A stretch of DNA of 64,000 nucleotides from Candidatus Daviesbacteria bacterium (lineage in GTDB: Bacteria > Patescibacteriota > Microgenomatia > Daviesbacterales > UBA10151), in the NCBI GenBank assembly GCA_016184225.1, contig JACPDA010000004.1, forward strand, positions 6,800 to 70,799. The letters are read 5' to 3'. The notes beneath the pieces are model-generated. The model had not been told where the DNA came from. It searched no databases and was given only the letters and a program-made list of their open reading frames with translations. A program made the position numbers and the translations under genes. The number at the start of each line of letters is the position of its first letter. Within the stretch, counting starts at the first letter, position 1. Shown here one piece after another: positions 1 through 64,000 of this stretch.

Positions 1-272
1 CTGATGTAGATGGTATCTATACCAGTGATCCAAAAACAGATCAGACAGCCAAATTGATTCCGGAAATCAGTAACAAGAATTTTAATAAAGTTATAAAAGG
101 CCTAACTCCTACAAAAAGACACGATGTCACAGGAGAAATGCAAGGTAAGATTATTTCGCTTCAGCGTGGTCTAAAGGATGTACCTGTAGCGATTGTGAAT
201 GGGCTAAAAGCAAAGACCTTGCAGCAGGTGTTGATGCAAGCTTCAACCGGAACAAAGCTTCTTCTAAACTAA
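1..272 (+). CDS. isopentenyl phosphate kinase-like (amino-acid kinase family), C-terminal part; 5' end lies outside the window
   Basis: The translation ends ...DVTGEMQGKIISL...GTKLLLN; a DVTGG-type motif and a GT-x-I/L C-terminus are typical of the IPK/FomA kinase family. Context next to idi supports an isoprenoid role. Confidence 0.55.
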   Translation, partial: DVDGIYTSDPKTDQTAKLIPEISNKNFNKVIKGLTPTKRHDVTGEMQGKIISLQRGLKDVPVAIVNGLKAKTLQQVLMQASTGTKLLLN

Positions 273-834
273 TACCACTCTCGATCATATCAAACAGTTT
301 ATCTGGTATATAATCCTGTAAATCACCATACCTGTATACCTGCGGCGTATAACCAGCAGGATTTATTTTGTACGACAGATGGGCTTGAATCACTTTTCTT
401 GTGCCTGGCCTAATACCCAAATCTCCTACAGGAGCATTCAACACATCCTCAAATCTAGTCCACCCCAAGTCTGCAACTTCTTGCGACTCTGAACCGATTA
501 TTACATCTACATCCGGGGAAACTTCTAGCACTGATGCATGAAGAATCACTCCAGATCTTAATTCACATAAACAAAGTCTCGTAACTGCTCTAGGATCATA
601 CCTGAAGTTTTTAATCTGGATTTCCTCTCTTGTCAGTCTCTCAAAAGTCTGTGCATACTCTTCTCCGGGTTTAACCGTCTCCATGGGCAGAGTTAACATT
701 CCAGCTACTTTATGTGTAGATCTTTTACTCGTCAACTCTCTTAGCGTCAAAAATCCCCGACCAGGATCCTCAGGAACAACAATTAATGCACCCACACCTG
801 CGACTCTTCCCTCTAGCCCTTCTGTTCTGATCAT
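151..834 (-). CDS. hypothetical protein with a weak dUTPase/dCTP-deaminase-like segment (LRSGVILHASVLEV...DVDVIIG); the C-terminus overlaps the convergent kinase gene
   Basis: Long ORF whose start overlaps the idi stop (ATGA-type overlap). I recognise no firm motif, so the real start and the C-terminal extent are uncertain. Confidence 0.35.
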   Translation of the reverse strand: MIRTEGLEGRVAGVGALIVVPEDPGRGFLTLRELTSKRSTHKVAGMLTLPMETVKPGEEYAQTFERLTREEIQIKNFRYDPRAVTRLCLCELRSGVILHASVLEVSPDVDVIIGSESQEVADLGWTRFEDVLNAPVGDLGIRPGTRKVIQAHLSYKINPAGYTPQVYRYGDLQDYIPDKLFDMIESGISLEEALFRLKLASTPAARSLLLAHSQSLQVHPLDHAEAK

Positions 835-1370
835 GCTTTAAAGAACCTTTCTTTTTTTAACAGTTCAACTGATTTGATTGCCCAAGGAGAATAATTTTTA
901 GGATGAGCTTCAATATCTTTCAAAAATTCCTGCATATCCACCCATTTGTAGCCATAACCTACCGCCAGGTTTAACTTAAACTGGCCGTTATACTCCCCGA
1001 TCAAAAGATAGCAATGCTCGTTCTCGCAAAGCCCATCGTATTTAGCAAAGTAATTAAATGCTCCCAGATTTTTTAATGTAATATTATCTATATCATACTC
1101 TACTTTAAGGCATCGTTGTGTTGCTTCTTCTAAAGTTTCATCAGTATTATTTCCCCTGTGCAGCGGATGAGTAGCTCCTGTCACATCCCAAATATTATCA
1201 AAAACCTGGTGTTTCCTTTTTTGCAGTAAAACTTGTCCTTTGTAGTTGTAAAGCAGCACAGCAATGGCCAGATGCCGCCTACCTTTTCCGGTATGACCTA
1301 CTTTTTTGGGAATATACTTACCACTAAATACACCTGCCCCATTGCAGGCTAAAATTAACTGATCGTCCAT
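831..1370 (-). CDS. idi: isopentenyl-diphosphate delta-isomerase type 1 (Nudix-fold IDI)
   Basis: HLAIAVLLYN...LLQKRKHQVFDNIWDVTGATHP and a Cys/Glu-containing core resemble type-1 IPP isomerase. The size of about 180 aa also fits. Confidence 0.6.
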   Translation of the reverse strand: MDDQLILACNGAGVFSGKYIPKKVGHTGKGRRHLAIAVLLYNYKGQVLLQKRKHQVFDNIWDVTGATHPLHRGNNTDETLEEATQRCLKVEYDIDNITLKNLGAFNYFAKYDGLCENEHCYLLIGEYNGQFKLNLAVGYGYKWVDMQEFLKDIEAHPKNYSPWAIKSVELLKKERFFKA

Positions 1371-1423
1371 ATCTACCTGTATATAATTAGTCGGGAGAAA
1401 CCCTAAAACCCCACGAAGTTTTT

Positions 1424-1673
1424 AAGAAATAACCTTAAGCTCTCTTCCAACTTTAGCAAAAGCCGCAATACCAAGATCCAAATCTTTTTTATCGTGGGCT
1501 GCAGAAGGTATCACACGAACTCTATCTTTTCCTTTGGCAACCATGGGGAAAACAATCGGTGTGGCAAAAACATCCAGCTCAAAAAGTTTAGCGCTAAACT
1601 CCCTGGCTAAATTCTCATCACCTAACACCACCGGAGTAATTGGAGTCTGAGAATGACCAGTATCAAATCCCAA
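1424..1673 (-). pseudogene. truncated duplicate of the kbl 3' end (about 250 bp, roughly 90 percent identical to 5384-5633)
   Basis: The ORF 1422..1673 translates to [14 protein letters not shown]...[14 protein letters not shown], nearly identical to the last 83 aa of the Kbl-like protein at 5382..6581. The nucleotide alignment is visible by eye. No upstream part of the gene is present here. Confidence 0.8.
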
Positions 1674-1782
1674 TTTCTGAAACTAAGGATGTCGGAAAAG
1701 TGAAAGTAAAGCTTAAAGCATTAGACTTCGTCAAGGACATCATTGTAAATATTCCCGGAGAAGGTGCTAGGCTCTCACAAAA

Positions 1783-2067
1783 TCACCTTTTTGAAGTTTC
1801 CGAGTGAAGACAAGTAGAAGCTGGTTCCTTGCATTTAGAACAGGTTTTCTCGCTCTCACCTGTTCTTGCAGGACCACTAAAATAAATTGTGCCTACGGGT
1901 AATTTTTCTTTTTTGAGTAATTCTTTAATACTTTCAACGACCAACACTCTTCCAGAAGTCTGCGGCCTGCAAGGAGCGCAAGAACCGGCAAAAGGACAAC
2001 CTTCACACCCGCTTCTTGCCCGCATAGCCTTAACAGAACCTCTTTTCAGTATTTCAACTGCCGCCAT
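1783..2067 (-). CDS. small Cys-rich Fe-S-cluster-domain protein (RnfB N-terminal-like; motif CEGCPFAGSCAPC followed by SGRVLVVESIKELL)
   Basis: A C-x2-C-x5-C-x2-C motif, followed by a segment resembling the GGEAVMLKIAELL region of RnfB N-termini. It is transcribed divergently from pflB. Confidence 0.45.
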   Translation of the reverse strand: MAAVEILKRGSVKAMRARSGCEGCPFAGSCAPCRPQTSGRVLVVESIKELLKKEKLPVGTIYFSGPARTGESEKTCSKCKEPASTCLHSETSKR

Positions 2068-2135
2068 AAACTGATATTATAACTCATCTCCAAAAATAGT
2101 GCCCCTATTTGAGCTAAAGATGATATACTCAGCAA

Positions 2136-4361
2136 ATGAACAAAGTTTTCCAAAAGGGTGAATGGGAAAAGGTAATCGATGTCAGAGATTTTTTATACCA
2201 CAACTTAATCCCCTACAGCGGAGGCGCAGAATTCTTAAAAGGCCCCTCAGAAAAAACCAAAAAGCTTTGGGATATTTGTAAAAATCTGCTTAAAAAAGAA
2301 GCTGCAGCAGGCGGAGTTTTAGATATTGACACCAAAACAATTGCAACTGCTGTCAGCCACAAACCAGGCTATATTAAAAAAGATCTTGAGCTTATTGTTG
2401 GTTTACAGACAAATGAGCCATTAAAAAGAGCTATAAAGCCCTACGGAGGCATCCAGGTGGTTGAGCAAGCCTGTGAGGACTACGGCAAAAAACTTGACCC
2501 AAAGGTAAAAAAGCTTTTTACTACATACCTAAAAAGCCACAATCAGGCTATATTTGATGCTTACACAGAAGAAATCAGAAAATACCGCTCAAGCGGCGTA
2601 ATTACAGGCTTGCCCGATAACTACGCCAGGGGCAGAATTATCGGTGACTACCGCCGGGTAACTTTATACGGCATAGACCGTTTAATTGAAGAAAAGAAAA
2701 AAGACCATGCCGGAAAAACAGGTTCCATGACAGATACGGAAATCAGGGAGCGCGAAGAAATTGGCGAAGAAATTCATGCCCTGGATTTAATTAAGGAGAT
2801 GGCTGCCTCATATGGCTTTGATTTAAGCAAACCGGCTCAAAATGCCAAGGAAGCAATCCAGTGGACTTATTTTGCCTACCTGGCAGCCTTAAAGGAGCAA
2901 GACGGCGCAGCTATCAGTCTAGGCTCTGTCAGCGGGTTTTTTGATATTTATATTGAAAAAGATATTGCCGAAGGAAACTTAACGCAGGAACAGGCCCAAG
3001 AGCTTATTGACCAGTTTATTATTAAACTGCGCCTGGTCAGACAGCTACGTATGAAAGAATATGACCAAATCTATGCCGGCGACCCAACCTGGTTGACTGA
3101 AAGCTTAGCCGGGATGTTTTTGGACGGCCGCCATAAGGTTACCAAAACCTCTTACAGGTTTCTGCAGTCGCTGTATAACCTTGGCGCCGCTCCCGAACCA
3201 AACATCACAGTGCTTTGGTCTGAAAAACTGTCGCAGAAGTTTAAGGAATTTTGCGCCAAGGTCTCTATAGATACATCTTCAATCCAATATGAAAATGACG
3301 ACTTAATGAGGGAAATTGCCAATTTTGATGATTACGGCATTTCCTGCTGCGTATCCCAACAAAAAATGGGATCGCAAATGCAGTATTTTGGCGCCCGGTC
3401 CAACCTCCCTAAAGTTTTGCTTTTGGCTCTAAACCAGGGCAAAGATGAAAATGCAGCTGTAGTTTTGGTACCGGGGATCAGTCCCCAACCAGAAAGAGCT
3501 TTGGATTTTAACAAGGTCATGGCAGAGTACAAAAAAACTCTTAGCTATGTAGTAAAAGTGTATGTAAATGCCATGAATATTATTCACTACATGCATGACA
3601 AGTATTATTTCGAACGGGTACAAATGGCTTTGCTGGACACTGACTTAGACAGATTAATGGCCTTTGGTATTGCCGGCTTATCAGTTGTGGCAGATTCCCT
3701 GTCTGCCATTAAATACGCCAAAGTAACACCTATCCGGGATGAAGATGGAATCACGAAAGACTTTGTTATAGAGGGGGATTTTCCAAAATACGGCAATGAC
3801 GATGACAGAGTTGATAACATTGCAAAAGAATTGGTTGACAGTTTCAATGAAGAACTAAAAAAACACCAAATCTACCGGGGCGCCAAGCCAACTTTGTCTG
3901 TACTGACAATTACCTCAAACGTGATGTACGGCAAAAAAACCGGCGCCACTCCTGATGGCAGAGCCAGCGGCGAACCTTTTGCCCCTGGTGCTAACCCCAT
4001 GCATGGCCGCGACAGCCGGGGCGCCATTGCCTCCTTAAATTCCGTAGCCAAAATTGATTATAAAAGTGCCAGGGATGGTGTTTCCAATACCTTTTCCATT
4101 GTTCCCCGGGCATTAGGCGCTACTAAAGAGGAACAAACCGATAACCTAGTGGCTTTAATTGATGGTTATTTTCATAAAAAGGCTCAACATCTAAATGTTA
4201 ATGTCCTAAACCGGGAAACCTTGCTTCGGGCTATGGCCCATCCTGAAGAATACCCCCAACTCACCATCAGAGTCTCAGGATATGCTGTTAATTTTGTTAA
4301 ACTCTCCCGCGAACACCAACAGGAAGTTCTGGCCAGAACCTTCTTTGAGTCAATGAAGTGA
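2136..4361 (+). CDS. pflB: pyruvate formate-lyase (formate C-acetyltransferase), glycyl-radical enzyme
   Basis: Collinear with E. coli PflB along the whole length. The glycyl radical motif RVSGYAVNF lies near the C-terminus and the active-site CCVS-type cysteines (ISCCVSQ) are present. Confidence 0.95.
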
Positions 4362-4365
4362 CGTT

Positions 4366-4445
4366 TTACGTCATCCTGAACTTGATTCAGGATCCATACA
4401 ATTATTTATATAGCTCCCCCGATTAAATCGGGGGATGACAAAGAA
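4366..4445 (+). promoter_or_regulatory. two stable stem-loops in the pflB-pflA intercistronic spacer
   Basis: gtcatcctgaacttgattcaggatcc and tcccccgattaaatcgggggat are both perfect hairpins. No T-tract follows them, so this is more likely an mRNA processing or stability element than a terminator. Confidence 0.4.
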
Positions 4446-4450
4446 AAATT

Positions 4451-5176
4451 ATGCTGCAAGTTCACTCCATTGAAACATTCGGCACCCACGAGGGACCGGG
4501 CATCAGGCTGGTTATCTTCATGCAGGGGTGCAATTTCCGCTGCCTGTATTGTCATAACCCCGATACCCGTTCTTTAAAAGGCGGCACAAAAATGAGTTCC
4601 GAAGAAATCATTGAGCTTTTAAAAAAGCAAAAGCCTTATTTTAAAGATACAGGGGGTCTGACTGTTTCCGGCGGAGAATCCCTGCTGCAAAGGAAAGCTT
4701 TACTTGATCTTTTTACCAAAGCCAAAAAGCTAGGTTTCAATACTACCCTGGACACCAATGGTTCTATTCTTGATGATGATACCAAAAAACTTCTAGAAGT
4801 AACTGATTTGGTATTACTGGATGTTAAACACATCGACCCGGTCTGGCATCAGACAGTTACCAGCGCTTCTAATGAACCAACGCTTAGGTTTGCCAAATAT
4901 CTGAAAGAAATCAATAAGTCAATGTGGCTACGCTATGTTTTAGTCCCCGGCTACACTAACCAAAAAGAATTCTTAGAAAAATGGGGTGCCCATTTTAAGG
5001 ATTATAAAAACATTGACAGGGTAGAAATTCTACCCTTCCATACCTATGGATTTTACAAATACAAAGAACTAGGCATTGAAAACCCGCTGTCAGATTGTCC
5101 TGTTCCTACTGAAAAAGAAATTCAGGAAGCTCTGACTATTTTCGAGAAATACTTCAAATCAGTATATGTCAGATAA
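4451..5176 (+). CDS. pflA: pyruvate formate-lyase activating enzyme (radical SAM)
   Basis: CNFRCLYCHNPDT radical-SAM cluster motif. The 241-aa size and the position immediately after pflB match. Confidence 0.93.
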   Translation: MLQVHSIETFGTHEGPGIRLVIFMQGCNFRCLYCHNPDTRSLKGGTKMSSEEIIELLKKQKPYFKDTGGLTVSGGESLLQRKALLDLFTKAKKLGFNTTLDTNGSILDDDTKKLLEVTDLVLLDVKHIDPVWHQTVTSASNEPTLRFAKYLKEINKSMWLRYVLVPGYTNQKEFLEKWGAHFKDYKNIDRVEILPFHTYGFYKYKELGIENPLSDCPVPTEKEIQEALTIFEKYFKSVYVR

Positions 5177-5381
5177 ACCCCACGGCCCTAACCCGTATGA
5201 TACAATATAGTCATGGAAAATATGGATAATGGCCCAGTTGCCATAATTAAAAAGATTGCTAATCCATTCCGTAGGAATGGTGAAAGATCGAAAATCCCTT
5301 CCACCCCCGATCTTTCAGACCATCAGCCGACTCTACAAGAGCCGGGGATTTTAGGTGACTTTCTCAAAAGCGAATATCCAC

Positions 5382-6581
5382 CTAAGAAATAACCTTAAGC
5401 TCTCTTCCAACTTTAGCAAAAGCTGCAATGCCAAGATCCAAATCTTTTTTATCATGGGCTGCAGAGGGTATCACACGAACTCTATCTTTTCCCTTGGGAA
5501 CCATGGGGAAAACAATCGGTGTGGCAAAAACATCCAATTCAAAAAGCTTGGCGCTAAACTGCCTGGCTAAATTCTCATCAGGTAGCATCACCGGAGTAAT
5601 TGGTGTCTGGGAGTGGCCGGTATCAAATCCTAACTTTTTAAACTCTTCCCGTAGGTAATTAGTATTATCCCACAGCTTCTTAACCAGCTCATCTGATTCT
5701 TCCAGAATTTTAACTCCTTCCAAAACTGCGGCTGTATCCGCAATTGTTAAAGCATTTGAAAATAAAAATTGCCTGGCTTTTTGCTTGTAAAAATTAATCA
5801 AGGTGGCTTTCCCGGTGATAAAGCCACCCATCACAGAAAAAGCTTTGGACAGTGTCCCCATTTCAATATCCACCTGCCCATGAAGATTAAAATGATCAAC
5901 AATACCCCGGCCGCCTTTACCCAATACCCCTTCCCCATGTGCATCATCAACCATAGTTAAAACCCCATACTTTTTAGCCAGTTCCACAATTTGCGGCAGC
6001 GGCGCTAAATCTCCATCCATAGAAAAAACACCATCTGTCACAATTAAAATTACAGGCTCCTCTCCATTCTCTTTTGGGGTCTTTTGCAACTCCACCGCCT
6101 CTTTAAGCCGCTCTTCCAGCTCACCCATATCCAAATGTTTGTAGATAAACTTATTTTTAACCTGGGACAGCCGGATCGCATCAATAATAGAAGCATGGTT
6201 TAGCTCATCGGAGATCACAATATCTTCTTTGCCAATAATGGTAGCAATGGCCGCGCAATTGGCCATGTAGCCGCCGGTTAAGACAATAGCCGCCTCAGCT
6301 CCCTTAAACCGGGCTAGAGCTTCTTCCAGTTGAACATGCAAGGTATGAGTACCTGCCAGAGTCCGGTAACCTGTGCCGATACCGTATTTATCCACTGCCT
6401 CTTTGACAGCTTCTTTTAGTCTATCATCTACAGCCAACCCTAAATAATGGCTGGAGCAAAAATTCAGTTTTTTCTTCCCATTAATGGTAAGGTACGCCCC
6501 TTCCCCTGATTCAATCACATAAGGAATTTTGCCACTTTTCACTGCTTCTGCAAGATTGCGATAGAAGTCCGTAGTATTCAT
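5382..6581 (-). CDS. kbl: 2-amino-3-ketobutyrate CoA ligase (glycine C-acetyltransferase), PLP-dependent family
   Basis: The fold-type I aminotransferase class II signature (AONS/Kbl family) is present. It sits in an operon with a threonine dehydrogenase. Confidence 0.85.
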
Positions 6582-7600
6582 GGCTCCAGAATTATTTTAC
6601 CGCATTGCCTGCTTTTCATCACCGCCATGGCTTTATCAAAATCTTTTAAGCGAAATTTATGGGTAATGATTTTAGATAAATCAACTTTACCTGATTTCAA
6701 AAGGTCTGTGGTCTGGTGCCAAGTTTTCCAAAGCTGCCTGCCAAACACCGAACGGATAATCAGCTCTTTATTTATTAAGTATTTGCCCCAATCGATAGAA
6801 ATATTCTCCTTAGGTATACCAAAGGCTATAATCGTACCGGCGATCCTGACTGCATCAAAAGCTACCTCTATCCCTAACCTATTACCGCTCATCTCCAAAA
6901 CGGTGTCAAAACTGTTATGTTCTTTAATATCCAACACATCCACTACCCTATCAAACCAGCCGGTTTTCATGGCTAATTTCCGTCTGTAAGGCTCATCATT
7001 TACCCCCACCACTTCTTTGGCGCCGGTGGCCCGGGCCACTCCTCCCGCACAAAGTCCGGTTGGCCCCAGCCCCATAATTAAGACTTTTTTACCTTTGACT
7101 TTGGCTTTACCCACTGCATTGACAGCATTACCCAAAGGTTCCTGAACACTCATCGCCTCAATCGAGATGGCAGGATCATTCTTCCAGGTAGTTCGCAAAG
7201 GAATGGTGGCATACTCGGCATAAGCCCCATCCCGACCGATGCCAAAAAGCTGGATATTTTCGCAGACATGGTAATTTTTAATCTTGCATTGGAAACAGTT
7301 TAGGCAGAAGATGTGAGTTTCAGAAGAAACCAAATCCCCGACTTTTATATCGGTTTTTTGTTTTGTATTAACTTTTAAAACTTTTCCTACCATCTCGTGA
7401 CCGATGATTGTTGGTGGTTTAATATGAGCGGCTGCCCAGGGAATCCAGTCATAAATGCCGATGTCCGTGCCGCAAATTGAAGCGTAAATTACTTTGACCA
7501 AAACCTCATCTTTACCTGGTTTTGGAATGGGGACTTTTTTTATTACAACACCGGGAGCAGCACTAACTTTAACAACCGCCAGCATTAAATTTTTCTGCAT
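6578..7600 (-). CDS. tdh: L-threonine 3-dehydrogenase (zinc-dependent MDR family)
   Basis: Zn-ADH motifs are present (CGTD...GHE, structural-zinc Cys cluster). It overlaps the kbl start, the classic tdh-kbl pair. Confidence 0.85.
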
Positions 7601-7732
7601 AAATAATCTTGGGCTATAAGATTACCATGATAGCATTGAAAAGCTCGTTACACAAGAGGATAGGCTGTTATTCCTGCAGCTGCCCAGGGGGTATATCTTT
7701 TGGGAAAACCGCTAAAATAATTTGGCTATCAC

Positions 7733-8500
7733 TCATACACGGCCTTCCAGAACAGAAATGACCAGATATACCACTACTACTCCCAAAAGGAGCATTATAG
7801 TTTCCCAAAAGGCCACTTTCTGATTATCCCGGTTATGTATTTCCGGGATCAGATTTGCTAAAGCAATATAGATAAAAAAGCCGGAGGTAAGAGCCAAAAT
7901 AATAGGCAAGAATTTCTCAATACTGCCTTGATACAAATAAATCAAGATAGCTCCTGCTAAAGCTGAAAGAGCGCTAAAAAGATTGATCAAAAGCACCTTT
8001 TTTCTTTCTAAGCCCTTGTTAAGCATCAGCCCAAAGTCCCCTATCTCTTGTGGGATCTCATGAGCTGCCACTGCCAAAGAAGTCACAATCCCTAAAGGAA
8101 TGCTGATTAAAAAAGTAGCAGCAATGGCCATGCCATCGGTAAAATTATGCAGCGTATCTCCGATCACCACCAAAGGGATGATTGATTTTTTTTCTTCTTT
8201 AAGGACACTGGTGTGATCGTGATGATGGTGGATAAACCGCTCAAGTAAGAAAAAGATCAGGATGCCTAAAAGAATCCAAAGCGGCAAATTTATATCCAGT
8301 CCTCCTTCTTCCATATATCCCGTAGCCTCCGGCAGCAGATCAAAAAAGGCAGCAGAAAGCAGCGCTCCGGCTGCAAATGAAGATAAATAATGGGAAATAG
8401 AAAGAGCAAACTTTTGTTTAACTAGCAGCAGTATTCCGCCAATTAAAGACACCACACTGCCTATTAAAGTAAAGATGATGATGTATGCTAAAATCCCCAT
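7733..8500 (-). CDS. zupT: ZIP family zinc/iron transporter
   Basis: Multiple TM segments, an HHHHDH loop, and the HNFTDGMAIA and HEIPQEIGDF metal-binding helices typical of ZupT/ZIP. Confidence 0.8.
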   Translation of the reverse strand: MGILAYIIIFTLIGSVVSLIGGILLLVKQKFALSISHYLSSFAAGALLSAAFFDLLPEATGYMEEGGLDINLPLWILLGILIFFLLERFIHHHHDHTSVLKEEKKSIIPLVVIGDTLHNFTDGMAIAATFLISIPLGIVTSLAVAAHEIPQEIGDFGLMLNKGLERKKVLLINLFSALSALAGAILIYLYQGSIEKFLPIILALTSGFFIYIALANLIPEIHNRDNQKVAFWETIMLLLGVVVVYLVISVLEGRV

Positions 8501-8502
8501 TT

Positions 8503-9249
8503 TTAAAGCAGCGGATCTATGACGGCCTGGAAGGCAGAATATGGTTGGGCGCCGACTATAATCGTACCGGTAATAGTGCCTGAGGGATCTGATTTTCCCA
8601 CAAAGAAACTCGGTGTGCCGGAAACTCCGGCCGCACTGCCATCAGCCACATCTTTTTTAATCTCTTCCGCATACTTTTCCGAATCAGCACAAGATTTCAA
8701 ATTTGCCTTGTTTAACCCCAAATCAGCAGCGAATTGGTAGACCTCGTCTTTTGTTAACCCGTTGCCGTTAGATTTGGTTTTGGTAAATATGCTGTTGTGG
8801 AATTTAAAGTAAGCGCTATCTCCCCCTTGTTCCTTAGCACAGTTGGCAGCCCCAGCTTCAAAGGTGGCCATGGGATCATGGAAAGGCAGAGGATAATCGC
8901 GAAAAACCATCTTCACTTTACCCGTATCTATGTAATCTTTTTTTAAAGAAGGGTAGACTTGGTCGAAGTGTCTTTTACAAAAAGGGCATTCATAATCAGA
9001 AAATTCTATCAAGGTTACTTTGGCATCTTTACTGCCCAAAACCGGATCATCATCTAAAGACACTTTGACTGAAGTTGGTTGCTGGGGAGCTTGTGGGACT
9101 TGCGGAGAAGCTACCGGGGCAGTGATTTTCGTACCGGCTGTCTTAGGGGCAATTTTAATAATTCCCCCGTGAATTAAGATAGCGATTGAAATAAGTACTG
9201 ATCCTAACAGAATAGACATCGGGATCGTTAAAAAGGAGTTGCGTTCCAT
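8503..9249 (-). CDS. membrane-anchored DsbA-like thiol:disulfide oxidoreductase
   Basis: N-terminal TM helix, Pro/Gln-rich linker, a CPFC active site and a DsbA-like fold region. Confidence 0.75.
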   Translation of the reverse strand: MERNSFLTIPMSILLGSVLISIAILIHGGIIKIAPKTAGTKITAPVASPQVPQAPQQPTSVKVSLDDDPVLGSKDAKVTLIEFSDYECPFCKRHFDQVYPSLKKDYIDTGKVKMVFRDYPLPFHDPMATFEAGAANCAKEQGGDSAYFKFHNSIFTKTKSNGNGLTKDEVYQFAADLGLNKANLKSCADSEKYAEEIKKDVADGSAAGVSGTPSFFVGKSDPSGTITGTIIVGAQPYSAFQAVIDPLL

Positions 9250-9284
9250 TGTCCTTTAGTCTAAAGAGAAAAATGATCACTGTC

Positions 9285-9450
9285 AAGAATGGAAACTTTT
9301 AGAAGCAGCGAAATCACAAGTAAACAAAAAATGTTGAGGATTTTGTGCTAACTGCCCCCATGCCATCAGATTAATGGTATCCACAAAATACTCACAAGCG
9401 AGCAAGTCTCTACTGTGCGAGCGATTTTTTGTACTGTGACGAGCTGCTTA
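9285..9450. repeat. intergenic repeat module of about 150 bp, copy 1 (related to 35915-36062; partial copy at 10812-10850)
   Basis: Shared blocks aaaaaatgttgaggattttgtgc ... ccacaaaat.ctcacaag.gagcaagt ... gtgcgagcgattttttg ... gacgagctgc. The module contains a conserved 12-bp stem (gaggattttgtg / cacaaaat.ctc). Confidence 0.6.
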
Positions 9451-9451
9451 C

Positions 9452-10027
9452 CTAATTATACTGATTTTGGGCTTTTTCTAAACCCTTTTCCAAAAGCAAA
9501 TTAAGCGCTTTGATTGCTTGTTTCATTATATGCTTAACCTGATGCTTTTCTGATTGCACAAAAGGCTCCAACACAAACTTTTCCACCACTCCTGTGGCCG
9601 GGCCAATTCCCAATCTCACTCTTATAAATTGGTCTGTCCCTAAGGCTGCAATAATAGATTCCACTCCATGATGCCCGGCTGCTGCCCCACCCATCCTGAT
9701 TTTAATTTTACCTAAAGGAAGGTCTAAATCGTCATGGACCACAATAAGGTCAGTAGTTGGTAGCTTGTAGTAAGTAGTCAGGAGTTTAATAGCCATACCA
9801 GAATTATTCATATAAGTTTGGGGTTTAGCCAGAATAAGTGACAAGTGATTAGTGCTAAGTGATAAGTCAAGGCGCAGAATTTCAGATTTAAACTTTTCTT
9901 TGTACTCCCACTTTGCACTTTGCACTTTGCACTTTGCACTTAACTCCTCCACCACCATAAAGCCTAAATTATGCCTGACACCAGCATATTTTTCTCCCGG
10001 GTTTCCCAGTCCCACTATTAGTTTCAC
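9452..10027 (-). CDS. pth: peptidyl-tRNA hydrolase carrying an in-frame repeat-derived insertion (KCKVQSAKW...)
   Basis: MKLIVGLGNPG...RHN start and an HDDLDL motif. The extra segment, relative to canonical Pth, is encoded by the TTTGCAC/TAAGTGC tandem repeats at 9844-9940. Confidence 0.9.
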   Translation of the reverse strand: MKLIVGLGNPGEKYAGVRHNLGFMVVEELSAKCKVQSAKWEYKEKFKSEILRLDLSLSTNHLSLILAKPQTYMNNSGMAIKLLTTYYKLPTTDLIVVHDDLDLPLGKIKIRMGGAAAGHHGVESIIAALGTDQFIRVRLGIGPATGVVEKFVLEPFVQSEKHQVKHIMKQAIKALNLLLEKGLEKAQNQYN

Positions 10028-10806
10028 TTCTTAAGTGCCTCCAGGATTTGCTCATGTATCAAACCATTTGAAGCTACAATATTTAATCTCTCCTTAGTCC
10101 AATCCGGCTCATTACCTGCAAAATCACTCACTTTCCCACCGGCTTCTCTGACAATTACCGCTCCTGCCGCAAAATCCCATTGCCATCCTTGAGCCACATA
10201 CCCGTCTAAAGCCCCTGTGCCAACTAGCGCCAAGATTCCTGCCGCCGGTCCGAACGAATAAGGATATCCCGCCTTCAAGGCCAATAGGTTAACATAACTT
10301 TCTATTTTTTGTTTCCGTCTAGCCTTATGGCCAAAATCCAGATCAATAACTGCCCCGTCAAGGTTTTTCTCCCGACTGACTCGAATAGTTTTGCCATTAA
10401 GATATGCCCCCAGACCTTCCTGGGCAAAATATAAATCCTGCGAGTAAACATCATTGATAACGCCTAGAATAGGCTTATTACTCTTTAACAGGCCGATTGA
10501 TACCGCAAAGAATGGGAGGCCATGCGCATAAGAGATAGTGCCATCCAAAGGATCAACAACCCAAGTATATTCGGATCCTTTATTTATTTTATTTTTTTCT
10601 TCTGCAATAATGTTATGTGTCGGAAAGTTTTTGGATAAGATCTCAACAATTTTTTCTTCTGATTCAAGATCTGCATATGTAGCAAAATCGCTTTTATCTT
10701 CATTTTTTAAGCTTAAGCTTAAACTCCTGCCGGAATATTTTTGTATTATTTTTCCAGCCTCTATAGCTGCCTGTTTGGCTACTTTTAAAAAATTATCTTC
10801 ACTCAT
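10024..10806 (-). CDS. inositol monophosphatase family protein (SuhB/ImpA-like)
   Basis: WVVDPLDGT metal-binding motif and the overall IMPase pattern. Confidence 0.8.
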   Translation of the reverse strand: MSEDNFLKVAKQAAIEAGKIIQKYSGRSLSLSLKNEDKSDFATYADLESEEKIVEILSKNFPTHNIIAEEKNKINKGSEYTWVVDPLDGTISYAHGLPFFAVSIGLLKSNKPILGVINDVYSQDLYFAQEGLGAYLNGKTIRVSREKNLDGAVIDLDFGHKARRKQKIESYVNLLALKAGYPYSFGPAAGILALVGTGALDGYVAQGWQWDFAAGAVIVREAGGKVSDFAGNEPDWTKERLNIVASNGLIHEQILEALKK

Positions 10807-10829
10807 AGATGTGGTCGCGCAAGCGGTTT

Positions 10830-11465
10830 TTACTGCCGTGACGAGCTAGCTTCTAATAAGTATATCACCTCTTTATCTGTCACAGGCTCAAATTGATGAT
10901 AAAACTGACCCACAGCCTGGAAATATTCAGGCGCCTCCAGTACTACACTCTGATCAACTTGCCCTTCCACCTTTCTTAGGGCATCTTGACTTGCAACAGG
11001 TACAGCCAATACTATCCTTGCTCCGTGTCTTTTTAGATATTTGATGGCTGAAAGAACTGTAGCTCCGGTGGCTATTCCATCATCTATCAAGATGGCCGTT
11101 TTGCCATTTACATCCAAGAGGGATCTACCGTTTCGATATAAATCTTCCCTTCTTTTAAGTTCTTTCCACTGATCGAGAACCTCTAGTTTCAGATCGTCAA
11201 TCTTAAGTCCTAAATCACTTAAAAGCCTATCTTCCCAGACCACTTCCCCGTCAGGATCAACTGCACCTAAAGCTAACTCCTCCTGACCAGGAGCACCAAT
11301 TTTGCGGGTGACTACAATATCCAAGGGCAAATTTAAATCTTTGGCAATTTCAGCAGCCACCACCACCCCGCCTCTGGGAATACCTAAAACAAGATCAGCT
11401 TTGATATCTTTCAATCTATTTGCCAGCAACTGCCCGGCAGATTGTCGATCCTTAAAGATCTTCAT
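10830..11465 (-). CDS. type I phosphoribosyltransferase-domain protein
   Basis: PRPP-binding loop ILIDDGIATGATV and N-terminal GIPRGG motif. Confidence 0.7.
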   Translation of the reverse strand: MKIFKDRQSAGQLLANRLKDIKADLVLGIPRGGVVVAAEIAKDLNLPLDIVVTRKIGAPGQEELALGAVDPDGEVVWEDRLLSDLGLKIDDLKLEVLDQWKELKRREDLYRNGRSLLDVNGKTAILIDDGIATGATVLSAIKYLKRHGARIVLAVPVASQDALRKVEGQVDQSVVLEAPEYFQAVGQFYHQFEPVTDKEVIYLLEASSSRQ

Positions 11466-11548
11466 AAATAGCTTTCAGTCATCAGCTATCAGCTTTCAGA
11501 CTTAAAATTGCAATAGTCTGACGACTGAAGACTGAAAGCTGACGACTA
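11466..11548. repeat. imperfect inverted repeat built from tcagct/ttcag units (related copy in frame inside the GT4 gene at 35241-35320)
   Basis: tcagtcatcagctatcagctttcagact...agtctgacgactgaagactgaaagctgacgac forms a long hairpin between two minus-strand genes. Confidence 0.6.
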
Positions 11549-11552
11549 TTTC

Positions 11553-12896
11553 CTAATCAAACAACCCCAACTGGGGAGCCTCCTCTGCTTCTTTGGCAAT
11601 CTCCTTCCCATGATCCCAAATCTTCACTATTCCATACACCCCATCATATCCCGGATCAATCACCAAATCTCCTTTTCTCACCTTTTCCACCCCTTCTGCC
11701 ACTTTATGTCCTGAAACTTTAGCAATTTCATCTGTTTTTATCTTGGTCAAAATTTTCATCTCATTCCCTAAGAAAGTTGTTAACTTTTTATACTCGTTTA
11801 GAACCTTTTGGGTTGTTGGGGCAGTTTCAAAAGCCTCAGCAATTATTTGTAAAAGCGGCACTAACATTCTATATCCAGCCCTTTCTGGAAACGCTCTACT
11901 TTTTATTAACCCTTGGACATTTTCAATTTTCAATTCTACATTCGATCGCGAAGCCATCGCTTCTACTCTTTCCATTACTCCCACGGTTAATCCCCTGCCA
12001 CAAACCGGGCACTTCTCCCCTTTTAGCTTAGTATCCTCCGGCGAATACTTCACATTACAACTGCGGTGTCCTGTGTAATGATATTTCCCCTCCTCCGGAT
12101 AAAATTCAATAGTACCTACTATTCCGTCATTGCGAGGAAGTTTACCCTGAGCTTGTCGAAGGGTGGCAATCTTGTTTGAAATAGCTTTCCATAAACCTTC
12201 GTATCTGTCTTCCAGATTACCCCCAAAAACCGTTGCCTCCCTGCCTAAATTAGGCAAAGAATGGGCATCAGAACAAGATATAATTGAGCGGTTGTCTAAC
12301 TCTTTAATCCGCCAGTTCATGGCCGGATCGCTGGACAACCCGGTTTCTATGGCATGAATATACTCTGTTAAATCTTCGAAGCAATCTTGCAAGGAGTTAT
12401 ACCCGGACTGCGAACCAAAAATGCCAAACCAGGGAGTCCAGGCATGGGCCGGCATAAAAATGACGTTTTGATCTATTTCCAAACACATCCTGAGCAATTC
12501 TTTAGAGGGAATTCCCACAATCGGCCGGCCGTCGGAGGAAAGGTTGGCTTTTTTTACCAGTAGGGCTTTTTGCAACTTCTCCACTGATTCAAACGAAGGC
12601 AGCATAATTACATTATGAATCCGGCGGACTGCGCCTTGGTGGGAATAAATCGAGGCCACTTCCACTGTTAAAACAAACTTAACTGCCGGATCTTTTTCAA
12701 AGCTTAAAAATCCCGAACCGTCATCTGTTAGCTGGCTTTTAAGCTCGGCAAACCAAAGGGGATGCAGACAGTCTCCTGTCCCCAAAACATCAATCCCTTT
12801 CAGCTTCCCCCATTCCACCAAATTAGGAACATTTAATGCTGGAGAACAGGCCCGGGAGTACCTGGAGTGAATATGCAAATCAGCTACATAGCCCAT
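11553..12896 (-). CDS. PHP-domain protein with a CPVCG zinc ribbon; EndoQ-like / TIGR00375-type
   Basis: N-terminal DLHIHS PHP metal-binding motif, a later CPVCGRG zinc finger, and about 447 aa. This matches my memory of the EndoQ family, but I have not verified it. Confidence 0.5.
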   Translation of the reverse strand: MGYVADLHIHSRYSRACSPALNVPNLVEWGKLKGIDVLGTGDCLHPLWFAELKSQLTDDGSGFLSFEKDPAVKFVLTVEVASIYSHQGAVRRIHNVIMLPSFESVEKLQKALLVKKANLSSDGRPIVGIPSKELLRMCLEIDQNVIFMPAHAWTPWFGIFGSQSGYNSLQDCFEDLTEYIHAIETGLSSDPAMNWRIKELDNRSIISCSDAHSLPNLGREATVFGGNLEDRYEGLWKAISNKIATLRQAQGKLPRNDGIVGTIEFYPEEGKYHYTGHRSCNVKYSPEDTKLKGEKCPVCGRGLTVGVMERVEAMASRSNVELKIENVQGLIKSRAFPERAGYRMLVPLLQIIAEAFETAPTTQKVLNEYKKLTTFLGNEMKILTKIKTDEIAKVSGHKVAEGVEKVRKGDLVIDPGYDGVYGIVKIWDHGKEIAKEAEEAPQLGLFD

Positions 12897-12932
12897 GCCC
12901 GCATTCTACCATATTAAATAACCAAGTACCTC

Positions 12933-13283
12933 TTGACTTATAGATTATACACCTGCTATAAATGGTTCATGATTGAGCGGGTCGGAGGTGTAATCAAAAA
13001 AGCAATAGAGCCACTTGTTAGGGTTGAAACCCAAACCTATGAAACTGCTGTTGCAAATCGCCTTGGCAGAATCGAACAGACAGAGACAAGGCGAGAATCT
13101 CTTATAGAAGAAAGTGTAAAAGGACAACCGAGAACAAGTGCTTATACCGAAGTTAGCGACGCCGCACTAGATTGGCTACACGCAACAAGCAGTGGTCTTG
13201 TGGCCGAAAGAAAAGCCATCTTATTAGGTCGCTTCGTCCTCAATTTACCATCTTACACATACTCGTGGCGTAACGCTAATTAA
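12933..13283 (+). CDS. hypothetical ORF in a 400-bp spacer; coding status doubtful
   Basis: Only the ORF track supports it; I recognise no motif. The region could equally be noncoding regulatory DNA or RNA. Confidence 0.2.
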   Translation: MTYRLYTCYKWFMIERVGGVIKKAIEPLVRVETQTYETAVANRLGRIEQTETRRESLIEESVKGQPRTSAYTEVSDAALDWLHATSSGLVAERKAILLGRFVLNLPSYTYSWRNAN

Positions 13284-13297
13284 ACTATTAATACTAT

Positions 13298-13819
13298 CTA
13301 TTCTTTCTTCTTTGCCATCCTTCTCTTAAAAAGATTCTCTCTAAACCCGCCTTCATTAACAAATTTTTCTTCTAACCATCTTAACTTTTGATCTAATAAA
13401 CGGTTGGTTTGGTTAATTAGGCAAATCATCGCATTTGCTGCGCTTTCTGCATTTTCAATATAATCTTTATAATTTTTATAATTATTATAATCGTTATATA
13501 CAAAGCCCCTGACTCTCCTGGCTTCCATAGAATCTTTCTCCCAAAATCCTAACCCATGCTGGCGCAAAAAATCCTGATAATCATTTAGGAGCTCTTCCAA
13601 GCTACCCCTTGCCACTCCTAAAAGTTTAATCCTTCCTTCTAGGCTCTTCTGTAAATACCCCTCAGCAATATTCTGTTTTCCGGATCTGGCAGCCTGCTCC
13701 ATCTGGTCTTTGGTTCTGGATTTGTAGTCAATATATTTTTGAACAAACTCAACAGTAAAATCATAAATAATTTCAGTTTGTTTAAAGAAAGGTAAATCTT
13801 TGTAGCCGCCGCTTGCCAT
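13298..13819 (-). CDS. four-helix-bundle protein (23S rRNA intervening-sequence protein family, PF05635-like)
   Basis: The QMEQAARSGKQNIAEGY segment matches the RRAA..NIAEG signature of this family. The gene contains an in-frame copy of a 33-bp AT-rich repeat that also occurs just upstream. Confidence 0.7.
   Translation of the reverse strand: MASGGYKDLPFFKQTEIIYDFTVEFVQKYIDYKSRTKDQMEQAARSGKQNIAEGYLQKSLEGRIKLLGVARGSLEELLNDYQDFLRQHGLGFWEKDSMEARRVRGFVYNDYNNYKNYKDYIENAESAANAMICLINQTNRLLDQKLRWLEEKFVNEGGFRENLFKRRMAKKKE
13464..13500. repeat. 33-bp repeat ttataatttttataaYtattataaYcgttatat, copy inside the CDS (encodes YNDYNNYKNYKDY)
   Basis: A second, near-identical copy lies at 13836-13871, in the gap between the ligase stop and this gene's start. 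Confidence 0.7.
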
Positions 13820-13870
13820 TTTGTTTTTATATAAATTTTATAATTTTTATAACTATTATAACCGTTATAT

Positions 13871-15619
13871 CTATTTCTTAAATTGAAGCTTATACATCTC
13901 AACCAACTCTTTAACAGTTGTAGCGTCTTCAGCGTGTTTATCAGAACCACGGAACTTGACCAACCTGGGAAATCTGAGGGCGTAACCGGGCTCTGAGCCC
14001 TTTTTTCCGGCAGTATGAACCGGGCTTCTTGTGATCTCATCTGCCAACACCTCAATCACTATCTTTGGTTCCACCCAAACACTCGGTGTAATGAGCGAGC
14101 TCACTCTGGCTGGTTTACTTTGCACTTTGAACTTTGCACTTTTCACTTTTATCTCCCTCCATTCTTCATCAGTTAAACCGGTGCCGATTTTAGAAACCGT
14201 CACGAATTCGTCTTTTCCCTTATCGTAAACACCCACCAACAAAGAACCAGCTCCGAACCCTGCCCGTTTCCCCCGGCCGAAGATATAGCCTAAAATTACG
14301 CAATCAATTGTGTCTTTGAGCTCTCCTGCCGAGTGTCTTTTTAGCTTGACCCAATTGAAATTTCTGGCTCCTGCCTCATATTTTGAATCAGGCCTTTTAC
14401 AAACAAGCCCTTCCAATCCCTTGGTAATTGCATCATCAAATAATTCAATAATCCGTTTTACTGACTTGGTAAACTCCCCGGGCTGCGCAAGTAAAACCGT
14501 ATCAGGGGTGATGACTTTTTTCAATTTTTCCATCCGGGCTCGGAGGGATAAGTCAATTAAGGATTTCCCATTTAAATACATAATGTCAAACACAAAAGCT
14601 TTTAAAGGTAAGCTTTTTGCCATCTCCTCAATGTTATATTTACGCCGTCTTTTAGTGGTTTCCTGGAAAGGCAAAAATTCCTCTGACTCCGGGTTAAAAG
14701 CTACTGCTTCCGAGTCCAAAATAATGCTGTCTGCTTTAACTTGTTTCAAAATCCCCTGGATAATCTCGGGAAACATGGGTGTAGTTTCCTCTAAATTCCG
14801 GGAAAACAGCCTGACTTTTTGACCTTGTTTGTGTATTTCAATCCTGAAACCATCATATTTATACTGAACATGTGCTTCGCCGCCAAATTTTTCTAAAATG
14901 GTATTGGCATCAGGCAAACGTTCTGCCAGCTGCGACCTGATGGGTCGACCCACTGTCACATCCAAGCTCCGCACTCCCTGAATTCCCTGACTCCATAATG
15001 TTTCCGCAATCACTCCTAAATCAGAAGTTTTATTGTAAGCTTCTTCCAGCTCTTTGCGCCTTTTCCGGTCCCCCAGCTTAGCCAGGGCAAAGCCGTCTAA
15101 CACCGTCGGATCCCCTATTCCCAACCTGGAAACACCCAGAGGAATCCTGACCAGATGTTTTGCCGAAACCGGATCCATCTGCTTTAGCAGACCGGAAAGA
15201 AGTTCCAATTTTTTCTCAACTGTCCCCTTCCCGGCAGTCCCGGCAATCTCTGTCAAAGTCTTAAATACATCTGTAATTGTCATTCTGGCTTGTCCAGAAT
15301 CGATTCTGGATGCGCTTTGCTTACCAGAATGACGTTGTGCCACAACCCCTAAGTCTCCTACCTGTCCATATTCTCTCAACACCTCTTCCCGCTCTACTCC
15401 ATAAGCTCTGGCAATAGATTGAGCCACCAACTTCTCGCTCATACCGATCTCAATCGGTTCATAAAAAGGCGCCACCCGGCCCTGGATTAAATAAACCACT
15501 TTGGCAATTTCCGCAGGTTTAACTTTGGAAAAAAGCTCTGCCAAAATATCAATTAAAGAGAGTCTGGAAGAAGTCTGTTCCAATTTTTCAAAATACTCTG
15601 TAAGTTTAGAAAATTTCAT
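13871..15619 (-). CDS. lig: ATP-dependent DNA ligase (LigI/LigB family)
   Basis: KYDGFRIEIHK (KxDG adenylation motif) and the downstream ligase motifs. The true start is probably MKFSKLTEYF near 15619. The 71-codon 5' extension in the ORF track runs through a MITE-like repeat and is likely not translated. Confidence 0.85.
   Translation of the reverse strand: MKFSKLTEYFEKLEQTSSRLSLIDILAELFSKVKPAEIAKVVYLIQGRVAPFYEPIEIGMSEKLVAQSIARAYGVEREEVLREYGQVGDLGVVAQRHSGKQSASRIDSGQARMTITDVFKTLTEIAGTAGKGTVEKKLELLSGLLKQMDPVSAKHLVRIPLGVSRLGIGDPTVLDGFALAKLGDRKRRKELEEAYNKTSDLGVIAETLWSQGIQGVRSLDVTVGRPIRSQLAERLPDANTILEKFGGEAHVQYKYDGFRIEIHKQGQKVRLFSRNLEETTPMFPEIIQGILKQVKADSIILDSEAVAFNPESEEFLPFQETTKRRRKYNIEEMAKSLPLKAFVFDIMYLNGKSLIDLSLRARMEKLKKVITPDTVLLAQPGEFTKSVKRIIELFDDAITKGLEGLVCKRPDSKYEAGARNFNWVKLKRHSAGELKDTIDCVILGYIFGRGKRAGFGAGSLLVGVYDKGKDEFVTVSKIGTGLTDEEWREIKVKSAKFKVQSKPARVSSLITPSVWVEPKIVIEVLADEITRSPVHTAGKKGSEPGYALRFPRLVKFRGSDKHAEDATTVKELVEMYKLQFKK
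15278..15333. repeat. MITE-like hairpin element (ends TGTCATTCTGG...CCAGAATGAC), in frame inside the ligase gene
   Basis: Terminal inverted repeats with an internal gattctgga block. It encodes RHSGKQSASRIDSGQARMT within the ligase. Confidence 0.75.
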
Positions 15620-15627
15620 TTTGTTTC

Positions 15628-15725
15628 TGTCATTGCGAGGATCCCGTACCGATTCTGGTGCGGGAGACGTAACAATCTTGATTGAGTTAAGATTCTGACG
15701 CTTACTTCGTTCGCTCAGAATGACA
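15628..15725. repeat. MITE-like element, long variant (TGTCATTGCGAGG...CTCAGAATGACA)
   Basis: Same terminal motif family. It lies at the ligase 5' end and upstream of the GGDEF gene. Confidence 0.7.
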
Positions 15726-15772
15726 ATAGTAGGATTGTAATAGATTCCAAAGCTATTGTAAAATACGCATCT

Positions 15773-16618
15773 ATGGTTTATTCTGAAGGTTATATGCTTG
15801 AAACACACGGTGCATCCAAAGAGACTACGCAACAGGAGGATCCTCGGGTAACAGAACTAGCAGCTGAATTACACAGCAGATTGATAGCTGTTTTGCCAAA
15901 TCTGCCCGATGATAACAAAACCTCAGCTGATCTACTCAATTTAGCACACCAATTGGCAAAGGAACAAGTAGCTTTAAAGGAGGAAAATACAAGACTACAA
16001 CAACTGATTGATAGAGATCCTTACAATGATGAAATATATTCTGCTATTGGATGGAATAGGGTTATGAAAGATAAATTGGCGAAGTTAAGAAGAGATAAAC
16101 AAGGCGCAGTACTGATAGCATTCGATCTCGACCATTTTGGGGACTACAATGATATACAGAAGAGCCATATTGAAGGTGATATGGCTCTGGGATTAGCTGG
16201 GCAACTTGCCAAAAGCGTATTAAGGCCAACAGATTTGATAGCTAGACTACATGGAGATGAATTTGAAGTATTGGTAGATACGGATCTCGAAACCGCAATT
16301 CTTATAGCTGAAAGAATGAGGAAAGCTATATCCGGAATGTCTGTTTTACTAAAAACATCCATACCGCTTAGTGCAAGTTTTGGAATCGTAAGATTAGATA
16401 GAAGCATTATAGAAACGCAATATAGATCAGACGAAGAGCGTTCGAATGCCTTGGATCAAGCATATAAATTAGCAGACCATGTTCAATATGTAGGGGCAAA
16501 GGAGGTAGGTAGAAACAGTATTGGCGTTATGTTAGATAGTGGTAAAATTCAAACAGCAATCGTAAATGTAATAGGAGTCGCCGATCCACACCCGACAATT
16601 AGTTACAGGGAGCCTTAA
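15773..16618 (+). CDS. GGDEF-domain protein (diguanylate cyclase-like) with an N-terminal coiled-coil region; the motif is the variant RLHGDEF
   Basis: AFDLDHFGDYND...RLHGDEFEVLV fits the GGDEF domain architecture. The first Gly of the motif is replaced by His. The start codon is uncertain, as the first part overlaps the repeat. Confidence 0.7.
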   Translation: MVYSEGYMLETHGASKETTQQEDPRVTELAAELHSRLIAVLPNLPDDNKTSADLLNLAHQLAKEQVALKEENTRLQQLIDRDPYNDEIYSAIGWNRVMKDKLAKLRRDKQGAVLIAFDLDHFGDYNDIQKSHIEGDMALGLAGQLAKSVLRPTDLIARLHGDEFEVLVDTDLETAILIAERMRKAISGMSVLLKTSIPLSASFGIVRLDRSIIETQYRSDEERSNALDQAYKLADHVQYVGAKEVGRNSIGVMLDSGKIQTAIVNVIGVADPHPTISYREP

Positions 16619-16624
16619 AAGCTA

Positions 16625-17701
16625 CTATTTTAATACATAAACCGCTTTTTTGGTGCCGCCGGATTTTTTCACCAGGCCTTTTTGGCGGAGGAATTTAAGT
16701 TCCCGTAAAACCGTATCATCAGAATGATCCGGAAAAATCTTACGGAACTCTTTATTGGATAATCCCTTGTGCCGGTGAATATATTCCATAATCAACATTT
16801 GCCGCTCGTTTAACTGGAGCTGCTGTCCCAGCTTATCTTTGATCCTGGCATCAACTGAAATTCTTTGCACTTTTTCTTTAACGCGATTTAGTTCAATTGC
16901 CACTCCCTCGACGAAATACTCCAGCCACGGTGTTAGATCACGCTCATGAGTATCCAGAACGAGCTGGTTTGATACAGCTTGCAAGGTTAAGTAATACTTC
17001 ATGGGATCCTCATCAAAATATTCTTCAAAAGAGAAAAACTTTCTGATGTCATAGCCATCCAGGAATAAAATTAAAGTGGCCACGGCCCTGGCTACCCTAC
17101 CATTACCGTCTACAAAAGGGTGGATTCTCGCCAGTTCATAGTGGATAATCCCGGCTTTGATAATCGGATGAAGCTCTTTTCCTTCATCAGAGTTAATCCA
17201 AGTTACAAGATCTTCCACCAAATACGGTACTTCCACTGCCGGTGGAGGGGTATAGGAAACCTGTCCGGTTTTGGTATTTTTGATCACCACCTGCCTAATC
17301 CGAAATTGCCCCGAGGTTTCGGGGGACAAAATCTTCTCCGTAGTCAACTTGTGCATCTCCAGAATGGTTTCCAAGGTAAAACTGTAACTGCCGGAGGAGC
17401 CAATTTGGACAAAAATACCTTCAATAAACTTTAAGACATTACGGTAATTGATAATCTCCTGGACATCCCGATCCCGGGCAATTACTTCCTGGCCTTCCAG
17501 AACATCTCTTACCTCTTCCGGAGACAAAGGATTACCTTCCAAATGAGTGCCATGGTGAATTGTCCGCTCAATCGCTTCTTTGCGAAACTTTGCTTCCCAA
17601 GCCGGCACCAAAGGAGCATTCATAATCACTTCTCTGGCCGCTTCCACAATCCCAATATCTTTGAGGATCTTGTTTGTAATTGAGTGTTTCGGAATGAACA
17701 T
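16625..17701 (-). CDS. Fic family protein (AMPylase-type) with a C-terminal winged-helix domain
   Basis: Canonical Fic motif HPFVDGNGRVAR. Confidence 0.85.
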   Translation of the reverse strand: MFIPKHSITNKILKDIGIVEAAREVIMNAPLVPAWEAKFRKEAIERTIHHGTHLEGNPLSPEEVRDVLEGQEVIARDRDVQEIINYRNVLKFIEGIFVQIGSSGSYSFTLETILEMHKLTTEKILSPETSGQFRIRQVVIKNTKTGQVSYTPPPAVEVPYLVEDLVTWINSDEGKELHPIIKAGIIHYELARIHPFVDGNGRVARAVATLILFLDGYDIRKFFSFEEYFDEDPMKYYLTLQAVSNQLVLDTHERDLTPWLEYFVEGVAIELNRVKEKVQRISVDARIKDKLGQQLQLNERQMLIMEYIHRHKGLSNKEFRKIFPDHSDDTVLRELKFLRQKGLVKKSGGTKKAVYVLK

Positions 17702-17761
17702 TTTCGCTAGGGTTTAGGGGTTAGCGACTAGGGTATAGTAGAAAAAAATTTTGCTTTTTGA

Positions 17762-17817
17762 CTATACCCTATACCCTATACCCTATACCCTATACCCTAT
17801 ACCCTATACCCTATCTT
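17762..17817. repeat. tandem heptamer array (CCTATAC) x8
   Basis: Perfect 8-copy array in the spacer between fic and the PaaX-like gene. Confidence 0.9.
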
Positions 17818-17879
17818 CCCACATTTCCCGCAAAAAATCTAATTTGAATCTTGATGTACCAATTGCTTGTACGATCGCA

Positions 17880-18383
17880 TCACGAAATGGTATGACTAGT
17901 CAAACGATTGACTTCCATTACTATCACCCACTTTTCTATCCCCAGATCCTTAATATATGATTCCAGTTTATCAAAAACATTTCTTCTGCTAATCCAGACG
18001 GATTTTTGCAGATGTTTAAAACCCCATTTTTTTAAATTCCTTCTAAAAAGATTTCTGATAATCCGCTTCTCCTCCGGTATATCAAAAATTACTATCCTCC
18101 ATTTCCCATCCCAATTTTTCTCTTCAAACGGATCACTAATTAAATCCCTTCCTGCTTCTGTTAATTTTATAATGACATCATTTTTAAGCTTGACTTGCTC
18201 AATTAAACCACCTTCTCGGAGTCTTCTTAATGCTTGGGATAGTGCAGATTTTTTAAGTTCAGGAATGTCGTAGTGATAGCGGTAATGGTGATAAGTAAAA
18301 TCCTCAAATCTGACATAGCCATCGACTGCTTTTTCCAAAATATGCAAAATCGCATTAGCCAAACTTTTTTTGTAAACCCCCAT
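17880..18383 (-). CDS. PaaX-like regulator (N-terminal wHTH, C-terminal Cas2-fold PaaX_C-like domain)
   Basis: WDGKWRIVIFDIPEEKR...LKKWGFKHLQKSVWIS resembles the PaaX C-terminal domain. The gene is flanked by GTACGATCGCA palindromic motifs. Confidence 0.5.
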   Translation of the reverse strand: MGVYKKSLANAILHILEKAVDGYVRFEDFTYHHYRYHYDIPELKKSALSQALRRLREGGLIEQVKLKNDVIIKLTEAGRDLISDPFEEKNWDGKWRIVIFDIPEEKRIIRNLFRRNLKKWGFKHLQKSVWISRRNVFDKLESYIKDLGIEKWVIVMEVNRLTSHTIS

Positions 18384-18480
18384 ATCAATTTATTGTACGA
18401 TCGCACACTAAATTGTCAATATGCAATTGATTTCGTGGCTGGAATTTTCAGTTGTAATACATGATGGTATACTGGATTGA

Positions 18481-19341
18481 ATGAAACAAAAAGGTTTACC
18501 CGTCCGCCAGACGGGCTTAGTTCCAGTTGTAATTGTTATTTTGATAACTCTGACTTTAGGCGTATACTTATTATATAGCAAACAAACTAAACTTTCCAAC
18601 GCACTCTTACCTACTCCAACTTCCAGTTTTGAATCATCTACTGCTGCCGAAACTGATGATAAGAAAGAATTTTCAAAACGACAAATTAATCTAAATGCAA
18701 AGTTTTTCGCCGATATTGATTATCCGAGCACAATAACAAGTATTCCTGAAACAGATCTGGTTGGTTTAAGCTGTACAAGTTACTATGTATTCACCAGATA
18801 TTCGGGTTCAAAGAAATACTATGAAGTGTTACATTATGATAAAATTGGAAAAGAAAATTTTTCTATTGATCAAAATAAAAACCACTCTACAATATACTCT
18901 TCGCTTCTTCAAGTATTGAATAGGGAATCTTTAACTCAGATTACAATATGTGATACTGAAGATAATAGAACATTTGTAGAATACGGCATTCCATCCAAAA
19001 ATACCTCCTCAAATGTATTCCCTATCAAAACAGCCTATGCCGGCGGCGGCGGAAGTGATGTCTACTTCGGGGAATTTAACTTTGCTAACAAGTCATTCAA
19101 ACAGATTGTCTATATTCCTTATGAAAAATCCGCCTATTGGGGATGCACACAACCTTTACAGATGACAAAATCAAATATTTTCTACTTACTGTGTGCCGGG
19201 GGCGAAGGAGGAGGATTTATAGGTAATTATCGTGCCTCTATTTACGCTATCAATGTTTCCAGCAACACCTACAAGCGGATCATATTATGTACATACGTTG
19301 AAGGCTCAAAACCAGACGAAGCTATACCTTCTTGCCAATAG
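18481..19341 (+). CDS. hypothetical membrane-anchored/secreted protein with Gly-rich segments
   Basis: N-terminal TM helix; GGGGSDVYFGE and GGEGGGF segments. I recognise no domain. Confidence 0.45.
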   Translation: MKQKGLPVRQTGLVPVVIVILITLTLGVYLLYSKQTKLSNALLPTPTSSFESSTAAETDDKKEFSKRQINLNAKFFADIDYPSTITSIPETDLVGLSCTSYYVFTRYSGSKKYYEVLHYDKIGKENFSIDQNKNHSTIYSSLLQVLNRESLTQITICDTEDNRTFVEYGIPSKNTSSNVFPIKTAYAGGGGSDVYFGEFNFANKSFKQIVYIPYEKSAYWGCTQPLQMTKSNIFYLLCAGGEGGGFIGNYRASIYAINVSSNTYKRIILCTYVEGSKPDEAIPSCQ

Positions 19342-19364
19342 CATTTATGTAGAATATTAACTAG

Positions 19365-22300
19365 TTATTGGGAAACATATTCATCCCAACTCTTGATTTT
19401 TAAATCCTCCATTTTCTTATTAGTTAATGCTGAAATTAAAAGTTCTGCTGCCTGTAAATTAGTTATCAGGGGTATTCCTAAATCAACACAAGTCCTCCTG
19501 ATAATAAACCCATCGGTTTCACCTTTTTTCGAACGGGGTTTGGAAATGTTTATCACTAAATCAATACCGTCTTGTTTTAACAGGTCCAAAACTGACGGGT
19601 GCTTTCTTTCCGAAATTTTAGAGACTCTGGTACTTTGAATATCATTCTTACTTAAAAACTCATGGGTCTGCGGTGTCGCATATATCTTAAAACCTAAGTA
19701 GAATAAATCCCTTGCAGACGAGAGCAAATCCAGTTTATTTTCTTCTCCGCCAATAGTTAATAAAACTGATTTTTGGGGCATCTTAAAACCGGTGGCCAGT
19801 ATGGCTTTAAGATAAGCTTCCTGCAGGTCATCACCAAAACAGGCCACCTCCCCAGTTGAAGACATCTCCACCCGAAGCCTTGGATCAGCTCCCTTAATCC
19901 GGCTAAAGGAAAACTGAGGAGCTTTTACCCCGACATAATCTAAGTCTAAGGTATTAAAGTCTCCCGATATCTTCTCCCCCAGCATCACCTGAGTTGACAT
20001 TTCCACAAAGTTATAGCCGGTTACTTTAGAAACAAACGGGAAAGAGCGGGAAGCGCGCAGGTTTAATTCAATCACCAAAACCTGATTATCTTTGGCTAAA
20101 AACTGGATATTAAAAGGACCGTTTATATTCAATGCCTGGAGAATCTTTCTGGTAGCATCCTTAACTTTTCTCACAGTTTCCAAATACAACCGCTGCGGCG
20201 GCAAAACTATGGTGGCATCCCCGGAGTGCACCCCGGCATTTTCCACATGCTCGGAGATGGCGTAAATTAGAAGCTGGCCATCCTGTCCCACCCCATCCAC
20301 CTCAATCTCTTTGGCTCCTTCCACAAATTTAGAGACAACCACCGGATGCTCTGCCGATATATCGGCTGCGCTTTTTAGCGCTCTTTTCAAATCAGTGCCG
20401 GAATATGCCACGTTCATGGCAGAACCTGATAAAACATACGAGGGCCTGATCAAAACTGGATAGCCTATTTTTCTGGCAAACTTAAGTGCCTCATCAGCAG
20501 TTTTCAAGCTCTGCCAATCCGGCTGCAGAATTCCCAGTTGATCCAGCAGTTTAGAAAACTTATCCCTATCCTCTGCCCGGTCAATGCTTTCCGGGGAAGT
20601 CCCCAGTATTTTATAACCGGCCCGGAAACAGTCCATTGCCAAATTATTGGGAACTTGCCCGCCAAAACCTAAGACAAGTGCTGAGTGCTTAGTGTTTAGT
20701 GTTGAGTTTTTCCAACTTTGCACTTTGAACTTTGCACTTTGCACTTCTATTTCATAGATATCACTCACCCGCTCAAAGGTCAGTTGCTCAAAGTACAACT
20801 TATCTGCCGAGTCGAAGTCAGTAGAAACAGTTTCCGGATTACAATTTATGATAATTGTTTCCAAGCCCCTACTTCTAAGTGTTTGCGCAGCTGTCACCGA
20901 GCACCAGTCAAACTCCACTGAGGAACCAATCCGATAAGGCCCGGAACCCAAGACGATTGCCTTTTGCTTCTTTTTGTCATCCTGGCTTGTCCAGGATCCT
21001 TGCTTTTTTGATTCTGGACGCACTTCGTTTGCCAGAATGACATTCTCTTTCTCCGTTTCATCTCCATGATATGTCAAATATAAATAATTCGTCTTGGCCG
21101 GATATTCTGCTGCCAGGGTATCAATATGTTTGACCTTCGGCACTATGCCATTCTTTTTCCTAAACTCCCTTACTTCTTCCTCCGTTTTTTTAAGCCCTTT
21201 AGCCAATATCTTATCTGAAAACCCCAACTTCTTAGCTTCTCTAACAATTTCTGACTGCAACCTGTTGCCTGTAACCTGTAACCTACCTTCAAACTTCACT
21301 ATTTCCTGAATCTGATACAAAAACCAAGGATCAATGCCGGTTGCCTTATAGACAGCCTCTACAGATTCGCCCTTGCCGAATCTTTTGGCAATCACAAATA
21401 GCCGCTCTGTTGTAGGTAAAAGTTTCGTGTCGTCAATACTGTTTTGCAGTAACCCATCTTGACCTGTTTCCAGCATCCTGATGGCTTTTTGCAGCACTTC
21501 CGGAAAACTTCGTCCGACAGCCATCACCTCTCCCACGCTTTTCATCTCCGAACCAATCGCCTCTTTTGCCCCCACAAATTTTTGCAAATCCCAGCGCGGG
21601 ATCTTAACCACTATATAGTCTAACGCCGGCTCAAAAAATGCCGAAGTTGACAGAGTCACGCTATTTTTTAACTCCGGCAGGTTATAACCTAAGGCAAGTT
21701 TGGCGGCAATGTAGGCCAAGGGGTACCCGGTAGCTTTTGAGGCCAAAGCAGAAGACCGGGACAACCTGGCATTTACTTCAATCACCCGGTAGTCATTATT
21801 TTTAGGATTTAAGGCAAACTGGATATTACATTCACCGACAATCCCTAAATGTTCAATCACCGCAAGAGAGATTCTGCGTAAAAAATGATACTGGTAATTA
21901 TTAAGAGTTTGGGAAGGAGCCACTACAATACTCTCTCCGGTATGGATGCCTAAAGGATCCATATTTTCCATATTACAAACAGTAATTTTGTTGCCTAAAT
22001 TGTCCCGGACTACTTCATACTCAACCTCTTTCCAGTGCTTTAAATACTCTTCTACAGCTATCTGGGGGGCCTGCTTCAAAGCTAAAGTCACCATCTGGAT
22101 AAGCTCTTTTTCATTTTCTATAACTCCGGACCCCAATCCTCCCAAGGAAAAACCGCTTCTTATGAGTAAAGGGTATCCTAACGTTTCTGCAATTTTTAGG
22201 GCCTGATCTAGTGAGCGGGCAAACCCGCCTTTGGGAACCTTAACACCTATCTTGGCCAGCTCCTTAGCAAACAGTTCCCTGTCTTCTGTAATCCGAATAC

Positions 22301-22646
22301 TTTTAACCGGAGACCCTAACACTCTTACTTTCTCACGCTTAAATACCCCTTGATCCTCAAGTGCCAGGCCACAATTTAGGGCTGTTTGTCCTCCAAAGCT
22401 TAAAAAAATTCCATCCGGCTTTTCCTTCTCAATTACTTTTTGGACAAAATATGGAGTCACCGGTAAAAAATAAATCTTTTTGGCCAAACCTTCCGAGGTT
22501 TGAATGGTGGCGATATTAGGATTTATTAAAACCGCCTCAATACCTTCTTCTTTCAAAGCTTTCAACGCTTGTGAGCCGGAATAATCAAACTCTCCAGCTT
22601 CACCGATTTTTAATGCTCCTGAACCCAAAACTAGGACCTTTTTCAT
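19365..22646 (-). CDS. carB: carbamoyl-phosphate synthase large subunit, carrying three in-frame repeat insertions
   Basis: Duplicated ATP-grasp halves and an MGS-like C-terminus. The insertions ESKKQGSWTSQDDKKKQKA (MITE-like), QSAKFKVQSWKNS (heptamer repeats) and LQVTGNRLQ (GTTACAG repeats) sit in linker regions. Confidence 0.93.
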   Translation of the reverse strand: MKKVLVLGSGALKIGEAGEFDYSGSQALKALKEEGIEAVLINPNIATIQTSEGLAKKIYFLPVTPYFVQKVIEKEKPDGIFLSFGGQTALNCGLALEDQGVFKREKVRVLGSPVKSIRITEDRELFAKELAKIGVKVPKGGFARSLDQALKIAETLGYPLLIRSGFSLGGLGSGVIENEKELIQMVTLALKQAPQIAVEEYLKHWKEVEYEVVRDNLGNKITVCNMENMDPLGIHTGESIVVAPSQTLNNYQYHFLRRISLAVIEHLGIVGECNIQFALNPKNNDYRVIEVNARLSRSSALASKATGYPLAYIAAKLALGYNLPELKNSVTLSTSAFFEPALDYIVVKIPRWDLQKFVGAKEAIGSEMKSVGEVMAVGRSFPEVLQKAIRMLETGQDGLLQNSIDDTKLLPTTERLFVIAKRFGKGESVEAVYKATGIDPWFLYQIQEIVKFEGRLQVTGNRLQSEIVREAKKLGFSDKILAKGLKKTEEEVREFRKKNGIVPKVKHIDTLAAEYPAKTNYLYLTYHGDETEKENVILANEVRPESKKQGSWTSQDDKKKQKAIVLGSGPYRIGSSVEFDWCSVTAAQTLRSRGLETIIINCNPETVSTDFDSADKLYFEQLTFERVSDIYEIEVQSAKFKVQSWKNSTLNTKHSALVLGFGGQVPNNLAMDCFRAGYKILGTSPESIDRAEDRDKFSKLLDQLGILQPDWQSLKTADEALKFARKIGYPVLIRPSYVLSGSAMNVAYSGTDLKRALKSAADISAEHPVVVSKFVEGAKEIEVDGVGQDGQLLIYAISEHVENAGVHSGDATIVLPPQRLYLETVRKVKDATRKILQALNINGPFNIQFLAKDNQVLVIELNLRASRSFPFVSKVTGYNFVEMSTQVMLGEKISGDFNTLDLDYVGVKAPQFSFSRIKGADPRLRVEMSSTGEVACFGDDLQEAYLKAILATGFKMPQKSVLLTIGGEENKLDLLSSARDLFYLGFKIYATPQTHEFLSKNDIQSTRVSKISERKHPSVLDLLKQDGIDLVINISKPRSKKGETDGFIIRRTCVDLGIPLITNLQAAELLISALTNKKMEDLKIKSWDEYVSQ
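20975..21042. repeat. MITE-like element (GTCATCCTGG...CCAGAATGACA), in frame in the carB inter-domain linker
   Basis: Same TIR family as 15278, 24801, 33999 and 40945. Confidence 0.75.
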
Positions 22647-22726
22647 GTTTTTTGATTCCTATCAAAAAAGACAAGGTTCTGCGAGCGCGTTGTAAAATAT
22701 TTCATACAACAGTGCGAAGCAGGTCC

Positions 22727-23845
22727 TTATATTAAATCCAAAAATTCATCAAATAAATAACCGCCCTCTGTCGGACCCGGGTTGGCTTCCGGGTGAAATT
22801 GTACTGCTATAAAAGACTTTTTATTGTGCCTAATCCCCTCATTTGTGCCGTCATTTAAATTAACAAACCACTCTAGCCACTCTTTTCCTAAAGATTTCAT
22901 ATCCACCGCGAAACCATGATTTTGACTGGTTATGATAGCTTTCTTGTTATTTTGATCTAGTACAGGCTGATTTTGGCTTCTATGACCGAACTTTAGTTTG
23001 TAAGTTTCTCCTCCAGCTGCCAAAGATAAAATCTGGCTGCCTAAACAAATACCAAAAGTGGGGACACCTGCATCAAGCAACTGCTTAACAGTTTCTATAG
23101 TGGCTTTAGCCTGTTTTGGATCTCCCGGGCCGTTGGAAATTAGAACTCCGTCAAATCCGCCAGCTGGCGGACTAGCTATCGGATTAAAATCCCAGGGCAC
23201 CCTGGTTACCCTGACTCCTCTTTTAACTAAACTCCTGATAATATTTTCCTTGGCTCCGCAATCAATTAAGACTATATTTTTCTTGTTCATCCTGAGCGAA
23301 GTCGAAGGACCATACACCTCCACCTTTTTACAACTAACATAAGGCAAGATATTCTCTTTATTCGGATCATAAATAGAGTCGCTAGTCGCTAGAGTCGAGA
23401 GTCTAGACTGTTGATTCCTAGACTCTAGATTCTTGACTCTAGACTCTACTTCTATTCGACCAAGCATCACTCCATGCTTCCGAAGCTTAGTAGTCAACTC
23501 CCTGGTATCAATCCCCTGCAAAGCAGGTATCCCTTCATCTTTCAGCCACTCCCCCAAAGTTTTCTGGCTTTCAAAATGTGACGGGTGGTCAATATAGTTT
23601 TGCACAATTAACCCCTTAACCTGAATTTTTTTTGATTCCCAAAACTTTTTTCCCGGCACCCCGTAATTTCCCTGCAAGGGATAAGTCAAAACTAGGATTT
23701 GGCCAAAATAAGATGGGTCTGTCAAGGATTCCGGGTATCCCACCATACCGGTATTAAAAACCACCTCGCCTGAGGTAGCTACCTCTTTCCCAAAGCTTTC
23801 TCCTAAAAAAACTGTCCCATCGGACAGAATCAGTCTCCCTTGCAT
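22727..23845 (-). CDS. carA: carbamoyl-phosphate synthase small subunit (glutamine amidotransferase)
   Basis: Class I GATase triad region (GICLGSQ...HPE). It contains an in-frame PPAGG palindrome and the SRLSTLATS repeat module. Confidence 0.9.
   Translation of the reverse strand: MQGRLILSDGTVFLGESFGKEVATSGEVVFNTGMVGYPESLTDPSYFGQILVLTYPLQGNYGVPGKKFWESKKIQVKGLIVQNYIDHPSHFESQKTLGEWLKDEGIPALQGIDTRELTTKLRKHGVMLGRIEVESRVKNLESRNQQSRLSTLATSDSIYDPNKENILPYVSCKKVEVYGPSTSLRMNKKNIVLIDCGAKENIIRSLVKRGVRVTRVPWDFNPIASPPAGGFDGVLISNGPGDPKQAKATIETVKQLLDAGVPTFGICLGSQILSLAAGGETYKLKFGHRSQNQPVLDQNNKKAIITSQNHGFAVDMKSLGKEWLEWFVNLNDGTNEGIRHNKKSFIAVQFHPEANPGPTEGGYLFDEFLDLI
23381..23460. repeat. 80-bp repeat module (gtcgctagtcgctagagtcgagagtctagac...) shared with the fpg gene at 29805-29885
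   Basis: Near-identical blocks encode ...SRLSTLATS... in frame in both CarA and Fpg. Confidence 0.8.
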
Positions 23846-23860
23846 AAATTTACTCTCCTT

Positions 23861-24799
23861 TTATCGAGAATTAATTCTTCCTAAGACTAAAGCCAACAAC
23901 GCTTCTCTAATATATAAACCATTCCTGGCTTGAGCAAAATAAATGGCATTTTTATGACTATCTAGCGCCGGATCAATCTCATTTACTCTAGGCAAAGGAT
24001 GCATCAATTTTATTCCCCGATCCAGGTACTTCTTAAAAGAAGAGTCTAAAATAAATTTATCTTTAATCCTTTCGTATTCCTTTAAATCTTTAAATCTCTC
24101 TTTCTGCACTCTGGTTTGGTAAAGAAAGTTTGCCTCTAAGTTTTCCGGCAAACGTTCATATTCTTCATAAGTCACTTTCCTGCTTTTTAAAATCTTTAAA
24201 AATTCATCAGGCATCGCAAGATTAGGGTGTGAAATAAAAATCTGTTTAACTCTAAAAAGGCTTAAAGCAAGAGAAAGCGCATGAACGGTTCTGCCATATT
24301 TTAAATCCCCCATCAAGGCTACTGTAATCCCATCTAACTTCCCGGCCTCCTTCATCATCGTATAAAGATCAAGCATTGTTTGAGTTGGATGCTGATTAGG
24401 CCCGTCTCCTGCGTTTATAACCGGAATTTGGGCAACTTCTGCTGCCTTTTTTGCTGATAAAGCCTCCGGGTGCCTCATAATTAAAACATCAGCATATGAG
24501 TCCATAATTCTGATAGTATCTGAAAAAGTTTCACCTTTGTGAATGGAGGTGGCCTCCGGATCATTAAAACCAATTATCCCCATGCCTATTTTTTGGGCTG
24601 CAGAACGGAAGGATTGTTCTGTCCGAGTAGAAGGTTCAAAAAAAAGCAAAGCAACAATTTTACCTTGGGCAATAGTGTAATTTGACCTGTCGCTTTTAAC
24701 AAAAGCCGGATCAAATCTTTTAGCAGTTTTTAAGATATATAGCAGCTCTTCTTTGGAAAAATCATTTATGTCTATAATATCTCTGCCTTTAAATTTCAT
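23861..24799 (-). CDS. pyrB: aspartate carbamoyltransferase catalytic subunit
   Basis: STRTR and HPTQ motifs. Confidence 0.9.
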   Translation of the reverse strand: MKFKGRDIIDINDFSKEELLYILKTAKRFDPAFVKSDRSNYTIAQGKIVALLFFEPSTRTEQSFRSAAQKIGMGIIGFNDPEATSIHKGETFSDTIRIMDSYADVLIMRHPEALSAKKAAEVAQIPVINAGDGPNQHPTQTMLDLYTMMKEAGKLDGITVALMGDLKYGRTVHALSLALSLFRVKQIFISHPNLAMPDEFLKILKSRKVTYEEYERLPENLEANFLYQTRVQKERFKDLKEYERIKDKFILDSSFKKYLDRGIKLMHPLPRVNEIDPALDSHKNAIYFAQARNGLYIREALLALVLGRINSR

Positions 24800-24800
24800 A

Positions 24801-24824
24801 TGTCATTCTGGCTTGTCCAGAATC
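24801..24824. repeat. MITE-like half element (TGTCATTCTGGCTTGTCCAGAATC) immediately upstream of pyrB
   Basis: Same terminal motif as the other family members; here it is a short palindromic core only. Confidence 0.7.
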
Positions 24825-24828
24825 TCTC

Positions 24829-24854
24829 CAAAAAAAATCCGCCCATTGGCGGAT
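24829..24854 (-). terminator. likely rho-independent terminator (hairpin tccgcccattggcgga followed by a U-tract on the minus strand)
   Basis: A GC-rich hairpin plus eight T residues in minus-strand sense, downstream of ORF 24956..25216. Confidence 0.55.
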
Positions 24855-24955
24855 CAATAAACTATTAAATCTAATTCAAAAATACATTTCTTATGCATAG
24901 CCTTGAGATAGTTTAATGCTAGATGTTTTTCCTGTCAACCCCTGAAAATCGAAAC

Positions 24956-25216
24956 CTACTTTGCAAGTCTTGTCCTCTTGAATTCTAAATATTCAACAAT
25001 CCGCGGATCATCTATCGGTATTGGACTATTTTTTTGACCAAGTGCCACACATAGACCTCCAAGATATGTTCCAATTCCTTCTGGCGGTATTCCCAGCTGC
25101 GCAACCAAACTTTCTACTAAAGGATATCCCTGGCCTGCGTCTCTCTCAGTCTGACCCATTTCTATTTTTTCTACCATAATATTTTCTCCATTTAAAAAAC
25201 CCTTGTAAATCTCCAA
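24956..25216 (-). CDS. hypothetical small protein between pyrC and pyrB
   Basis: The ORF sits in an operon-like position; I recognise no motif. Confidence 0.35.
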   Translation of the reverse strand: MEIYKGFLNGENIMVEKIEMGQTERDAGQGYPLVESLVAQLGIPPEGIGTYLGGLCVALGQKNSPIPIDDPRIVEYLEFKRTRLAK

Positions 25217-25486
25217 TCATTAGATCAGAAACTTACAAGGGCCTTTTATGGCGGTGCCACCTTGCTTAAATTTTTTTACAAAAATTTATCTCTTTCAGCG
25301 CTCCGTTCCGCCAGCTGGCGGACGACACGCTTATTGTATTTGCACAGTTCAATTTCTGTCATACTCTATCCTTCGACTTCGCTCAGGACTGATGTATGCT
25401 GCTTGTCCGCTGCGGCGGACTTATCGTTGCTTACGCAAACAAACGCATTATGAATACAGTATACCATAAAAACTTAAGTTGTCAAA

Positions 25487-26545
25487 TCACCCTTTCAGAA
25501 TTTGTCCATATGGACCAAAAATGTTTTGGCCATCATAAACCATCTTCCCTCTTAAAACCACTTTTTTAACTCTCCCTGTTACCTTCATTCCAACAAAGGG
25601 GGTCCAACCACATTTGGTAAACAAGTTGTTAGGGTTTAGGGTGTAGGGTATAGTTTCTACTTCTACAAAAGTTTCTGGTTGTTGGAGAATACCAAAAATT
25701 CTTTTGGGATTGGTGCTTGTCAACTCGATCAATCTCTCCAGAGTCAATCGCCCATCATTTACAGCTGTCAGTAGCAGTGGTAGCGTAGTTTCCAACCCCG
25801 GCACACCGTATGGCGGCTTTTCCCCTTCTTTTTCTGCTCTGGTGTGCGGAGCATGATCAGAGGCAATCATATCAATGGTCCCCTCAACCACGGCTTGCCA
25901 TAGGGCATCTTGATCTTCTTTGCTGGAAAGAGGTGGCTTCATCAGTCCATATGCACCCAACCTTTTTGCGTCTTCATTAGTTAAAAACAGATGGTGACAG
26001 GTTACCTCACTGCTTATTTGCAGGCCATTCCTTTTGGCAGCTTTAATTAGTTCAATCTCTTTTCGCAAAGAAACATGACAGACATGCAACTGATTACCAA
26101 ATTTTTTGGCCAAGAAAATGGCTTTTTGCAACGTATCACCTTCTGCATGAACTAAAACAGGCAGGTTTTTTGGCCAGGTGGAAAAAACAGCCTCCAAAGT
26201 TTGATCATCCTCCATCAATAAATCCCCGGTGGTCTGATTCATATAAACTTTCAACCCAAACACCTTACCGGAAATTTCATTGAAATACTGAATGCTTTTA
26301 CTGCTGGCCCCAAAATGAAACCCCACATCAGCATAAATTCTTCCCCTGGCCAGATCTATTTTTTCCTGCAAAGCCTGCGGTGAAATAGTGGGAATAGGAT
26401 TATTCGGCATATCCAAAACTAAAGTATACCCACCGGCAATGGCAGCTTTGGTGCCTGTTTCAAAGTCCTCTTTTTGGGTGGCACCCGGTTCCCGAAGGTG
26501 CACATGAGGATCAATTAACCCGGGGAGTTTAATCTTATTTTGCAT
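25487..26545 (-). CDS. pyrC: dihydroorotase-like cyclic amidohydrolase
   Basis: GLIDPHVHLREPG metal-binding motif and the pyrimidine gene neighbourhood. Confidence 0.8.
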   Translation of the reverse strand: MQNKIKLPGLIDPHVHLREPGATQKEDFETGTKAAIAGGYTLVLDMPNNPIPTISPQALQEKIDLARGRIYADVGFHFGASSKSIQYFNEISGKVFGLKVYMNQTTGDLLMEDDQTLEAVFSTWPKNLPVLVHAEGDTLQKAIFLAKKFGNQLHVCHVSLRKEIELIKAAKRNGLQISSEVTCHHLFLTNEDAKRLGAYGLMKPPLSSKEDQDALWQAVVEGTIDMIASDHAPHTRAEKEGEKPPYGVPGLETTLPLLLTAVNDGRLTLERLIELTSTNPKRIFGILQQPETFVEVETIPYTLNPNNLFTKCGWTPFVGMKVTGRVKKVVLRGKMVYDGQNIFGPYGQILKG

Positions 26546-26594
26546 TTACCATTACATTCTAACAAACAAGTGTTATTTTTGTTAGAATTATTAT

Positions 26595-26852
26595 ATGGCG
26601 AAAAAGGATCAGGTATTCCACAAAGAGCTAATTAGGCAACTTCTTACCCTATCAACATCAGCTTTTGGTCTGGCTGCAGCATTGGCTTGGAATGAAACCA
26701 TCCAGCAAACAGTCAAGGAATTTATTGAACCCTCCCTACCGGGTTCAGGAGTCTTATCAAGATTTATCTACGCTATCTTGGTCACGCTTTTTGCTGTGCT
26801 GATAACCTTCCAACTTTCCCGCCTGGCCCAAAAATGGAGGCTTAAAAGTTAA
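26595..26852 (+). CDS. small two-TM membrane protein, hypothetical
   Basis: Two hydrophobic segments; no known motif. Confidence 0.4.
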   Translation: MAKKDQVFHKELIRQLLTLSTSAFGLAAALAWNETIQQTVKEFIEPSLPGSGVLSRFIYAILVTLFAVLITFQLSRLAQKWRLKS

Positions 26853-27903
26853 TCTGCCCGTCCTCAACCCTTAAGATCCTAGCAGAATCTAAAAATTCCT
26901 GGGGGATATTCTCCAGCTCTACTGTAGCAATAATGGTTTGTTGCTTACCGACCACCTCTACCACATGAGCCCGGTGAGGAACATCCAGCTCGGAAAAAAC
27001 ATCATCCAGCAAAAGCAACGGCCGCTTCCCCAAAATTTTAGCCATATACTCAAGTTGAGCCAGCTTAAAAGCCAAAGTGGCTGTCCGCTGCTCCCCACGG
27101 GAACCGAAATGAGCTATATTCCGCCCTTCCAATAAAATCCCAAAATCATCCCTGTGCGGACCGATTAACGTGGCAGCTGCTGCCACCTCCCTACCGTTTG
27201 TTTCAGCCAACTTCTCAGCATTGATCTCACTGGGCTCATACTCAAATCTAAATTCCCCTAACGGTCCGCCAGCTGGCGGATTATTAATAAATTCAAAAAA
27301 TCTTTTTCTCTTATCAGTTATCAACCCTCCCCGACTTACCAAACCCTCTGTCCAATAATCTAGCTCATCTTTCTTACCATACCCCTCCCTGATCCGCTTT
27401 AACACTCTATTCCTGGCTGTTAAGAATTGTTCATAAGCAGTTAAGGCTTTTTTGTATTCCTGGTCAATCTGGGCTAAACCTAAATCCAGATGCCACCTAC
27501 GCAGGCTGGGTGAACCGGTTACCATATTAATATCAGACGGATAAAAAATAATTGCCGGCAAATTACCAATAAAATCCACTACCCTCCTAGAAATTCCATT
27601 AACCAAAACTTTCTTTCTAAAAAGCACTTCTTTACTGGGTCTGTTTAAAATTATAAGCAACTCTGTTTCTCCCCTGTCCTCCAAAAAGCCTTCTACTTTA
27701 GCAAATTCTTCCCCTTCTTTTATCAGCTCATCTTCTGTCTCCACCCGCAGCGACTTACTGGTAGAAAGAAGGTAAATCGCCTCCAAAAGATTAGATTTGC
27801 CGGCCGCATTATTACCAACCAGAACGGTCGGCCGCTGATCGAAGCTTAACTCGAGAGATGAATAATTCCTGAAATTAGTTAAATTTAACTTTCTTAAAAA
27901 CAT
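26842..27903 (-). CDS. recF: DNA replication and repair protein RecF
   Basis: Walker A GNNAAGKSNLLEAI and SMC-like signature LLLDDVFSELD. It contains an in-frame PPAGG palindrome. Confidence 0.88.
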   Translation of the reverse strand: MFLRKLNLTNFRNYSSLELSFDQRPTVLVGNNAAGKSNLLEAIYLLSTSKSLRVETEDELIKEGEEFAKVEGFLEDRGETELLIILNRPSKEVLFRKKVLVNGISRRVVDFIGNLPAIIFYPSDINMVTGSPSLRRWHLDLGLAQIDQEYKKALTAYEQFLTARNRVLKRIREGYGKKDELDYWTEGLVSRGGLITDKRKRFFEFINNPPAGGPLGEFRFEYEPSEINAEKLAETNGREVAAAATLIGPHRDDFGILLEGRNIAHFGSRGEQRTATLAFKLAQLEYMAKILGKRPLLLLDDVFSELDVPHRAHVVEVVGKQQTIIATVELENIPQEFLDSARILRVEDGQINF

Positions 27904-29313
27904 CTACTTCCCTTCCCAATGCCCCAACCCTAAAAACTCCCTCACCCGATAAGATAATTCATGTTTTCTAAAAAATAAACTAGGATTAAGCCCAAAGAGC
28001 CCCACCATAATTACCAAAAACCCTAGTCCGATAAAAATAGGGGTGGTGCCGAAAATATCAGCCAAAATACCTACCAGAAAAATCGGGATTAAAGAGAGCG
28101 CAGACATGGCCACCCCTAAGACAGAAAAAACTTTCCCCCGGTTGCTTTCCGGGGTATTTTGCTGCAGTACTGTTTGTGAAGGAATCAGGATGGAAACTAT
28201 AGCCATTCCTATTAAAAACGACCCCACTACCAAAACTTTAGAAAGCGGCAACTGGTAAAAAAAGGGCACGGGCCGCGGATGCTTAAAATAATTAACAGCA
28301 GGAGACACAAGCGGGGCAATCCCTACCAAAAAAAGCAATAACCCCACAAAAAGAATAGCTCTGGAAACTAATTTCCTCTTGACTAAACTGCTCCCAAATT
28401 TGCCCAGGATCATTCCTCCAGTGATAATCCCCAACCCCAAGGGGATAATCAACACATAAGTTGCATCCGTTGCTTTAATTTGCAATGACCTTTCCAAGAA
28501 ACCAGGGGCTAAAACTGCCATAATGCCTATGCCCATCTGGACTCCTGCCAGGATCAGGATAGAAGATAGCACCGGCAATTTTCCCTTAATAATCCTCATT
28601 GTTTCTGAAATTTCAAACATGCCGATCTCTTTGATCTCGGAATATTTTCTTTTGGCCAGAGCCCAGATAAGCCTTTTACCTTGTGCATCCGGCGTAGATT
28701 GAATGGAAGGAAACAAAAGTGACAATATAAATGCCCCGGCCAAAATTACTCCACCCAATCCAAATACCACATTAATGCCTAAATGGGTAATCAAAGGCCC
28801 GGCCAAACCAAACCCCACCAAAAAGGCCGAGTACAATGTAGCCGAGAAGAGCGAGTTGGCAGTCAACAGTTGATTCTTTTTCACCACCAAAGGGATGGCA
28901 GAGGCTTCAGCCGGGGAATAAAATTGACCTAAAGCATTAATTAAAAAAGTTATCGCTAAAATTGCCGGAAAGCTTCCCTTAAAAAAAATCAGGCTGAAAA
29001 AGAGGATACTTAAGAAAAAATCAATCACCATAATGATCTTTTTCCGGTCAGTAATGTCAACCAGTACACCAGAAAATAACCCTAAAATTACTGCCGGCAG
29101 GTAAATTGAAAAAAGCAGGGCCGACACAGCAGTGTTGGAATCAGTCAGTTTAAAAACCCAAATAATCAGGGCAAAGTTTAGGGCATTAAAAGATAATTGA
29201 ACTAAAATTTGGTTAACCCACAGGTTTAGAAAACCCTTGTTTTTTAACACCCCGGAAAAGGAGACTTTTTCAGCCATAGGGTAGATTATACGGCTTTCTG
29301 GCAATGAGGGCAA
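27904..29313 (-). CDS. MFS transporter
   Basis: Twelve or more predicted TM helices and MFS-like loops. Confidence 0.7.
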   Translation of the reverse strand: MPSLPESRIIYPMAEKVSFSGVLKNKGFLNLWVNQILVQLSFNALNFALIIWVFKLTDSNTAVSALLFSIYLPAVILGLFSGVLVDITDRKKIIMVIDFFLSILFFSLIFFKGSFPAILAITFLINALGQFYSPAEASAIPLVVKKNQLLTANSLFSATLYSAFLVGFGLAGPLITHLGINVVFGLGGVILAGAFILSLLFPSIQSTPDAQGKRLIWALAKRKYSEIKEIGMFEISETMRIIKGKLPVLSSILILAGVQMGIGIMAVLAPGFLERSLQIKATDATYVLIIPLGLGIITGGMILGKFGSSLVKRKLVSRAILFVGLLLFLVGIAPLVSPAVNYFKHPRPVPFFYQLPLSKVLVVGSFLIGMAIVSILIPSQTVLQQNTPESNRGKVFSVLGVAMSALSLIPIFLVGILADIFGTTPIFIGLGFLVIMVGLFGLNPSLFFRKHELSYRVREFLGLGHWEGK

Positions 29314-30293
29314 AGGTAGGTGCCGCGGCCGCCGAGTGAGATTTTTTTAATCTCTGTCCCGCAAACTTTACAAGGGTGTTTATCGCGCCAGTAGACAAAG
29401 GCATAATCTAAAAAATAACCTTTGTGTCCTTCCGCATCTACAAAATGTGCCCTGGTTGAACCTCCGTGCTTTATTCCTTCCCTTAAAGCCCTGACTACCC
29501 CACGGTGTAGAGCTTGGAATTTCCTATCAGTCAATGTAACCACTTTAGTCCGAGGATCTATTCCAGCCATAAAACAGGCCTCATTAGAGTAGATATTTCC
29601 CACTCCTGATACCACGCTTTGGTCCATAATAGCCACCTTAACTGGCATTTTCTTATGTTTCAATAAATTCTGCTTAAGAACCTGCCATGTAAACCCTTTT
29701 TCTAAGGGCTCCGGTCCAAGATTCTTGATTGAACTGTCCACTGTAACCTGTTGCCTGTCCACTACCTTCACCCATCCAAACTTCCTCTGGTCATTAAAAT
29801 ATAAGTGGCTAGTCGCTAGAGTCGAGAGTCTAGACTTTTCATATTTTTTTCCTAGACTCTTACCACTTGACTCTAGACTCTGAAGTGTAAATATCACCCT
29901 GGTATGAGAGTTTGGCATCTTACCTAACATATCCTCAGTCGGATGTCCGCCAATAAATTTATTGTCACCTGTCGCCTGTTGCCTACCGCCTTCCCATATC
30001 AGTTGGCCTGACATCTTCATATGAAAAAGAAGAGTTATCAGGTTAGAGGTTACAGGTTTCAGTTTTGAAACTTTTTTAACTGTCCCCTGTCCACTGTACC
30101 CTGTACCCTCTGCGAGGTCTATACCGAGCAGCTTCGCTCTTCTCCAAACTTTGAGTACTTTTTGTCCCTGGGCCAAATTAGGGTTTCCAATAAAAGATTT
30201 AGGAGATAAAATCTGGATCTTTTGGATCTTCAGTCCAATAATTTTATTTTGTAGACCCAGTCTAATGACCTCAACTTCGGGAAGTTCTGGCAT
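29286..30293 (-). CDS. mutM: formamidopyrimidine-DNA glycosylase (Fpg/MutM) with repeat-derived in-frame insertions
   Basis: N-terminal MPELPEVE and a C-terminal zinc finger C..C...CPHCQ. The protein is about 335 aa versus about 270 canonical; the extra segments are encoded by GTTACAG repeats and the SRLSTLATS module. Confidence 0.85.
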   Translation of the reverse strand: MPELPEVEVIRLGLQNKIIGLKIQKIQILSPKSFIGNPNLAQGQKVLKVWRRAKLLGIDLAEGTGYSGQGTVKKVSKLKPVTSNLITLLFHMKMSGQLIWEGGRQQATGDNKFIGGHPTEDMLGKMPNSHTRVIFTLQSLESSGKSLGKKYEKSRLSTLATSHLYFNDQRKFGWVKVVDRQQVTVDSSIKNLGPEPLEKGFTWQVLKQNLLKHKKMPVKVAIMDQSVVSGVGNIYSNEACFMAGIDPRTKVVTLTDRKFQALHRGVVRALREGIKHGGSTRAHFVDAEGHKGYFLDYAFVYWRDKHPCKVCGTEIKKISLGGRGTYLCPHCQKAV

Positions 30294-30321
30294 AAGGATA
30301 TTGTACTACAGAAGAATCAGT

Positions 30322-30573
30322 CTACAGTTGTCGGATGAAAGCACCTAGGGCATGTAGGCCTGATGACAATTTTTTTGGTAACCAAGGCTTTGACATGGAT
30401 GATAAAAACTTGTTTCTCTCTCTAATAGTGGGCGCTACTATTATTTCTAACTCTTCCGGACTAAAATCTGGAGCATCTACACTACCTCCCTGTATAAGAG
30501 CTTCCCTTGCTTTGCTTACCTCACTCCATCTTACCGGAGAACCTAATCTGTCCACCTCAACTTGGATAGCCAT
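30322..30573 (-). CDS. hypothetical small protein (doubtful)
   Basis: ORF only. Confidence 0.2.
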   Translation of the reverse strand: MAIQVEVDRLGSPVRWSEVSKAREALIQGGSVDAPDFSPEELEIIVAPTIRERNKFLSSMSKPWLPKKLSSGLHALGAFIRQL

Positions 30574-30603
30574 ATCTTCAGTCTAACCCATCTGAAAAAT
30601 CTG

Positions 30604-30855
30604 TCAAGACCTTTTTCCCAGTTTGAATTTGATCAGTAAAAAAAGAGTAAAACCTAACAGGGAAACATAAATTGGGAAGCCGCTGTGGGCAAAATCCCAC
30701 TGCTTAATAGTAAACAATGTAATGACTGCACCTAAGCCATTAAACAAGTACACCTGATAATTTTCAGTTTCCGGAACCTTATATGACTTAACTATAGTAT
30801 GTAAAATCACCAAAGAAAATAAGAATAGCAGCCACAAATACAAATTTCTCATCAA
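30604..30855 (-). CDS. small membrane protein, hypothetical
   Basis: Two or three hydrophobic helices. Confidence 0.4.
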   Translation of the reverse strand: MMRNLYLWLLFLFSLVILHTIVKSYKVPETENYQVYLFNGLGAVITLFTIKQWDFAHSGFPIYVSLLGFTLFLLIKFKLGKRS

Positions 30856-30866
30856 TCATAAAGGGT

Positions 30867-31718
30867 TTAAATTAATTTAACTAACCTGCCGCTTCTTAAG
30901 GATTTCTTAAACACCAGAGTGAAAAAGATCAGCGAGGCAACCATATAAATTATGTTCAATAAAACCGCTGTCCAGAAGGAACCATAATCAAACTGGCCAA
31001 ACTTTAAAGTATATCTCATACCCTCAAATACATGGGAAATAGGCAAGAAAAAAGCGATCTTTTGAAATATGGGTGGCAAGACAGAGATCGGATAAAAAAC
31101 AGCGGCAAAGGGTTGGACAAAAAACGGCAAAATCCAAGTTAAGGGTCCGATTGAATGGCCATATTTTAAAATTAAGGAAATATTAAAAATGCCGAAAGAG
31201 ATGGCAAAGATAAATAAATTTATCCAAAGCAGGGCCAAACCAAACCCCAGGCTGGTAATTTGAAAATTATAAAAAATCCCGGCCATCAGCCACATAGAAG
31301 TTAAGGCAATCATGATTTTAATAAAACTAATTGTTAAAAGCCCTGTTAAAAATTCTAAAAATGTAATTGGTGAAGCCAAAAGGTTGATAATATTGCGGTC
31401 CCAAATTTCAAACATAAAATTTACCCCGATATCAGTACTGACTTTTTCAAAAATCACCCACAAAATCATCCCCCCAAGCAAAAATGATGCTAGCTGGGAA
31501 GACTGGATATTTTGCACATATTTTGACAAAAATCCCCACAGAATTAAAACCAACACCGGAGAAATAATCACATCAAAAAACCTCTCCAGCTGATGCATGG
31601 TGGTAAAAATATGCCTTAAGACTATCGCAAAGATTCTGTTAAGATTCATATTTACTCCTTGATAGGTGGATGAATACATCCCTAAGGTTTGGCTCATCCC
31701 CTTCCAGCTTAAGCACAC
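30867..31718 (-). CDS. ABC-2 type transporter permease
   Basis: Six TM helices; lies downstream of the ABC ATPase. The real start is probably an internal Met. Confidence 0.7.
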   Translation of the reverse strand: MCLSWKGMSQTLGMYSSTYQGVNMNLNRIFAIVLRHIFTTMHQLERFFDVIISPVLVLILWGFLSKYVQNIQSSQLASFLLGGMILWVIFEKVSTDIGVNFMFEIWDRNIINLLASPITFLEFLTGLLTISFIKIMIALTSMWLMAGIFYNFQITSLGFGLALLWINLFIFAISFGIFNISLILKYGHSIGPLTWILPFFVQPFAAVFYPISVLPPIFQKIAFFLPISHVFEGMRYTLKFGQFDYGSFWTAVLLNIIYMVASLIFFTLVFKKSLRSGRLVKLI

Positions 31719-32424
31719 TCTGAGTCAACTCAAGCGGGGTACCGGAAGCCACAATTTTTCCGTGGTTTAAGAAAATCACATTATTGGCAATCTCTTCTAT
31801 TTCCCACATGTTGTGGGAAGTATAAAGAATGGTAATTTTTTCCTCTTTTTGGATTTGTTTGAGCAAATTAATCCCTTTATCCACCACATCAGGATCCATG
31901 GAAACCATCGGCTCATCTAAAAGCAGTAGTCTTGGTTTATTAAGCAAGGCCTTACACAGGTTAGCCCTAGCCCGTAGCCCTGTTGATAAATCCCGGGTAG
32001 CAGTGTTGCGGAAATCAATCATTTCAAAAAGCTGGAGCAGTTCCGTGATTCTTTTTTTGGCCTCCGGCACTTCATAAAGCTTGGCATAAACCAATAAGTT
32101 CTCCCAAATAGTTAAATTCCAAGGCAAATTAAAATCAGCCGAAGCATAATTTACTTCTTTAAAAATTTCACTCCTGTCTTTGGAAATATCCTTGCCAAAA
32201 ATACGGATATTACCCTCATCCGGAACAATCAAACCTAAAATGCAATAAATAGTGGTAGATTTGCCTGCCCCATTTGGTCCTAAAAATCCCAAAATCTCCC
32301 CTTCTTTCAAAGAAAAAGAAATATTATCAATAGCAGTAAATCCGCCGGCTGGCGGACCAAAGTTTTTCCTTAAATTTTTCACTTCCAAAATCACCCTTTT
32401 ATCCATAATTTTCCCTTCTGTCAT
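31639..32424 (-). CDS. ABC transporter ATP-binding protein
   Basis: Walker A GPNGAGKST, ABC signature and Walker B LLLLDEP. It contains an in-frame PPAGG. Confidence 0.88.
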   Translation of the reverse strand: MTEGKIMDKRVILEVKNLRKNFGPPAGGFTAIDNISFSLKEGEILGFLGPNGAGKSTTIYCILGLIVPDEGNIRIFGKDISKDRSEIFKEVNYASADFNLPWNLTIWENLLVYAKLYEVPEAKKRITELLQLFEMIDFRNTATRDLSTGLRARANLCKALLNKPRLLLLDEPMVSMDPDVVDKGINLLKQIQKEEKITILYTSHNMWEIEEIANNVIFLNHGKIVASGTPLELTQSVLKLEGDEPNLRDVFIHLSRSKYES

Positions 32425-32503
32425 TGCGAGCGATTAGCGTGGCAATCTAATTAAGGATTTACCCACCCAAGATTGCTTCGTCACTACGTTCCTCGCAATG
32501 ACA
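32419..32503. repeat. MITE-like element, long hairpin variant (TGTCATTGCGAG...CTCGCAATGACA)
   Basis: 11-bp terminal inverted repeats enclosing about 60 nt; intergenic. Confidence 0.7.
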
Positions 32504-32592
32504 ATTGTATTGTATTTATTGTAGTTTAGATTGAGGCTAATTACCAGAGATCAAGCAGGTTTTGCGGAACGGGTTACAACCCTGAGCGAGCG

Positions 32593-33579
32593 TTAGCGAG
32601 TCGAACGGGCCTCAGAGACTTTTTGGGCTCTTTCTAAAAAGCTTTTTTGGGCAGCCTGTACATTTTCTTCCTTCCCGACCCAGACGGTTAAGGCCTCATC
32701 CTGCAAAGCCCGGCCATATGAGAAAGACAACTGCCAGGGACCACCAATTTTGGTGATAGCAGCCAAATTCTCAGTGGCCTGATCTGGAGTCTGGCCTCCT
32801 GACAAAAACACAATCCCGGGAACCTCTTTTGGTATTACTTCCAGGAAAGTTTGTACCGTAGCTTCGGCAATTTCTTGACTGCTGGCCTGAATAGAACTTT
32901 CCTTCCCGGAAATAACCATATTAGGCTTTAACACCATCCCTTCTAATACTATTTTGTGGGCTTTTAACCGGTTAAAAACCGCTTTCAAGGTTTTAGCAGT
33001 TACTTCCCAGCATTTTGCCAAATCATGGCTGCCGTCCATCAGCACTTCCGGCTCCACGATCGGCACTATCCCCTGCTCCTGACAAAGTTTGGCATATTCA
33101 GCCAGCCTTTCAGCGTTTTGCTGAATACAATTATCCGTCGGTATTCCCTCTCCGATGGTAATAACAGCCCGCCATTTGGCAAATTTCGCACCTAATTGCT
33201 TGTATTCAGATAACCGCTCTTTTAATCCCTCTAAACCTTCCGTGACTTTCTCACCTGCAGAATTTGGTAAATCTACCAAACCCTGATCCACTTTTATTCC
33301 CGGTAAAATCCCTTTACTTTCCAGGTATTTTGGAACAGACACCCCATTAATAGACTGCCTGATTGTTTCATCATAAAGGATGACACCTGATAAAAACTGT
33401 TCAATTCCTGGAGTAGTAAAAAGCATTTTGCGGTAAGCTAAATTAGTTTCCGGGCTGGACTGCAAACCGATTTTTTCAAATCTTCTTTGAATGGTTTTAG
33501 TAGATTCATCAGCAGCCAGGATCCCTTTTCCCGACGCCATTAGAGCTTGAGCAGTTTGTTTTAGTATAGATATATCCAT
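32593..33579 (-). CDS. fructose-bisphosphate aldolase, class I
   Basis: The GILAADESTKT motif and overall pattern fit class I FBA. Confidence 0.8.
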   Translation of the reverse strand: MDISILKQTAQALMASGKGILAADESTKTIQRRFEKIGLQSSPETNLAYRKMLFTTPGIEQFLSGVILYDETIRQSINGVSVPKYLESKGILPGIKVDQGLVDLPNSAGEKVTEGLEGLKERLSEYKQLGAKFAKWRAVITIGEGIPTDNCIQQNAERLAEYAKLCQEQGIVPIVEPEVLMDGSHDLAKCWEVTAKTLKAVFNRLKAHKIVLEGMVLKPNMVISGKESSIQASSQEIAEATVQTFLEVIPKEVPGIVFLSGGQTPDQATENLAAITKIGGPWQLSFSYGRALQDEALTVWVGKEENVQAAQKSFLERAQKVSEARSTR

Positions 33580-33589
33580 ATCCTCCTCT

Positions 33590-33673
33590 TGTCATTCCGA
33601 GGAGCGAAGCGACGTGGGAATCTTTATTTTTTAATCAAGATTGCCACAGCCACTTCGTGGCTTCGCAATGACA
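33590..33673. repeat. MITE-like element, long hairpin variant (TGTCATTCCGAGGAGCGAAGC...GCTTCGCAATGACA)
   Basis: Same terminal family; intergenic between fba and glpX. Confidence 0.7.
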
Positions 33674-33674
33674 C

Positions 33675-34730
33675 TTAACGGTGTAACCGTTTTTCTATCT
33701 TGGCACCTCTTTTAGATACTGTCAAGGTTGTCACTTCATGTCCGCCGTCTTTTTCTACTACTCCGGATAAATCAAACCATTTATTATCACCGGTTATGGC
33801 AGAAATGGAGACCGAGCAATCCTCCTTTTTACCGGAAACCAACTCATCTATTTTCCAAGCCTTTTTGTATTTTTGGGCAATTTCCGTATCAGGCGACCAA
33901 CCCCTACCTTCCCCTACCGCCCCCAAAGCTTTGGCTGCCACTGCCGCGAGTACCCCCTCTTCAAATCCTCCAATCCCCATCACCAGATGTATTCCTTTTG
34001 TCATTCTGGCACCGACTCTGTCGAGTGTCCTCGATTCCATCGGGACTTGTCCAGAATCTTTTTTAGGATCCATACAAGATAAGATAGACGGCAGAAAGTC
34101 TCCGGCGGGAATCTTAATGAGATTAACCCCGAATTTTTGGCAGGCATTAATCAAATGGCTATTCCTGTCCCGATCCATCATCACCACATTAATCTCAGCA
34201 GGTTTGACTCTAAATATATCCACCACTTCTGCTAAATTTTCCTCTACTCTCTTATCAATGGAAATCTTACCTAGTAGCTCGGGTGGGCCAAATAATTTAT
34301 CCATATAATCTATATCCGGCGGAGTTGGCATCAAGCCTTTGTGGGAACCTACTGCGATCACAGAAACAGCCCCGGGAGAATTTAACTTGGCAGCTTTACT
34401 GCCTTCCACCACATCGTTAACCATGTCCAATTTCAAGTCACTTCCGCCAGCTGGCGAACCAAAAGTTCCCTCCAAAGTTGGCAGCGCTTCCCCGTATTGA
34501 TGGATATGTTTTCTGCCCTCAGAGCCAACTACTTCCAAAACAAACGGGATATCGGTTAAAGCAGCATACATAGCATCCACCCCGGCCTGGTCAATCAATT
34601 TCTCCCGGGCCTTGGATTCTTCTTCTGTCAAAAGATCTTGCGGGCTAAAGCCTTTTTCCTGAATTAGCCTCCAAACTGATAAAGCAGTTAGCTCGGTGGC
34701 ACGAATAATATAATCTCTAACTTTAGGCAT
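33675..34730 (-). CDS. glpX: fructose-1,6-bisphosphatase class II (GlpX-like)
   Basis: Alignable by eye to GlpX (VIAVGSHKG, IPAGDF..ILSCM, MGIGGFEEGVLAAVAAKALGA). It contains an in-frame PPAGG-type palindrome and a MITE-like insertion. Confidence 0.75.
   Translation of the reverse strand: MPKVRDYIIRATELTALSVWRLIQEKGFSPQDLLTEEESKAREKLIDQAGVDAMYAALTDIPFVLEVVGSEGRKHIHQYGEALPTLEGTFGSPAGGSDLKLDMVNDVVEGSKAAKLNSPGAVSVIAVGSHKGLMPTPPDIDYMDKLFGPPELLGKISIDKRVEENLAEVVDIFRVKPAEINVVMMDRDRNSHLINACQKFGVNLIKIPAGDFLPSILSCMDPKKDSGQVPMESRTLDRVGARMTKGIHLVMGIGGFEEGVLAAVAAKALGAVGEGRGWSPDTEIAQKYKKAWKIDELVSGKKEDCSVSISAITGDNKWFDLSGVVEKDGGHEVTTLTVSKRGAKIEKRLHR
33999..34058. repeat. MITE-like element, in frame in glpX
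   Basis: TGTCATTCTGGCACCGACTCTGTCGAGTGTCC...GGACTTGTCCAGAATC encodes ...DPKKDSGQVPMESRTLDRVGARMT... Confidence 0.7.
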
Positions 34731-35892
34731 CTTTTTTAAGATTCTTCTCTATTAATTCCAAAATTTCTTTTTTAAATCGCTCCTTAGAAAACCTTTCGGC
34801 ATTTTTCCTTAAATTTTCAGCTTTGAAATTATCTTCCCTGAACTCCCGCAGTACACCGATCAAACTCTCTACTGTCACCATTCCCGGGCCACCGTATAGT
34901 AATCCTGTTGCCTGGTCCACCACTGTTTCCAAAAACCCGCCGCTTCTCGGAGCTATCACCGGAGTTCCGGCTGCTTGGGCCTCAACTCCGGTAATGCCAA
35001 AATCCTCATCTTCGGAGGCCAAAATCAGAGCTTTAGCGTTTTGCAAGAGTTTGATTCTTTCTTCGTCAGAAACCCAACCAAGAAAGGCATCAGGTTTCAG
35101 GTTACAGGTTACAGCAAGATTCTTTAAATTGTCCAGTTCAGGGCCGGTTCCGGCTACTTTTAGCGGCAACCCTAATTTTCCGCAAGCCTCCACCACTATA
35201 TCCACTCCCTTTCCCCTTACTAATCGACTTAAAACCAGGAAATAGCTATCAGCTTTCAGCTTTCGGCTTTCAGACTGTCTAACGACTGCGGGCCCCCGAA
35301 GGGGAGGACGACTGAAAGCTTTAATATCTACCGGCGGGTATATCACCACACTATCCCTTCTATAAAACTTCTTGATTCTCTCTTGGATATTTTTGGAATT
35401 AGCCACCAATATATCCGGCCGCTGGGAAACTTCAAAATCATAAATCCGTAAGAAATGATTTGCTAATTCTCCTAAAATCCGGGTGACAGGATTCTTCTTA
35501 TAATTAAATGAGGTGGTGTAGCCATATAAAAAACGCGGGGGGGTGTGAATATAGCTTAAATGCAAAGCTTCAGGTTTAGTGATTGCCGCCTTAGCTGAAT
35601 AAGTAGCAGCGGAGGTAATTACCAAATCATAGGCCGAGAAATCAAAGCTTTCAAACATCATCGGGGCAAATAATCTAAAAGGAGACAATAACTTATTGGC
35701 AAAAGGAAATTTCTGAAACCAAGAAGTCCGAATATCCCAACTTTTAAACCTTTTGCCGTTTTCTCCCATTGAACTAAGGTTTACATAAGCAGTATACAAA
35801 GGAGCCTCCGGAAAAATTTCATGCAAAGCTTCCAGCACCCGCTCAGCACCACCATATTCCCTTAAATAATCATGCGCCAAGGCTACTTTCAT
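34723..35892 (-). CDS. glycosyltransferase family 4
   Basis: EX7E-type motif (EDFGITGVEAQAAGTPVIA). It contains in-frame GTTACAG and tcagct repeat blocks. Confidence 0.8.
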   Translation of the reverse strand: MKVALAHDYLREYGGAERVLEALHEIFPEAPLYTAYVNLSSMGENGKRFKSWDIRTSWFQKFPFANKLLSPFRLFAPMMFESFDFSAYDLVITSAATYSAKAAITKPEALHLSYIHTPPRFLYGYTTSFNYKKNPVTRILGELANHFLRIYDFEVSQRPDILVANSKNIQERIKKFYRRDSVVIYPPVDIKAFSRPPLRGPAVVRQSESRKLKADSYFLVLSRLVRGKGVDIVVEACGKLGLPLKVAGTGPELDNLKNLAVTCNLKPDAFLGWVSDEERIKLLQNAKALILASEDEDFGITGVEAQAAGTPVIAPRSGGFLETVVDQATGLLYGGPGMVTVESLIGVLREFREDNFKAENLRKNAERFSKERFKKEILELIEKNLKKDA

Positions 35893-35914
35893 CTTTAAGT
35901 ATTATACCTTCTAA

Positions 35915-36062
35915 AAGGCAACGAAGTCTAAGCCAGTCAAAAAATGTTGAGGATTTTGTGCGAATTGTCTCAATGATAAAAGACCAAAATCCTCCACAAA
36001 ATTCTCACAAGTGAGCAAGTTCCAACCGTGCGAGCGATTTTTTGCGGCCAGACGAGCTGCTT
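35915..36062. repeat. intergenic repeat module of about 150 bp, copy 2 (see 9285-9450)
   Basis: Same conserved blocks and the same 12-bp stem, with one compensatory-looking difference. Confidence 0.6.
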
Positions 36063-36883
36063 TATACACTCTTTGCTGCCTCTATCAACTCCTCAAAGCT
36101 TAATTTAGTGGGTTTGGAATCCGGAGCAGAGGAAGAGCCGCAAATTACCATATGATGGCTTTGGTGCAGAAACCAGGTAGCCCCCGGATCTAAGGCTTTA
36201 ACTTTTTCATAAATTGGCTTTAAATCAATCTCAAAAGAAGGGGTAAAAAATTGGACCGAGTGGTATTTGGGATTATACATCAAAAAAAGATTTCCCCCCT
36301 GCTGCCGGCAAAACTCCCGGTCTACTGTTTCAGAAATAACGGCAAAGCTCTTCCCAAATTTAGTTTGAAATTCTATTCTTTTTTCCCAATCCTTTATACT
36401 TTGCTCTCTTCTTTTTAAGACCTTCAAGATCCTCTCCAGTATTTCCATTCCCAGCTCAACTGACTTGCCGGAAGTTTGTGAAGAATTATCCCGGCTCCTG
36501 ATAAAAGCCTGGACAGAAAACTCATCAAACTGGCTATCCGGGGCTTTGCCGGTATCTACTAATAGGTTCCACTGAGTCAGCTTGTCTAAAGCTTTCCGGG
36601 TAATTTCATCTGCCGGAATATAGTTTTTTTCTTTTAAATACTCATAAACTAAAGTGCCGGCACAAGTATCCAAGCCTTCTTTATGTTCATCAAACCTACC
36701 TCCGCCTGTGCCTACAAAAACTTTATCCTTCGACTCGCTTTGTTCGCTCAGGACTCCCGCTTCGCGGGAGGCTGAAATAAACTCCAACTTGGCATCTTTA
36801 AAATCCGGATGGAACTTTTTAAACAGCCAAATACAGGCAATATCATCTAAGTGCGGGTTGATGTGAGTGACTAAAATTTTCAT
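36062..36883 (-). CDS. UPF0160/MYG1-like metal-dependent hydrolase (tentative)
   Basis: N-terminal THINPHLDDIACIWLF and GTGGGRFDEHKEG resemble the MYG1 family His/Asp motifs. Confidence 0.45.
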   Translation of the reverse strand: MKILVTHINPHLDDIACIWLFKKFHPDFKDAKLEFISASREAGVLSEQSESKDKVFVGTGGGRFDEHKEGLDTCAGTLVYEYLKEKNYIPADEITRKALDKLTQWNLLVDTGKAPDSQFDEFSVQAFIRSRDNSSQTSGKSVELGMEILERILKVLKRREQSIKDWEKRIEFQTKFGKSFAVISETVDREFCRQQGGNLFLMYNPKYHSVQFFTPSFEIDLKPIYEKVKALDPGATWFLHQSHHMVICGSSSAPDSKPTKLSFEELIEAAKSV

Positions 36884-36903
36884 GTTATGATGGAAAGTAT
36901 ACC

Positions 36904-37698
36904 ATGGCTATAGCCAAAAAACTTATTCTTGCCCCTTTATTTCTAATTGTTTTTGCTTTGCTTGTCTCTCAACTGAGCCCTTTTTTAAAATCCTATGATT
37001 TTATTTTTTCACTGTCGATCAACACCTTGATAACACTATTAGTTTTGTCTTTTTATGTCTTGATCTCATGCTTTCTGTTTGTACTATTTGCCACACTGGC
37101 TCAGAACTTCAAAATAATCTTGCCAATAGCTTTTTTATCTGCTTTAATACCTCTGCTTTTTCTGGAATCAGCCTTAGCCTTAGTACTAGCTGTCGCCATA
37201 TTTGTCAGTTTTTTGCTCACTTTTTTATCCCTGGCCAATTCTTTAAAAAGTTATTTGACTTTTAAACCAGAAGCTCTACTCGGTCCTGCTATCAGGAGTC
37301 TGGCTGGCTTCTTGATTGCAGCAGTCTGTCTGGTCTACTTTTTATCTGCCAATAAAATTGTGGCTGAAAAAGGCTTTCAAATTCCCGATTCTTTAATTGA
37401 TACTGCACTGCAGTTGAGCACATCTTCGCTACCTAGCGTCCAACCAGAACAAGCCAGTTTATCCCAAGATCTTATCAAGCAAACTGTCAAAGACCAAATA
37501 CAAACTTTTATTAAGCCCTATATCAACTTCATCCCCGCCGGCCTGGCTCTACTGCTATTTCTAACTCTCCAGTCTCTAACTTCCATCCTCAATCTTCTAA
37601 TCTATCCCCTGCTTTGGATCACTTTCGCTATTTTGGAAAGAACAGGATTTGTGAAGTTTGAGGTCGAACAAAGACCGGTCAAAAAACTTGTTGTTTAG
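36904..37698 (+). CDS. polytopic membrane protein, hypothetical
   Basis: Six or more TM helices. Its last 75 bp are duplicated at 38253-38328. Confidence 0.55.
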   Translation: MAIAKKLILAPLFLIVFALLVSQLSPFLKSYDFIFSLSINTLITLLVLSFYVLISCFLFVLFATLAQNFKIILPIAFLSALIPLLFLESALALVLAVAIFVSFLLTFLSLANSLKSYLTFKPEALLGPAIRSLAGFLIAAVCLVYFLSANKIVAEKGFQIPDSLIDTALQLSTSSLPSVQPEQASLSQDLIKQTVKDQIQTFIKPYINFIPAGLALLLFLTLQSLTSILNLLIYPLLWITFAILERTGFVKFEVEQRPVKKLVV

Positions 37699-37700
37699 AT
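37625..37700. repeat. direct repeat A (3' end of the membrane-protein gene)
   Basis: ttggaaagaacaggattt.t.a.gtttgaggtcgaacaaagaccggt.aa.aaact.gt.gtttagat recurs at 38253-38328. The two copies flank the DUF4258/zinc-finger TA pair. Confidence 0.8.
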
Positions 37701-37703
37701 CAA

Positions 37704-37940
37704 CTATTGCCAGTTGAAGACAGGAACTTCAAGAATCTGTCTGGGTTTTTGATCTTTAGAAGTCTTTTTAACTAAATTATCAAGCCTCTTTGAAACTTCA
37801 GCTGAATAATATCTCTCACCACATTGAGTACATACTTCAACCGGCACATTTTTGACAACATATAACTTATCGCCCCACCTAAAGTCGACATCGATATTTT
37901 TTATTCTGGTAGCTCCTTTACAAAAATAGCATTTATTCAC
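37704..37940 (-). CDS. YgiT/MqsA-type zinc-finger antitoxin-like protein
   Basis: CYFC...CTQCGE zinc ribbon (TIGR03831-like), about 78 aa. It overlaps the upstream DUF4258-like gene. Confidence 0.65.
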   Translation of the reverse strand: MNKCYFCKGATRIKNIDVDFRWGDKLYVVKNVPVEVCTQCGERYYSAEVSKRLDNLVKKTSKDQKPRQILEVPVFNWQ

Positions 37941-38241
37941 GATTTTTTAACTCCTTTGCTCTTGTTTTCCAATTGACCCAAGCTGGCAGTTTTGGTCTGT
38001 AAACTGTCACAACCAGCAATCTCTCCCCTCTAAATCCACAAACAACATGCAATGTTTTACTTACTACTAAACAGCTTGAACCTCTTGGATCTTTTGGATA
38101 CTTTTCTATTATACTACCTTTTAAAATAGTTTTCTCTATTTCCTCAATAATAATTTGTTCATCCTGGCGCTCAGAATGAGCATGAGCTGAAAGATCATAT
38201 TCCTGTGATCTAATTTTCCGCCTGATGAGTTTAATATCCAT
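37933..38241 (-). CDS. DUF4258-like toxin component (tentative)
   Basis: About 100 aa, with its stop overlapping the zinc-finger partner's start. The pairing of these two families is a known TA architecture. Confidence 0.55.
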   Translation of the reverse strand: MDIKLIRRKIRSQEYDLSAHAHSERQDEQIIIEEIEKTILKGSIIEKYPKDPRGSSCLVVSKTLHVVCGFRGERLLVVTVYRPKLPAWVNWKTRAKELKNRE

Positions 38242-38252
38242 CTACATCTAGT

Positions 38253-38328
38253 TTAGCATTATTGGAAAGAACAGGATTTATTAGGTTTGAGGTCGAACAA
38301 AGACCGGTTAAGAAACTGGTGGTTTAGA
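38253..38328. repeat. direct repeat B (duplicate of the 37625-37700 segment)
   Basis: See repeat A. Confidence 0.8.
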
Positions 38329-39078
38329 TTCAACAGCTAAACCAACTAAACTCTGTAGGTCGATTCTACGAGAAAACGATCCTGCAGTAAACTCATAATA
38401 TTGTTTGAAAAAAAATGCTACATGCTCACCTCTGACTAAAAAAGATAAAGGATACCATCCTTGTTCGTCCAGGTTCAATTGAACAAATGCAGCTTTTGTT
38501 TCGGGAGAAGAATCAGACTCAACCATAATCATTTCATAACGAGGCCTTTCTCGACAGGTATAGGCACGAACAAGACTTGATCCTTTAGCTTCAACTATCC
38601 TCCTTACTGCATCCATCGTCTTAGGTGATGTTTGATCTGGTTCTACAAACAAACTTATCCCGAAATCTTCCTTTTTCTTGCCTTCTATGATTTTCAAAAC
38701 CGGCTTTGTGGCCATAATCTGAACCATTGTGTCGCCCACAACTAAAACACTCTGTTGCGCTTGTTCCAGTAATTCGCCAATCTTCTGTGGGTGTCGAGGA
38801 GGGGCACAAAACTCCATATCCGGATTTAAACCTAGTTGAAGAAGCCCAACGCTAAGTGCCTTCAGTGTTATCTTGCTTCTATGCGCCTCCTCGCGTAGTA
38901 GTTTATGTATAGAAGATGGAACACCAATCGTCATTACTACGGGTATATCCCACCCTCCTGTTTGTGTTTCTGTCATTGGCCGTAAATATATCACAAAGGA
39001 AGTTAAATGTGAAGCGGCTTCATTTCTCCCCAGTTGGCTAAGTATCAAATTGGTACTACCCAAAAAGCAACACCACAA
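38308..39078 (-). CDS. hypothetical protein with an N-terminal ribbon-helix-helix-like segment fused to an unknown 190-aa domain
   Basis: MTIGVPSSIHKLLREEAHRSKITLKALSVGLLQLG looks like an RHH DNA-binding motif. The remainder is unrecognised. Confidence 0.45.
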   Translation of the reverse strand: MWCCFLGSTNLILSQLGRNEAASHLTSFVIYLRPMTETQTGGWDIPVVMTIGVPSSIHKLLREEAHRSKITLKALSVGLLQLGLNPDMEFCAPPRHPQKIGELLEQAQQSVLVVGDTMVQIMATKPVLKIIEGKKKEDFGISLFVEPDQTSPKTMDAVRRIVEAKGSSLVRAYTCRERPRYEMIMVESDSSPETKAAFVQLNLDEQGWYPLSFLVRGEHVAFFFKQYYEFTAGSFSRRIDLQSLVGLAVESKPPVS

Positions 39079-39641
39079 AACTTATTGGGCTTATTATAAC
39101 TCCAGTCAGAGACGCTCGGACCCTTACCAGCAACAAAACGACCGACCGTGGCAAAACGGGTACGTGGGTTATTTGTTGGAGTGCATGTTATTATAGTAGG
39201 AAGCTCACCATCAGACTGATCCTTATAATCTTCACCAAGCAAGCGGATTTTTTCTTGATCAAAATACCAAAACAGCACCCCTGTAGCTTCTGAGGCCTGA
39301 GGCCTCCGAATAGTTACCCCCTCCAAACCCGGTCTCCTTCTTAGTTTTTCTGCTTCCTGTTCAATCAATATATCCTGTTCATCTCTAGTTTTATTAAAAG
39401 AATTAGGAATAAAAAATTTGTTTGAAGCAGGGTAAAAGGCCACCTCAACCAGTCTTGACCTAAAGCCACCCAATATACATCCTGCATTAGCTGTATACTC
39501 GACACGTTTCCCTGCCTCCATCTGGTCTTTTATCGTCTGCCCTTCGGGAAGATGTGTTACAGCCCCAGCATTCCTTAAAATATCCCTCTGCCGATCGTTG
39601 AAGGTTTTTACTAAAGCTAAATCGGATCCTACCTCAATCAT
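39045..39641 (-). CDS. hypothetical protein; upstream partner of the RHH-fusion gene (overlapping by 34 nt)
   Basis: ORF with plausible coding composition and FR...S...EQE spacing reminiscent of small ADP-ribosyltransferase toxins, but this is unproven. Confidence 0.45.
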   Translation of the reverse strand: MIEVGSDLALVKTFNDRQRDILRNAGAVTHLPEGQTIKDQMEAGKRVEYTANAGCILGGFRSRLVEVAFYPASNKFFIPNSFNKTRDEQDILIEQEAEKLRRRPGLEGVTIRRPQASEATGVLFWYFDQEKIRLLGEDYKDQSDGELPTIITCTPTNNPRTRFATVGRFVAGKGPSVSDWSYNKPNKFCGVAFWVVPI

Positions 39642-39675
39642 ATTGCTGGCATTTTATCATCCTATAGGCCATATG

Positions 39676-41889
39676 TCAAGGATTTAATAGTTTCATTTCT
39701 CCCCAGTTCTTACCAACTTTGAGGTCAACTATGACAGGCACTGAAAGTTTGAGAGCATTTTCCATTTTTTCTTTCACCATTTTCCCCACTTCGCGAACGC
39801 TTCGCGGGGTGCATTCAAACAAAAGCTCATCATGAACCTGGAGAATAAGTGAACAGTGCTGAGTGCTAAGTGCTAAGTCCTTTTTCCCACTTTGCACTTT
39901 TCCCTTTGCACTTAACACTTTCCCAATCTCCACCATGGCCTTTTTAATCATATCAGCCGCCGTGCCTTGGACCGGATGGTTGACTGCAGCTCGCTCCCCG
40001 GCTGCCCTGATCATCCGATTCCCCACTTTTAACTCCGGAATATACCTTTTCCTGCCCCAAATGGTCTCCACAAAACCGTTCTCATAGCCAAATGCCAAAG
40101 TATCTTCCGTCCATTTCCTGACTTTGGGAAATTCGGCAAAATACTCATCAATATACTGGCGGGCCAACTCATATGGCACTTCCAGTTGGCGGGAGAGCGC
40201 ATGCGGCCCCTGGCCATAAAGGGTGGCAAAATTCATGGTTTTACCCACCATCCGCTGCTCTCTTGTCACCTTTTCCAAAGAGACATTAAAGATTTTTGAA
40301 GCAGTTAAGGCATGAATATCTACTCCTTCCTTAAAAGCTTTTTTCAAACCCGGGTCATCTGCCAAATGGGCCATAATCCGCAGTTCAATCTGTGAGTAAT
40401 CAGCTGTTAGCAACACCTTACCTTTGGGGGCCACAAATGCTTTCCGAATTTCTCCTCCGGCCTCGCCTTTAATGGGAATATTTTGTAAATTAGGGTCTTT
40501 GGAAGAAAGCCTGCCGGTAGCAGCCCCTTCTACATTAAAAGTGGAATGGATCCTACCGGTGCTATCTACAAATTTAGGCAGGGCATCAATATAGGTGGAA
40601 ACCAGCTTAAATAATTGCCGGTATTCCAGCATCAGTGGCACTGCCGGATGGGTTAGCGCTAACTCACGCAGGGTGGCTTCATCAGTGGAACGGCCGGTTT
40701 TGGTTTTTCTCACCACCGGCAGCTTTAGCTCATCAAACAGCACTTCTGACAACTGCTTTGGGCTGTTCAGATTGAACTGATGTCCTACTTTTGAGTAAAT
40801 CTCCTTTTCAATCTTGGCTAATCTGGCTTTTAGCTGTTTGCCAAACCTGCTTAAAAACTTCAGGTCAATTAATACCCCGGCCTCTGACATTCTTTTAAGA
40901 ACAGGCTCTACCTGATGATCCAAATCTGCTGTTTGCTGGTTTTGTGTCATTCTGGCTTGTCCAGAATCCTCTTCTTTAGATTCTGGAGTCCTCACTGCGT
41001 TCGTCCCCAGAATGACATTTTGGGAACCGGAAACCCTGGCTATCAAACTTTTGAATTCGAGTTCTTCAAACAACTTAACCACTTTTTCTTTATCAAAATC
41101 GTGCACTATACATTCTTTCAAATTAAGCTTAATTGGTGCTTTTAAATCCAAAGTAGCCAGTCTTTTGCTCATCACGGCAGATTCTGCCCCCTCGGAAAGC
41201 AGTGTTTGCATCCTCTCCGGCAAGGTTTTCAGATTTTCAGATTTGTAAATATTTTCAACTGAACCAAACTGGTGAATCAATTTAGTGGCTGTGACATCAC
41301 CAATTCCCGGCACCCCGGGAATATTATCCGAGGCATCCCCGGAGAGCCCTTTATAATCAGTTAATTGTTTTGGGAAAAAGCCATATTTGGCCACAAACTC
41401 CTCCAGTCCATATAATCCTACATCTGCCAGGGTTTTTTTGGGCATAAACACCTTAACTTTCTTATCAATCAGCTGCATGATATCCCGATCCCCGGTCACA
41501 ATAATAGTTTCCAAATCCGTTTCTTTCTCTGTTTGCTTTGCCAAGGTTCCGATTAAATCATCTGCCTCATAACCTGCCAGCTTAAACTCCGGAATATTAA
41601 AAGCTTTAGTTATCTCATGCACCCTTTTGTATTGACCGGATAAACCCTCATCAGTGGCAGTCCGGGTGGCTTTATACTGGGTATAAGCTTGATGCCGGAA
41701 AGTCGGACCCTTTTCATCCCAGGCAATAGCCAAATACCGCGGGTGCAGCTCCGAAATCACCCTTAAAACCATGGAGGAAAAGCCGTATACGGCATTGACC
41801 AACTCACCCGAGGAGGTAGTAAAAGGCGGTGTGGCATGATAGGCTCGGTGCAACAGGGCATTCCCATCCACTAATACTAAACGTTTCAT
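39676..41889 (-). CDS. polA: DNA polymerase I (5'-3' exonuclease plus polymerase domains; short, 737 aa)
   Basis: 5' nuclease motifs at the N-terminus and polymerase motifs A, B and C at the C-terminus. A MITE-like element and a heptamer-repeat block are inserted in frame in the inter-domain region. Confidence 0.9.
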   Translation of the reverse strand: MKRLVLVDGNALLHRAYHATPPFTTSSGELVNAVYGFSSMVLRVISELHPRYLAIAWDEKGPTFRHQAYTQYKATRTATDEGLSGQYKRVHEITKAFNIPEFKLAGYEADDLIGTLAKQTEKETDLETIIVTGDRDIMQLIDKKVKVFMPKKTLADVGLYGLEEFVAKYGFFPKQLTDYKGLSGDASDNIPGVPGIGDVTATKLIHQFGSVENIYKSENLKTLPERMQTLLSEGAESAVMSKRLATLDLKAPIKLNLKECIVHDFDKEKVVKLFEELEFKSLIARVSGSQNVILGTNAVRTPESKEEDSGQARMTQNQQTADLDHQVEPVLKRMSEAGVLIDLKFLSRFGKQLKARLAKIEKEIYSKVGHQFNLNSPKQLSEVLFDELKLPVVRKTKTGRSTDEATLRELALTHPAVPLMLEYRQLFKLVSTYIDALPKFVDSTGRIHSTFNVEGAATGRLSSKDPNLQNIPIKGEAGGEIRKAFVAPKGKVLLTADYSQIELRIMAHLADDPGLKKAFKEGVDIHALTASKIFNVSLEKVTREQRMVGKTMNFATLYGQGPHALSRQLEVPYELARQYIDEYFAEFPKVRKWTEDTLAFGYENGFVETIWGRKRYIPELKVGNRMIRAAGERAAVNHPVQGTAADMIKKAMVEIGKVLSAKGKVQSGKKDLALSTQHCSLILQVHDELLFECTPRSVREVGKMVKEKMENALKLSVPVIVDLKVGKNWGEMKLLNP
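40945..41017. repeat. MITE-like element, in frame in the polA linker
   Basis: TGTCATTCTGGCTTGTCCAGAATC...CCCCAGAATGACA encodes ...TPESKEEDSGQARMTQNQQ... Confidence 0.75.
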
Positions 41890-41966
41890 GCGTAGATTGT
41901 AGCATTATCCAATCTTTGTGTCACTTGAAGTCTTGACACCCATTATCAAACTGTTATAATTATAAT

Positions 41967-42221
41967 ATGAATACTATACTTCAGGTCCCTATTAGTAAAC
42001 AGTTGCGTGACCAGGCTGCATCTTCCGCCCACAAAATGGGTTTTTCTTCCCTGCAGGAAACAGTCAGGGTTTTTCTGAGGCAGTTGGCAGAAGAAGAAAT
42101 CAAGGTTCGCTTCGAAGAAACAGTCAAACTCTCTCCTAAGGCAATCAAGCGTTATAACAAGATGATTGATGAAATAGAACAAGGCAAGGTTAAAATGAAG
42201 TCGTTTTCTGATGTTAAATGA
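41967..42221 (+). CDS. small RHH/antitoxin-like protein without an obvious partner
   Basis: The VPISKQLRDQAASSAHKMGFSSLQETVRVFLRQ pattern resembles RelB/DinJ-type antitoxins. Confidence 0.35.
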   Translation: MNTILQVPISKQLRDQAASSAHKMGFSSLQETVRVFLRQLAEEEIKVRFEETVKLSPKAIKRYNKMIDEIEQGKVKMKSFSDVK

Positions 42222-42373
42222 AGTTATCTTTTTTGATATCGGATCCCACAATCAAGTATATTAAACAGTCAGATAATTACATATAATTACATACATTTAG
42301 ACGATCGTATCAATGTGCGTTCAAACCAATTTGGTGTGCGATCGCATCATGAATTGGTACGATGGATTGTAGC

Positions 42374-43372
42374 TTACTTAAACAAACCCCTGGCAAACTC
42401 TAAATACTCCGGATGACCATTTGCTGCCATAAAGTACCACCACTCTACTCCCCAAAGATAGGCTTTATCAAAGCCGGTTTTTTGAGCAAAAGTTGTGTAA
42501 TTTTTTAAGTCTTGAGTTGTAAAAACCTTGGCTTGCTCCTTAGCTGATATAAAATTACCATCTGCCAACCAAGGTTCAGCCTGAAGTTCCGCAATAACAG
42601 TCTTCTGGTTGTTTTTGGCGAAAAAGTACCGCACTAAATTTGACTTAATACCATAAAAGAACGGCGGGACAGGATAAGTCACATACCCCAACCACTTGTC
42701 ATAAACCTGCCTATAGACAGTGGTACCAAATATATCTGACATTTGCATGGAAGTAACCCATAAACCCAATTCTCCTGAATCTGTCATAATAACAGGCTTA
42801 TTACTAATACTCCTGACCAATTCAACCTCTCTCTTGAGAAATTGCTTATCAAGAAGATTGCAGTCCTCGCCAAAGCCTTTTAACAATGGTTCATTCTCCA
42901 CCTGCCAAGCCCAAACCGCCCCCTCATCCTTGTACCTTTCTATCACCTTCTCTACCAACTTCAATGCTGTTTTTTGTCTCTGCTCGACCGGCAAACCCTT
43001 GGCCCAAGCCGGGATATGGCATTCCGGCCAGCGGGGCTGCCTGACCCCTACCACTAAAATTACCTTGGCGCTCCTCTTGCCTGCTTCAGCGAGCAGATAA
43101 TCCGTCTGTGTAAAATCATATTGCCCCCTTTCAGATTCCACGATATCCCAATAACTGAGAAGTCTTAAGTTTCTAACTTGCAAATTATCCAGTATTTGGG
43201 TATAAACTTCCTGCCAGTCTAGTTTCAAATACCTGGCATATTTGGGAGAAAAAGTCACTCCATATTTAACCGGATAAGTAGCGCTCTGGGGGAAAATCAG
43301 ACTGACAAAAACCACCAGAACTGCCGCTATACCAAATAAGATGATGACAGTTTTTCTGGACAGTTTCTTCAT
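42374..43372 (-). CDS. membrane-anchored TIM-barrel glycoside hydrolase-like protein (GH5-like NEP motif)
   Basis: N-terminal TM helix and a WQVENEPL catalytic-acid motif. Confidence 0.55.
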   Translation of the reverse strand: MKKLSRKTVIILFGIAAVLVVFVSLIFPQSATYPVKYGVTFSPKYARYLKLDWQEVYTQILDNLQVRNLRLLSYWDIVESERGQYDFTQTDYLLAEAGKRSAKVILVVGVRQPRWPECHIPAWAKGLPVEQRQKTALKLVEKVIERYKDEGAVWAWQVENEPLLKGFGEDCNLLDKQFLKREVELVRSISNKPVIMTDSGELGLWVTSMQMSDIFGTTVYRQVYDKWLGYVTYPVPPFFYGIKSNLVRYFFAKNNQKTVIAELQAEPWLADGNFISAKEQAKVFTTQDLKNYTTFAQKTGFDKAYLWGVEWWYFMAANGHPEYLEFARGLFK

Positions 43373-43375
43373 ATT

Positions 43376-44149
43376 TTAAGGGCGTTTCCTGGGCTGGTCT
43401 GCTGCCGTAAAATGACCAAATTCATACTTAAGTGGGATATCCTTATAGCCTTTTCGCACGATACGGAAAAACGACCAGATACTTTTTAGAGTAAGCTTAA
43501 TTCGACCTTCTTTCTCAAACCGTCTGGGTGAGGTATGAATTTTAGGGTCGCTGATTATTGAAAATTTACCTCCTGCTTTGACCAGACGATAAACTATCTC
43601 AAAATCCTCCCCCACGGTAATATTCTCATCAAAACCCCCTATCCTCTCAAAGGTTTGTCTTTTGATGTACATGTTGATACCGGTGGCCAGTGGCCAAATC
43701 GGCTTAAGGATTTTAAAAAGTAAATCCATGGCAGTAAAAAATACTTTATCCTTCCAGTAATTGGTGGTCGGATTATTGGTTACTACTGCCAAGTCCGGAT
43801 TTGTCTTTTTGATTTGTTCAAAGTACCGTTTTAAGACATTTGCTCCCCGCAGCTCTGTATCCGCATCCAAAAATAGTAGGTGCCGGGCGCTGGTGTGTTG
43901 GGCACCGAAGTTTCGCTGGCGGGAAACAGTAAATTTCGGGATTTGAAAAAGCTTAAGTTGGGGCAGCAGACTTTGTCTTAACTTAACTTGCTCTACTGTT
44001 TGATCCTGTGAGTAAACATCAACTACTACTATTTCCTTGGGCCAAACAGCTTGTTTGATAATCGAATCCAACAAATACCCCACAAAATGCTCTTCATTTA
44101 AAGTCGGGATCACAATCGCTAAATCAATTCTCTCTTGGTGCTTATGCAT
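43376..44149 (-). CDS. glycosyltransferase family 2
   Basis: IVIPTLNEE and a DAD (DxD) motif. Confidence 0.8.
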   Translation of the reverse strand: MHKHQERIDLAIVIPTLNEEHFVGYLLDSIIKQAVWPKEIVVVDVYSQDQTVEQVKLRQSLLPQLKLFQIPKFTVSRQRNFGAQHTSARHLLFLDADTELRGANVLKRYFEQIKKTNPDLAVVTNNPTTNYWKDKVFFTAMDLLFKILKPIWPLATGINMYIKRQTFERIGGFDENITVGEDFEIVYRLVKAGGKFSIISDPKIHTSPRRFEKEGRIKLTLKSIWSFFRIVRKGYKDIPLKYEFGHFTAADQPRKRP

Positions 44150-44180
44150 AAATCCATTTTATCAGATATAATCACTTAAT

Positions 44181-45344
44181 ATGAAAATTGCATACTTCAC
44201 AGATACCTTCCTACCCCAGCTAAATGGGGTGGCAACAGCTTTGGCAAACCAAGCCTCTGAACTAGGAGCAAGAGGTCATAGCATTTTAATTTTTACTCCT
44301 AAAGTAGACCATATCAAGAGAAAAAAATTTAAAGCTGAAAATGTCCAACTAGTGTACTTACCTGCAGTTTCCGCCCTACTTTACCCTGAATTCAAACTAG
44401 GAATATTTGGCCTACCTAAAGTTATTAAGCATCTAGTCAGGTTTAAACCAGATATTATCCATCTTCATTCCCCTTTAACAGTAGGGGCAGATGCAATCAT
44501 GGCAGCAAAAATTTTCAATAAACCTTTGGTAGGGACCATTCACGTATATATTCCTGAGTCGGCATATCTTAGATGGTTAAAATATGGGCTAGCAGTAAAG
44601 ATTGTAGATAGCGTGGTAGAACGTTATATGAACTTTATGTTCGCCCAATGCGACCTTGTATTGGCTCCTTCAAAGATGTTAATTGAAGAATTGGGTAAAA
44701 ACGGCTTTAAAAAACCAATTTCCTATTTACCAAACGGTGTTAGTTTAACAAAACTTGAGCCTTTATCAGATAAAACCACCAATGCTTTAAAGAAAAAATA
44801 CGGCCTTAAAGAAAAAGTGGTGCTGCATTTTGGCAGATTGTCACACGAAAAGAATGTTGACATACTGATTAAGTCTTTTTATCTCCTTGCTAAAAAACAT
44901 TCAAATGTCAGCTTACTGATTATCGGTGACGGGCCAGCCAAAAAAAAGCTCATCCAATTGACCAAAAAATTAAGGATAGAAAAAGCCGTGGTCTTCACCG
45001 GATTCATGGAACATCAGACCCTTATTTCTTCCGGCATCTTAAGTTTAGGTGATATTTTTGCAACAGCCAGCACTATGGAAAATAATCCAATGGTCGTACT
45101 CGAGGCCATGATGTTTGGCTTACCTATTGTTGGGGTAAAACAGGCAGGCCTGATAGAGCTAATCTCCTCTAACGGTTTCCTGGTTAAACCCGGAGATATC
45201 AAAGAAATGGCGGAAAAGATGGAAAAGATATTATTCGATGAAAAATTATCTAGCCGGATGAAAGAAAAATCGCTACAGCTTATAAAACCATATTCCGTTG
45301 ATAAAGCTGTTGATAAACTTTTAGGATTATATCGCACCCTCTAA
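44181..45344 (+). CDS. glycosyltransferase family 4
   Basis: GT4 C-terminal motif ENNPMVVLEAMMFGLPIV. Confidence 0.85.
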   Translation: MKIAYFTDTFLPQLNGVATALANQASELGARGHSILIFTPKVDHIKRKKFKAENVQLVYLPAVSALLYPEFKLGIFGLPKVIKHLVRFKPDIIHLHSPLTVGADAIMAAKIFNKPLVGTIHVYIPESAYLRWLKYGLAVKIVDSVVERYMNFMFAQCDLVLAPSKMLIEELGKNGFKKPISYLPNGVSLTKLEPLSDKTTNALKKKYGLKEKVVLHFGRLSHEKNVDILIKSFYLLAKKHSNVSLLIIGDGPAKKKLIQLTKKLRIEKAVVFTGFMEHQTLISSGILSLGDIFATASTMENNPMVVLEAMMFGLPIVGVKQAGLIELISSNGFLVKPGDIKEMAEKMEKILFDEKLSSRMKEKSLQLIKPYSVDKAVDKLLGLYRTL

Positions 45345-45971
45345 GCATGTCTTGGCCCGATCGGCCAGTACTTTCCTTTCCACCTCATTTAAAGCCGAAG
45401 AGCTGGCCTCCTTGGACAAAAAACTACACCCGGAGAGTTTCGAATTAATAACCTGTTCTGATAAGGCCGGTTGAGGCTCTGGGAGTAAACTAAATCTATC
45501 AATCAGCTCCTGTTCCCATTCTGACAACCTATAAATAGCAGCCCTGAGGGACCTTTTTGCTTTTGGATCTGACGCTTCCTCAAATGCTCCTAACAAATCA
45601 TTCATCTGCAGTACTACTGCCCGGCTGACTCGCCCTGCCATATCCTTATTATTTAAGTCTAAAATACCCCTTAACTGTCCTAAGGAAGACCAATATTTTT
45701 CCAGCGTGGGTTGTATCAGATATTCCTCCGGGGTTTTAACCAGGCTGTTAACTTCCCTAATTCTCCGATTGGCGAATTCTAACTTATATAAGGCCTTAAC
45801 ATGTGTGCTTCCGGCAAATTTGATCTCCAAAATTTCCCGGATTGATTTCAAAAAATACAAAGGTGAAGCCGCGTTAATCCGAGCCAGACCAATATCAGGA
45901 GATTGGGCATAAGCCGGAGCAATGTAAAATGTCAAAAGCCACAGAATTAACCCAATTGTAAATTTCTTCAC
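45327..45971 (-). CDS. secreted hypothetical protein (signal peptide)
   Basis: N-terminal signal sequence MKKFTIGLILWLLTFYIAPAYA. Confidence 0.5.
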   Translation of the reverse strand: MKKFTIGLILWLLTFYIAPAYAQSPDIGLARINAASPLYFLKSIREILEIKFAGSTHVKALYKLEFANRRIREVNSLVKTPEEYLIQPTLEKYWSSLGQLRGILDLNNKDMAGRVSRAVVLQMNDLLGAFEEASDPKAKRSLRAAIYRLSEWEQELIDRFSLLPEPQPALSEQVINSKLSGCSFLSKEASSSALNEVERKVLADRAKTCLEGAI

Positions 45972-45975
45972 TTCC

Positions 45976-47100
45976 CTATTTTACCACTTCAGCTTGCCGG
46001 GTAAAATATTGCTCTCTGACTGATGAAGGAAAAGCTTCCTCGTACGCTTCATCAAAAACCGCGACAAAATTTAAAGGAATCACCGAACTTTTTCTGGTTC
46101 TATGAATTAAATTTATAAATGCCTCTTTAACAGTCACATGATCATCGTTTGCTTGACTGTAACTAGTAAGTTCTGTCAAACTGTCCAGATCCACAATCCG
46201 GCCGTCCAGGGTAATGTTATGGGAGTTGAGGTAACGATGATACCAACCATTTTTATGCATCAAGCCAACACTCTGCCCTAAAACCTTACCAAACCATTTC
46301 AGATAATCCTCTTCCGAAAGAGTCTCCAAGGCTAACTCCTGGCCGACAATTCGTCTGGCATCATCAAGAGGAACCTGAAGAGGAATCCGGCGCTGTTTGA
46401 GATAAGAACCTGTGATATCCGTAATCCTGGCTCTGGTGGCAAAAGCCCGAACTTCCACGGCCGGCTTAAAATCACCATCTATAATCCCCGCTCTTCTGGC
46501 TTCCTTTAAAGATAACTTTTCCCCTTGAGCGATTATTTCTTCAAGGCCGATGACTGCCATCACCCGGCAGGTTCTGATGCCGGCATTTAAGAACTCTTCT
46601 GTTAATTGATAATCTGCCAGTGCGATATCCACATCGAGCAAACCGAGCCTGGTTTTATCATCATCTCCTACCAGACCAGGCTGCCAAACCTTAAGCGCTT
46701 TCCTACCAGGAGGAGTATTAATAAATCCCATCCCCTTAAGGTCAATATCCCGGTATAACCGGCCCTGTCGGTCTTTAAAAATTACCCTGCCCAAAATAGC
46801 CGAGCGGCCATGCTTTGGCCAGGCCTCCAGAATTCTGCTGCCTTTGGGAAGTTCGGGAAGAACCCATTGTGGGGGATTCCGAAGAGCAGTGTCGGCAAAT
46901 AAACCTAAGGGGCAAGGTTGGCCTTTTTCCAATTTGAATGGCATTTCAATTTCCGAATTGACTGTCAAAACTGTATTTTTAACCTGGGAAAAAAGTATCA
47001 GATGTTCCTGCCATCTTTTGCGGGTTAACTCATGCAGTGTTTTGGCCTCACCAGTGGGGAAATTGGGTTTTACTTCCATCGCAGACTCGCCATCAGACAT
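45976..47100 (-). CDS. protein-kinase-like fold protein with an atypical catalytic loop (HRYLNSHN...DLD)
   Basis: The catalytic-loop-like and DFG-like segments resemble APH/Kdo-kinase/ePK families, but the catalytic Asp is replaced by Tyr. Confidence 0.4.
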   Translation of the reverse strand: MSDGESAMEVKPNFPTGEAKTLHELTRKRWQEHLILFSQVKNTVLTVNSEIEMPFKLEKGQPCPLGLFADTALRNPPQWVLPELPKGSRILEAWPKHGRSAILGRVIFKDRQGRLYRDIDLKGMGFINTPPGRKALKVWQPGLVGDDDKTRLGLLDVDIALADYQLTEEFLNAGIRTCRVMAVIGLEEIIAQGEKLSLKEARRAGIIDGDFKPAVEVRAFATRARITDITGSYLKQRRIPLQVPLDDARRIVGQELALETLSEEDYLKWFGKVLGQSVGLMHKNGWYHRYLNSHNITLDGRIVDLDSLTELTSYSQANDDHVTVKEAFINLIHRTRKSSVIPLNFVAVFDEAYEEAFPSSVREQYFTRQAEVVK

Positions 47101-47159
47101 ACTTTAAATTCTACCATAGCTAGCCCGAAGTTTTCTTCTTCCCGACTATTTTCTCAAGC

Positions 47160-47546
47160 TCATCCGGTTCTAAATTCCTTAGCCAACTTTAAGTCAAAAG
47201 TTCTAAACGATTTTACATTCTGCTCCCTTGCAAAAGTAAGATTATAACAATCTTCTAAGCTTAAGTTCGCTTCGGCAAATAAATGGACGCTACTAACTAA
47301 CAATTGATGTTTATCAAATTCAATATTCAATTTTAGCAATTTGTCCAAAATTTCTACCAATGTTTGTTTATCTTTTCCATAAGTTGAGCGCAACACCCAA
47401 AAGACTTCGAAAAACACCACTGTTGAGCTTATAAGTTCTTCCTCTCCTTTTCCAGCCAGCAGGAAAAGATTTTTTGCTTCTTGGTATTGACTCCCAATAT
47501 CCTTTAGGAGAAATCGCAAAAAATAGTTGGTGTCAACGAAAATCAT
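47160..47546 (-). CDS. vapC: PIN-domain toxin VapC
   Basis: MIFVDTNYFLRFL start and conserved acidic residues of the PIN fold. Confidence 0.8.
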   Translation of the reverse strand: MIFVDTNYFLRFLLKDIGSQYQEAKNLFLLAGKGEEELISSTVVFFEVFWVLRSTYGKDKQTLVEILDKLLKLNIEFDKHQLLVSSVHLFAEANLSLEDCYNLTFAREQNVKSFRTFDLKLAKEFRTG

Positions 47547-47803
47547 TTCAGTCGGTATTTTTCTTTAAAATATTCATCTTTGGCTTGCTCCACAATCCGG
47601 TCAATGCTTGCGCCTTTCCACCTTTTTGGCATAGGCACAGACCCTGCCAACTCCTCCACTAATCTCTCGGCGGGAGTGAGTACTAATCTGCCATTTTCTT
47701 CGGAAACAATGACCTTTTGGCCTATTCTTAAACCCGCTTTGCGAAAAAGCTCAGCTGGCAAAGTAAGTTGTTTCTTGCTGGTAATAGTGGCTAACTGATT
47801 CAT
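47543..47803 (-). CDS. vapB: AbrB/MazE-type antitoxin VapB
   Basis: SpoVT/AbrB-like looped-hinge-helix N-terminus. It overlaps the vapC start. Confidence 0.7.
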   Translation of the reverse strand: MNQLATITSKKQLTLPAELFRKAGLRIGQKVIVSEENGRLVLTPAERLVEELAGSVPMPKRWKGASIDRIVEQAKDEYFKEKYRLK

Positions 47804-47856
47804 ACAAGGATATTATACCATATGCAAGGAAGATTTGCAAAAACAAGGAAGAGTTT

Positions 47857-49701
47857 CTAATTTTTCTTCTTCCCCACAATTTTTTCAAACTCATCTGATT
47901 CCAGAGTTTCTTTTTCGAGAAGCTCTTTAGCCACAGCATCCAGCTTGACTTTATGCTTTCTTAATAAATCCTGGGCGTTTTTATAGCAGGAATCCATTAT
48001 TTTCTTCATTTCCGCATCCACCGCATCGTGCATCTTGGGTGAAAGTTCAGATCCTTCATCCATCCCCCGCCAAATTCCAAACATCGACCTGGGATTAACA
48101 CTGATCGGTCCCAAGCTTGACATACCATATTGAGTCACCATGGCCCTGGCAATACTCATGGCCACCTCAATATCAGATGCTGCCCCAGTGGAAATATCTT
48201 TGAAAATTAAATCCTCTGATGCCTGGCCGCCTAAAGCTGCTGTGATTTGGTCAACTAAACGCGACCTGCTCTCGTTTGACCGGTCTTCTGTAGGTGGAAA
48301 CAAGGTGTGGCCGCCGGACATACCTCTGGAAACAATGGAAATACGATGTACCGGATCAACATTTTTTAAGAAATGCCCGACTATTGCATGGCCTGCCTCA
48401 TGATATGCGGCCAATTTACGATCTTGTTCAGACTGCATCCTTTTCCTTTGCGGCCCTAACTTCTCTTTAGTGGCTGCCTCTTCCAGATCTTTACTATCTA
48501 TAGCCTTCTTCCCTTCGCGAGCGGCGAGGATAGCCGCTTCGTTTAACATATTGGCCAAATCCGCTCCGGAGAATCCAACAGTCCGCCGGGCCAGTTTTTC
48601 TGTTGAAACATCTTTGGTGAAGGGCTTGCCTTTCATATGCAATTCAATAATGGCTTTTCGCTCTGTCAAATCAGGCAGGCTTAAAACCACTCTTCTATCA
48701 AAACGGCCGGGCCTGATTAAGGCAGCATCCAATAAATCAGGTCTGTTGGTCGCTGCCAGAATTATTACCCGTTCATTAGGGGTAAAACCATCCATCTCCA
48801 CCAAAATTTGATTTAAGGTTTGTTCACGCTCGTCATGTCCGCCGGAAATACCCATGCCGCGCTGCCGACCGATTGATTCAATCTCGTCTACGAAAATAAT
48901 GGCCGGAGCAGCTTTCTTGGCTTGAGCAAACATATCCCTGACTCTGGCTGCACCCACTCCCACTAACATTTCCATAAATTCCGACCCAGCAATGGAAAAA
49001 AACGGCACTCCGGCTTCCCCGGCCACTGCTCTTGAAATTAAAGTTTTCCCTGTTCCGGCAGGCCCTACCAATAACACTCCTTTAGGAATTCTTGCCCCTA
49101 ATGCCTTAAATTTATCCGGGGTTTTAAGAAATTCCACTATTTCGGACAGCTCGCGCTTAGCTTCCTCTGCGCCTGCTACATCAGTAAATTTAATCTGCGG
49201 AGAATCTTTGGTAAAAAGCCGGGCTCGGGATTGAGCAAAAGAGAAAATTCCCTGGCCTGCCTCCCGGGCATTGCGGAAAAGAAAGATCATAAGACCGACC
49301 AAAATTAAAATAGGTAAAACTGCAGATAATATTCCTATCCAAGCTTGCTGCAATGACAAATCCTTAACTTCAATAGTCACGGATTTGGGGTCAACCCCGG
49401 AAGATTCCAGAATCTTATAGATAGACTCACCGGCTTCTTTATGAGAGGTGAGTTTCTGATCAGAATCTTTTACCTCGGCGGTTATTTTATCTCCTTCAAG
49501 GGAGATTTTTTCAATTTTTCCGTCTTTGGTATCAGTGATAATTTGCGAGATCGGCACCTCACTGCCAGAAGTAGTAGGCCCGCCGGAGACTTGATAGAAG
49601 AAAATCAACGCAGCCAAAGCAATTAAAATATAGATGACCAAACCCCTGACAACAGCCCAAACTTTCTTATTTACATTAATCTTCCTTTTACCATTTGCCA
49701 T
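47857..49701 (-). CDS. ftsH: ATP-dependent zinc metalloprotease FtsH
   Basis: Walker A GPAGTGKT, second region of homology, and the HEAGHA zinc motif. Confidence 0.93.
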
Positions 49702-49741
49702 ACCGGCAATTCTAGCACACTTAGCCTGAAATTGCTAGGTT

Positions 49742-50734
49742 TTAAAAGTAATCCAATTTCATTGCCTTTTTCACTTCTGCCAATGTCTTCTGGGCTTCAA
49801 TTCTTACTTTCTCTGTCCCCTCTTTTAAGATCCGCTCCACCAAACCTGGCTCTTTTTCTAACTTATCTCGCCTTTGGCGGATCGGATCCAGGAAATTATT
49901 CAAAACCTGGGCCAGGTACTTTTTCACCTCAATATCTCCCACTTGGCCTTTTGTATATTCTTCTTTTAGACTTTGCACTTTACCCTTATCGCTTTGCACT
50001 GAAAATGCATCTAGGTAAGTAAATACCGGATTTCCTTCTACTGTTCCAGGATCTGTAGAATGAATCCTTTTAGGGTCTGTATACATACTCATTACTTTTT
50101 TCTCTACTTCTCCGGGAGAATCTGTCAAAAAGATGGCGTTCCCTAAAGATTTGCCCATTTTAGCCTGGCCATCTGTACCTGGCAAAGTCGGCACCTCTCC
50201 TATCAAAGGCTCAGGAATAGGAAAAACTTCGCCGTAAAGGTTATTAAACTTAAGGGCAATATCCCTGGCAAATTCCACATGAGATTTTTGATCCTTCCCT
50301 ACCGGCACCAGATTTGCCCTAGGGGCCAAAATATCTGCTGCCATGAGGATTGGATAATAAAACAACCCCACTGTATCCTGTTCTCTGGCATCAAGTTTTT
50401 CTTTTAAAGCCGGCTGCCTGGCGATCAGCGGACGGGAAGTCAAAACACTTAAATAATAGGCAAGCTCGGTTATCTCCGGAACTTTGGATTGCAGGAAAAA
50501 AAAGACCTTTTTAGGATCCAACCCCACAGATAAATAACCCAACATTAACCCTTTGATATTTTTTTCCAACTCGGCAGTTTTATCAAAATGGGTGGTTAAA
50601 GCATGTAGATCTGCGATGAAAACATGTGTCTCATACTCATCCTGCAACTTCACTCTATTTTTAAGCGAGCCAATATAATTTCCCAAATGGAAACTGTCAT
50701 AAGTCGGCCTATCCCCTGTTAATATTCTTTTCAT
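49742..50734 (-). CDS. trpS: tryptophanyl-tRNA synthetase
   Basis: HIGH-like FHLGNYIG and KMGKS (KMGKSLGN) motifs. It contains an in-frame heptamer repeat block. Confidence 0.9.
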   Translation of the reverse strand: MKRILTGDRPTYDSFHLGNYIGSLKNRVKLQDEYETHVFIADLHALTTHFDKTAELEKNIKGLMLGYLSVGLDPKKVFFFLQSKVPEITELAYYLSVLTSRPLIARQPALKEKLDAREQDTVGLFYYPILMAADILAPRANLVPVGKDQKSHVEFARDIALKFNNLYGEVFPIPEPLIGEVPTLPGTDGQAKMGKSLGNAIFLTDSPGEVEKKVMSMYTDPKRIHSTDPGTVEGNPVFTYLDAFSVQSDKGKVQSLKEEYTKGQVGDIEVKKYLAQVLNNFLDPIRQRRDKLEKEPGLVERILKEGTEKVRIEAQKTLAEVKKAMKLDYF

Positions 50735-50756
50735 AATTTATTATTATACCCCATCA

Positions 50757-51479
50757 ACCTTCCCATGATAATGTCTTTCCAGCAAAGCTCTGGCTAGAAT
50801 CTCCAGGCAGTCAAATACCGGAATGTCAAATCTCTTGGGAAAGATCAGAGGCAATTCTGTGCAACCCAAAATAATACCCTGAGCGCCTTTTTTCTTCAAA
50901 GACTGAGCCATCTCAACCAGCTTAAGTTTATCTTGTTTTCCAGTCTCCCCAGAGATTACCCTCCTAATTATTTCCTCTAAAATCTGCTGATTCTTTATTG
51001 ACGGTTTAATAATAAACCCACCTTTCTGGCCAAACTGACCTTTCCGGCCTGAAAGCCTTTTGGAATAGGCCTGACTTAAAAGTGGTGGGCGAAGCTAAGA
51101 GTCCCACTTTATTAATTCTTTTGCTTCTTAATTGCTTAATTATTTCATCAATCATGGAAACAAATGTTGCTTTGGAGACTGATTTGAACTCATCAAGCAA
51201 AATATGGGCAGTATTGCAAGCTAGGGCAAACAAGGAAACACTCATATCTTCCATCTTTTTGATCCGCTCACAGAGCCTCTTTGCAACTATTTTGCTATTT
51301 TTCTTATTGGAAATAAAATCAGGGTGAGGGGTTGAAACAAGTATAATTTCCGGAAAATCCTGGCAATCTTTGGCACCAAATTCCTTGACAGATAAAACCA
51401 CCAAAAGTTTGACCAGATGCACTGAAGCTTGTGGTCCCATTCCGCCTAATATCCCGATAATTGGTTTTTGTTTTTTCAT
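50757..51479 (-). pseudogene. Asp/Glu racemase gene interrupted by a frameshift near 51010-51060
   Basis: The N-terminal 157-aa ORF (51006..51479) has an Asp/Glu racemase N-terminus. A different frame downstream encodes ...GIILGCTELPLIF..., the conserved C-terminal active-site region. An 18-bp tandem duplication (ggccggaaaggtcagttt / ggccagaaaggtgggttt) lies at the junction. Confidence 0.55.
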
Positions 51480-51516
51480 ATTTTTTATAACCCTGAGCGT
51501 AGTCGAAGGGCTCCAC

Positions 51517-51540
51517 TAAAAAACCGCCTTGATGGCGGTT
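51517..51540 (-). terminator. likely rho-independent terminator (hairpin ccgccttgatggcgg plus a U-tract on the minus strand)
   Basis: GC-rich hairpin followed by six T residues in minus sense, downstream of gene 51640..52398. Confidence 0.55.
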
Positions 51541-51639
51541 TATCCTAAAAAAGACACTAAAACGCCAACAAGGTTAGTTGTTTGCGTTATACCAATTAGA
51601 AACTGTTTTAGTTAATATTTTCATACCTTGACTAGTCTA

Positions 51640-52398
51640 CTATAAGGTATCGCTTTTGTCAATAACGGGCAACTCATTTATAAGACCTTCTGCTAACCTC
51701 GCTACATCGACTACCTGTTTTTCTCCAACTTGGCTGACAAAATATACACAACCTGCAACTTTGTTCAATAAACGAATCGGAAAAGATTTGTGGGGATTAT
51801 TATTAAGTTGGACTATATATTTCCCTTCCTGTGAATCTAATACTCTAATATTTGTAATACAATTAACCACCCCTGGCCTTATTTTAAGTATGCCTAAATG
51901 TCTTCTAACTAACTCCGTCAAAGGATGAATTAATCCAGTTTCAGTTCGAGGTAATACAGGTGATTGCAGCTCCACATCAACTTTTTTTATTCCATTAGCT
52001 ATGGCAATGCCGGCCATATAACTTCCATAATCCAATACTAAACCTACACCCAGTTGGTCTGGTAAAATTCTGGGGTGAGCTTGGACAGGAACTATGCATC
52101 TGCCTCCTTGAAAATTCGCAGCAGCCCTCTGGACTGCCTCTTCATCTAGATCTAGGTTCTGTCTCGTAGTTAATAAATTACCAACTGGGACTCTTTGTAC
52201 TAGTGTTCCTTGAGGAATCTCCAACTGCCCTACTAATCCCAACTGTCGAAATTGTCCATAGGGTATGACCAAGCCATCTGTATTTGCCTGAATCGATCTT
52301 CTGTTTCCTGATAAACTCGGTAAGTATTTTTCTACCATATTGTTACTCCCATAAAAAAACCGCTCCTTAGAGGGCGGTCTGAATAAGATTGCTCCCAT
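51640..52398 (-). CDS. hypothetical protein with a weak S49/ClpP-like peptidase signature (DYGSYMAGIAIA)
   Basis: I recognise no clear family; the start codon is uncertain. Confidence 0.4.
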   Translation of the reverse strand: MGAILFRPPSKERFFYGSNNMVEKYLPSLSGNRRSIQANTDGLVIPYGQFRQLGLVGQLEIPQGTLVQRVPVGNLLTTRQNLDLDEEAVQRAAANFQGGRCIVPVQAHPRILPDQLGVGLVLDYGSYMAGIAIANGIKKVDVELQSPVLPRTETGLIHPLTELVRRHLGILKIRPGVVNCITNIRVLDSQEGKYIVQLNNNPHKSFPIRLLNKVAGCVYFVSQVGEKQVVDVARLAEGLINELPVIDKSDTL

Positions 52399-52567
52399 TT
52401 CTTGGGATTATCTTCACTCAAACCACTCTCTTTTAAGAAAGTAGCATCTTTGCCAATTAATATTTTGCTTGAGTGTATACATATACTTTTAAAAAATAGA
52501 AATCCTCAAAAGGATGTTCTATCTACATAGAACCATATCTTAAATATTCTTGTCAATACCTATTCTA

Positions 52568-52993
52568 CTATAGGGTGAGAAGAAAAGCAAATCTACTTGG
52601 TGTAACAATTTTAATTCTCTTATAGTGTTTAAGTTCCAGCAAATCTAGGTCCCCTGTAACAATATAATCACAATCACCCTCAATCGCTGCTTCCAGTACC
52701 CTGTTATCATCCTTATCTCTTGCAGCATCCAAGGCCATACGGGGCTTAACTATCACAAATGTTTTTTGTATTTCTTGTTCTAGAAGCAACATATCTGCTA
52801 AAGATAAGGGGAATTTTTTGGTGATAACATCTACTAATTCCGCCTGCAGAACCGGAGAAATAACAACTTGGATTTTCTTCTCTAAAGCTAGTCTCAGTAC
52901 TTTTTGGGGGATTCCCCCATATACTAATGCCGAAGTTAGTATATTAGTATCCAAAACAACTCTAACGGGATTTCCTACCGTGCCTATATTCAT
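52568..52993 (-). CDS. PIN-family toxin (TIGR00305-like)
   Basis: VVLDTNILTSAL start and conserved acidic residues. Confidence 0.75.
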   Translation of the reverse strand: MNIGTVGNPVRVVLDTNILTSALVYGGIPQKVLRLALEKKIQVVISPVLQAELVDVITKKFPLSLADMLLLEQEIQKTFVIVKPRMALDAARDKDDNRVLEAAIEGDCDYIVTGDLDLLELKHYKRIKIVTPSRFAFLLTL

Positions 52994-53213
52994 ACACTAT
53001 CCGATTAACATCCTCTTCGCTTTTTATACCCGCCTTTTTTCCCGCCTTTTTACCCGCTGCAAAGATTTTTTCCCAATTTTCCATGTCTTGTAAATATATT
53101 CTTAGCGATTCACGGATAAGTTCGCTACGGTTGCGGTACTCTTTTTTGGCCTGCTTATCTACTTTTTTGACTAATTCTTTTGGTAAAGCAATGTTAAATG
53201 TCTGTGTTTGCAT
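52962..53213 (-). CDS. CopG/RHH antitoxin
   Basis: N-terminal ribbon-helix-helix pattern (FNIALPKELVKKVDKQAKKEYRNRSELIRESL). It overlaps the toxin start. Confidence 0.7.
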   Translation of the reverse strand: MQTQTFNIALPKELVKKVDKQAKKEYRNRSELIRESLRIYLQDMENWEKIFAAGKKAGKKAGIKSEEDVNRIVYEYRHGRKSR

Positions 53214-53295
53214 ATACAGTTATTGTATGCATCTTGTATCGAATTGTCAATACTTCAGCTTTGTTCAGTATTGACCCTGAGCGTAGTCGAACGGG

Positions 53296-54675
53296 TCAAG
53301 ACTCAAGTTTATCCCTAAACTGGTCATAACTGATTTGGGTAGCTTTATAATCCTGGATCTCAAAAGATTCTTCTTTGAAAGTGATCTTTTTATTTTCTTT
53401 TAAGTCTTTCCTTAAAACTACTCCTGGACCAATAAGTGAGTTGCTCCCTACTCTGACACCGGGCATAGTGGAAGCATTCACCCCTATCCGCACCCCTTTT
53501 CCGGCAATCAAACCTAGCTTGTTTCTGCCTGTTTCAAGATGTTCCTCCCCCACAGTAACATCTTTATTGTCTAATCGCAGATTGGCCAACACAGCTCCCG
53601 AACCCATACCAAAATCCCCTTCTAATACAGAATCCCCGATATAATTGGTGTGGAACCAGGAATCTGGGCCAATATAGCTTCTGGTAATATCGGAATTAAA
53701 ACCGGTCACACAGCCGTCCTCCAGGTTTGATTCACGGACCATGGAATTGTTTCCCACGATGCAGTTTTTTCCGATGTAACAAGGGCCTTTAATCACCGCT
53801 CCTTCAAACACCTTTGCCCCATCTTCAATAACCACCTTGCCTTCAATAGTGGCCTTTTCCGACACTTTTGCCCCCGGGGAAATTTTCTGTTCAATTTTTG
53901 AGTCTTCGAGAAAATAGTCCACGTCTATCTTGGATAAAAAGTAAGCTGTAACATCCAAAATATGCCAGGGGTATTTTAAAGGAATCCAGGTTCCTTCGTA
54001 TTTTGAAAACCTAACATCCAATCCGTCTTTTATCATTTGATCTAAAGCCACTTCATAAACATCATCCCTTCGACTTCGCTCAGGGTCAGAGACTTTTTCT
54101 AGGTACTCAACTAGCTTTTTACCATCTTTAAAATAATCCACTACCAGTTTGACCAGATCAGAAGGCTCCCTACCTTCTCCTGGTTTCTCTACTATCCCCT
54201 GTACCCTGTCACCTGTAACCTTTAGATATCCTCCAGGAAAGTACTTATCCATTTTCAGTCCTGCCAGAACTACATCTGCCTGAATTCCCAAAACTCCCTG
54301 GAAAACTTTAGGGTTCAAGACATCTTCAGCATTAACTATTAACACTTCTCCCTCTATCAAATCTTTGGCAGAAAGCAGAGCATCTGCCATTCCTTTGGGC
54401 TCATTTTGAACTGCTATTTGAAAATTCAAACCCAAATCCTGGGCAACTTTTGCAACTGCTTCTTTGCTTTGGGGATTTGTTACGATGATAAAGCTACCCA
54501 GTTCACCTGGAAGGTGGGCTTTGTTCCGTAGGATGTTTTCTCCTTCCAGGTGGAGCTTGATTTTCTGCAAGTTATGATACAACAGGGGTTTGCCTAAAAA
54601 GGGAATCAGGCATTTATCAGTTTGGATCGGCCACATCCTTTTGCCCTCTCCCCCAGCCAAAACAATAATCTTCAT
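53296..54675 (-). CDS. sugar-phosphate nucleotidyltransferase with a C-terminal left-handed beta-helix (GlmU/GCD1-like)
   Basis: MKIIVLAGGEGKRM NTP-transferase motif and multiple hexapeptide repeats. It contains an in-frame GTTACAG block and an ERSRRDD repeat. Confidence 0.8.
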   Translation of the reverse strand: MKIIVLAGGEGKRMWPIQTDKCLIPFLGKPLLYHNLQKIKLHLEGENILRNKAHLPGELGSFIIVTNPQSKEAVAKVAQDLGLNFQIAVQNEPKGMADALLSAKDLIEGEVLIVNAEDVLNPKVFQGVLGIQADVVLAGLKMDKYFPGGYLKVTGDRVQGIVEKPGEGREPSDLVKLVVDYFKDGKKLVEYLEKVSDPERSRRDDVYEVALDQMIKDGLDVRFSKYEGTWIPLKYPWHILDVTAYFLSKIDVDYFLEDSKIEQKISPGAKVSEKATIEGKVVIEDGAKVFEGAVIKGPCYIGKNCIVGNNSMVRESNLEDGCVTGFNSDITRSYIGPDSWFHTNYIGDSVLEGDFGMGSGAVLANLRLDNKDVTVGEEHLETGRNKLGLIAGKGVRIGVNASTMPGVRVGSNSLIGPGVVLRKDLKENKKITFKEESFEIQDYKATQISYDQFRDKLES

Positions 54676-54703
54676 AATATTTATTCTACTCCTAACTGAT
54701 TAG

Positions 54704-54776
54704 TAGCAGGGATGAGAGTTGAACTCATGATCTCTTCGTTATGAGTGAAGCGCTTTAACCACTAAGCTACCCTGCC
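54704..54776 (-). tRNA. tRNA-Met (anticodon CAU); the CCA end is not encoded
   Basis: Manual fold: 7-bp acceptor stem with a G1-U72 wobble; D stem GCTT/AAGC; anticodon loop CTCATAA; T arm ATGAG-TTCAACT-CTCAT; discriminator A. Confidence 0.8.
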
Positions 54777-54811
54777 ATCAGTCCCTAAATTGTACCAAAG
54801 AACCGAAGTTT

Positions 54812-57067
54812 TTGCCTAAAAGTAGTATAATATTACGTTTGATGAAACAGATCCTTGTTACCATATTAATAATCGTCGCAGTTATTGCGCTAATCGTTAT
54901 CGCCTTTACTATCAACCAGGTCGGTCAAGAGGAACAAAGAATGAAGACCGATCTTCAATATCGTTCAACGCTTTTAGCCGAGAGCCTGAAAGAAACAGTT
55001 GAACCAAATTTTATTAATAAATCAGAAAATTACCTTCAAAATGTGGTAGAGAAGTTCACCGATAAAGAAAGGTTCGCGGGACTGGGAATTTATGATAATA
55101 AAACCAAAGTTATCGCCGTCTCATCTACCATTCCCGAGGCAACTTCTGCTGCGCAAGAGGTAGTTGCCAATGCTATGGATGCAGATAAAGCAAATGGGGA
55201 TTTTGCTAAATTTGGCAGTAGAAAGGTCTATCTTTTGGCAGTGCCTTTGCATGACGACAAGAGTGTGGTAGGCGCTTTGATGGTGGCACAAAACGCCGGA
55301 TATATTGATGATCGCCTAAACGAAATCTGGAAAAATAATCTGATAAGACTGCTTATCCAGGCATCTCTATTATCCTTTGCTACGATTCTCCTGATACGTT
55401 GGATTATTTATGAACCTATTCGAGGATTGGTTGAAACATTAAGATTGGCAAGAATGGGAAACGAGGGACAAAGCACCAAAGGCTTGACAAATTCTTTATT
55501 TTTCCGGCCTTTAGTTAAAGAAATTTCCAATATAAAAAGAAGCCTGATGGATGCCAGAATTTCTGCCAGTGAAGAAGCCAGGCTGAGACTGGAGAAACTA
55601 GATTCCCCATGGACAGCGGAAAGGTTAAAGGAATTCATCAAGGAAACCTTAAAAGGCAGGACTATTTTTATGGTATCCAACAGAGAGCCCTATATCCATA
55701 TTAAAAACAGAGGGAAAATTGAGTTTTATTTCCCGGCCAGTGGTCTGGCAACGGCAATTGAACCGGTGATGCGCTCTTGTGGAGGAGTCTGGATTGCCCA
55801 CGGCAGCGGTGATGCGGATCGGTTGGTGGTTGATAATAGTAATAAAATAAACGTGCCGCCGGATGAACCAAAATATACCCTCCGCCGTATCTGGTTAACC
55901 GAGGAGGAGGAAACAGGCTATTACTATGGATTTTCCAATGAAGGCTTGTGGCCTATTTGTCATATAGCTCATAACAGACCGACCTTCAGGAAAGAAGACT
56001 GGGAGAAATATGTCAGCGTCAATCAAAAGTTTGCCGATACTGTCCTTTCGGAAATAAAGAATCACGATAGGCCGATCGTTTTAATTCAAGATTTTCAGTT
56101 GGCTTTAGTCCCGAGAATGGTCAAAGCAGAGCACCCCGGGGCGGTAATTGGACTCTTTTGGCATATCCCCTGGCCCAATCCGGAGTCTTTCAGTATTTGT
56201 CCCTGGAAAAAAGAAATTTTGGAGGGGATGCTGGGCGCAGATTTAATCGGTTTCCAGACTCAACTTTACTGCAATAATTTTATAGAAACAGTCGGAAGAG
56301 AACTGGAGTCTTTGATAGACTTTGAACGGTTTGCAATCACCAAAGGTAGCCACACCTCTTATATAAAACCATTCCCAATCAGTATTGCTTTCCCCAATGG
56401 CTTCGATGAAACAGAAAACCAGGACGGAAAAGAGAAATTGTTGAAAAGTTTAGGGATCAAGACAAAATATATTGGGTTGGGAATTGACCGGCTCGATTAT
56501 ACAAAAGGGATACTGGAACGTCTCAAAGCCATAGAGATTTTCCTCAATAAATATCCCTCTTACCGCGAAAACTTCACATTTATCCAGATTGCTGCCCCGA
56601 GCCGGACCAAAATTCAAAAATATCGGGATTTTGCTATTGAAGTAGAAGAAGAAACAAACAGGATTAACTCCTTGTTGAAAACAAAAAGCTGGAAGCCAAT
56701 TGTGCTTTTGGGGAAACATCACAGCCATGAAGAAATTCAAAGGTTTTACAGATTAGCAGATTTTTGTCTGGTAACATCCTTACATGATGGAATGAACCTG
56801 GTAGCAAAAGAGTATGTTGCGTCAAGATCTGATGAAAAAGGGGTTTTAATCTTAAGCCAATATACCGGCGCCTCAAGAGAACTTAAAGATGCCCTGATTG
56901 TCAACCCATACAATGGAGAACAAACGGCAAATGCCATAAAAGAAGCACTCCAGATGACAACAAAGAAGCAAACAAAAAGGATGCATGATATGAGAGAAAT
57001 AATTAAAAATTATAATGTTTACCGCTGGTCGGCAGAACTTTTAAAAACTATAGCGGATTTAGGGTGA
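54812..57067 (+). CDS. otsA: trehalose-6-phosphate synthase (GT20) fused to an N-terminal membrane/sensor-like region of about 280 aa
   Basis: The GT20 core (ICHIAHNRPTF, IWLTEEEETGYYYGFSNEGLWP) is preceded by TM helices and a linker. Confidence 0.85.
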   Translation: MPKSSIILRLMKQILVTILIIVAVIALIVIAFTINQVGQEEQRMKTDLQYRSTLLAESLKETVEPNFINKSENYLQNVVEKFTDKERFAGLGIYDNKTKVIAVSSTIPEATSAAQEVVANAMDADKANGDFAKFGSRKVYLLAVPLHDDKSVVGALMVAQNAGYIDDRLNEIWKNNLIRLLIQASLLSFATILLIRWIIYEPIRGLVETLRLARMGNEGQSTKGLTNSLFFRPLVKEISNIKRSLMDARISASEEARLRLEKLDSPWTAERLKEFIKETLKGRTIFMVSNREPYIHIKNRGKIEFYFPASGLATAIEPVMRSCGGVWIAHGSGDADRLVVDNSNKINVPPDEPKYTLRRIWLTEEEETGYYYGFSNEGLWPICHIAHNRPTFRKEDWEKYVSVNQKFADTVLSEIKNHDRPIVLIQDFQLALVPRMVKAEHPGAVIGLFWHIPWPNPESFSICPWKKEILEGMLGADLIGFQTQLYCNNFIETVGRELESLIDFERFAITKGSHTSYIKPFPISIAFPNGFDETENQDGKEKLLKSLGIKTKYIGLGIDRLDYTKGILERLKAIEIFLNKYPSYRENFTFIQIAAPSRTKIQKYRDFAIEVEEETNRINSLLKTKSWKPIVLLGKHHSHEEIQRFYRLADFCLVTSLHDGMNLVAKEYVASRSDEKGVLILSQYTGASRELKDALIVNPYNGEQTANAIKEALQMTTKKQTKRMHDMREIIKNYNVYRWSAELLKTIADLG

Positions 57068-57070
57068 AAT

Positions 57071-57859
57071 ATGAATTTATGGAAAAATTTAGACAAAATA
57101 ACTGCCCAATTAAAAAACAGCCCTGCAAAAGTTTTAATGCTGGATTTTGATGGCACTTTAACTCCGATTGTTAAATCTCCAAAAGAAGCTAAGCTGTCTT
57201 ATGAAATGAAAAATTTATTAATAAAGCTTAGTAAAAAAGAGGGGCTTTATTTGGCAATTATCAGTGGTAGAAAACTGGCAGACTTAAAAAAGAAGGTTAA
57301 CCTGCAAAACATAATTTATGGCGGCAGTCACGGGCTAGAAGGAGAAATCTTTGGTCAAAAGCAATCCTTCCCCATCCCGAATAAAACATTAGTAATTTTA
57401 AGAAATATCCGGGAACAACTTAATAAACTAGCCGGACAAATAACAGGAGTATTTATTGAGGATAAAGGGTCGGTTTTAAGTTTTCATTACAGATTGGTAG
57501 ATAAACAACAAATACCAGAACTCAGATTGTTATTTAAGGAAATATTGCAGCCTTATGTTGAGGATGGATCCATCTCTTCAGTTGCAGGTAAGATGGTGTT
57601 TACCATCCACCCTAAAGTCAATTGGAATAAAGGTAGCTTTGCGAAGATGGTAGTTGAGAAAATACCCACAAATTCAAAAACAGTACCGACTGCTGTTTTT
57701 ATCGGCGACGACACAACCGATGAAGATGTTTTCCAAGTACTTAAAAAAAGTATTACTATAAAAGTGGGCGCAAGTAACCAATCAAGCGCCAAGTATCGTT
57801 TGAAAGACACGAAAGACGTTTTTAGTTTTCTTGAGTGGATGAATACAACTTTGGTATAG
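57071..57859 (+). CDS. otsB: trehalose-6-phosphate phosphatase (HAD family)
   Basis: HAD motif I LMLDFDGTLTP and motif III GDDTTDED. Confidence 0.85.
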   Translation: MNLWKNLDKITAQLKNSPAKVLMLDFDGTLTPIVKSPKEAKLSYEMKNLLIKLSKKEGLYLAIISGRKLADLKKKVNLQNIIYGGSHGLEGEIFGQKQSFPIPNKTLVILRNIREQLNKLAGQITGVFIEDKGSVLSFHYRLVDKQQIPELRLLFKEILQPYVEDGSISSVAGKMVFTIHPKVNWNKGSFAKMVVEKIPTNSKTVPTAVFIGDDTTDEDVFQVLKKSITIKVGASNQSSAKYRLKDTKDVFSFLEWMNTTLV

Positions 57860-57871
57860 TATTCCTAAGTT

Positions 57872-59068
57872 ATGACTGACATAAAACAGAAATGTCTTCG
57901 GATCCTTTTGAATAACCGGCGAAAAATTAAGGATTTCCAATATACGGTCCCTTCTCATGATTCTTATCCTTATCAATGGCTTTGGGATTCATGTTTCCAC
58001 GCCATAACTTTGACTCATTTTAATATCGCTGATGCCAAAAAAGAAATTCTCTCCCTTCTCTCTAAACAATTTGATAATGGTTTGATACCCCATATGATCT
58101 ATTGGGATAAAACCAGACCGACAAATTTTCCGATAATTAAGTGGGGTAAGGAAGATACCAGCAGCATCACCCAGCCGCCAATGATAGCTTACGCAGTCTG
58201 GACAATTTATCAAAAAGATCAGAATAAATCTTTTGTAAAAAAAGTATATCCAAGCCTTTACCATTTCTATAGATACTTACTGACTGAGCGCGATCCTCAT
58301 GAAAACCATCTAGTTGGTATTATGAACCCTGATGAGTCAGGTGAAGATAACTCCCCCAGGTTCGATCTGCCTTTGGATCTACCGCCGGTGCAGAATCTAA
58401 AAGAGAATACCAAAAAAAGACTCAAATTAGTTGCTCAAAATGTAGAGTGTAAATTTGACGCGCCTTTTTGCATGAGAAATTTCTTCTGGGTGAAAGATGT
58501 GCCGTTTAATGCGATTATGGTGACAAATTTAAGGCTTTTGGCAAAGCTTGCTGAAAAACTGGGCAGCGATGAAGATGCTGCTTATTTTACAAAAGAGGCA
58601 GATGCTATATCTTTTGCCATGAGGCGGTTAATGCTGGGTGGCGGCATCTTTTACTCGACTTATGGTGAGGCCTATGAAAAAATCAAAGTCAAAACCTGGG
58701 CCATATTTACCCCACTCTTTGCTAAAATTTTAAGCCAGAAAGAAGCAGAAAAGTTAGTATCAAACCATTTACTCAATAAAAACGAATTTTGGACAAAGTT
58801 CCCGGTTCCCGCCACTTCTTTGGATGAACCCTCTTTTGATCCCTCCGGCTTTTGGAGAGGACCTACCTGGATAGGGGTGAACTGGTTTATCTACAAAGGC
58901 TTACTAAATTACGGCTTTTCCGATATTGCCAAGCAGATCAAAAAATCTTCTCTTGAACTCTTGCAAAAATCCGGTTTCCGGGAATACTTTGATCCTTTTA
59001 CAGGAGAAGGTCGGGGCGCTCATAATTTTACTTGGGGCTGTTTGGTTGTAGATCTTGACGCCCCCTGA
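57872..59068 (+). CDS. six-hairpin glycosidase family protein (GH63/GH37-like; possible trehalase)
   Basis: YPYQWLWDSCFHA motif. It lies immediately after otsAB. Confidence 0.55.
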   Translation: MTDIKQKCLRILLNNRRKIKDFQYTVPSHDSYPYQWLWDSCFHAITLTHFNIADAKKEILSLLSKQFDNGLIPHMIYWDKTRPTNFPIIKWGKEDTSSITQPPMIAYAVWTIYQKDQNKSFVKKVYPSLYHFYRYLLTERDPHENHLVGIMNPDESGEDNSPRFDLPLDLPPVQNLKENTKKRLKLVAQNVECKFDAPFCMRNFFWVKDVPFNAIMVTNLRLLAKLAEKLGSDEDAAYFTKEADAISFAMRRLMLGGGIFYSTYGEAYEKIKVKTWAIFTPLFAKILSQKEAEKLVSNHLLNKNEFWTKFPVPATSLDEPSFDPSGFWRGPTWIGVNWFIYKGLLNYGFSDIAKQIKKSSLELLQKSGFREYFDPFTGEGRGAHNFTWGCLVVDLDAP

Positions 59069-59094
59069 CAAACGGTTTACTCTTAAGCTAAGTT

Positions 59095-60471
59095 ATGCTT
59101 TCTACTGATAAATTTTTAGAAAAAGTGGCTGGTGCTCCGGCAGAGGTCTTGGATAAAACCATTGATACCTCAAAAAAAATTACTAAAGTGTTTATTTCCC
59201 GAAAACAACTAGGCCAAGCTAGAGACTATTGGAAATCTTTAGGTCCGGGGCTGACCACCGGGGCGGCTGATGATGACCCCTCCGGCATTACCACTTATTC
59301 TCAAGCCGGAGCAGCTTATGGCTTTAATTTTTTATGGCTGGCCGGCTTTACTTTTCCTTTAATGTCAGTGGTGCAGGAAATGTGTGCCCGCATTGGCCTG
59401 GTGACCGGCCGAGGCCTGGCAGCCAATATCAGGCAATACTATCCTAAATGGGTTTTATACATTGCCACATTGCTTTTATTTTCTGCCAATACATTAAACA
59501 TCGGCGCAGATTTAGGCGCCATGGCCAAAGCTACCCAACTGCTCTTTCCGGATGTCCGGTTTACAACATTAATCTTAGGCTTTACCATGATTACTTTAGC
59601 TCTCCAAATATTCACCACTTATGAAAAGTATGCCAAATACTTAAAGTGGCTAGCCTTAGTACTTTTGTCATATGTTTTCTCCGCCCTAACTATTGACATA
59701 AACTGGAACGAGGTAATACAAAAAGCAGTTATACCGACTATTGTTTTTTCCAAAGACCAAATCTTTTTAATTACGGCAGTACTGGGTACCACCATCTCTC
59801 CTTACTTATTCTTCTGGCAAACCTCACAAGAGGTGGAGGAACAAATCCTAGAAGGCAAAACCACCTTAAAACTTCGCCGGGAAGAAACTACTCCAGGGGA
59901 AGTTAAAAATATGAGAATGGATGTTTGGTCAGGAATGTTTTTATCGAACTTGGTAATGTTTTTTATCATAGCTGCTGCTGCAGCTACACTTTTTGCTCAT
60001 GGCATTACCAATATCACCACAGCTGCCGAGGCTGCAGAGGCGCTGCGGCCAATTGCCGGAGAACGGGCGTACCTGCTTTTTGCATTAGGCATTATCGGAA
60101 CAGGTATGCTGGCAGTGCCTATTTTGGCAGGATCGGCTTCCTATGCCCTCTCCGAAAGTTTTGGCTGGAAATTTGGGCTGTATAGAAGACTCCGGGAAGC
60201 AAATGCTTTTTATGGAATCATCATCATTTCCACAGGCATAGGACTGGTTATTAACCTCCTAGGGTTTGATTCTATTAAAGTATTAATTTATTCTGCTGTT
60301 TTTAACGGTTTAATAGCTCCGGTGGTATTGGTGCTGATAGTTCTAATGAGCACAAATGCTAAAATTATGGGCAGATGGGTTAACGGTAAAATCACCACCT
60401 TTTTTGGGTGGTTCATTGTAGCTTTAATGACCCTGGCAGGATTGGCCACCATCATCTCTTTGGTTATGTAA
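59095..60471 (+). CDS. mntH: NRAMP family divalent metal transporter
   Basis: GPGLTTGAADDDPSGITTYSQAGA (DPGN-type motif) and 11 TM helices. Confidence 0.85.
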   Translation: MLSTDKFLEKVAGAPAEVLDKTIDTSKKITKVFISRKQLGQARDYWKSLGPGLTTGAADDDPSGITTYSQAGAAYGFNFLWLAGFTFPLMSVVQEMCARIGLVTGRGLAANIRQYYPKWVLYIATLLLFSANTLNIGADLGAMAKATQLLFPDVRFTTLILGFTMITLALQIFTTYEKYAKYLKWLALVLLSYVFSALTIDINWNEVIQKAVIPTIVFSKDQIFLITAVLGTTISPYLFFWQTSQEVEEQILEGKTTLKLRREETTPGEVKNMRMDVWSGMFLSNLVMFFIIAAAAATLFAHGITNITTAAEAAEALRPIAGERAYLLFALGIIGTGMLAVPILAGSASYALSESFGWKFGLYRRLREANAFYGIIIISTGIGLVINLLGFDSIKVLIYSAVFNGLIAPVVLVLIVLMSTNAKIMGRWVNGKITTFFGWFIVALMTLAGLATIISLVM

Positions 60472-60476
60472 CTTAA

Positions 60477-60752
60477 CTACCTTTTCCTGTAAACCTCATC
60501 ATGAGTGCCTATTTTGTAGAAAAAATATTCCTCATCAGTTTCTATGTAAATTATCCTAAAGCTTTTAGTTATGGACATACTCCAGGAATTTTTAATCTCT
60601 CTTGTTATTTTATGAAGTCTTAAGGATTTAAGTTTAGGATTTTGCTGAAACAACTCTAATTGCTTTAGTATTCTTTTATAAAGTTGATTATCCTTCTTTT
60701 GGATTTCATTTAGCTTTCTAAGAACATCTGTACTGAATTTTAGAGATTTCAC
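60477..60752 (-). CDS. RelE/ParE-family toxin-like protein
   Basis: Size, basic C-terminus and operon overlap with an upstream small partner. Confidence 0.55.
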   Translation of the reverse strand: MKSLKFSTDVLRKLNEIQKKDNQLYKRILKQLELFQQNPKLKSLRLHKITREIKNSWSMSITKSFRIIYIETDEEYFFYKIGTHDEVYRKR

Positions 60753-61012
60753 AAATTCTTTAGATATTTATCTAATTCCTCTATATTATTGAATGTGACT
60801 GCTTTGTCTTTATTCTTTAAGGCTCTTTTGTATGCTTTAATAGTAGCGTCAGAGGCTTCAAATTCCGGATATTCCATGTTTTCCACATCTCTAACAATCA
60901 GATGTCTGACATAAGTAGCAAGGGGCAGGCCAAATCTCTGGGCTCTGCTTTCCAGGAAATCTTTTAGAGCTAACGGTAAGTTTATTTTTATCTGAGATTG
61001 TTGAGTAATCAT
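60749..61012 (-). CDS. antitoxin-like partner (RHH/ParD-type)
   Basis: N-terminal NLPLALKDFLESRAQRFGLPLATYVRHLI. It overlaps the toxin start. Confidence 0.5.
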   Translation of the reverse strand: MITQQSQIKINLPLALKDFLESRAQRFGLPLATYVRHLIVRDVENMEYPEFEASDATIKAYKRALKNKDKAVTFNNIEELDKYLKNL

Positions 61013-61245
61013 AAAATGATGATATCACCAATTTCAGGACTTTTCAAGGACTAAAATAAGTGGTATTATTCAGGAATGAAAACGCAGTGCCCATCATGTA
61101 GACAATATAAAGAATCCACCAAACCCAGATTCGCAGGGAAAGAATATATGAGAAATCCGGAATCTAATACTCCACAGCTTACCACTAAAACATTTATCCT
61201 CTGTGATGATTGTGCAAAAAAGCTTGGATTGGGTCTAAAATAATT

Positions 61246-61577
61246 TGGTTGCGGGGGGGAGAGTTGAACTCCCTGCCTCAAGATTATGCTCTCCTGAAAG
61301 AGTAGACTATACCATCATCCCTTTAAACGGATGTCCAGCGTATAATTTCAGTTTAGATTCCAGAATATCTGGTACCTGAAATATAAGCAAAGCTTGATAG
61401 CTTCGCTATTAAGTCGTTACAGGGTACATTTATGTAAACTAAACGTACTTCCCACGGTATTACCATTTAATTGATCTTTTTCTAAAGGTTTCACCGTTAT
61501 GAGCTGGATTCTCTCCGATAATTACTCATCGGAGGGCCCAAATTGAGCCTTGTGTGCAGCCGTTACACTTCCCCGCA
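61246..61577 (-). ncRNA. ssrA: tmRNA (ssrA) candidate: an RNA of about 330 nt with a tRNA-like 5' acceptor and a 3' T-arm plus ACCA
   Basis: In minus-strand sense the 3' end is GGGAG-UUCAACU-CUCCC + CCCCGCA + A + CCA, which is a T-arm, an acceptor 3' strand and an encoded CCA. The complementary UGCGGGG lies exactly 332 nt upstream. A CUCAA/UUGAG helix sits in the H2a position. The region is a 590-bp ORF-poor spacer. I could not identify a tag ORF with confidence. Confidence 0.4.
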
Positions 61578-61604
61578 GGCATATTATAGCATAGAATATG
61601 TTGT

Positions 61605-61847
61605 ATGTGGTTTCTCTATATTCTCCTTTGTAAAGATGGAAGTCTTTATACTGGAATATCAAACAACGTAGAAAAAAGATTTTCCGAGCACAAAAATGGC
61701 AAAGGAGGAAGATACACCAGGTCACATAAACCTATTAGGTTAGTTTACCAAGAACAATTGCGAAACCATACAGAAGCTTTAAGAAGAGAATGTGAAATTA
61801 AAAGTTGGACCAGGGCAAAGAAGATTAAAGTTCTAGAGTTTGACTAG
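61605..61847 (+). CDS. GIY-YIG nuclease superfamily protein (UPF0213-like)
   Basis: FLYILLCKDGSLYTGISNNVEKRFSEH contains the GIY...YIG pattern, with conserved Arg and Glu downstream. Confidence 0.8.
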   Translation: MWFLYILLCKDGSLYTGISNNVEKRFSEHKNGKGGRYTRSHKPIRLVYQEQLRNHTEALRRECEIKSWTRAKKIKVLEFD

Positions 61848-61874
61848 TAAATAGAACGTGTTAAAATAACAGCC

Positions 61875-62210
61875 ATGTCTAAAGAGAAAGATGCAACGAA
61901 TAATGAACCAACGCTGGAGCAGCTTAAGTCAGCGTCCCCTGCAGATCTAATACGATCCTTAGCCATAAGACTCTTACAGCCTGAAGAGCAGCCTGGAGAG
62001 CAAATAAGAGTAATTGACCCACTAGCCAAACACGGCGATATCTCTCTTGTAGTGGAACTCGGAAAAAGAGTAGATTACTTCACTCCTCAAGATGTAGAAG
62101 CGGCTTCCGCAATACTTGCTACCATTAATTGGGAAAGCCTACCTCCCCAGGGATATCTCCCTGAAGCAGCTAGATGGTTAAACAAAGAGATTGCACTCAT
62201 CCTCACTTAA
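61875..62210 (+). CDS. hypothetical protein
   Basis: ORF only. Confidence 0.35.
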   Translation: MSKEKDATNNEPTLEQLKSASPADLIRSLAIRLLQPEEQPGEQIRVIDPLAKHGDISLVVELGKRVDYFTPQDVEAASAILATINWESLPPQGYLPEAARWLNKEIALILT

Positions 62211-62556
62211 AAAAGACCTTCCACCAACCTAGCCAGTTTGGATATCTGATTTGGGCCGGGGAGCTGGCTCCCAGAACCAGCTTTAACTTTTCCTCCGGAA
62301 TAATAACCACTGTCTCCCCTGGCTTGGCAAATCCCAACCTATTTCTGATTTCTTCTTCCAAAAACTCCGGTGATTGAATCCGGGCCAGCTTCTCCTTTAA
62401 AGACCTATTGCGAACTTCCAATTGATATACCACATCTGCGGATTGAGACAGCCTCTCTCCGGATTTAATTGCCTCAAAAATTTGCCTAATCAAATTATAG
62501 GCGATTATTAAAATCACCAAGACAATAAACCCTAAAGCGATTTTTTTAAGCATTTT
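62203..62556 (-). CDS. septum-formation-initiator-like (FtsB/FtsL/DivIC) protein
   Basis: A single TM helix followed by a coiled coil. The start is probably MLKKIALGF. Confidence 0.5.
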   Translation of the reverse strand, partial: KMLKKIALGFIVLVILIIAYNLIRQIFEAIKSGERLSQSADVVYQLEVRNRSLKEKLARIQSPEFLEEEIRNRLGFAKPGETVVIIPEEKLKLVLGASSPAQIRYPNWLGWWKVFFK

Positions 62557-62562
62557 ACCCCC

Positions 62563-63462
62563 TTGACAAATATGACCTATAACATTAAGATACACACTAT
62601 GATTACTTTACGCGATGCACACCAGCAATTTATAGGTCACCTAAAAAACAAATCCAGAGCTTCTGCTACTATCTTAGCCTATGGCAAAGACATTGAGCAA
62701 CTGGTTAATTTTCTGCGAGACCAGGGTAAAACTGACCCTATTACAGTGGAAACTGTTGATCTTTCTGCCTTCATGCAAAAACTGGCAGATGAACATTATA
62801 CCCCGAAATCAATATCGCGAAAAACCAACTCCACCAAAACCTTTTTTAAATTCTTAAAAACTTCCAATTTGATCACTAATGATTCAGCTACCGGCTTGGA
62901 CCATCCTAAATTCGAAAATAAACCACCCAGGATTTTAACCAAACTGGAATACAGAAGCTTGCGGGATGCCTCCAGAGGAGATCTCCGAATGTCTGCTGTC
63001 ATAGAAATACTCCTTCAAACCGGAATTAGGATTGGTGAATTGGCCAAGCTTCGTGTAGAAGATATCAACCTGGAAAATCTCACCCTGCATGTTCCCCTAT
63101 TTGAAGATACTAGGGAAAGAATAATCCCTTTAAATAAACCTGCAGCTGAAGCCGTTAAAAATTACCTTCCCCATCGGGCTAAAACAGCTAACCATGCCTT
63201 GTTTGTGACCAAAACCGGCCGCCCACTCCTCATTAGGAATATCAGAACTGCTATTGATAGATACTTTAGGGTAGCAGGGATTAAAGATGCCAAGTTGAAT
63301 GATTTAAGGCATACTTGGGTGGCTTTTCAGCTGCAAGCCGGAGTACCTATGACTATGGTGTCCAAGTTAGCCGGTCACAAAAGGCTTTCCACCACTGAAA
63401 AATACCTGCAATTTATCACCGGCCAAAACGGTGAAACTAAAGTCAAATTAGAAGAGCTGTAA
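62563..63462 (+). CDS. tyrosine site-specific recombinase (XerC/XerD-like)
   Basis: Core-binding N-domain and catalytic R...HxxR...Y residues (LRHTWVAFQL..., GHKRLSTTEKYL). Confidence 0.8.
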   Translation: MTNMTYNIKIHTMITLRDAHQQFIGHLKNKSRASATILAYGKDIEQLVNFLRDQGKTDPITVETVDLSAFMQKLADEHYTPKSISRKTNSTKTFFKFLKTSNLITNDSATGLDHPKFENKPPRILTKLEYRSLRDASRGDLRMSAVIEILLQTGIRIGELAKLRVEDINLENLTLHVPLFEDTRERIIPLNKPAAEAVKNYLPHRAKTANHALFVTKTGRPLLIRNIRTAIDRYFRVAGIKDAKLNDLRHTWVAFQLQAGVPMTMVSKLAGHKRLSTTEKYLQFITGQNGETKVKLEEL

Positions 63463-63463
63463 T

Positions 63464-63820
63464 ATGCCAGAAAAAGCAAGAGTTTTTGCCGCAGAAGATG
63501 ACCCAGATTACCTTGATACTATGAAGATAGAGCTAGGGATAAAAGGTCACACTTTGGCTCTAACGGCCACCACATTAGAAGAGGCTCTTAAAGCTATCGA
63601 AACTTTTCCCACAGCGGGAATACAAATTGCTGCACTTGATGGTAATCTCAAAAGGGGTGTTAAGTCTGGATCTGATGGTCGTCAAATGGTAGCTGCAATA
63701 AGAAACATTTCTCCCAGTGTAAAAATAATCGGAATGTCTGGAGAATCGATGGAGGGTGTTGATATCGACTTGGGGAAAGACAGGATTTACGAACTTGGAA
63801 AAGTAGTTACAGAATTATAA
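63464..63820 (+). CDS. receiver-domain-like protein (CheY-like, atypical)
   Basis: Acidic pocket residues AEDD near the N-terminus and a candidate phospho-acceptor Asp in IAALDGNL. Confidence 0.4.
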   Translation: MPEKARVFAAEDDPDYLDTMKIELGIKGHTLALTATTLEEALKAIETFPTAGIQIAALDGNLKRGVKSGSDGRQMVAAIRNISPSVKIIGMSGESMEGVDIDLGKDRIYELGKVVTEL

Positions 63821-63936
63821 TGATGGTGGGCGGACCAGGTTTTTGGTAGGCCCGGAAGGAAAATACACCCAATTTCTCGCATTTGCTCGAAATTGCCGAA
63901 CCCTCGTGAATTGTGTAAACACGCCCAATCAAAATT

Positions 63937-64000
63937 TGGTGGAACTGCCTGGATTCGAACCAGGAACCAAATGTGTATAAGACATTTGCTCTACCGTTGA
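63937..64000 (-). tRNA. tRNA with anticodon UAU (Ile-type); 5' part lies outside the window; CCA encoded
   Basis: Minus sense reads ...AATGT-CTTATAC-ACATT, then TGGTT, then CCTGG-TTCGAAT-CCAGG, then CAGTTCC-A-CCA. The anticodon loop carries T33-TAT-A37. Confidence 0.6.

Follow-up and report, generated by a model that had tools for sequence, protein, structure and literature searches.

Heptanucleotide-repeat arrays and hairpin modules within housekeeping genes of Candidatus Daviesbacteria

Described repeat systems comparable with the Daviesbacteria arrays

The Rickettsia palindromic elements (RPE; Ogata et al. 2000, reviewed in PMC3184786) are described as short dispersed palindromic repeats that lie in frame in coding genes, housekeeping genes included, are translated, occupy places where the protein tolerates them, are present or absent among orthologues, and encode no transposase. 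The repeat modules of Candidatus Daviesbacteria analysed here appear alike in these respects. In contrast, the RPE are described as ~105-146 bp long, without 7-nt periodicity, and as occurring in Alphaproteobacteria, and are presumably unrelated in sequence, whereas the Daviesbacteria elements have tandem-heptamer arms, form modules of 63-110 nt, occur also as solo arrays, and include length-neutral 'overwrites'. We regard the likeness as an apparent analogy of mechanism rather than membership of the class, and no sequence homology would be expected.

Heptanucleotide repeats known from other bacteria include the cyanobacterial STRR, GGGAATC in Xanthomonas and GGGGA(T/C)T in Nostoc (PMC4692102), and the TAACTGA repeats of Beggiatoaceae, Cyanobacteria and Bacteroidetes (PMC4679880). 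A polymerase-footprint slippage hypothesis for such repeats is credited to Mrazek 2007 in both papers (PMC4679880, PMC4692102). Together with the RPE, the heptanucleotide repeats of cyanobacteria and Xanthomonas come nearest to the elements analysed here. They share with the Daviesbacteria repeats the short 7-nt arrays, several unit families per genome, interspersed related units and occasional inverted pairs with stem-loop potential, and their reverse orientation is translatable, giving LSVISYQ compared with QSSAISYQ in Daviesbacteria inserts. However, the known repeats are overwhelmingly intergenic, and the few that fall within ORFs affect hypothetical proteins or the ends of proteins. In the window (the whole 64,000-nucleotide stretch of DNA analysed), 13 of the 15 arrays are located within ORFs, for 11 of these 13 the gene carries a Pfam domain of housekeeping type, and stops are avoided in a frame-specific manner; the mainly intergenic placement seen in Nostoc, Xanthomonas and Beggiatoaceae does not hold for these arrays. 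The literature searched contained no report of such elements in Patescibacteria or Daviesbacteria, an absence that is not proof.

The small dispersed repeats (SDR) of Nostoc, attributed to Elhai et al. 2008, are reportedly 21-27-nt hairpins often nested in tandem heptamer arrays, and the same work is said to report SDR families only from Nostocaceae. Nested GC-rich mini-hairpins are found in heptamer arrays at 35294-35304 of the window and, at site 2 of the GT4 gene, in the relatives L001, L002 and L009. Unlike SDR, they occur as single nested copies only, and they are likened to SDR by description, not by sequence. The nested mini-hairpin CCCCTTCGGGG was rejected as a family, being present in one copy, at chance level. 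SDR of Nostoc are also mentioned in PMC5861425.

The REP/REPIN-RAYT system and the MITEs (Nezha, Correia, BOX, RUP, BRE) resemble the Daviesbacteria modules as non-autonomous, dispersed, hairpin-forming short repeats, and among them BRE and BOX provide cases of in-frame fusion with genes. REPs are extragenic by definition. An identity with REP/REPIN-RAYT was rejected: most Daviesbacteria copies are intragenic, and no Y1 transposase was seen in the window (52 of 69 ORFs scanned). The window modules also differ from REP and MITE elements in that no RAYT or IS partner, consistent target-site duplication or unique terminal inverted repeats were seen there, and in that their arms are periodic heptamers. 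Scanning the same 52 of 69 window ORFs with Pfam, in 64 kb of a ~770-kb genome, revealed no transposase, RAYT or reverse transcriptase.

Heptamer arrays and hairpin modules in the window

The initial annotation had proposed a family of GTTACAG-type heptamers at six sites in fpg (29742-29765, 29961-29990 and 30041-30110), carB (21257-21286), a GT4 gene (35091-35115) and an NTP-transferase gene (54196-54228). Heptamer runs of this type are indeed present and in frame at all six sites, all of them in minus-strand ORFs (Table 1). The 7-nt unit is best rendered NNN-ACAG, with an invariant ACAG core and three variable bases (GTT, GTG, GGT, GGG, GCA, GCG, TGG). Exact GTTACAG has 15 matches in the window against 4.8 expected, a number reached in 0 of 100 shuffles, and about half of these matches are isolated singletons. 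With at most one mismatch, AACCTGTAAC has 12 matches against 3.9 expected in the shuffle comparison, and the periodic form ACAGNNNACAGNNNACAG has 14 against 0.13; the latter are located at the six sites and at 22272 and 50371, these two probably by chance.

Period 7 is the sole over-represented tandem period in the window, with 15 arrays compared with 0-2 for periods 3-13 and 15; eight regions at lag 14 are its harmonic. In 17 related Daviesbacteria loci (181 kb), 52 arrays have period 7 compared with at most 4 for other periods. Every site listed in Table 1 holds at least three head-to-tail copies of a 7-nt unit, with 3.1-7.6 copies measured by TRF and a lag-7 scan. In the window and 18 loci taken together, 54 of 69 arrays are located in open frames that reach 100 codons or more, and such frames cover 89% of bases. 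Gene identities were verified by Pfam and PDB searches.

Table 1. Heptamer arrays and hairpin modules of the window (positions within the window; a dot marks intergenic features).
Feature	Position	Strand	Form and unit family	Units, product or effect	Supporting comparison
fpg site A	30040..30110	-	Hairpin module, ACAG/GTTACAG family		RNA fold -22.8 kcal/mol, z -2.8
fpg site B	29962..29985	-	Solo array	GGCGGTA GGCAACA GGCGACA GGTGACA	Allele comparison
fpg site C	29800..29885	-	Hairpin module, CTAGACT family	+63 nt, 21 residues	
fpg site D	29734..29765	-	Solo array	GTGGACA GGCAACA GGTTACA GTGGACA G (DRQQVTVDS)	
carB	21255..21286	-	Solo array, ACAG family	GRLQVTGNRLQ	Length-neutral vs human CPS1
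GT4 site 2	35089..35115	-	Solo array	GCTGTAA CCTGTAA CCTGAAA CCTGAT (AVTCNLKP)	
NTP-transferase	54192..54228	-	Solo array	KVTGDRVQG	Length-neutral vs homologues
carA	23375..23450	-	Hairpin module, CTAGACT family	Sister of fpg site C	
carB	20672..20752	-	Hairpin module, AAAGTGC family	18-residue insertion vs CPS1	z -4.0
polA	39850..39926	-	Hairpin module, AAAGTGC family		
pth	9828..9946	-	Two inverted arrays, AAAGTGC family	Arrays around ~41 nt of coding sequence	
ATP-dependent DNA ligase	14114..14154	-	Solo array, AAAGTGC family		
GT4 site 1	35235..35310	-	Hairpin module, CAGTCGT/GAAAGCT family		
Intergenic	11465..11548	.	Hairpin module, CAGCTAT family	Stops in six of six frames	z -5.2
Intergenic	17704..17816	.	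Hairpin module	TAGGGTx arm paired with perfect (CTATACC)7.6	
Amidohydrolase (dihydroorotase-like)	25627..25654	-	Solo array, TAGGGTx family	IPYTLNPN	

The GTTACAG family exists as first described, but not alone; it is one of several unit families in a clade-wide class, the others including AAAGTGC, CTAGACT, CAGCTAT/CAGTCGT and TAGGGTA. The AAAGTGC family, named 'TTTGCAC' in the initial annotation, has copies in pth, ligase, carB, polA and TrpRS/TyrRS. Dispersed copies with recognisable identity to one another likewise make up the ACAG family, at its six sites. Unit families are common across the Daviesbacteria clade, and genome-specific families are evident only weakly (8.7% of within-genome and 5.8% of between-genome pairs agree at up to one mismatch). 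Stop-free heptamers are not favoured among in-gene consensus units (33 of 54, compared with 56-63% expected); stops are avoided through single variant units and not by the choice of unit.

Some of the repeats are solo arrays, with 3-5 units each; the others are hairpin modules of 63-110 nt that consist of an array, an A-rich loop and an inverted array. Nine modules of the window have hairpin potential (fold z from -1.9 to -5.2), and the elements are palindromic with the exception of the solo arrays. Two arrays in the window are perfect, (CACTTTG)4.7 in pth and the intergenic (CTATACC)7.6. In Rfam, only two window tRNAs reach the gathering score, and 29600-30300 has no match at E up to 1. Strand asymmetry of G·U pairs, considered as a sign of a structure acting at the RNA level, was rejected: none of the mismatches between arms forms a wobble pair, and both strands fold about equally well.

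The peptides encoded by the ACAG family are of the V-T-G or C-N-like kind first noted, as exemplified by carB, NTP-transferase and GT4 site 2 in Table 1. The accompanying description of the copies as insertions is only partly right, since it fits the fpg sites whereas the arrays in carB, NTP-transferase and (nearly) GT4 fill loops of normal length relative to homologues. At GT4 site 2 the ACAG family is reversed on the coding strand and is 88% identical to the right arm of fpg site A, flank included. This array was grouped in family D14. The NTP-transferase is an archaeal-type dual sugar-1-P nucleotidylyltransferase-like protein, in which the array encodes the hairpin preceding the EKP motif. 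IF-2 of another Patescibacterium (L023) carries an in-frame module alike in both ACAG architecture and unit family.

Alleles of fpg and copying between sites

The Fpg of the window has 335 aa, compared with 266-275 aa in solved Fpg/MutM chains and 276-356 aa in 120 close homologues. Its extra residues are located at four variable sites (~23 + 7 + 21 + 7 = 58), which makes the initial estimate of about 65 approximately right. The attribution of the added length to GTTACAG-type arrays plus one other module also held, the other being the CTAGACT-family module at 29800-29885. In an AlphaFold2 model of moderate quality (mean pLDDT 67), used only to place inserts between strands, sites A-C form low-confidence (low pLDDT) coil between adjacent predicted β-strands.

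The copies recorded at 30041-30110 are real but belong to one hairpin module rather than to three loose copies. Given on the + strand, the right arm of the coding strand spans 30040-30062 (3.3 units, CTGAAAC CTGTAAC CTCTAAC CT), the A-rich loop 30063-30079 (17 nt), and the left arm 30080-30110 (~4.4 units, AGGGTAC AGGGTAC AGTGGAC AGGGGAC AG). This site A module adds ~22-23 residues (Fpg residues 63-85), and 30041-30110 encodes GTGYSGQGTVKKVSKLKPVTSNL. Site B, initially counted with the dispersed copies, is not the arrival of a foreign one. The empty alleles L143 and L008 hold a single GGCAACA (TGGGAA-GGCAACA-GTAAATTT), and this native heptamer was amplified in place from one to four copies (+21 nt, 7 residues), so that region 29961-29990 encodes GGRQQATGD. 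The module of site C is absent in L018, and a 5-nt patch removes an in-frame TAG. Site D is 21 nt longer than in L011, the one allele without an array; in other genomes this position holds arrays of other units.

Filled and empty alleles were compared across relatives, as had been proposed initially. Orthologous sites within the ORF differ in the presence or absence of the element with the frame kept, and the observed indels (+21, +63, -33 nt and similar) are always multiples of 3 nt. Of the 120 Fpg alleles compared, 46 carry an insert at site A and 74 have none there, while site B is filled in 55 and site C in 15. Several unrelated element families occupy identical Fpg sites in different genomes: site A alone has at least 10 unrelated insert families, and five unrelated inserts from other genomes have fold z of -2.1 to -4.2. 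The closest allele, L018, is without site B (21 nt) and site C (63 nt). Orthologues of the site A module are whole in L018 and L020 and half-deleted in L019, where a 33-nt microhomology deletion between CAGTA direct repeats, among near-identical strains of one 90% identity cluster, converted the module to a solo array. Modules thus decay via microhomology deletion to half-modules, and this one solo array is demonstrated to be such a half. Gains and losses counted by parsimony (38, 41 and 13 changes) were used only to call the distribution scattered; weak resolution of the NJ tree and recombination inflate these numbers. The site A module and its flank have 94% third-position identity compared with 54% over the remaining gene. 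The gene lineages in which the module is found appear to be far older than the module itself, which would have spread with its flanks via homologous recombination; its high nucleotide conservation could also reflect purifying selection on DNA or RNA.

Stop codons are removed in a frame-specific manner. CTGTAAC is changed to CTGAAAC in unit 1 of fpg site A and unit 3 of the GT4 array, exactly where TAA would fall in frame, and to CTGCAAC in the IF-2 unit where TAA would likewise be in frame. Would-be stops are mutated only in the units where they read in frame, and in intergenic copies each of the six frames is interrupted by stops. From this stop removal and the multiples of 3 nt, we infer that the in-gene modules are translated.

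Near-identical modules were found in unrelated genes and genomes, showing that whole modules are copied among unrelated sites. The carA module and fpg site C have identical arms, irregular units included, with 86% mean column identity over the alignment, and the left arm in carA is read in a frame different from that in fpg. The irregular unit GTTCAAA is common to the ligase array and the left arm of the AAAGTGC module of carB. The GT4 site 1 module is also present in L005, L009 and L017, the window copy bearing the nested GC hairpin CCCCTTCGGGG, and the intergenic element at 11465-11548 is the same as the in-frame site A module of fpg in L009 (84% over 80 nt).

Origin of the repeats and alternative explanations

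We consider it probable that these repeats are a clade-wide Daviesbacteria class of heptanucleotide-repeat DNA that arises and spreads at the DNA level; no evidence was seen that they serve the host proteins, and they look like selfish or neutral DNA rather than a designed protein feature. Selection would act as a filter only, letting in-frame, stop-free copies persist in permissive surface turns, and the outcome would be extra peptides, or rewritten peptides at length-neutral sites. Copying would most likely proceed by replication slippage or by microhomology-primed template switching onto other heptamer arrays, either of which would add several heterogeneous units at once without target-site duplications; a hairpin-specific transposase may be an alternative copier. 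No consistent direct repeat was found at the junctions between filled and empty alleles, where flanking codons often differ and so blur the junctions. Three of the six sites are length-neutral, so that simple insertion is insufficient and a patch replacement or compensating deletion is needed.

The pattern can also be read as ordinary simple sequence repeats (SSRs) produced by local polymerase slippage, immobile and perhaps acting as phase-variable contingency loci that switch genes by frameshift. The local amplification at fpg site B and the two perfect arrays fit such slippage, and heptanucleotides are the commonest long SSR class in many bacteria according to PMC4679880 and PMC4692102, which refer to Mrazek 2007. 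We nevertheless find this explanation rather unlikely, given that near-identical modules with shared irregular units are found in unrelated genes and genomes, that most arrays are interrupted, which suppresses slippage, that allele lengths differ by multiples of 3 nt and never by +/-7, and that growth from one to four copies by single units would need frameshifted intermediates. Phase variation was rejected in particular, as no frame-shifting unit changes were found and the hosts are housekeeping enzymes (fpg, carA, carB, pth, polA, ligase, infB), not surface or virulence genes. It is also quite unlikely that the arrays are functional nucleic-acid elements under selection, such as mRNA pacing or stability structures, terminators, or phased binding sites for ssDNA or dsDNA proteins. 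This would account for the hairpin potential retained between families of wholly different sequence, the constant 4-5-nt core with in-register variable positions that recurs in distant phyla, the intergenic copies at gene boundaries, and module synonymous sites more conserved than the host gene. That conservation, however, runs into the ordinary coding flank, and a recombination tract fits it better; moreover, presence varies among close relatives, even inside one 90% cluster, fpg site A is empty in most alleles, Rfam offers no match, and the arms mismatch as G·A or C·U rather than G·U, so neither strand is favoured.

The inserted peptides might instead be adaptive loop extensions, e.g. providing new interactions in reduced-genome CPR cells, as their placement at defined turns and in-frame persistence in many lineages would suggest. 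This is very improbable: a period of 7 nt, and not 3 or 21, is imposed at the DNA level, the peptides are unrelated between genomes at one site, inserts A-C are modelled as low-confidence coil, and the same element is intergenic elsewhere with stops in all frames. The chance that the pattern is accidental or an assembly artefact is practically nil; although about half of the exact GTTACAG matches are lone singletons, shuffle controls refute chance for the periodic form, and the arrays are shorter than one sequencing read and recur in independent NCBI, JGI, ENA and Logan assemblies.

Returning to repeat DNA that spreads at the DNA level, some features, namely the recurring core and the ACAGG-type hairpins of distant phyla, could mean a constraint or machinery that is sequence-specific and would not be predicted by neutral slippage. 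Units vary mainly at 2-3 recurring positions beside their constant core, and Planctomycetota share the hairpin architecture with Patescibacteria; the ACAGG hairpins of other taxa are depleted from open frames. A dedicated sequence-guided mechanism that writes the arrays, e.g. a template-jumping polymerase or repair process copying several units from donor arrays, is a minor possibility. It is suggested by: i) the constant core of 4-5 nt (ACAGG/CCTGT), accompanied by 2-3 variable positions in a strict 7-nt register, ii) the +21-nt gains in a single step, the overwriting of loop-coding segments without a change in length, and the inverted-array hairpins, and iii) the like architecture in Patescibacteria, Planctomycetota and, from the literature, Cyanobacteria. 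If such a mechanism exists, β-turn loops of essential CPR proteins would be continually remodelled, and the passage of modules from one lineage to another, with their flanks co-converted, would resemble homing.

The Daviesbacteria repeats would add to Rickettsia a second case of 'selfish DNA in protein-coding genes', independent of the first and apparently much denser, in which the intermediate steps of local amplification, copy-paste, stop-codon removal and decay by microhomology deletion are visible. They tie in-gene selfish DNA to the excess of heptanucleotide repeats that bacteria show and that has long lacked an explanation, and the natural filled and empty alleles offer a route to testing the origin of these repeats. 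If the finding is general, much of the so far unexplained variation in length, and many of the 'insertions', of housekeeping proteins in CPR/Patescibacteria would be repeat-DNA debris and not adaptation, with consequences for the annotation, phylogenomic alignments and structure prediction of Patescibacteria.

Heptamer arrays and their host genes

The initial annotation described a GTTACAG heptamer family in frame in four genes; heptamer runs in frame are present at each of its sites, so that the observation is confirmed, while its interpretation is partly supported. GTTACAG occurs 15 times in the window versus 4.8 expected, AACCTGTAAC (at most one mismatch) 12 times versus 3.9, and the periodic pattern ACAGNNNACAGNNNACAG (at most one mismatch) 14 times versus 0.13, the matches being located at all six claimed sites and at two others, probably by chance. 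The true unit consists of three variable bases and a constant ACAG core. Site A of fpg is a single hairpin module (-22.8 kcal/mol, z -2.8), in which an A-rich loop of 17 nt separates slightly more than four AGGGTAC-type units from slightly more than three CTGTAAC-type units in inverted orientation.

Among tandem periods in the window, 7 alone is over-represented (15 regions versus 0-2 for others, except the harmonic at 14); TRF reports ~25 period-7 arrays with units of several kinds, and 181 kb of 17 related genomes contain 52 period-7 regions versus at most 4 for other periods. The unit families are ACAGGNN, AAAGTGC (the 'TTTGCAC' of the initial annotation), CTAGACT, CAGCTAT/CAGTCGT, and TAGGGTA. 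Many arrays take the form of hairpin modules of 63-110 nt (nine in the window, z -1.9 to -5.2), in which pairing involves the unit cores of 4-5 nt and leaves the variable positions as internal loops. ORFs contain 13 of the 15 arrays of the window, which is 91.5% coding, and 11 of these 13 are in nine annotated enzyme genes: fpg, carB, carA, pth, polA, and those for the GT4 glycosyltransferase, the ATP-dependent ligase, a dihydroorotase-like amidohydrolase, and an archaeal-type sugar-1-phosphate nucleotidylyltransferase (NTP-transferase). A TrpRS/TyrRS-family gene, of the aminoacyl-tRNA synthetase class, is another housekeeping gene reached by the heptamer elements: it holds a degraded AAAGTGC-family array (VQSDKGKVQS).

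Coordinates of heptamer elements and other features (in the window unless a contig is named)
Feature	Position	Remarks
fpg	29286-30293 (-)	complete Fpg/MutM
fpg site A	30040-30110 (-)	hairpin module
fpg site B	29962-29985 (-)	
fpg site C	29800-29885 (-)	
fpg site D	29734-29765 (-)	
Intergenic module	11465-11548	CAGCTAT-type unit
Mini-hairpin CCTCCCCTTCGGGGGCCCG	35294-35304	GC-rich, UUCG-type tetraloop
Degraded AAAGTGC array	49970-50014	
TrpRS/TyrRS-family gene	49742-50734	
Palindrome GTCATTCTGGCTTGTCCAGAATC	15261-15301, 20958-20998, 24784-24824, 40928-40968	in frame in DNA ligase and polA (DSGQARMT), other frame in carB (GSWTSQDD), one intergenic
Short GC-rich palindrome TCCGCCAGCTGGCGGAC	23150-23172, 25301-25323, 32335-32357, 34437-34459	with ACCCTGAGCGTAGTCGAAGGGC, some in frame in carA and ORF 33675-34730, others intergenic
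Short GC-rich palindrome ACCCTGAGCGTAGTCGAAGGGC	23289-23312, 51490-51513, 53274-53297	
38-nt palindrome ACCAATT..GT(A/G)CGATCGCA..AATTGGT	17858-17895, 18384-18421, 42325-42362	HIP1-like CGATCGC core
HxlR + PaaX/Cas2-like-domain protein gene	17880-18383	flanked by two 38-nt copies
262-nt direct repeat	1423-1684, 5383-5644	91% identity
Aminotransferase gene	5382-6581	3' end is one 262-nt copy
145-nt dispersed repeat	9305-9449, 35918-36062	74% identity; in or near intergenic DNA
78-nt dispersed repeat	37623-37700, 38252-38329	86% identity; in or near intergenic DNA
23S-rRNA-intervening-sequence-protein family gene	13298-13819	
AT-rich 9-nt tandem repeats (TATAATCTT-type units)	13431-13498, 13826-13875	either side of the preceding gene
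tRNA	54704-54776	at strand switch
L091 modules	3855-3959, 5713-5759, 10365-10417	Planctomycetota contig
L043 ORF	5923-9726	1268 aa, GC 0.46

Filled and empty sites and the reading frame

The window Fpg, from a Candidatus Daviesbacteria-like genome (Patescibacteria/CPR), retains its N-terminal, H2TH and zinc-finger domains (Pfam), the 117-position N-terminal profile being stretched over 174 residues. It was compared with 17 genome loci encoding Fpg 58-76% identical, mostly MAGs labelled Daviesbacteria, Microgenomates or Patescibacteria. An 18-allele alignment of protein and DNA locates extensions at four sites (~66 nt at A, 63 nt at C, and 21 nt at each of B and D). Of 120 Fpg homologues (276-356 aa), 46 have site A occupied, 55 site B, and 15 site C; the occupants of site A belong to at least 10 unrelated and mostly hairpin-forming insert families. 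AlphaFold2 (mean pLDDT 67) models A, B and C as low-confidence coil linking adjacent β-strands, but D as strand and helix. The closest allele, L018 (78% amino acid identity), keeps the site-A module at 95% nucleotide identity, precisely lacks B and C, and has an unlike unit at D. The syntenic GT4 gene has two sites that carry, by genome, arrays of differing but related units, hairpin modules, or none.

The proposal that the ACAG copies are insertions holds for the fpg sites, which are longer than in orthologues, but not for the carB, NTP-transferase and GT4 arrays, which represent no net insertion. The carB array aligns gap-free to a CPS1 loop segment and the NTP-transferase array likewise to the 5z09 enzyme; the GT4 ACAG array exceeds the shortest alleles by just 12 nt.

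All length differences between filled and empty alleles are multiples of 3 nt. CTGTAAC holds a TAA, and is mutated to CTGAAAC or CTGCAAC exactly in the unit where this stop would be in frame (fpg-A unit 1, GT4 unit 3, infB unit 1). Compared with the carA copy, fpg-C has a 5-nt patch eliminating an in-frame TAG, a change needed because the two left arms are read in different frames. Intergenic copies contain stops in all six frames, and in-gene copies are open in the frame of the host gene. Filtering of copies by frame and stop is thus shown, and these patterns speak for translation of the in-gene copies.

Within GT4 site 1, the mini-hairpin CCTCCCCTTCGGGGGCCCG substitutes one left-arm heptamer (+12 nt, peptide PPLRGPA), and loci L001, L002, L009 and L142 of other genomes contain similar 17-27-nt inserts (CGCTTCGC...GCGAG) nested within heptamer arrays. 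These nested elements resemble the SDR elements of Nostoc; Elhai et al. 2008 reportedly described tiny elements nested within heptamer arrays.

Copying, birth and decay of the elements

DNA-level copying between sites is shown by several pairs of elements. The modules of fpg-C and carA differ in their loops but match exactly in their arms, irregular units included; the odd unit GTTCAAA is common to the ligase solo array and the carB left arm; and the fpg-A right arm is 88% identical to the GT4 array, one flank included. The intergenic CAGCTAT-type module and the fpg-A insert that L009 carries in frame are one and the same element (84% over 80 nt). Scanning metagenomes for hairpins of the ACAG architecture gave at least 120 matching contigs; among the matches listed is a Patescibacteria infB whose in-frame ACAG module falls at a GTPase-domain turn, where 9 of 41 related IF-2 proteins have other inserts.

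Local amplification and microhomology decay are also shown. Empty alleles of site B read TGGGAA-GGCAACA-GTAAATTT, and filled alleles keep both flanks with four units between (GGCAACG GGCAACA GGTAACA GGCAACA in locus L141; GGCGGTA GGCAACA GGCGACA GGTGACA in the window): a native heptamer amplified from one to four copies. Conversely, two Fpg proteins of one 90% identity cluster differ solely by 11 residues within the site-A module, where loop and right arm (33 nt) were deleted between CAGTA direct repeats, leaving a solo array. L018 and L020 are each 91-96% identical to the window over the site-A module and flank (third codon positions 94%), versus 75% over the remaining fpg (54%); an ascertainment caveat applies, as both alleles were chosen for having the module in common. 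The module-bearing segment thus appears far more recent than the gene lineages, and its movement was probably by recombination.

Copying would proceed by slippage, or by microhomology-primed template switching onto other arrays, which would account for one-step +21-nt events with heterogeneous units, and for length-neutral overwrites, inverted arms and the lack of target-site duplications. Alternatively, the hairpins may be copied by a specific transposase whose gene lies in another part of the genome. Of the 69 window ORFs, the 52 scanned with Pfam include none for a mobilising enzyme, and no Rfam family matches the elements. Rival readings of the elements as a whole are less well supported.

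Other repeats and distribution beyond Daviesbacteria

Further repeats of the window include four families of palindromes. The GTCATTCTGGCTTGTCCAGAATC peptide is seen also in site-A inserts of other Fpg proteins (homologue P0014), and the Fpg of L015-L017 contains inserted peptides (PERSRRA, PFDYAQG) related to the TCCGCCAGCTGGCGGAC and ACCCTGAGCGTAGTCGAAGGGC families. The 38-nt palindrome may be an operator. One copy of the 262-nt repeat overlaps an 83-aa ORF without Pfam match, and is probably a duplicated gene fragment. Genes are nearly all on the (-) strand over 5-54 kb and on the (+) strand over 54.8-60.5 kb; the cumulative GC skew ceases falling at this switch (~54.7 kb), possibly an origin of replication or a strand-switch point of another kind.

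ACAGG-type heptamer hairpins occur in metagenome contigs with GC of 0.34-0.73, including L091, a dense carrier. L091 and further high-GC contigs (L038, L053, L079) have heptamer-armed hairpins of many unit families, very densely placed where genes border each other (up to 11 arrays in 4-14 kb), and L079 shares the CAGCTAT-type unit with the window. Across the ACAGG-bearing metagenome contigs, the ACAGG hairpins are depleted in long open frames (36% versus 74% in the control for the low-GC bin, 26% versus 78% for the mid-GC bin), and it is the colonisation of gene interiors that sets Daviesbacteria apart. The ORF of contig L043 has three in-frame heptamer-hairpin-derived segments (e.g. VTGHRSQVTGGSKLSPDTCHLTP), indicating in-frame carriage outside Daviesbacteria too, in a large and probably non-essential gene.

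Heptanucleotide repeats are reported to be the most frequent long SSRs of many bacteria, for which polymerase-footprint slippage was hypothesized; published descriptions place them between genes in Nostoc and Xanthomonas and, for Beggiatoaceae and cyanobacteria, nearly always between genes or at the ends of proteins (PMC4692102, PMC4679880). Palindromic repeats in frame are known in Rickettsia (RPE), Bordetella (BRE) and others (PMC3184786). Our search of the literature on repeats in Patescibacteria, Daviesbacteria or CPR found nothing relevant. In a phylum without any description found, the Daviesbacteria elements resemble the in-frame selfish DNA of the Rickettsia RPE and add to it the architecture of heptanucleotide repeats.

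Follow-up and report, generated by a model that had tools for sequence, protein, structure and literature searches.

Direct repeats of gene ends around a DUF4258/YgiT toxin-antitoxin pair in a Daviesbacteria genome: probable scars of homology-anchored gene gain

A small toxin-antitoxin (TA) pair in the genome of a Candidatus Daviesbacteria bacterium lies between two direct repeats. One of them is the 3' end of a conserved membrane-protein gene (gene M), and the other is, on balance, a gene-end scar, i.e., an orphaned allele that covers the final ~21 codons of M. The explanation that we favor, with modest confidence, is a homology-anchored gain of genes that does not depend on a recombinase, either by a process like homology-facilitated illegitimate recombination (HFIR) or by a single crossover, and that leaves orphaned gene ends behind. 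The window, by which we mean the whole stretch of 64,000 nucleotides that was analyzed, holds four such brackets, at M, the DNA polymerase I gene (PolA), FtsH and an aminotransferase (Table 1). The original prediction had described the TA pair as the second example in the window of a cassette bounded by a duplicated gene end; it was right about the recurrence and too low in its count.

The two repeats at M align without gaps over 78 nt with 85.9% identity in both a repeat search and a blastn comparison of the 64-kb window with itself (E 3.9e-18), so that the predicted flanking of the TA pair by direct repeats from the M 3' end is real; the list of open reading frames also bears out that repeat A is the true end of M. 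The codon TAG closes both copies in the same register. The opening ~8 nt of repeat B (38252-38259, TTTAGCAT) correspond, as reverse complement, to a motif, ATGCTAAACT, that marks the edge of the TA cassette, and therefore only the part from about 38260 onward is derived from M. This part encodes LERTGFIRFEVEQRPVKKLVV followed by the stop codon. It differs from repeat A at seven positions, about 4.5-5 of which are synonymous, varying with the counting path, and the remaining changes give V>I and K>R; taken alone, the M repeat has a synonymous bias that is marginal (P about 0.02-0.06). If an indel of 1 nt is allowed, the similarity continues for 6-7 nt beyond the stop (ATCAAC / ATTCAAC), and so repeat A would extend to 37704, where it meets the stop codon of the antitoxin gene. 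Across all of the junctions, the window shows 100% identity to ten contigs that stem from separate sequencing runs and were each assembled independently. This agreement rules out an assembly artefact or a chimera of two strain alleles.

Table 1. Features of the window (positions are those of the whole stretch)
Feature	Position	Strand	Remarks
Aminotransferase 3' scar	1423..1684	-	262 nt, 91% to 5383-5644; open 86-codon frame plus stop
Aminotransferase-bracket cargo span	1685..5381	.	three ORFs
94-aa Cys-rich ORF	1783..2067	-	aminotransferase-bracket cargo
Pyruvate formate-lyase (PFL)-like glycyl-radical enzyme	2136..4361	+	aminotransferase-bracket cargo
Radical-SAM activase of the PFL-like enzyme	4451..5176	+	aminotransferase-bracket cargo
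Aminotransferase live 3' end	5383..5644	-	end of gene 5382..6581
Gene M	36904..37698	+	conserved Daviesbacteria membrane protein, 264 aa; first hot-spot anchor
Repeat A, live M 3' end	37623..37700	+	last 24 codons, TAG and 2 nt
Antitoxin (predicted)	37704..37940	-	78-aa YgiT-type zinc finger; MqsA N-terminal domain only
Toxin (predicted)	37933..38241	-	102-aa DUF4258 protein
Cassette-edge motif ATGCTAAACT	38250..38259	-	extended -10-like, TGnTAAACT; 8 nt upstream of toxin ATG
Repeat B, probable orphaned M 3' end (scar)	38252..38329	+	from repeat search; M-derived part ~38260-38329
Gene X	38308..39048	-	222-246 aa, no family; cargo between M scar and PolA scar
PolA 3' scar	39019..39035	-	perfect 17-mer TTCATTTCTCCCCAGTT, equal to 39692-39708; PolA codons NWGEMK; E 0.001
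Gene Y198	39045..39641	-	198 aa, no family; cargo within PolA 17-mer pair
PolA (DNA polymerase I) gene	39676..41889	-	second hot-spot anchor, convergent with M
FtsH 3' scar	47128..47170	-	43 nt, 84% to 47859-47901
FtsH-bracket cargo span	47160..47803	-	antitoxin and PIN toxin
PIN toxin	47160..47546	-	FtsH-bracket cargo
AbrB/MazE-type antitoxin	47543..47803	-	FtsH-bracket cargo
FtsH live 3' end	47859..47901	-	end of FtsH 47857..49701

Gene M matched no Pfam or NCBIfam family in a profile search. It has more than 330 homologues, among which the C-terminal peptide ..ILE[KR]TGF[VI][KR]FEVEQRPVKKLVV is strongly conserved, and the M of the window is full length with a C-terminus that is typical of the family. 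In five relatives (L022, L023, L030, L058 and L059), M and PolA abut, with their stops -11 to +2 nt apart and the M 3' end in a single copy. These empty junctions support the view that the cassette is an insertion. The empty-site check that had been proposed was thus successful in relatives; among the 10 contigs from the strain's own population that have the exact M or toxin protein, all identical, there was no empty-site or excision variant. The outcome that was to count against the prediction, namely the lack of any empty site together with a repeat B that is maintained as part of a different coding gene, did not occur.

In about 25 other Daviesbacteria loci, M and PolA are separated by 0.1-3.1 kb of differing cargo, which often consists of TA pairs and often has its own extra M or PolA 3' end. 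The TA pair, gene X and gene Y198 of the window are present in none of these filled gaps. The M/PolA junction is a hot spot that collects accessory cargo, and the abutting state is ancestral. In the window the order is M, TA pair, M scar, gene X, PolA scar, Y198 and PolA. Gene X, the last seven codons of which extend into repeat B, is missing from the hot spots of all of the relatives compared; it lies between two scars and is older cargo. The 17-mer PolA scar of the window is of the same type as those in L033, L035, L037 and L064.

Similar scars are present elsewhere. For example, M scars occur in L024 (51 nt, 88%), in L050 (72 nt) and, following a BrnT-like pair, in L025/L076 (39-87 nt). PolA scars are found in L033, L035 and L037; the last of these has two, with HicAB after the first and a DUF4258 plus DUF2283 pair and a 264-aa ORF after the second, so that L037, like L064, has three copies of the PolA end in series. 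The scars vary in length, from 39 to 87 nt at M (~70-78 nt in the window) and at PolA with values of 17, 18, 19, 34, 38, 24-36 and 85 nt, boundaries that decay could blur. L027 and L030 have homologous VapBC genes directly after FtsH, at the same site as in the window; L022, L023, L024 and L034 are empty at this site. The PFL cargo is not beside the aminotransferase in relatives L079-L083. When 445 kb of Daviesbacteria/Patescibacteria DNA, a sample enriched for hot spots, was scanned, 30 nearby direct-repeat pairs emerged, about 12 of which are gene-end scars (10 at 3' ends and two at 5' ends, in eight or more genes); in this sample such scars are frequent. The pattern is therefore recurrent, as the original prediction held.

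The toxin of the pair matches DUF4258 with 63.6 bits (Pfam gathering score 25, E 2e-17), and its gene overlaps that of the antitoxin by 8 nt. The antitoxin matches the YgiT finger model TIGR03831 (52.6 bits, cutoff 20.2), whereas it reaches only 22.6 bits against the MqsA family model TIGR03830 (cutoff 61.8), and its match to the MqsA Pfam family is also below threshold; the profile search of the 78 residues revealed no helix-turn-helix (HTH) of full MqsA. DUF4258 toxins belong to the RelE/ParE superfamily with the BECR fold, and their experimental activity and target are listed as unknown (PMC11980606). The window pair resembles the DUF4258/MqsA systems in that the DUF4258 match is above threshold and the partner has an MqsA/YgiT zinc finger, and DUF4258-MqsA fusions are on record that match this pairing; it differs in that the antitoxin consists of the finger only and has no MqsA HTH domain (PMC11980606).

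The toxin family has 44 members, from which seven cassette contexts were sampled, and the adjacent pair is kept in all seven. The edge motif is likewise conserved in the window and the six other contexts, and the homology spans the same limits, from this motif (TATG[C/A]TAAACT) to the antitoxin stop codon, in surroundings that are otherwise unrelated. A simple sigma-70 -35/-10 scan flagged no promoter for the pair; the motif, which is seen only by comparing contexts, would presumably act as one. We are inclined to regard the DUF4258/YgiT pair as passenger cargo, a minimal unit from the -10-like motif to the antitoxin stop, and not as the agent of its own insertion.

The original prediction had proposed a search for this TA cassette at other sites with different flanking duplications, and such sites do exist. 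It is found at the 3' end of UvrB in L045 (76-nt repeat, 89%, with a perfect core of 58 nt) and L042 (40-nt repeat), at the 3' end of PolA in L064 (85-nt repeat, 86%) and in L040 beside tRNA-Leu, an intact gene separated from the cassette edge by 3 nt, where the antitoxin is followed by a diverged copy of the 3' arm. In L048, an orphan PolA remnant travels with the cassette. Relative to M and UvrB the cassettes are convergent, and they run in the same direction as PolA and tRNA-Leu. In five contexts (the window, L042, L045, L064 and L040), the non-homologous junction is 0-15 nt from the functional edge of the cassette.

Some features of individual copies deserve mention. Judged by eye and with no folding, the tRNA-arm copy in L040 seems to retain T-stem-like pairing, and a large serine recombinase lies 2.4 kb from this tRNA-Leu context. 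In L041, an IS1595 transposase adjoins one copy of the cassette, and no repeat was found there. A transposon with target-site duplication was rejected as the source of the brackets: the cassette ends have no inverted repeats, and the repeat is 78 nt here and variable elsewhere.

The differences between scars and live ends tell where the extra copies come from. Pooled over 12 scars, there are 59 synonymous and 34 non-synonymous differences (pN/pS 0.16), which reject neutrality (P 2e-18) as well as a model of in-situ duplication with a neutral scar (P 1.7e-9). The PolA 5' copy in L026 is 85% identical in DNA and identical at 25 of 25 residues in protein. The best-powered case is the aminotransferase, where a comparison with outgroups assigns 15 changes to the live gene and nine to the scar lineage, six of the nine being synonymous; under the in-situ model, 76% of the changes should lie on the scar (P 5e-5 for the observed split). 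This comparison serves as a rate test, as its polarity is not significant (DNA, 15 vs 9 informative sites). In relatives, the M and FtsH ends show about the same distance to the live end as to the scar, and so do the aminotransferase ends at both the protein and DNA level; for M and for the aminotransferase, the live end is most closely related to the scar, and vice versa. The mostly synonymous differences and the fewer changes on the scar lineage imply that the extra copy was a working gene end in another lineage. Taken together, the comparison indicates that the scars are alleles from sister lineages and not target duplications made in situ, and the claim that the repeats had been copied from the neighboring gene, as a long target duplication, is not supported.

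These results weigh on the reading in which a true insertion doubled 20-260 bp of the resident target and the two copies then diverged in place. We consider this quite improbable. The brackets do share much with the published definition of insertion with long target duplication (Furuta, Abe & Kobayashi 2010; PMC2853133): the direct repeats are longer than 30 bp and single-copy at the empty site, no mobility gene is present, and the insert consists of the toxin and antitoxin genes alone, with no mobile element in or beside it. The close relationship of A and B also fits, as do the 58-nt perfect core in L045, the perfect PolA 17-mer of the window and the similar repeat lengths (~70-85 nt) that one TA family shows at three different genes. 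However, the definition has both copies derived from the resident target, and the pooled scars do not behave in this way, the M repeat alone being marginal. The substitutions are not those of a neutrally decaying scar, the scar lineage has fewer changes in the outgroup test and these are enriched in synonymous ones, all differences of the L026 copy are synonymous and the tRNA-arm copy in L040 appears to have kept its pairing. For the aminotransferase and L026 cases, this reading is already disfavored.

A replacement gene end that arrived with the cargo could also be the work of a tyrosine or serine recombinase acting in trans on a non-autonomous mini-element like a CIME, whose attP would have the replacement end and whose attL and attR would appear as diverged direct repeats. 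Such integration would account for the allelic, synonymous-biased divergence and for junctions that are tight to the cassette edges; L040 offers the classic tRNA-Leu 3' end with the serine recombinase mentioned above, and a Xer-type recombinase is present within the window. Nevertheless, we think it unlikely. All four brackets of the window, and most of those elsewhere, lack a recombinase inside or next to them, eight or more genes are targeted, including one at its 5' end, and the scar length varies at the same gene, which leaves no fixed core. One cassette family has M, UvrB, PolA and tRNA-Leu as its targets and lies in either orientation, and ordinary metabolic genes such as PFL are among the cargo. 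The Xer-type gene (62563..63462), which is the sole recombinase in the 64 kb and which the original prediction had put forward as a XerC/D-like actor in site-specific integration, was rejected in this role: its matches are generic XerA/C/D ones, below all equivalog cutoffs, it is 24 kb away and it has no motif in common with the brackets. A further reading, which strikes us as improbable, makes the TA cassette a discrete mobile unit, with a dedicated, unrecognized mechanism that targets conserved gene ends in an integron-like manner without a linked integrase and that supplies or copies the replacement end. The constant homology edges in seven unrelated contexts, the scars that lie 0-15 nt from them, the four different anchor genes and the traveling PolA fragment in L048 all point in this direction. 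Yet at 62-79% protein identity, unconstrained flanks would be unrecognizable, and the sharp edges may only mark the limits of selection; terminal inverted repeats, attC-like structures and a conserved 3' flank are all lacking. The same type of scar also surrounds the PFL operon, VapBC, the BrnT-like pair and other genes, and HicAB lies between PolA scars in L037, so that the phenomenon is not specific to the DUF4258 cassette.

We return to homology-anchored gene gain. Cargo would enter through recombination with DNA of a diverged sister lineage, one end being anchored by homology within the conserved flanking gene and the other joined without homology at a point some tens of bases within the resident copy of the same anchor gene. 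This would amount to HFIR of a linear fragment or to a single homologous crossover of a circularized fragment made of a gene end and cargo. As the incoming DNA would supply its own intact gene end, the conserved gene would stay whole, and one of the two allelic ends would be stranded on the far side of the cargo. Repeated rounds would stack cargo and scars from both sides. Presumably the DNA enters by natural competence, and the recombination pathway itself is likewise proposed by inference.

Several observations are consistent with these steps. The antitoxin stop is only 5 nt from the stop of an intact M, which puts the cargo directly beside a possible homologous anchor; the displaced M end is kept beyond the cargo, and serial arrays occur in the window, L064 and L037. 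At the junction of the cassette edge and the scar, there is a faint, short and imperfect similarity between TTTAGCAT and TTTCGCTAT, which might, weakly, be of the kind used in illegitimate joins. The VapBC genes that follow FtsH in L027 and L030, as noted above, have a donor-like arrangement. For the DUF4258 pair, a donor with the pair directly after M was not found in 49 M loci, and the closest is L064, at the PolA side of the same hot spot. Patescibacteria have been reported to have genes for competence and homologous recombination, and Saccharibacteria are experimentally transformable (PMC10633639, PMC12455944). HFIR has been proposed for analogous orphaned gene ends in T6SS/Rhs arrays; against our explanation, it is rare where it has been measured (PMC5361080). 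In addition, the 58-nt perfect core in L045 fits a recent true duplication or gene conversion equally well, junctions at 0-15 nt are tighter than random illegitimate joining would give, unless later deletion trims the junk, and the first arrival of the cassette at each new anchor gene is left unaccounted for.

The gain of genes by the ultra-small CPR/Patescibacteria genomes is poorly understood, and these have almost no intergenic space and few recognizable mobile elements. The scars would be a sequence-level signature of one route, the homology-anchored import from sister lineages into conserved gene junctions. In principle, they can tell imported from resident DNA, and the allele kept in each scar can show which lineage donated the cargo and in what order the imports followed one another. 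The results also show that what look like long target duplications around addiction modules may in some cases have arisen without any duplication, a point of relevance to the unexplained restriction-modification (RM) cases of competent bacteria. In genome annotation, such orphan gene ends should be recorded neither as small ORFs nor as att sites. There is also the more speculative idea, to which we give little credence, that Patescibacteria have a dedicated cassette exchange by which minimal promoter-to-stop cassettes enter at the termini of conserved housekeeping genes and bring a replacement end with them. If true, conserved convergent junctions like M/PolA would be integrase-free integron platforms for TA/defence and metabolic cargo, and the leftover gene-end alleles would be a readable record of donor lineage and acquisition order.

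A literature search for the gene-end scar pattern in Patescibacteria found nothing specific; the class of mechanism is already known, and its prevalence in CPR genomes appears to be undescribed in the literature searched. Three known systems invite comparison. Integrative elements and CIMEs at the 3' ends of tRNA or protein genes carry a replacement gene end. The brackets resemble them in their direct repeats from a gene 3' end, in the gene that is kept intact and, in L040, in the tRNA-Leu 3' end. They differ in that there is no integrase beside the cargo and no fixed crossover position, and in the many targets, including a 5' end, in either orientation.

Insertion with long target duplication of RM systems was reportedly described by Nobusato et al. 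in 2000. As here, the cargo is small and of the addiction type and has no mobility gene; the repeats vary in length (30 to over 400 bp), occur only once at the empty site and can overlap gene 3' ends (PMC2853133). Those insertions are mostly in naturally competent bacteria, and their mechanism is unknown. In the RM cases, the two repeats match each other almost perfectly and resemble the empty-site allele less closely, which indicates a true duplication, whereas the copies here differ mostly synonymously and behave as alleles of two lineages. Moreover, the cargo here consists of TA pairs, a PFL operon and other genes, and the host is a CPR bacterium.

HFIR itself is said to have been described by de Vries & Wackernagel and by Prudhomme, both in 2002. 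Arrays formed by "sequential displacement" have been described in T6SS effector-immunity, Rhs and CDI loci (Kirchberger et al. 2017; PMC5361080). There too, a conserved gene is a one-sided homologous anchor beside which new cargo is set, and older material, including orphaned 3' regions, is pushed downstream, so that repeated events build arrays. However, the displaced pieces in those arrays are variable toxin ends and immunity genes of one system, whereas here the scars are short and conserved and come from the ends of housekeeping genes that have no relation to one another (M, PolA, FtsH, UvrB, aminotransferase and tRNA-Leu), and there is no relation between the cargo and its anchor.

In the window, a DUF4258 toxin gene and a YgiT-type zinc-finger antitoxin gene (the TA pair) lie between the real 3' end of M, a membrane-protein gene, and a second, ungapped copy of that end. 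Reading of the sequence, the ORFs and a repeat search of the window against itself (E-value 3.9e-18) bear out the direct repeat of the original prediction. Both copies terminate in TAG in the same register. M (HYU45_00380 in the Candidatus Daviesbacteria MAG) encodes a 264-aa hydrophobic protein that matched no Pfam or NCBIfam family. The toxin (102 aa) precedes the antitoxin (78 aa), with 8 nt shared by the two genes. The antitoxin scores above the TIGR03831 cutoff and below that of the full MqsA model, and so it lacks the HTH. Ten contigs from independent assemblies of different runs match the window at 100% identity across the junctions; the structure is therefore real and, in the sampled population, fixed. 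The hairpin scan reported a terminator-like stem, ACCGGTTAAGAAACTGGT, with a T-rich tail in the second copy of the M end and did not report the matching stretch of the first.

The original prediction took this pair to be the second case in the window of a recurrent mechanism. The recurrence is right, as scars (stranded second copies of conserved gene ends) also occur at many gene ends in relatives, but the window has four such brackets, not two. In the three longer ones the repeat boundary is 0-2 nt from the anchor stop codon; the PolA (DNA polymerase I) 17-mer is internal, its live copy being 16-32 nt upstream of the stop.

Brackets, their substitution counts and other features (window coordinates unless a locus is named)
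Feature	Coordinates	Length, identity	Gene end or context	Content	Differences, real end vs scar
Aminotransferase bracket	scar 1423-1684; real 5383-5644	262 nt, 91%	aminotransferase 5382..6581, 3' end	Cys-rich ORF, pyruvate formate-lyase (PFL)-like enzyme, its activase	18 synonymous, 6 non-synonymous; pN/pS 0.10
M bracket	scar 38252-38329; real 37623-37700	78 nt, 86%	M 36904..37698 (+), 3' end	DUF4258/YgiT pair	about 4.5-6 synonymous, 2.5-5 non-synonymous
FtsH bracket	scar 47128-47170; real 47859-47901	43 nt, 84%	FtsH, 3' end	PIN/AbrB-MazE (VapBC-type) pair	4 synonymous, 3 non-synonymous
PolA bracket	scar 39019-39035; real 39692-39708	17 nt, 100%	PolA, 3' end	gene Y198	
Pooled, 12 scars					59 synonymous, 34 non-synonymous; pN/pS 0.16
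Hairpin	38303-38320 (+)		M scar		
Palindrome element	9831-9954; 20664-20759; 39842-39926; partial 14117-14161, 49970-50014	~90-130 nt	minus-strand genes		
Direct repeat	9305-9449; 35918-36062	145 nt, 74%	intergenic, 26 kb apart		
NUDIX gene	831..1370; L079 5410-5943; L081 1185-1712	60-63%	just past aminotransferase scar (window)		
Four-helix-bundle gene	L020 10995-11252; L025 9395-9757; L026 950-1312; L034 10979-11341		M-PolA hot spot		
DUF2283-like genes, direct repeat	L037 10990-11110; 13015-13135	121 nt, 95%	M-PolA hot spot		
ORF 3' ends, direct repeat	L048 185-361; 4658-4834	177 nt, 80%	one ORF truncated by contig end	4.3 kb	
PolA match in three pieces	L019 9227-12737	last piece 64%	aa 1-286, 317-664, 641-735		

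Other repeats are present in the window. An imperfect-palindrome element, (AAGTGCA)n ... (CACTTAG)n, occurs in frame within the coding sequence of several genes; its PolA copy encodes ..SAKGKVQSGKKDLALSTQHCSL.. in a loop, where relatives have a different low-complexity insert. We take it to be reminiscent of the Rickettsia palindromic elements. There are further heptamer-repeat families (D6, D9 and D12), and one copy of the 145-nt repeat, between the GT4 gene and L273, overlaps a small ORF (35911..36069).

The toxin family has 44 members (62-79% identity), chiefly in Daviesbacteria and other Patescibacteria, and the cassette is found elsewhere with different flanking duplications, as the original prediction had proposed to check. 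For example, in four loci (L045-47 and L042) it lies between UvrA and UvrB with a direct repeat of 76 nt (89%, 58-nt perfect core) or 40 nt, the right-hand copy being the live UvrB 3' end. In L064 it sits between M and PolA, with the 3' end of PolA repeated on either side (85 nt, 86%), and in L040 an intact tRNA-Leu gene stops 3 nt short of it and a diverged copy of the tRNA 3' arm follows the antitoxin. In L048 the antitoxin is followed by an orphaned remnant of the PolA C-terminus (..NWGEMKL..), and PolA itself is not adjacent; in L041 an IS1595 transposase adjoins the cassette, and no flanking repeat was found. The cassette homology of all seven contexts begins at TATG[C/A]TAAACT, a motif like an extended -10 element that lies 8-9 nt upstream of the toxin ATG, and ends at the antitoxin stop codon. 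This motif covers the first ~8 nt of the second window copy, so that the M-derived scar is ~38260-38329. Between the copies of the 177-nt repeat of L048 lie the DUF4258 pair, the PolA remnant, a pilin-like gene and a further TA-like pair; this may be a larger, nested bracket of that type.

The 49 M-related loci fetched for comparison keep the order GT4(-) L273(-) M(+) ... PolA(-). In five of them (L022, L023, L030, L058 and L059) the distance between the stop codons of M and PolA is -11 to +2 nt. This is the empty state of the junction; none of the ten contigs of the same population shows an empty site. The other loci have 0.1-3.1 kb between the two genes, filled differently from one genome to the next: PIN/AbrB pairs, HicAB, a BrnT-like pair, DUF4258+DUF2283, a recurrent four-helix-bundle gene and large ORFs. 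The toxin, antitoxin, X (a gene without family) and Y198 of the window are absent from these loci. Together these patterns imply that the whole 1977-nt M-PolA stretch of the window is accessory cargo in a hot spot. Extra copies of the anchor ends are common in these gaps, both of M (51 nt, 88% in L024; also L025/L076 and L050) and of PolA (34 nt, 94% in L033; also L035, two in L037, and two plus the live end in L064). The four-helix-bundle gene (..LASQLRRASKSAPANIAEGWAKRRF..) occurs here in at least four lineages and presumably resembles the 23S-rRNA intervening-sequence proteins. The L037 hot spot with the repeated DUF2283-like genes also contains HicAB, DUF4258 and two PolA scars. The PolA pieces of L019 are spaced ~140 nt and 1.2 kb apart; this PolA may be interrupted or have a displaced 3' part.

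The FtsH and aminotransferase sites behave in the same way. Gene g214 adjoins FtsH in L022/23/24/34, homologous VapBC genes occupy that spot in L027 and L030, and L027 has an FtsH scar of its own. In L081-L083 the aminotransferase gene runs, with its stop, 4 nt into the convergent MVD gene, and PFL is absent from the junction. The NUDIX homologue of relatives is upstream of ADH-aminotransferase, a position that is empty in the window (132-nt gap, 7601-7732); therefore, the gene-order difference around this bracket exceeds the PFL insertion alone.

Real ends and scars were compared codon by codon. The aminotransferase scar retains 86 open codons and the stop, and the M replacements are conservative and family-typical (V>I, K>R). 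The pooled data reject neutrality (P 2e-18) and also duplication in situ with a constrained live copy and a neutrally decaying scar (P 1.7e-9). The PolA 5' end is copied over 75 nt in L026, with 85% identity as DNA and all 25 encoded residues identical. With three outgroups, 24 aminotransferase differences could be polarised, 15 to the live lineage (12 synonymous) and nine to the scar (six synonymous); under the in-situ model 76% should be on the scar, and this is rejected (P 5e-5). By these sequence comparisons the copies were not made in place, and the scars were working gene ends of another lineage until recently. Since real end and scar are mutual closest relatives, donor and recipient were sister lineages. 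[quoted passage not shown]

An integrase acting in trans, as for a cis-mobilisable element (CIME), would likewise yield allelic repeats. However, no recombinase is linked to the brackets, the targets are many and one is a 5' end, scar length varies at a single gene, and both orientations occur. The XerC/D-like recombinase that was proposed as one candidate agent is not supported: it is of generic Xer type and lies 24 kb away. A mechanism dedicated to the cassette is possible, but unrelated cargo has the same scars.

The evidence fits homology-anchored acquisition, for which pathway, DNA entry route and polarity are inferred. Sister-lineage DNA would bring cargo behind the end of a conserved gene, recombine inside that gene at one end and be joined non-homologously within the last codons of the resident gene at the other; a circular fragment of gene end plus cargo with one homologous crossover would be equivalent. 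The conserved gene would stay whole with one allelic end stranded, and repeated events would give nested scars. In the window the elements follow one another as M, TA pair, M scar, X, PolA scar, Y198, PolA, and serial scars are also present in L064 and L037. In a 445-kb scan, 10 of the 12 gene-end scars were at 3' ends and two at 5' ends; in genomes whose convergent genes abut within 2 nt, nearly any other join would destroy a gene, which would explain why surviving events are at gene ends. Homology-anchored acquisition does not account for the first arrival of a cassette at a new anchor gene, nor for the closeness of the non-homologous junction to the functional edges of the cassette (only 0-15 nt). 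Competence and recombination genes are reported in Patescibacteria, and Saccharibacteria have been shown to be transformable (PMC10633639, PMC12455944).

The phenomenon falls into a known class, that of homology-facilitated illegitimate recombination scars and long flanking repeats around addiction modules; its allelic nature, frequency and occurrence at conserved CPR gene junctions were not met in the literature searched. The architecture is like that of restriction-modification systems described as "insertion with long target duplication" (PMC2853133), and the logic proposed for the nested scars is that of "sequential displacement" in T6SS/Rhs arrays (PMC5361080).

Follow-up and report, generated by a model that had tools for sequence, protein, structure and literature searches.

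A tRNA(CAU) gene very probably split by a group I intron in a Candidatus Daviesbacteria bacterium

The DNA analysed here, referred to as the window, is a stretch of 64,000 nucleotides from a Candidatus Daviesbacteria genome (GCA_016184225.1, contig JACPDA010000004.1, positions 6,800 to 70,799). Near its right end, the minus strand reads UGCGGGG-AA-GUGU...ACAC...(about 260 nt)...GGGAG-UUCAACU-CUCCC-CCCCGCA-A-CCA. The tRNA-like ends on which the initial annotation was built are all in place on this strand, namely the T-arm, the acceptor strand CCCCGCA, the A and the CCA, and the complementary UGCGGGG is found at 61577-61571, giving a span of 332 nt. With a probability of about 0.92, 61246-61577 (-) is a tRNA(CAU) gene split by a group I intron of 257 nt (61289-61545) without an ORF. 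The gene and its parts are as follows.

61246-61577, minus strand: interrupted tRNA(CAU) gene, pre-tRNA of 332 nt (sequence read, ARAGORN on the spliced form, orthologs)
61583-61591, minus strand: putative extended -10 element, TG-n-TATAAT, ending 5 nt before tRNA position 1 (sequence read)
61546-61577, minus strand: 5' exon, 32 nt, tRNA positions 1-33 (ortholog identity, ARAGORN cloverleaf)
61289-61545, minus strand: group I intron, 257 nt, first bases CAAUUUGGGCC, last bases GGAGAG (Rfam RF00028, orthologs, fold z)
61246-61288, minus strand: 3' exon, 43 nt, from the anticodon to CCA (spliced tRNA, orthologs)

The 5' exon consists of the acceptor strand UGCGGGG (61577-61571), the D-arm, the anticodon stem strand CAAGG (61552-61548) and C32 and U33 (61547-61546), the latter being the -1 base at the 5' splice site. 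The GUGU/ACAC helix, which had been described as resembling a D-stem, is the real tRNA D-stem (G10-U13 / G22-C25). The 3' exon begins with the anticodon CAU (61288-61286) and continues with A37 and A38, the strand UCUUG (61283-61279), the variable loop AGGCA, the T-arm GGGAG-UUCAACU-CUCCC (61273-61257, minus strand), the acceptor strand CCCCGCA (61256-61250), the discriminator A73 (61249) and the encoded CCA (61248-61246). A CUCAA/UUGAG pairing (61547-61543 / 61281-61277) had been put forward as an internal helix; the complementarity exists in the sequence but is no helix of the RNA, since it overlaps both the anticodon stem CAAGG/UCUUG (61552-61548 / 61283-61279) and bases 1-3 of the intron.

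Standard tools pass over this gene. Applied to the whole window, ARAGORN reported a single tRNA (54703-54776) and zero tmRNAs, and Rfam at gathering thresholds returned the tRNA at 54703-54776, a truncated tRNA at the window edge and nothing else. The split gene also escaped ARAGORN with introns allowed (-i), both in the window and in relatives, and explicit in-silico splicing was therefore applied. Joining 61577-61546 to 61288-61246 yields a 75-nt tRNA(CAU) with a normal cloverleaf according to ARAGORN. A sensitive Rfam search covering 61100-61750 (651 nt) gave only one meaningful match, to Intron_gpI (RF00028), positions 1-253 of which aligned to 61276-61555 (-) with 40.1 bits and E = 9.4e-9. 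Because this score stays below the gathering threshold of 50, an automated Rfam run at that threshold overlooked the intron. The sub-threshold score is a sensitivity limit of the model and no argument against membership in the family. The Rfam seed is without bacterial introns, and cut-offs of 18-20 bits have been applied to tRNA introns (Williams 2020, bioRxiv 10.1101/2020.01.27.920355). The covariance-model search that had been proposed as a check thus found Intron_gpI, under its gathering score, and no tmRNA family in 61100-61750 even at E <= 10. The headline reading of the initial annotation, a tmRNA, fell with this result, and its alternative, an intron-interrupted tRNA, was borne out by the full-length Intron_gpI alignment, the spliced tRNA and the intron-less orthologs.

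Syntenic loci were gathered via homologues of the neighbouring Nramp protein (75-94% identity, nearly all from Candidatus Daviesbacteria). At one of them (L009, GCA_028715175.1) an uninterrupted tRNA lies directly after Nramp and is 92% identical to the spliced product, and at L003 and L006-L008 the intron that splits the gene is shorter, with UAAU... as its first and ...GGUG as its last bases, and U33|C34 is there the only junction regenerating the L009 sequence. In the window, CA stands on either side of the intron, so that three junctions are equivalent in its own sequence; U33|C34 is the sole one with U before the 5' splice site and G ending the intron. Relatives' introns starting UAAU.../AGUA... 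and ending ...GGUG/...GGAG permit this junction only. The window's terminal G is the omega-G (G61289), and G is terminal in 17/17 distinct introns. A brute-force splice search recovered loop position 2 for the metagenomic locus L136 as well. The gene structure and the exact insertion point are demonstrated by these comparisons.

A scan with the 5' exon, in which each GTDB species was represented by a single genome, gave 29 loci from Daviesbacteria/Microgenomates, each in a different assembly, and from position 2 on the window's 5' exon is the same as in all 29 orthologs. The gene is uninterrupted in 13/29, carries an intron at the same site in 15/29 and is cut by the locus end in 1/29. Introns in the fifteen interrupted loci measure 178-236 nt, and that of the window, at 257 nt, is the longest seen. 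With about half of the sampled related species carrying an intron here, the element is optional, and it is probably mobile or repeatedly lost. The T-stems of the orthologs (GGGAG/CUCCC, GUGGG/CCCAC, GCGGG/CCCGC and GUAGG/CCUAC) covary, indicating that the tRNA gene is under selection. The comparison of related genomes that had been suggested as a check on the tmRNA reading did find a conserved locus, but one occupied by tRNA orthologs, with or without an intron, instead of tmRNAs. Many GTDB records titled 'uncultured Gammaproteobacteria bacterium' (binchicken TPA assemblies; L013, L016, L018-L020, L022, L024, L026, L027, L030, L031 and L035-L037) contain the Daviesbacteria-type tRNA locus and neighbours, and their titles look like generic mislabels.

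The predicted fold of the intron was examined in 17 distinct introns, parsed by common single-stranded anchors, and its elements in the window are listed below in transcript order.

61535-61549, minus strand: P1 (99% of the helix paired; U•G in all 17 introns)
61512-61534, minus strand: P2, 9 bp (61534-61526 / 61521-61513) with a GUAA tetraloop at 61525-61522 (covariation)
61503-61508, minus strand: P3 5' strand UCCAGC, partner 61339-61334 (covariation)
61454-61497, minus strand: P4 (ACGGU 61497-61493 / ACCGU 61458-61454) around J4/5 and P5 (61491-61459) (covariation, MFE)
61421-61453, minus strand: P6/P6a, base GGG..CC(U) and 9-bp GUACGUUUA/UAAAUGUAC extension (base 100% paired; MFE)
61411-61417, minus strand: P7 5' strand ACGACU(U) with bulged C, partner 61309-61304 (anchor parsing, covariation)
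61340-61410, minus strand: J7/3 insert, a P7.1/P7.2-like peripheral domain (MFE/centroid; comparison with relatives)
61334-61339, minus strand: P3 3' strand GCUGGA (anchor parsing, covariation)
61316-61333, minus strand: P8 hairpin CAUCC-GUUUAAAG-GGAUG (hairpin in 17/17, unrelated stem sequences)
61304-61315, minus strand: J8/7 AUGGUA (61315-61310) and P7 3' strand UAGUCU (61309-61304) (Rfam alignment, covariation)
61289-61303, minus strand: short P9 hairpin and 3' tail to the omega-G at 61289 (hairpin parsing)

Covariation was tested for P1, P2, P3, P4, the bases of P5 and P6, and P7 in a shared-core alignment from which the insert of the type B introns (described below) had been excised. MAFFT alignments mis-register P7, P8 and P9 owing to the insert and to 1-nt indels; only unambiguous helices were counted for covariation and the remaining ones were handled by the anchor-based parsing. 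Across the 17 introns, 97.5% of 593 helix cells are standard pairs, changes on both sides occur in 15/35 pairs, and the observed covariation score was matched by 0/500 shuffles, while pairing in slid-partner controls was <= 54%. P3, P4, P6 and P7 are paired at 97-100% with compensatory changes, and hairpins for P2, P5, P6, P8 and P9 are found in essentially all introns despite divergent sequences. Conservation of the fold, with covariation, is thus demonstrated for this group of introns. For the window intron the MFE has a z of -4.06, with 0/200 shuffles equally stable, and its MFE and centroid folds return the same helices. The arrangement first noticed is more than chance, given that ARAGORN accepts the spliced tRNA, that uninterrupted orthologs exist and that the fold beats shuffles.

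Within P1, exon bases G30-U33 (61549-61546) and intron bases C1 and A2 pair with the guide U-GGGCC (61540-61535), and the U33•G61538 wobble that marks the 5' splice site is invariant (17/17). Eight of the nine P2 pairs have changed on both sides, and all 17 introns keep a hairpin capped by G(U/A)AA; in P3, three of the six pairs are compensatory (U-A/C-G, C-G/U-A and A-U/G-C). P7 forms the P3/P7 pseudoknot, and its inner G-C, A-U and C-G pairs are invariant, the G-C pair being the presumed guanosine-binding site. The UAUAGUC segment (61311-61305), earlier noticed for its resemblance to a group I P7 strand, belongs to J8/7 and the P7 3' strand and so was rightly recognised. The architecture expected for the fMet.2Ug class of tRNA introns (see below) is that of subgroup IC3, which is compact, is without P5abc and has GNRA loops on P2 and P9. 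The window intron has the GUAA loop on P2 and no P5abc, but also a P7.1/P7.2-like insert and a P9 without GNRA.

Two kinds of intron occupy the site. Type A comprises 14 introns with the P7 5' strand GAGACUA, a J7/3 of CAC and a P9 capped by GUAA; type B comprises those of the window, L020 (identical to the metagenomic L136) and L038, which have the P7 5' strand ACGACU, a short P9 and a 41-nt J7/3 hairpin domain. The outer pair of P4 is A-U in type B versus U-A in type A, and that of P7 is A..U in type B versus G..C in type A. The window intron is thus of the rarer subtype, type A being the commoner occupant of this site. The part of the J7/3 insert common to type B is UUUCAG...CUGAAA (61381-61346), which encloses the stem CCAGA/UCUGG (61372-61360) and an internal loop rich in A. 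The insert is without covariation support because it is almost invariant in the three distinct copies. In the window it is longer by a further ~26 nt (67 nt), which add a 9-bp hairpin (61407-61386), unique to the window; this hairpin and the one common to type B are both seen in MFE and centroid folds. Followed by UAUAUUU, this hairpin at 61386-61407 (-) looked terminator-like in a consensus scan. If it terminated transcription, the pre-tRNA would be truncated; it is more probably no more than a peripheral hairpin of the P7.1 kind.

The P2, P6 and P8 helices of type B introns are closest to those of various different type A introns, rather than to one another. Such similarities of peripheral helices across the types suggest that A and B are related and possibly recombining. 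It can be proposed, tentatively and with considerable doubt, that the group I introns at the initiator-tRNA site in Daviesbacteria form a population whose members swap modules, type B combining its own P7, J7/3 insert and P9 and a P4-P5 core motif known also from CPR rRNA introns with peripheral helices like those of type A. A mosaic of this kind, if true, would mean ongoing recombination or horizontal exchange of ORF-less introns between genomes, in the sole initiator gene of reduced genomes. One hairpin, GUACC-N4-GGUAC (often CUGUACC...GGUACAG), turns up almost unchanged in differing peripheral helices, in P5 of L006, L003 and L016, in P6 and P8 of L014 and L038, and in P8 of L023 and L012, as if a small hairpin were moving between helix positions.

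Metagenomes were scanned with the P4-P5 motif of type B in order to collect further type B tRNA introns. The core motif CAUAACGGUGRA...AAYACCGUGGGAAG was present at >120 metagenomic loci (L040-L159), only one of which (L136) is a split tRNA gene. Three of ten sampled motif loci (L055, L062 and L079) match bacterial SSU/LSU rRNA genes, and similarity to the motif loci is restricted to ~64 nt of core.

The identity of the host tRNA is a separate matter. It is quite probably the initiator tRNA-fMet(CAU), and the alternatives are an elongator tRNA-Met or a tRNA-Ile2 with a lysidine CAU anticodon, which would make the insertion a Met.2Ug or Ile2.2Ug intron. The acceptor stem of the orthologs is CGCGGGG/CCCCGCA-A, with a C1×A72 mismatch in ~25/30 of them that is, to our knowledge, restricted to bacterial initiators. 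All orthologs have G2-C71, C3-G70, G4-C69 and A73, the acceptor stem of E. coli tRNA-fMet. Position 1 is U in five loci (the window, L014, L016, L020 and L136) and C elsewhere, so that the window has a weak U1-A72 pair instead of the C×A mismatch, a point for the alternatives. The D-stem pair U11:A24 is elongator-like, E. coli initiators having A11:U24 in the D-stem. The anticodon stem A29-U41 / G30-C40 / G31•U39 (au/GC/gu) has only one G-C among its three pairs in the 29-31/39-41 block, which is G-C-rich in bacterial initiators. This could speak for an elongator, but au/GC/gu occurs naturally in initiators of mycoplasmas and alpha-proteobacteria, G30-C40 being the essential pair (PMC5389676). 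Met.2Ug and Ile2.2Ug introns exist as classes, and the type A core is much like the Gba28.Ile2.2Ug seed. Another tRNA(CAU), in which 1:72 is paired, lies at 54703-54776, and the tRNA truncated at the window edge (63940-64000, minus strand) is a tRNA-Ile(UAU), found likewise in L003 (10293-10364) and L006 (11098-11172). tRNA-Ile(UAU) is uncommon in bacteria, and its presence nearby makes the need for a CAU tRNA-Ile2 smaller. The Met-elongator and AUA roles can be covered by these two tRNAs, and the tRNA-Ile(UAU) suggests that these Daviesbacteria may decode AUA with no need of a CAU tRNA carrying lysidine. An elongator or Ile2 identity of the split gene is therefore improbable.

Two further readings concern the nature of the locus itself. 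A tmRNA (ssrA), perhaps divergent or with a non-canonical tag, would account for acceptor and T-arm ends ~330 nt apart, for the encoded CCA and for the size, which is typical of tmRNAs. tmRNAs lack a D-arm and an anticodon stem, and their tag frame is flanked by pseudoknots; here the RNA has a D-arm as well as an anticodon stem whose anticodon is CAU, and a tag frame is missing. The D-stem and the missing tag frame had already been noticed as oddities for a tmRNA, and a tRNA predicts both. Together with the interior, whose alignment and covariation fit a group I intron, the empty tmRNA searches described above and the uninterrupted 75-nt orthologs that refute it, this leaves the tmRNA reading with hardly any credibility. 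A decaying pseudogene, in which the intron no longer splices and another initiator gene is in use, is very unlikely, if somewhat less so. It could draw on U1 in place of C1 and on the window-specific terminator-like hairpin within the intron. Against this, the exons are intact and, save position 1, the same as those of functional-looking orthologs; U1 recurs in four other loci; and core nucleotides are invariant while helices are maintained by compensatory changes. CPR genomes are small and their tRNA genes are usually single-copy. The exon scan gave one match per genome in 29 genomes, the interrupted genomes being without a second copy of the exon, and the initiator gene is apparently single-copy. 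A bulge-helix-bulge intron spliced by proteins was considered and ruled out by the site 33/34, the length of 257 nt, the group I core and the bacterial host; bulge-helix-bulge tRNA introns are short, have 37/38 as their canonical site and are flanked by the BHB motif.

For a tRNA gene split by a group I intron, self-splicing by standard group I chemistry, and hence catalytic activity, would be expected. The precursor would be transcribed from a promoter just upstream, where the putative extended -10 element lies. A TAYAAT box 5-6 nt from position +1 occurs in ~20/30 distinct orthologous upstream regions, with a perfect TTGACA nearby upstream in eight of those ~20 loci; a generic promoter scan made no call in the window because a good -35 is absent. 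From this spacing, transcription would be predicted to start at the 5' end of the mature tRNA, so that the pre-tRNA would have no leader or almost none. The intron would then fold into its P1-P9 core with the P3/P7 pseudoknot, and the guide GGGCC would pair with the exon ...GGCU, placing U33 in the U•G wobble. Exogenous guanosine bound in P7 would attack after U33, the omega-G (61289) would then replace it there, and the 3' splice site would be attacked by the 3'-OH released on U33. Ligation of ...GGCU to CAUAAUCUUG... would restore the anticodon loop CUCAUAA, the product being the 75-nt tRNA with encoded CCA.

The closest known setting is fMet.2Ug, one of four classical bacterial tRNA intron settings, to which Met.2Ug, Ile2.2Ug and others have been added, such introns being frequent in metagenome-assembled genomes of unnamed phyla (Williams 2020, bioRxiv 10.1101/2020.01.27.920355). 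The window intron resembles the cyanobacterial fMet.2Ug introns in the probable type of host tRNA, the insertion CU/...g/CAUAA between 33 and 34, the -1 U, the omega G, a P1 formed from the anticodon stem and loop ...GGCU, the lack of an ORF and the patchy distribution. In contrast to the classical cases, its host is a CPR bacterium (Daviesbacteria) and no cyanobacterium, the anticodon stem of the host tRNA is au/GC/gu, and the intron has the 67-nt P7.1/P7.2-like J7/3 insert and a short P9 without GNRA, whereas the Tpc1.fMet.2Ug seed is without an insert. The loop position and the exon context GGCU|CA are also shared with the metagenomic Gba28.Ile2.2Ug and Sba135.Met.2Ug (Williams 2020), and the Gba28 core (GGCUAUAUCGGUAAAA...GUAGAGACUAUACGCC...AUGAUAUAGUCC...GUAA P9 loop) is very near to the relatives' type A introns. 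The differences lie in the assigned isotype and in the window intron being of type B, with its ACGACU P7 strand, insert and short P9.

Extra domains between the P7 5' and P3 3' strands also occur in the Williams 2020 seed introns Dba165.Lys.2Ug, Pam37.Asn.4Ug, Mba55.Phe.2Ug, Mga42.Leu.1Ug, Cbo40.tmRNA and Tsu4.tmRNA. The window insert has in common with them an outer stem that encloses a hairpin, and an internal loop rich in A, and the tmRNA introns Cbo40 and Tsu4 have two J7/3 hairpins, as has the window. Their host genes or positions are other ones, however, their insert sequences are unalignable, and the first hairpin of the window is unique. CPR rRNA group I introns have the P4-J4/5...P4' motif in common with the window intron, but differ in their host genes, and the likeness is confined to the ~64 nt core. 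Many rRNA group I introns encode homing endonucleases, whereas the window intron is ORF-less. With tmRNA (ssrA) the likeness extends to the acceptor, T-arm and CCA ends and the overall length only, the D-arm, the anticodon stem and the anticodon setting the gene apart, as do the missing tag ORF and tmRNA pseudoknots.

As this kind of element is already catalogued, the locus adds one example and leaves current understanding unchanged. To the group I introns of initiator tRNA genes it contributes a case from CPR bacteria and a subtype with structural embellishments; mildly new are the additions that mark type B here, the presence in ~50% of sampled Daviesbacteria species and the mosaic pattern. 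If this is the sole initiator gene, all translation initiation would depend on guanosine-requiring ribozyme splicing. There is also a risk for annotation. Since standard tRNA and tmRNA finders and the Rfam gathering threshold miss the gene, the genome would seem to be without an initiator tRNA, and a human reader could take the locus for a tmRNA. Group I introns have similarly hampered the detection of some tRNAs in circularised CPR genomes (Lui et al., PMC8172020).

The 590-bp spacer described in the initial annotation is indeed the site of the RNA gene but is probably not ORF-free. A 55-aa ORF (MKTQCPSC...CDDCAKK...) at 61076-61243 (+), convergent with the tRNA 3' end, has two CxxC motifs and is zinc-ribbon-like; it had no Pfam match, and recurs with 75% identity at the same position in L034 (4131-4259), so that it is probably a real small gene. 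A GIY-YIG gene of 80 aa lies at 61605-61847 (+) of the window, and others are found in L006 (7330-7602) and at many of the L011-L039 loci (80-96 aa), usually 27-29 nt upstream and divergent or ~200 nt downstream of the tRNA, intron or not. The module of GIY-YIG gene and tRNA is inverted in the window relative to L006, which has a second copy near its tRNA-Ile(UAU). The idea that it encodes a free-standing homing endonuclease associated with the intron was rejected, as the gene is adjacent (<500 nt) at ~9-10/13 intron-less versus ~7/16 intron loci. With the GIY-YIG gene independent of the intron, mobility would need reverse splicing, recombination or endonucleases encoded elsewhere. Neither a blastn comparison of the locus with GenBank phages nor exact-pattern scans of IMG/VR with the exon and the intron core gave a match, and a search with the GIY-YIG protein in Logan returned short contigs only, ending inside the 5' exon. 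The neighbouring gene occurs in the groundwater runs SRR12113425 and SRR12113390.

The cargo beside the tRNA gene varies, and the locus resembles a hot spot for insertions. In the window this cargo is a RelE/ParE/YafQ-like toxin and its upstream partner of 87 aa (60477-61012, minus strand). In L006 it is a PIN/MazE pair (7899-8571), and in L009 (4543-6315) a large serine recombinase that directly adjoins the 3' end of the tRNA.
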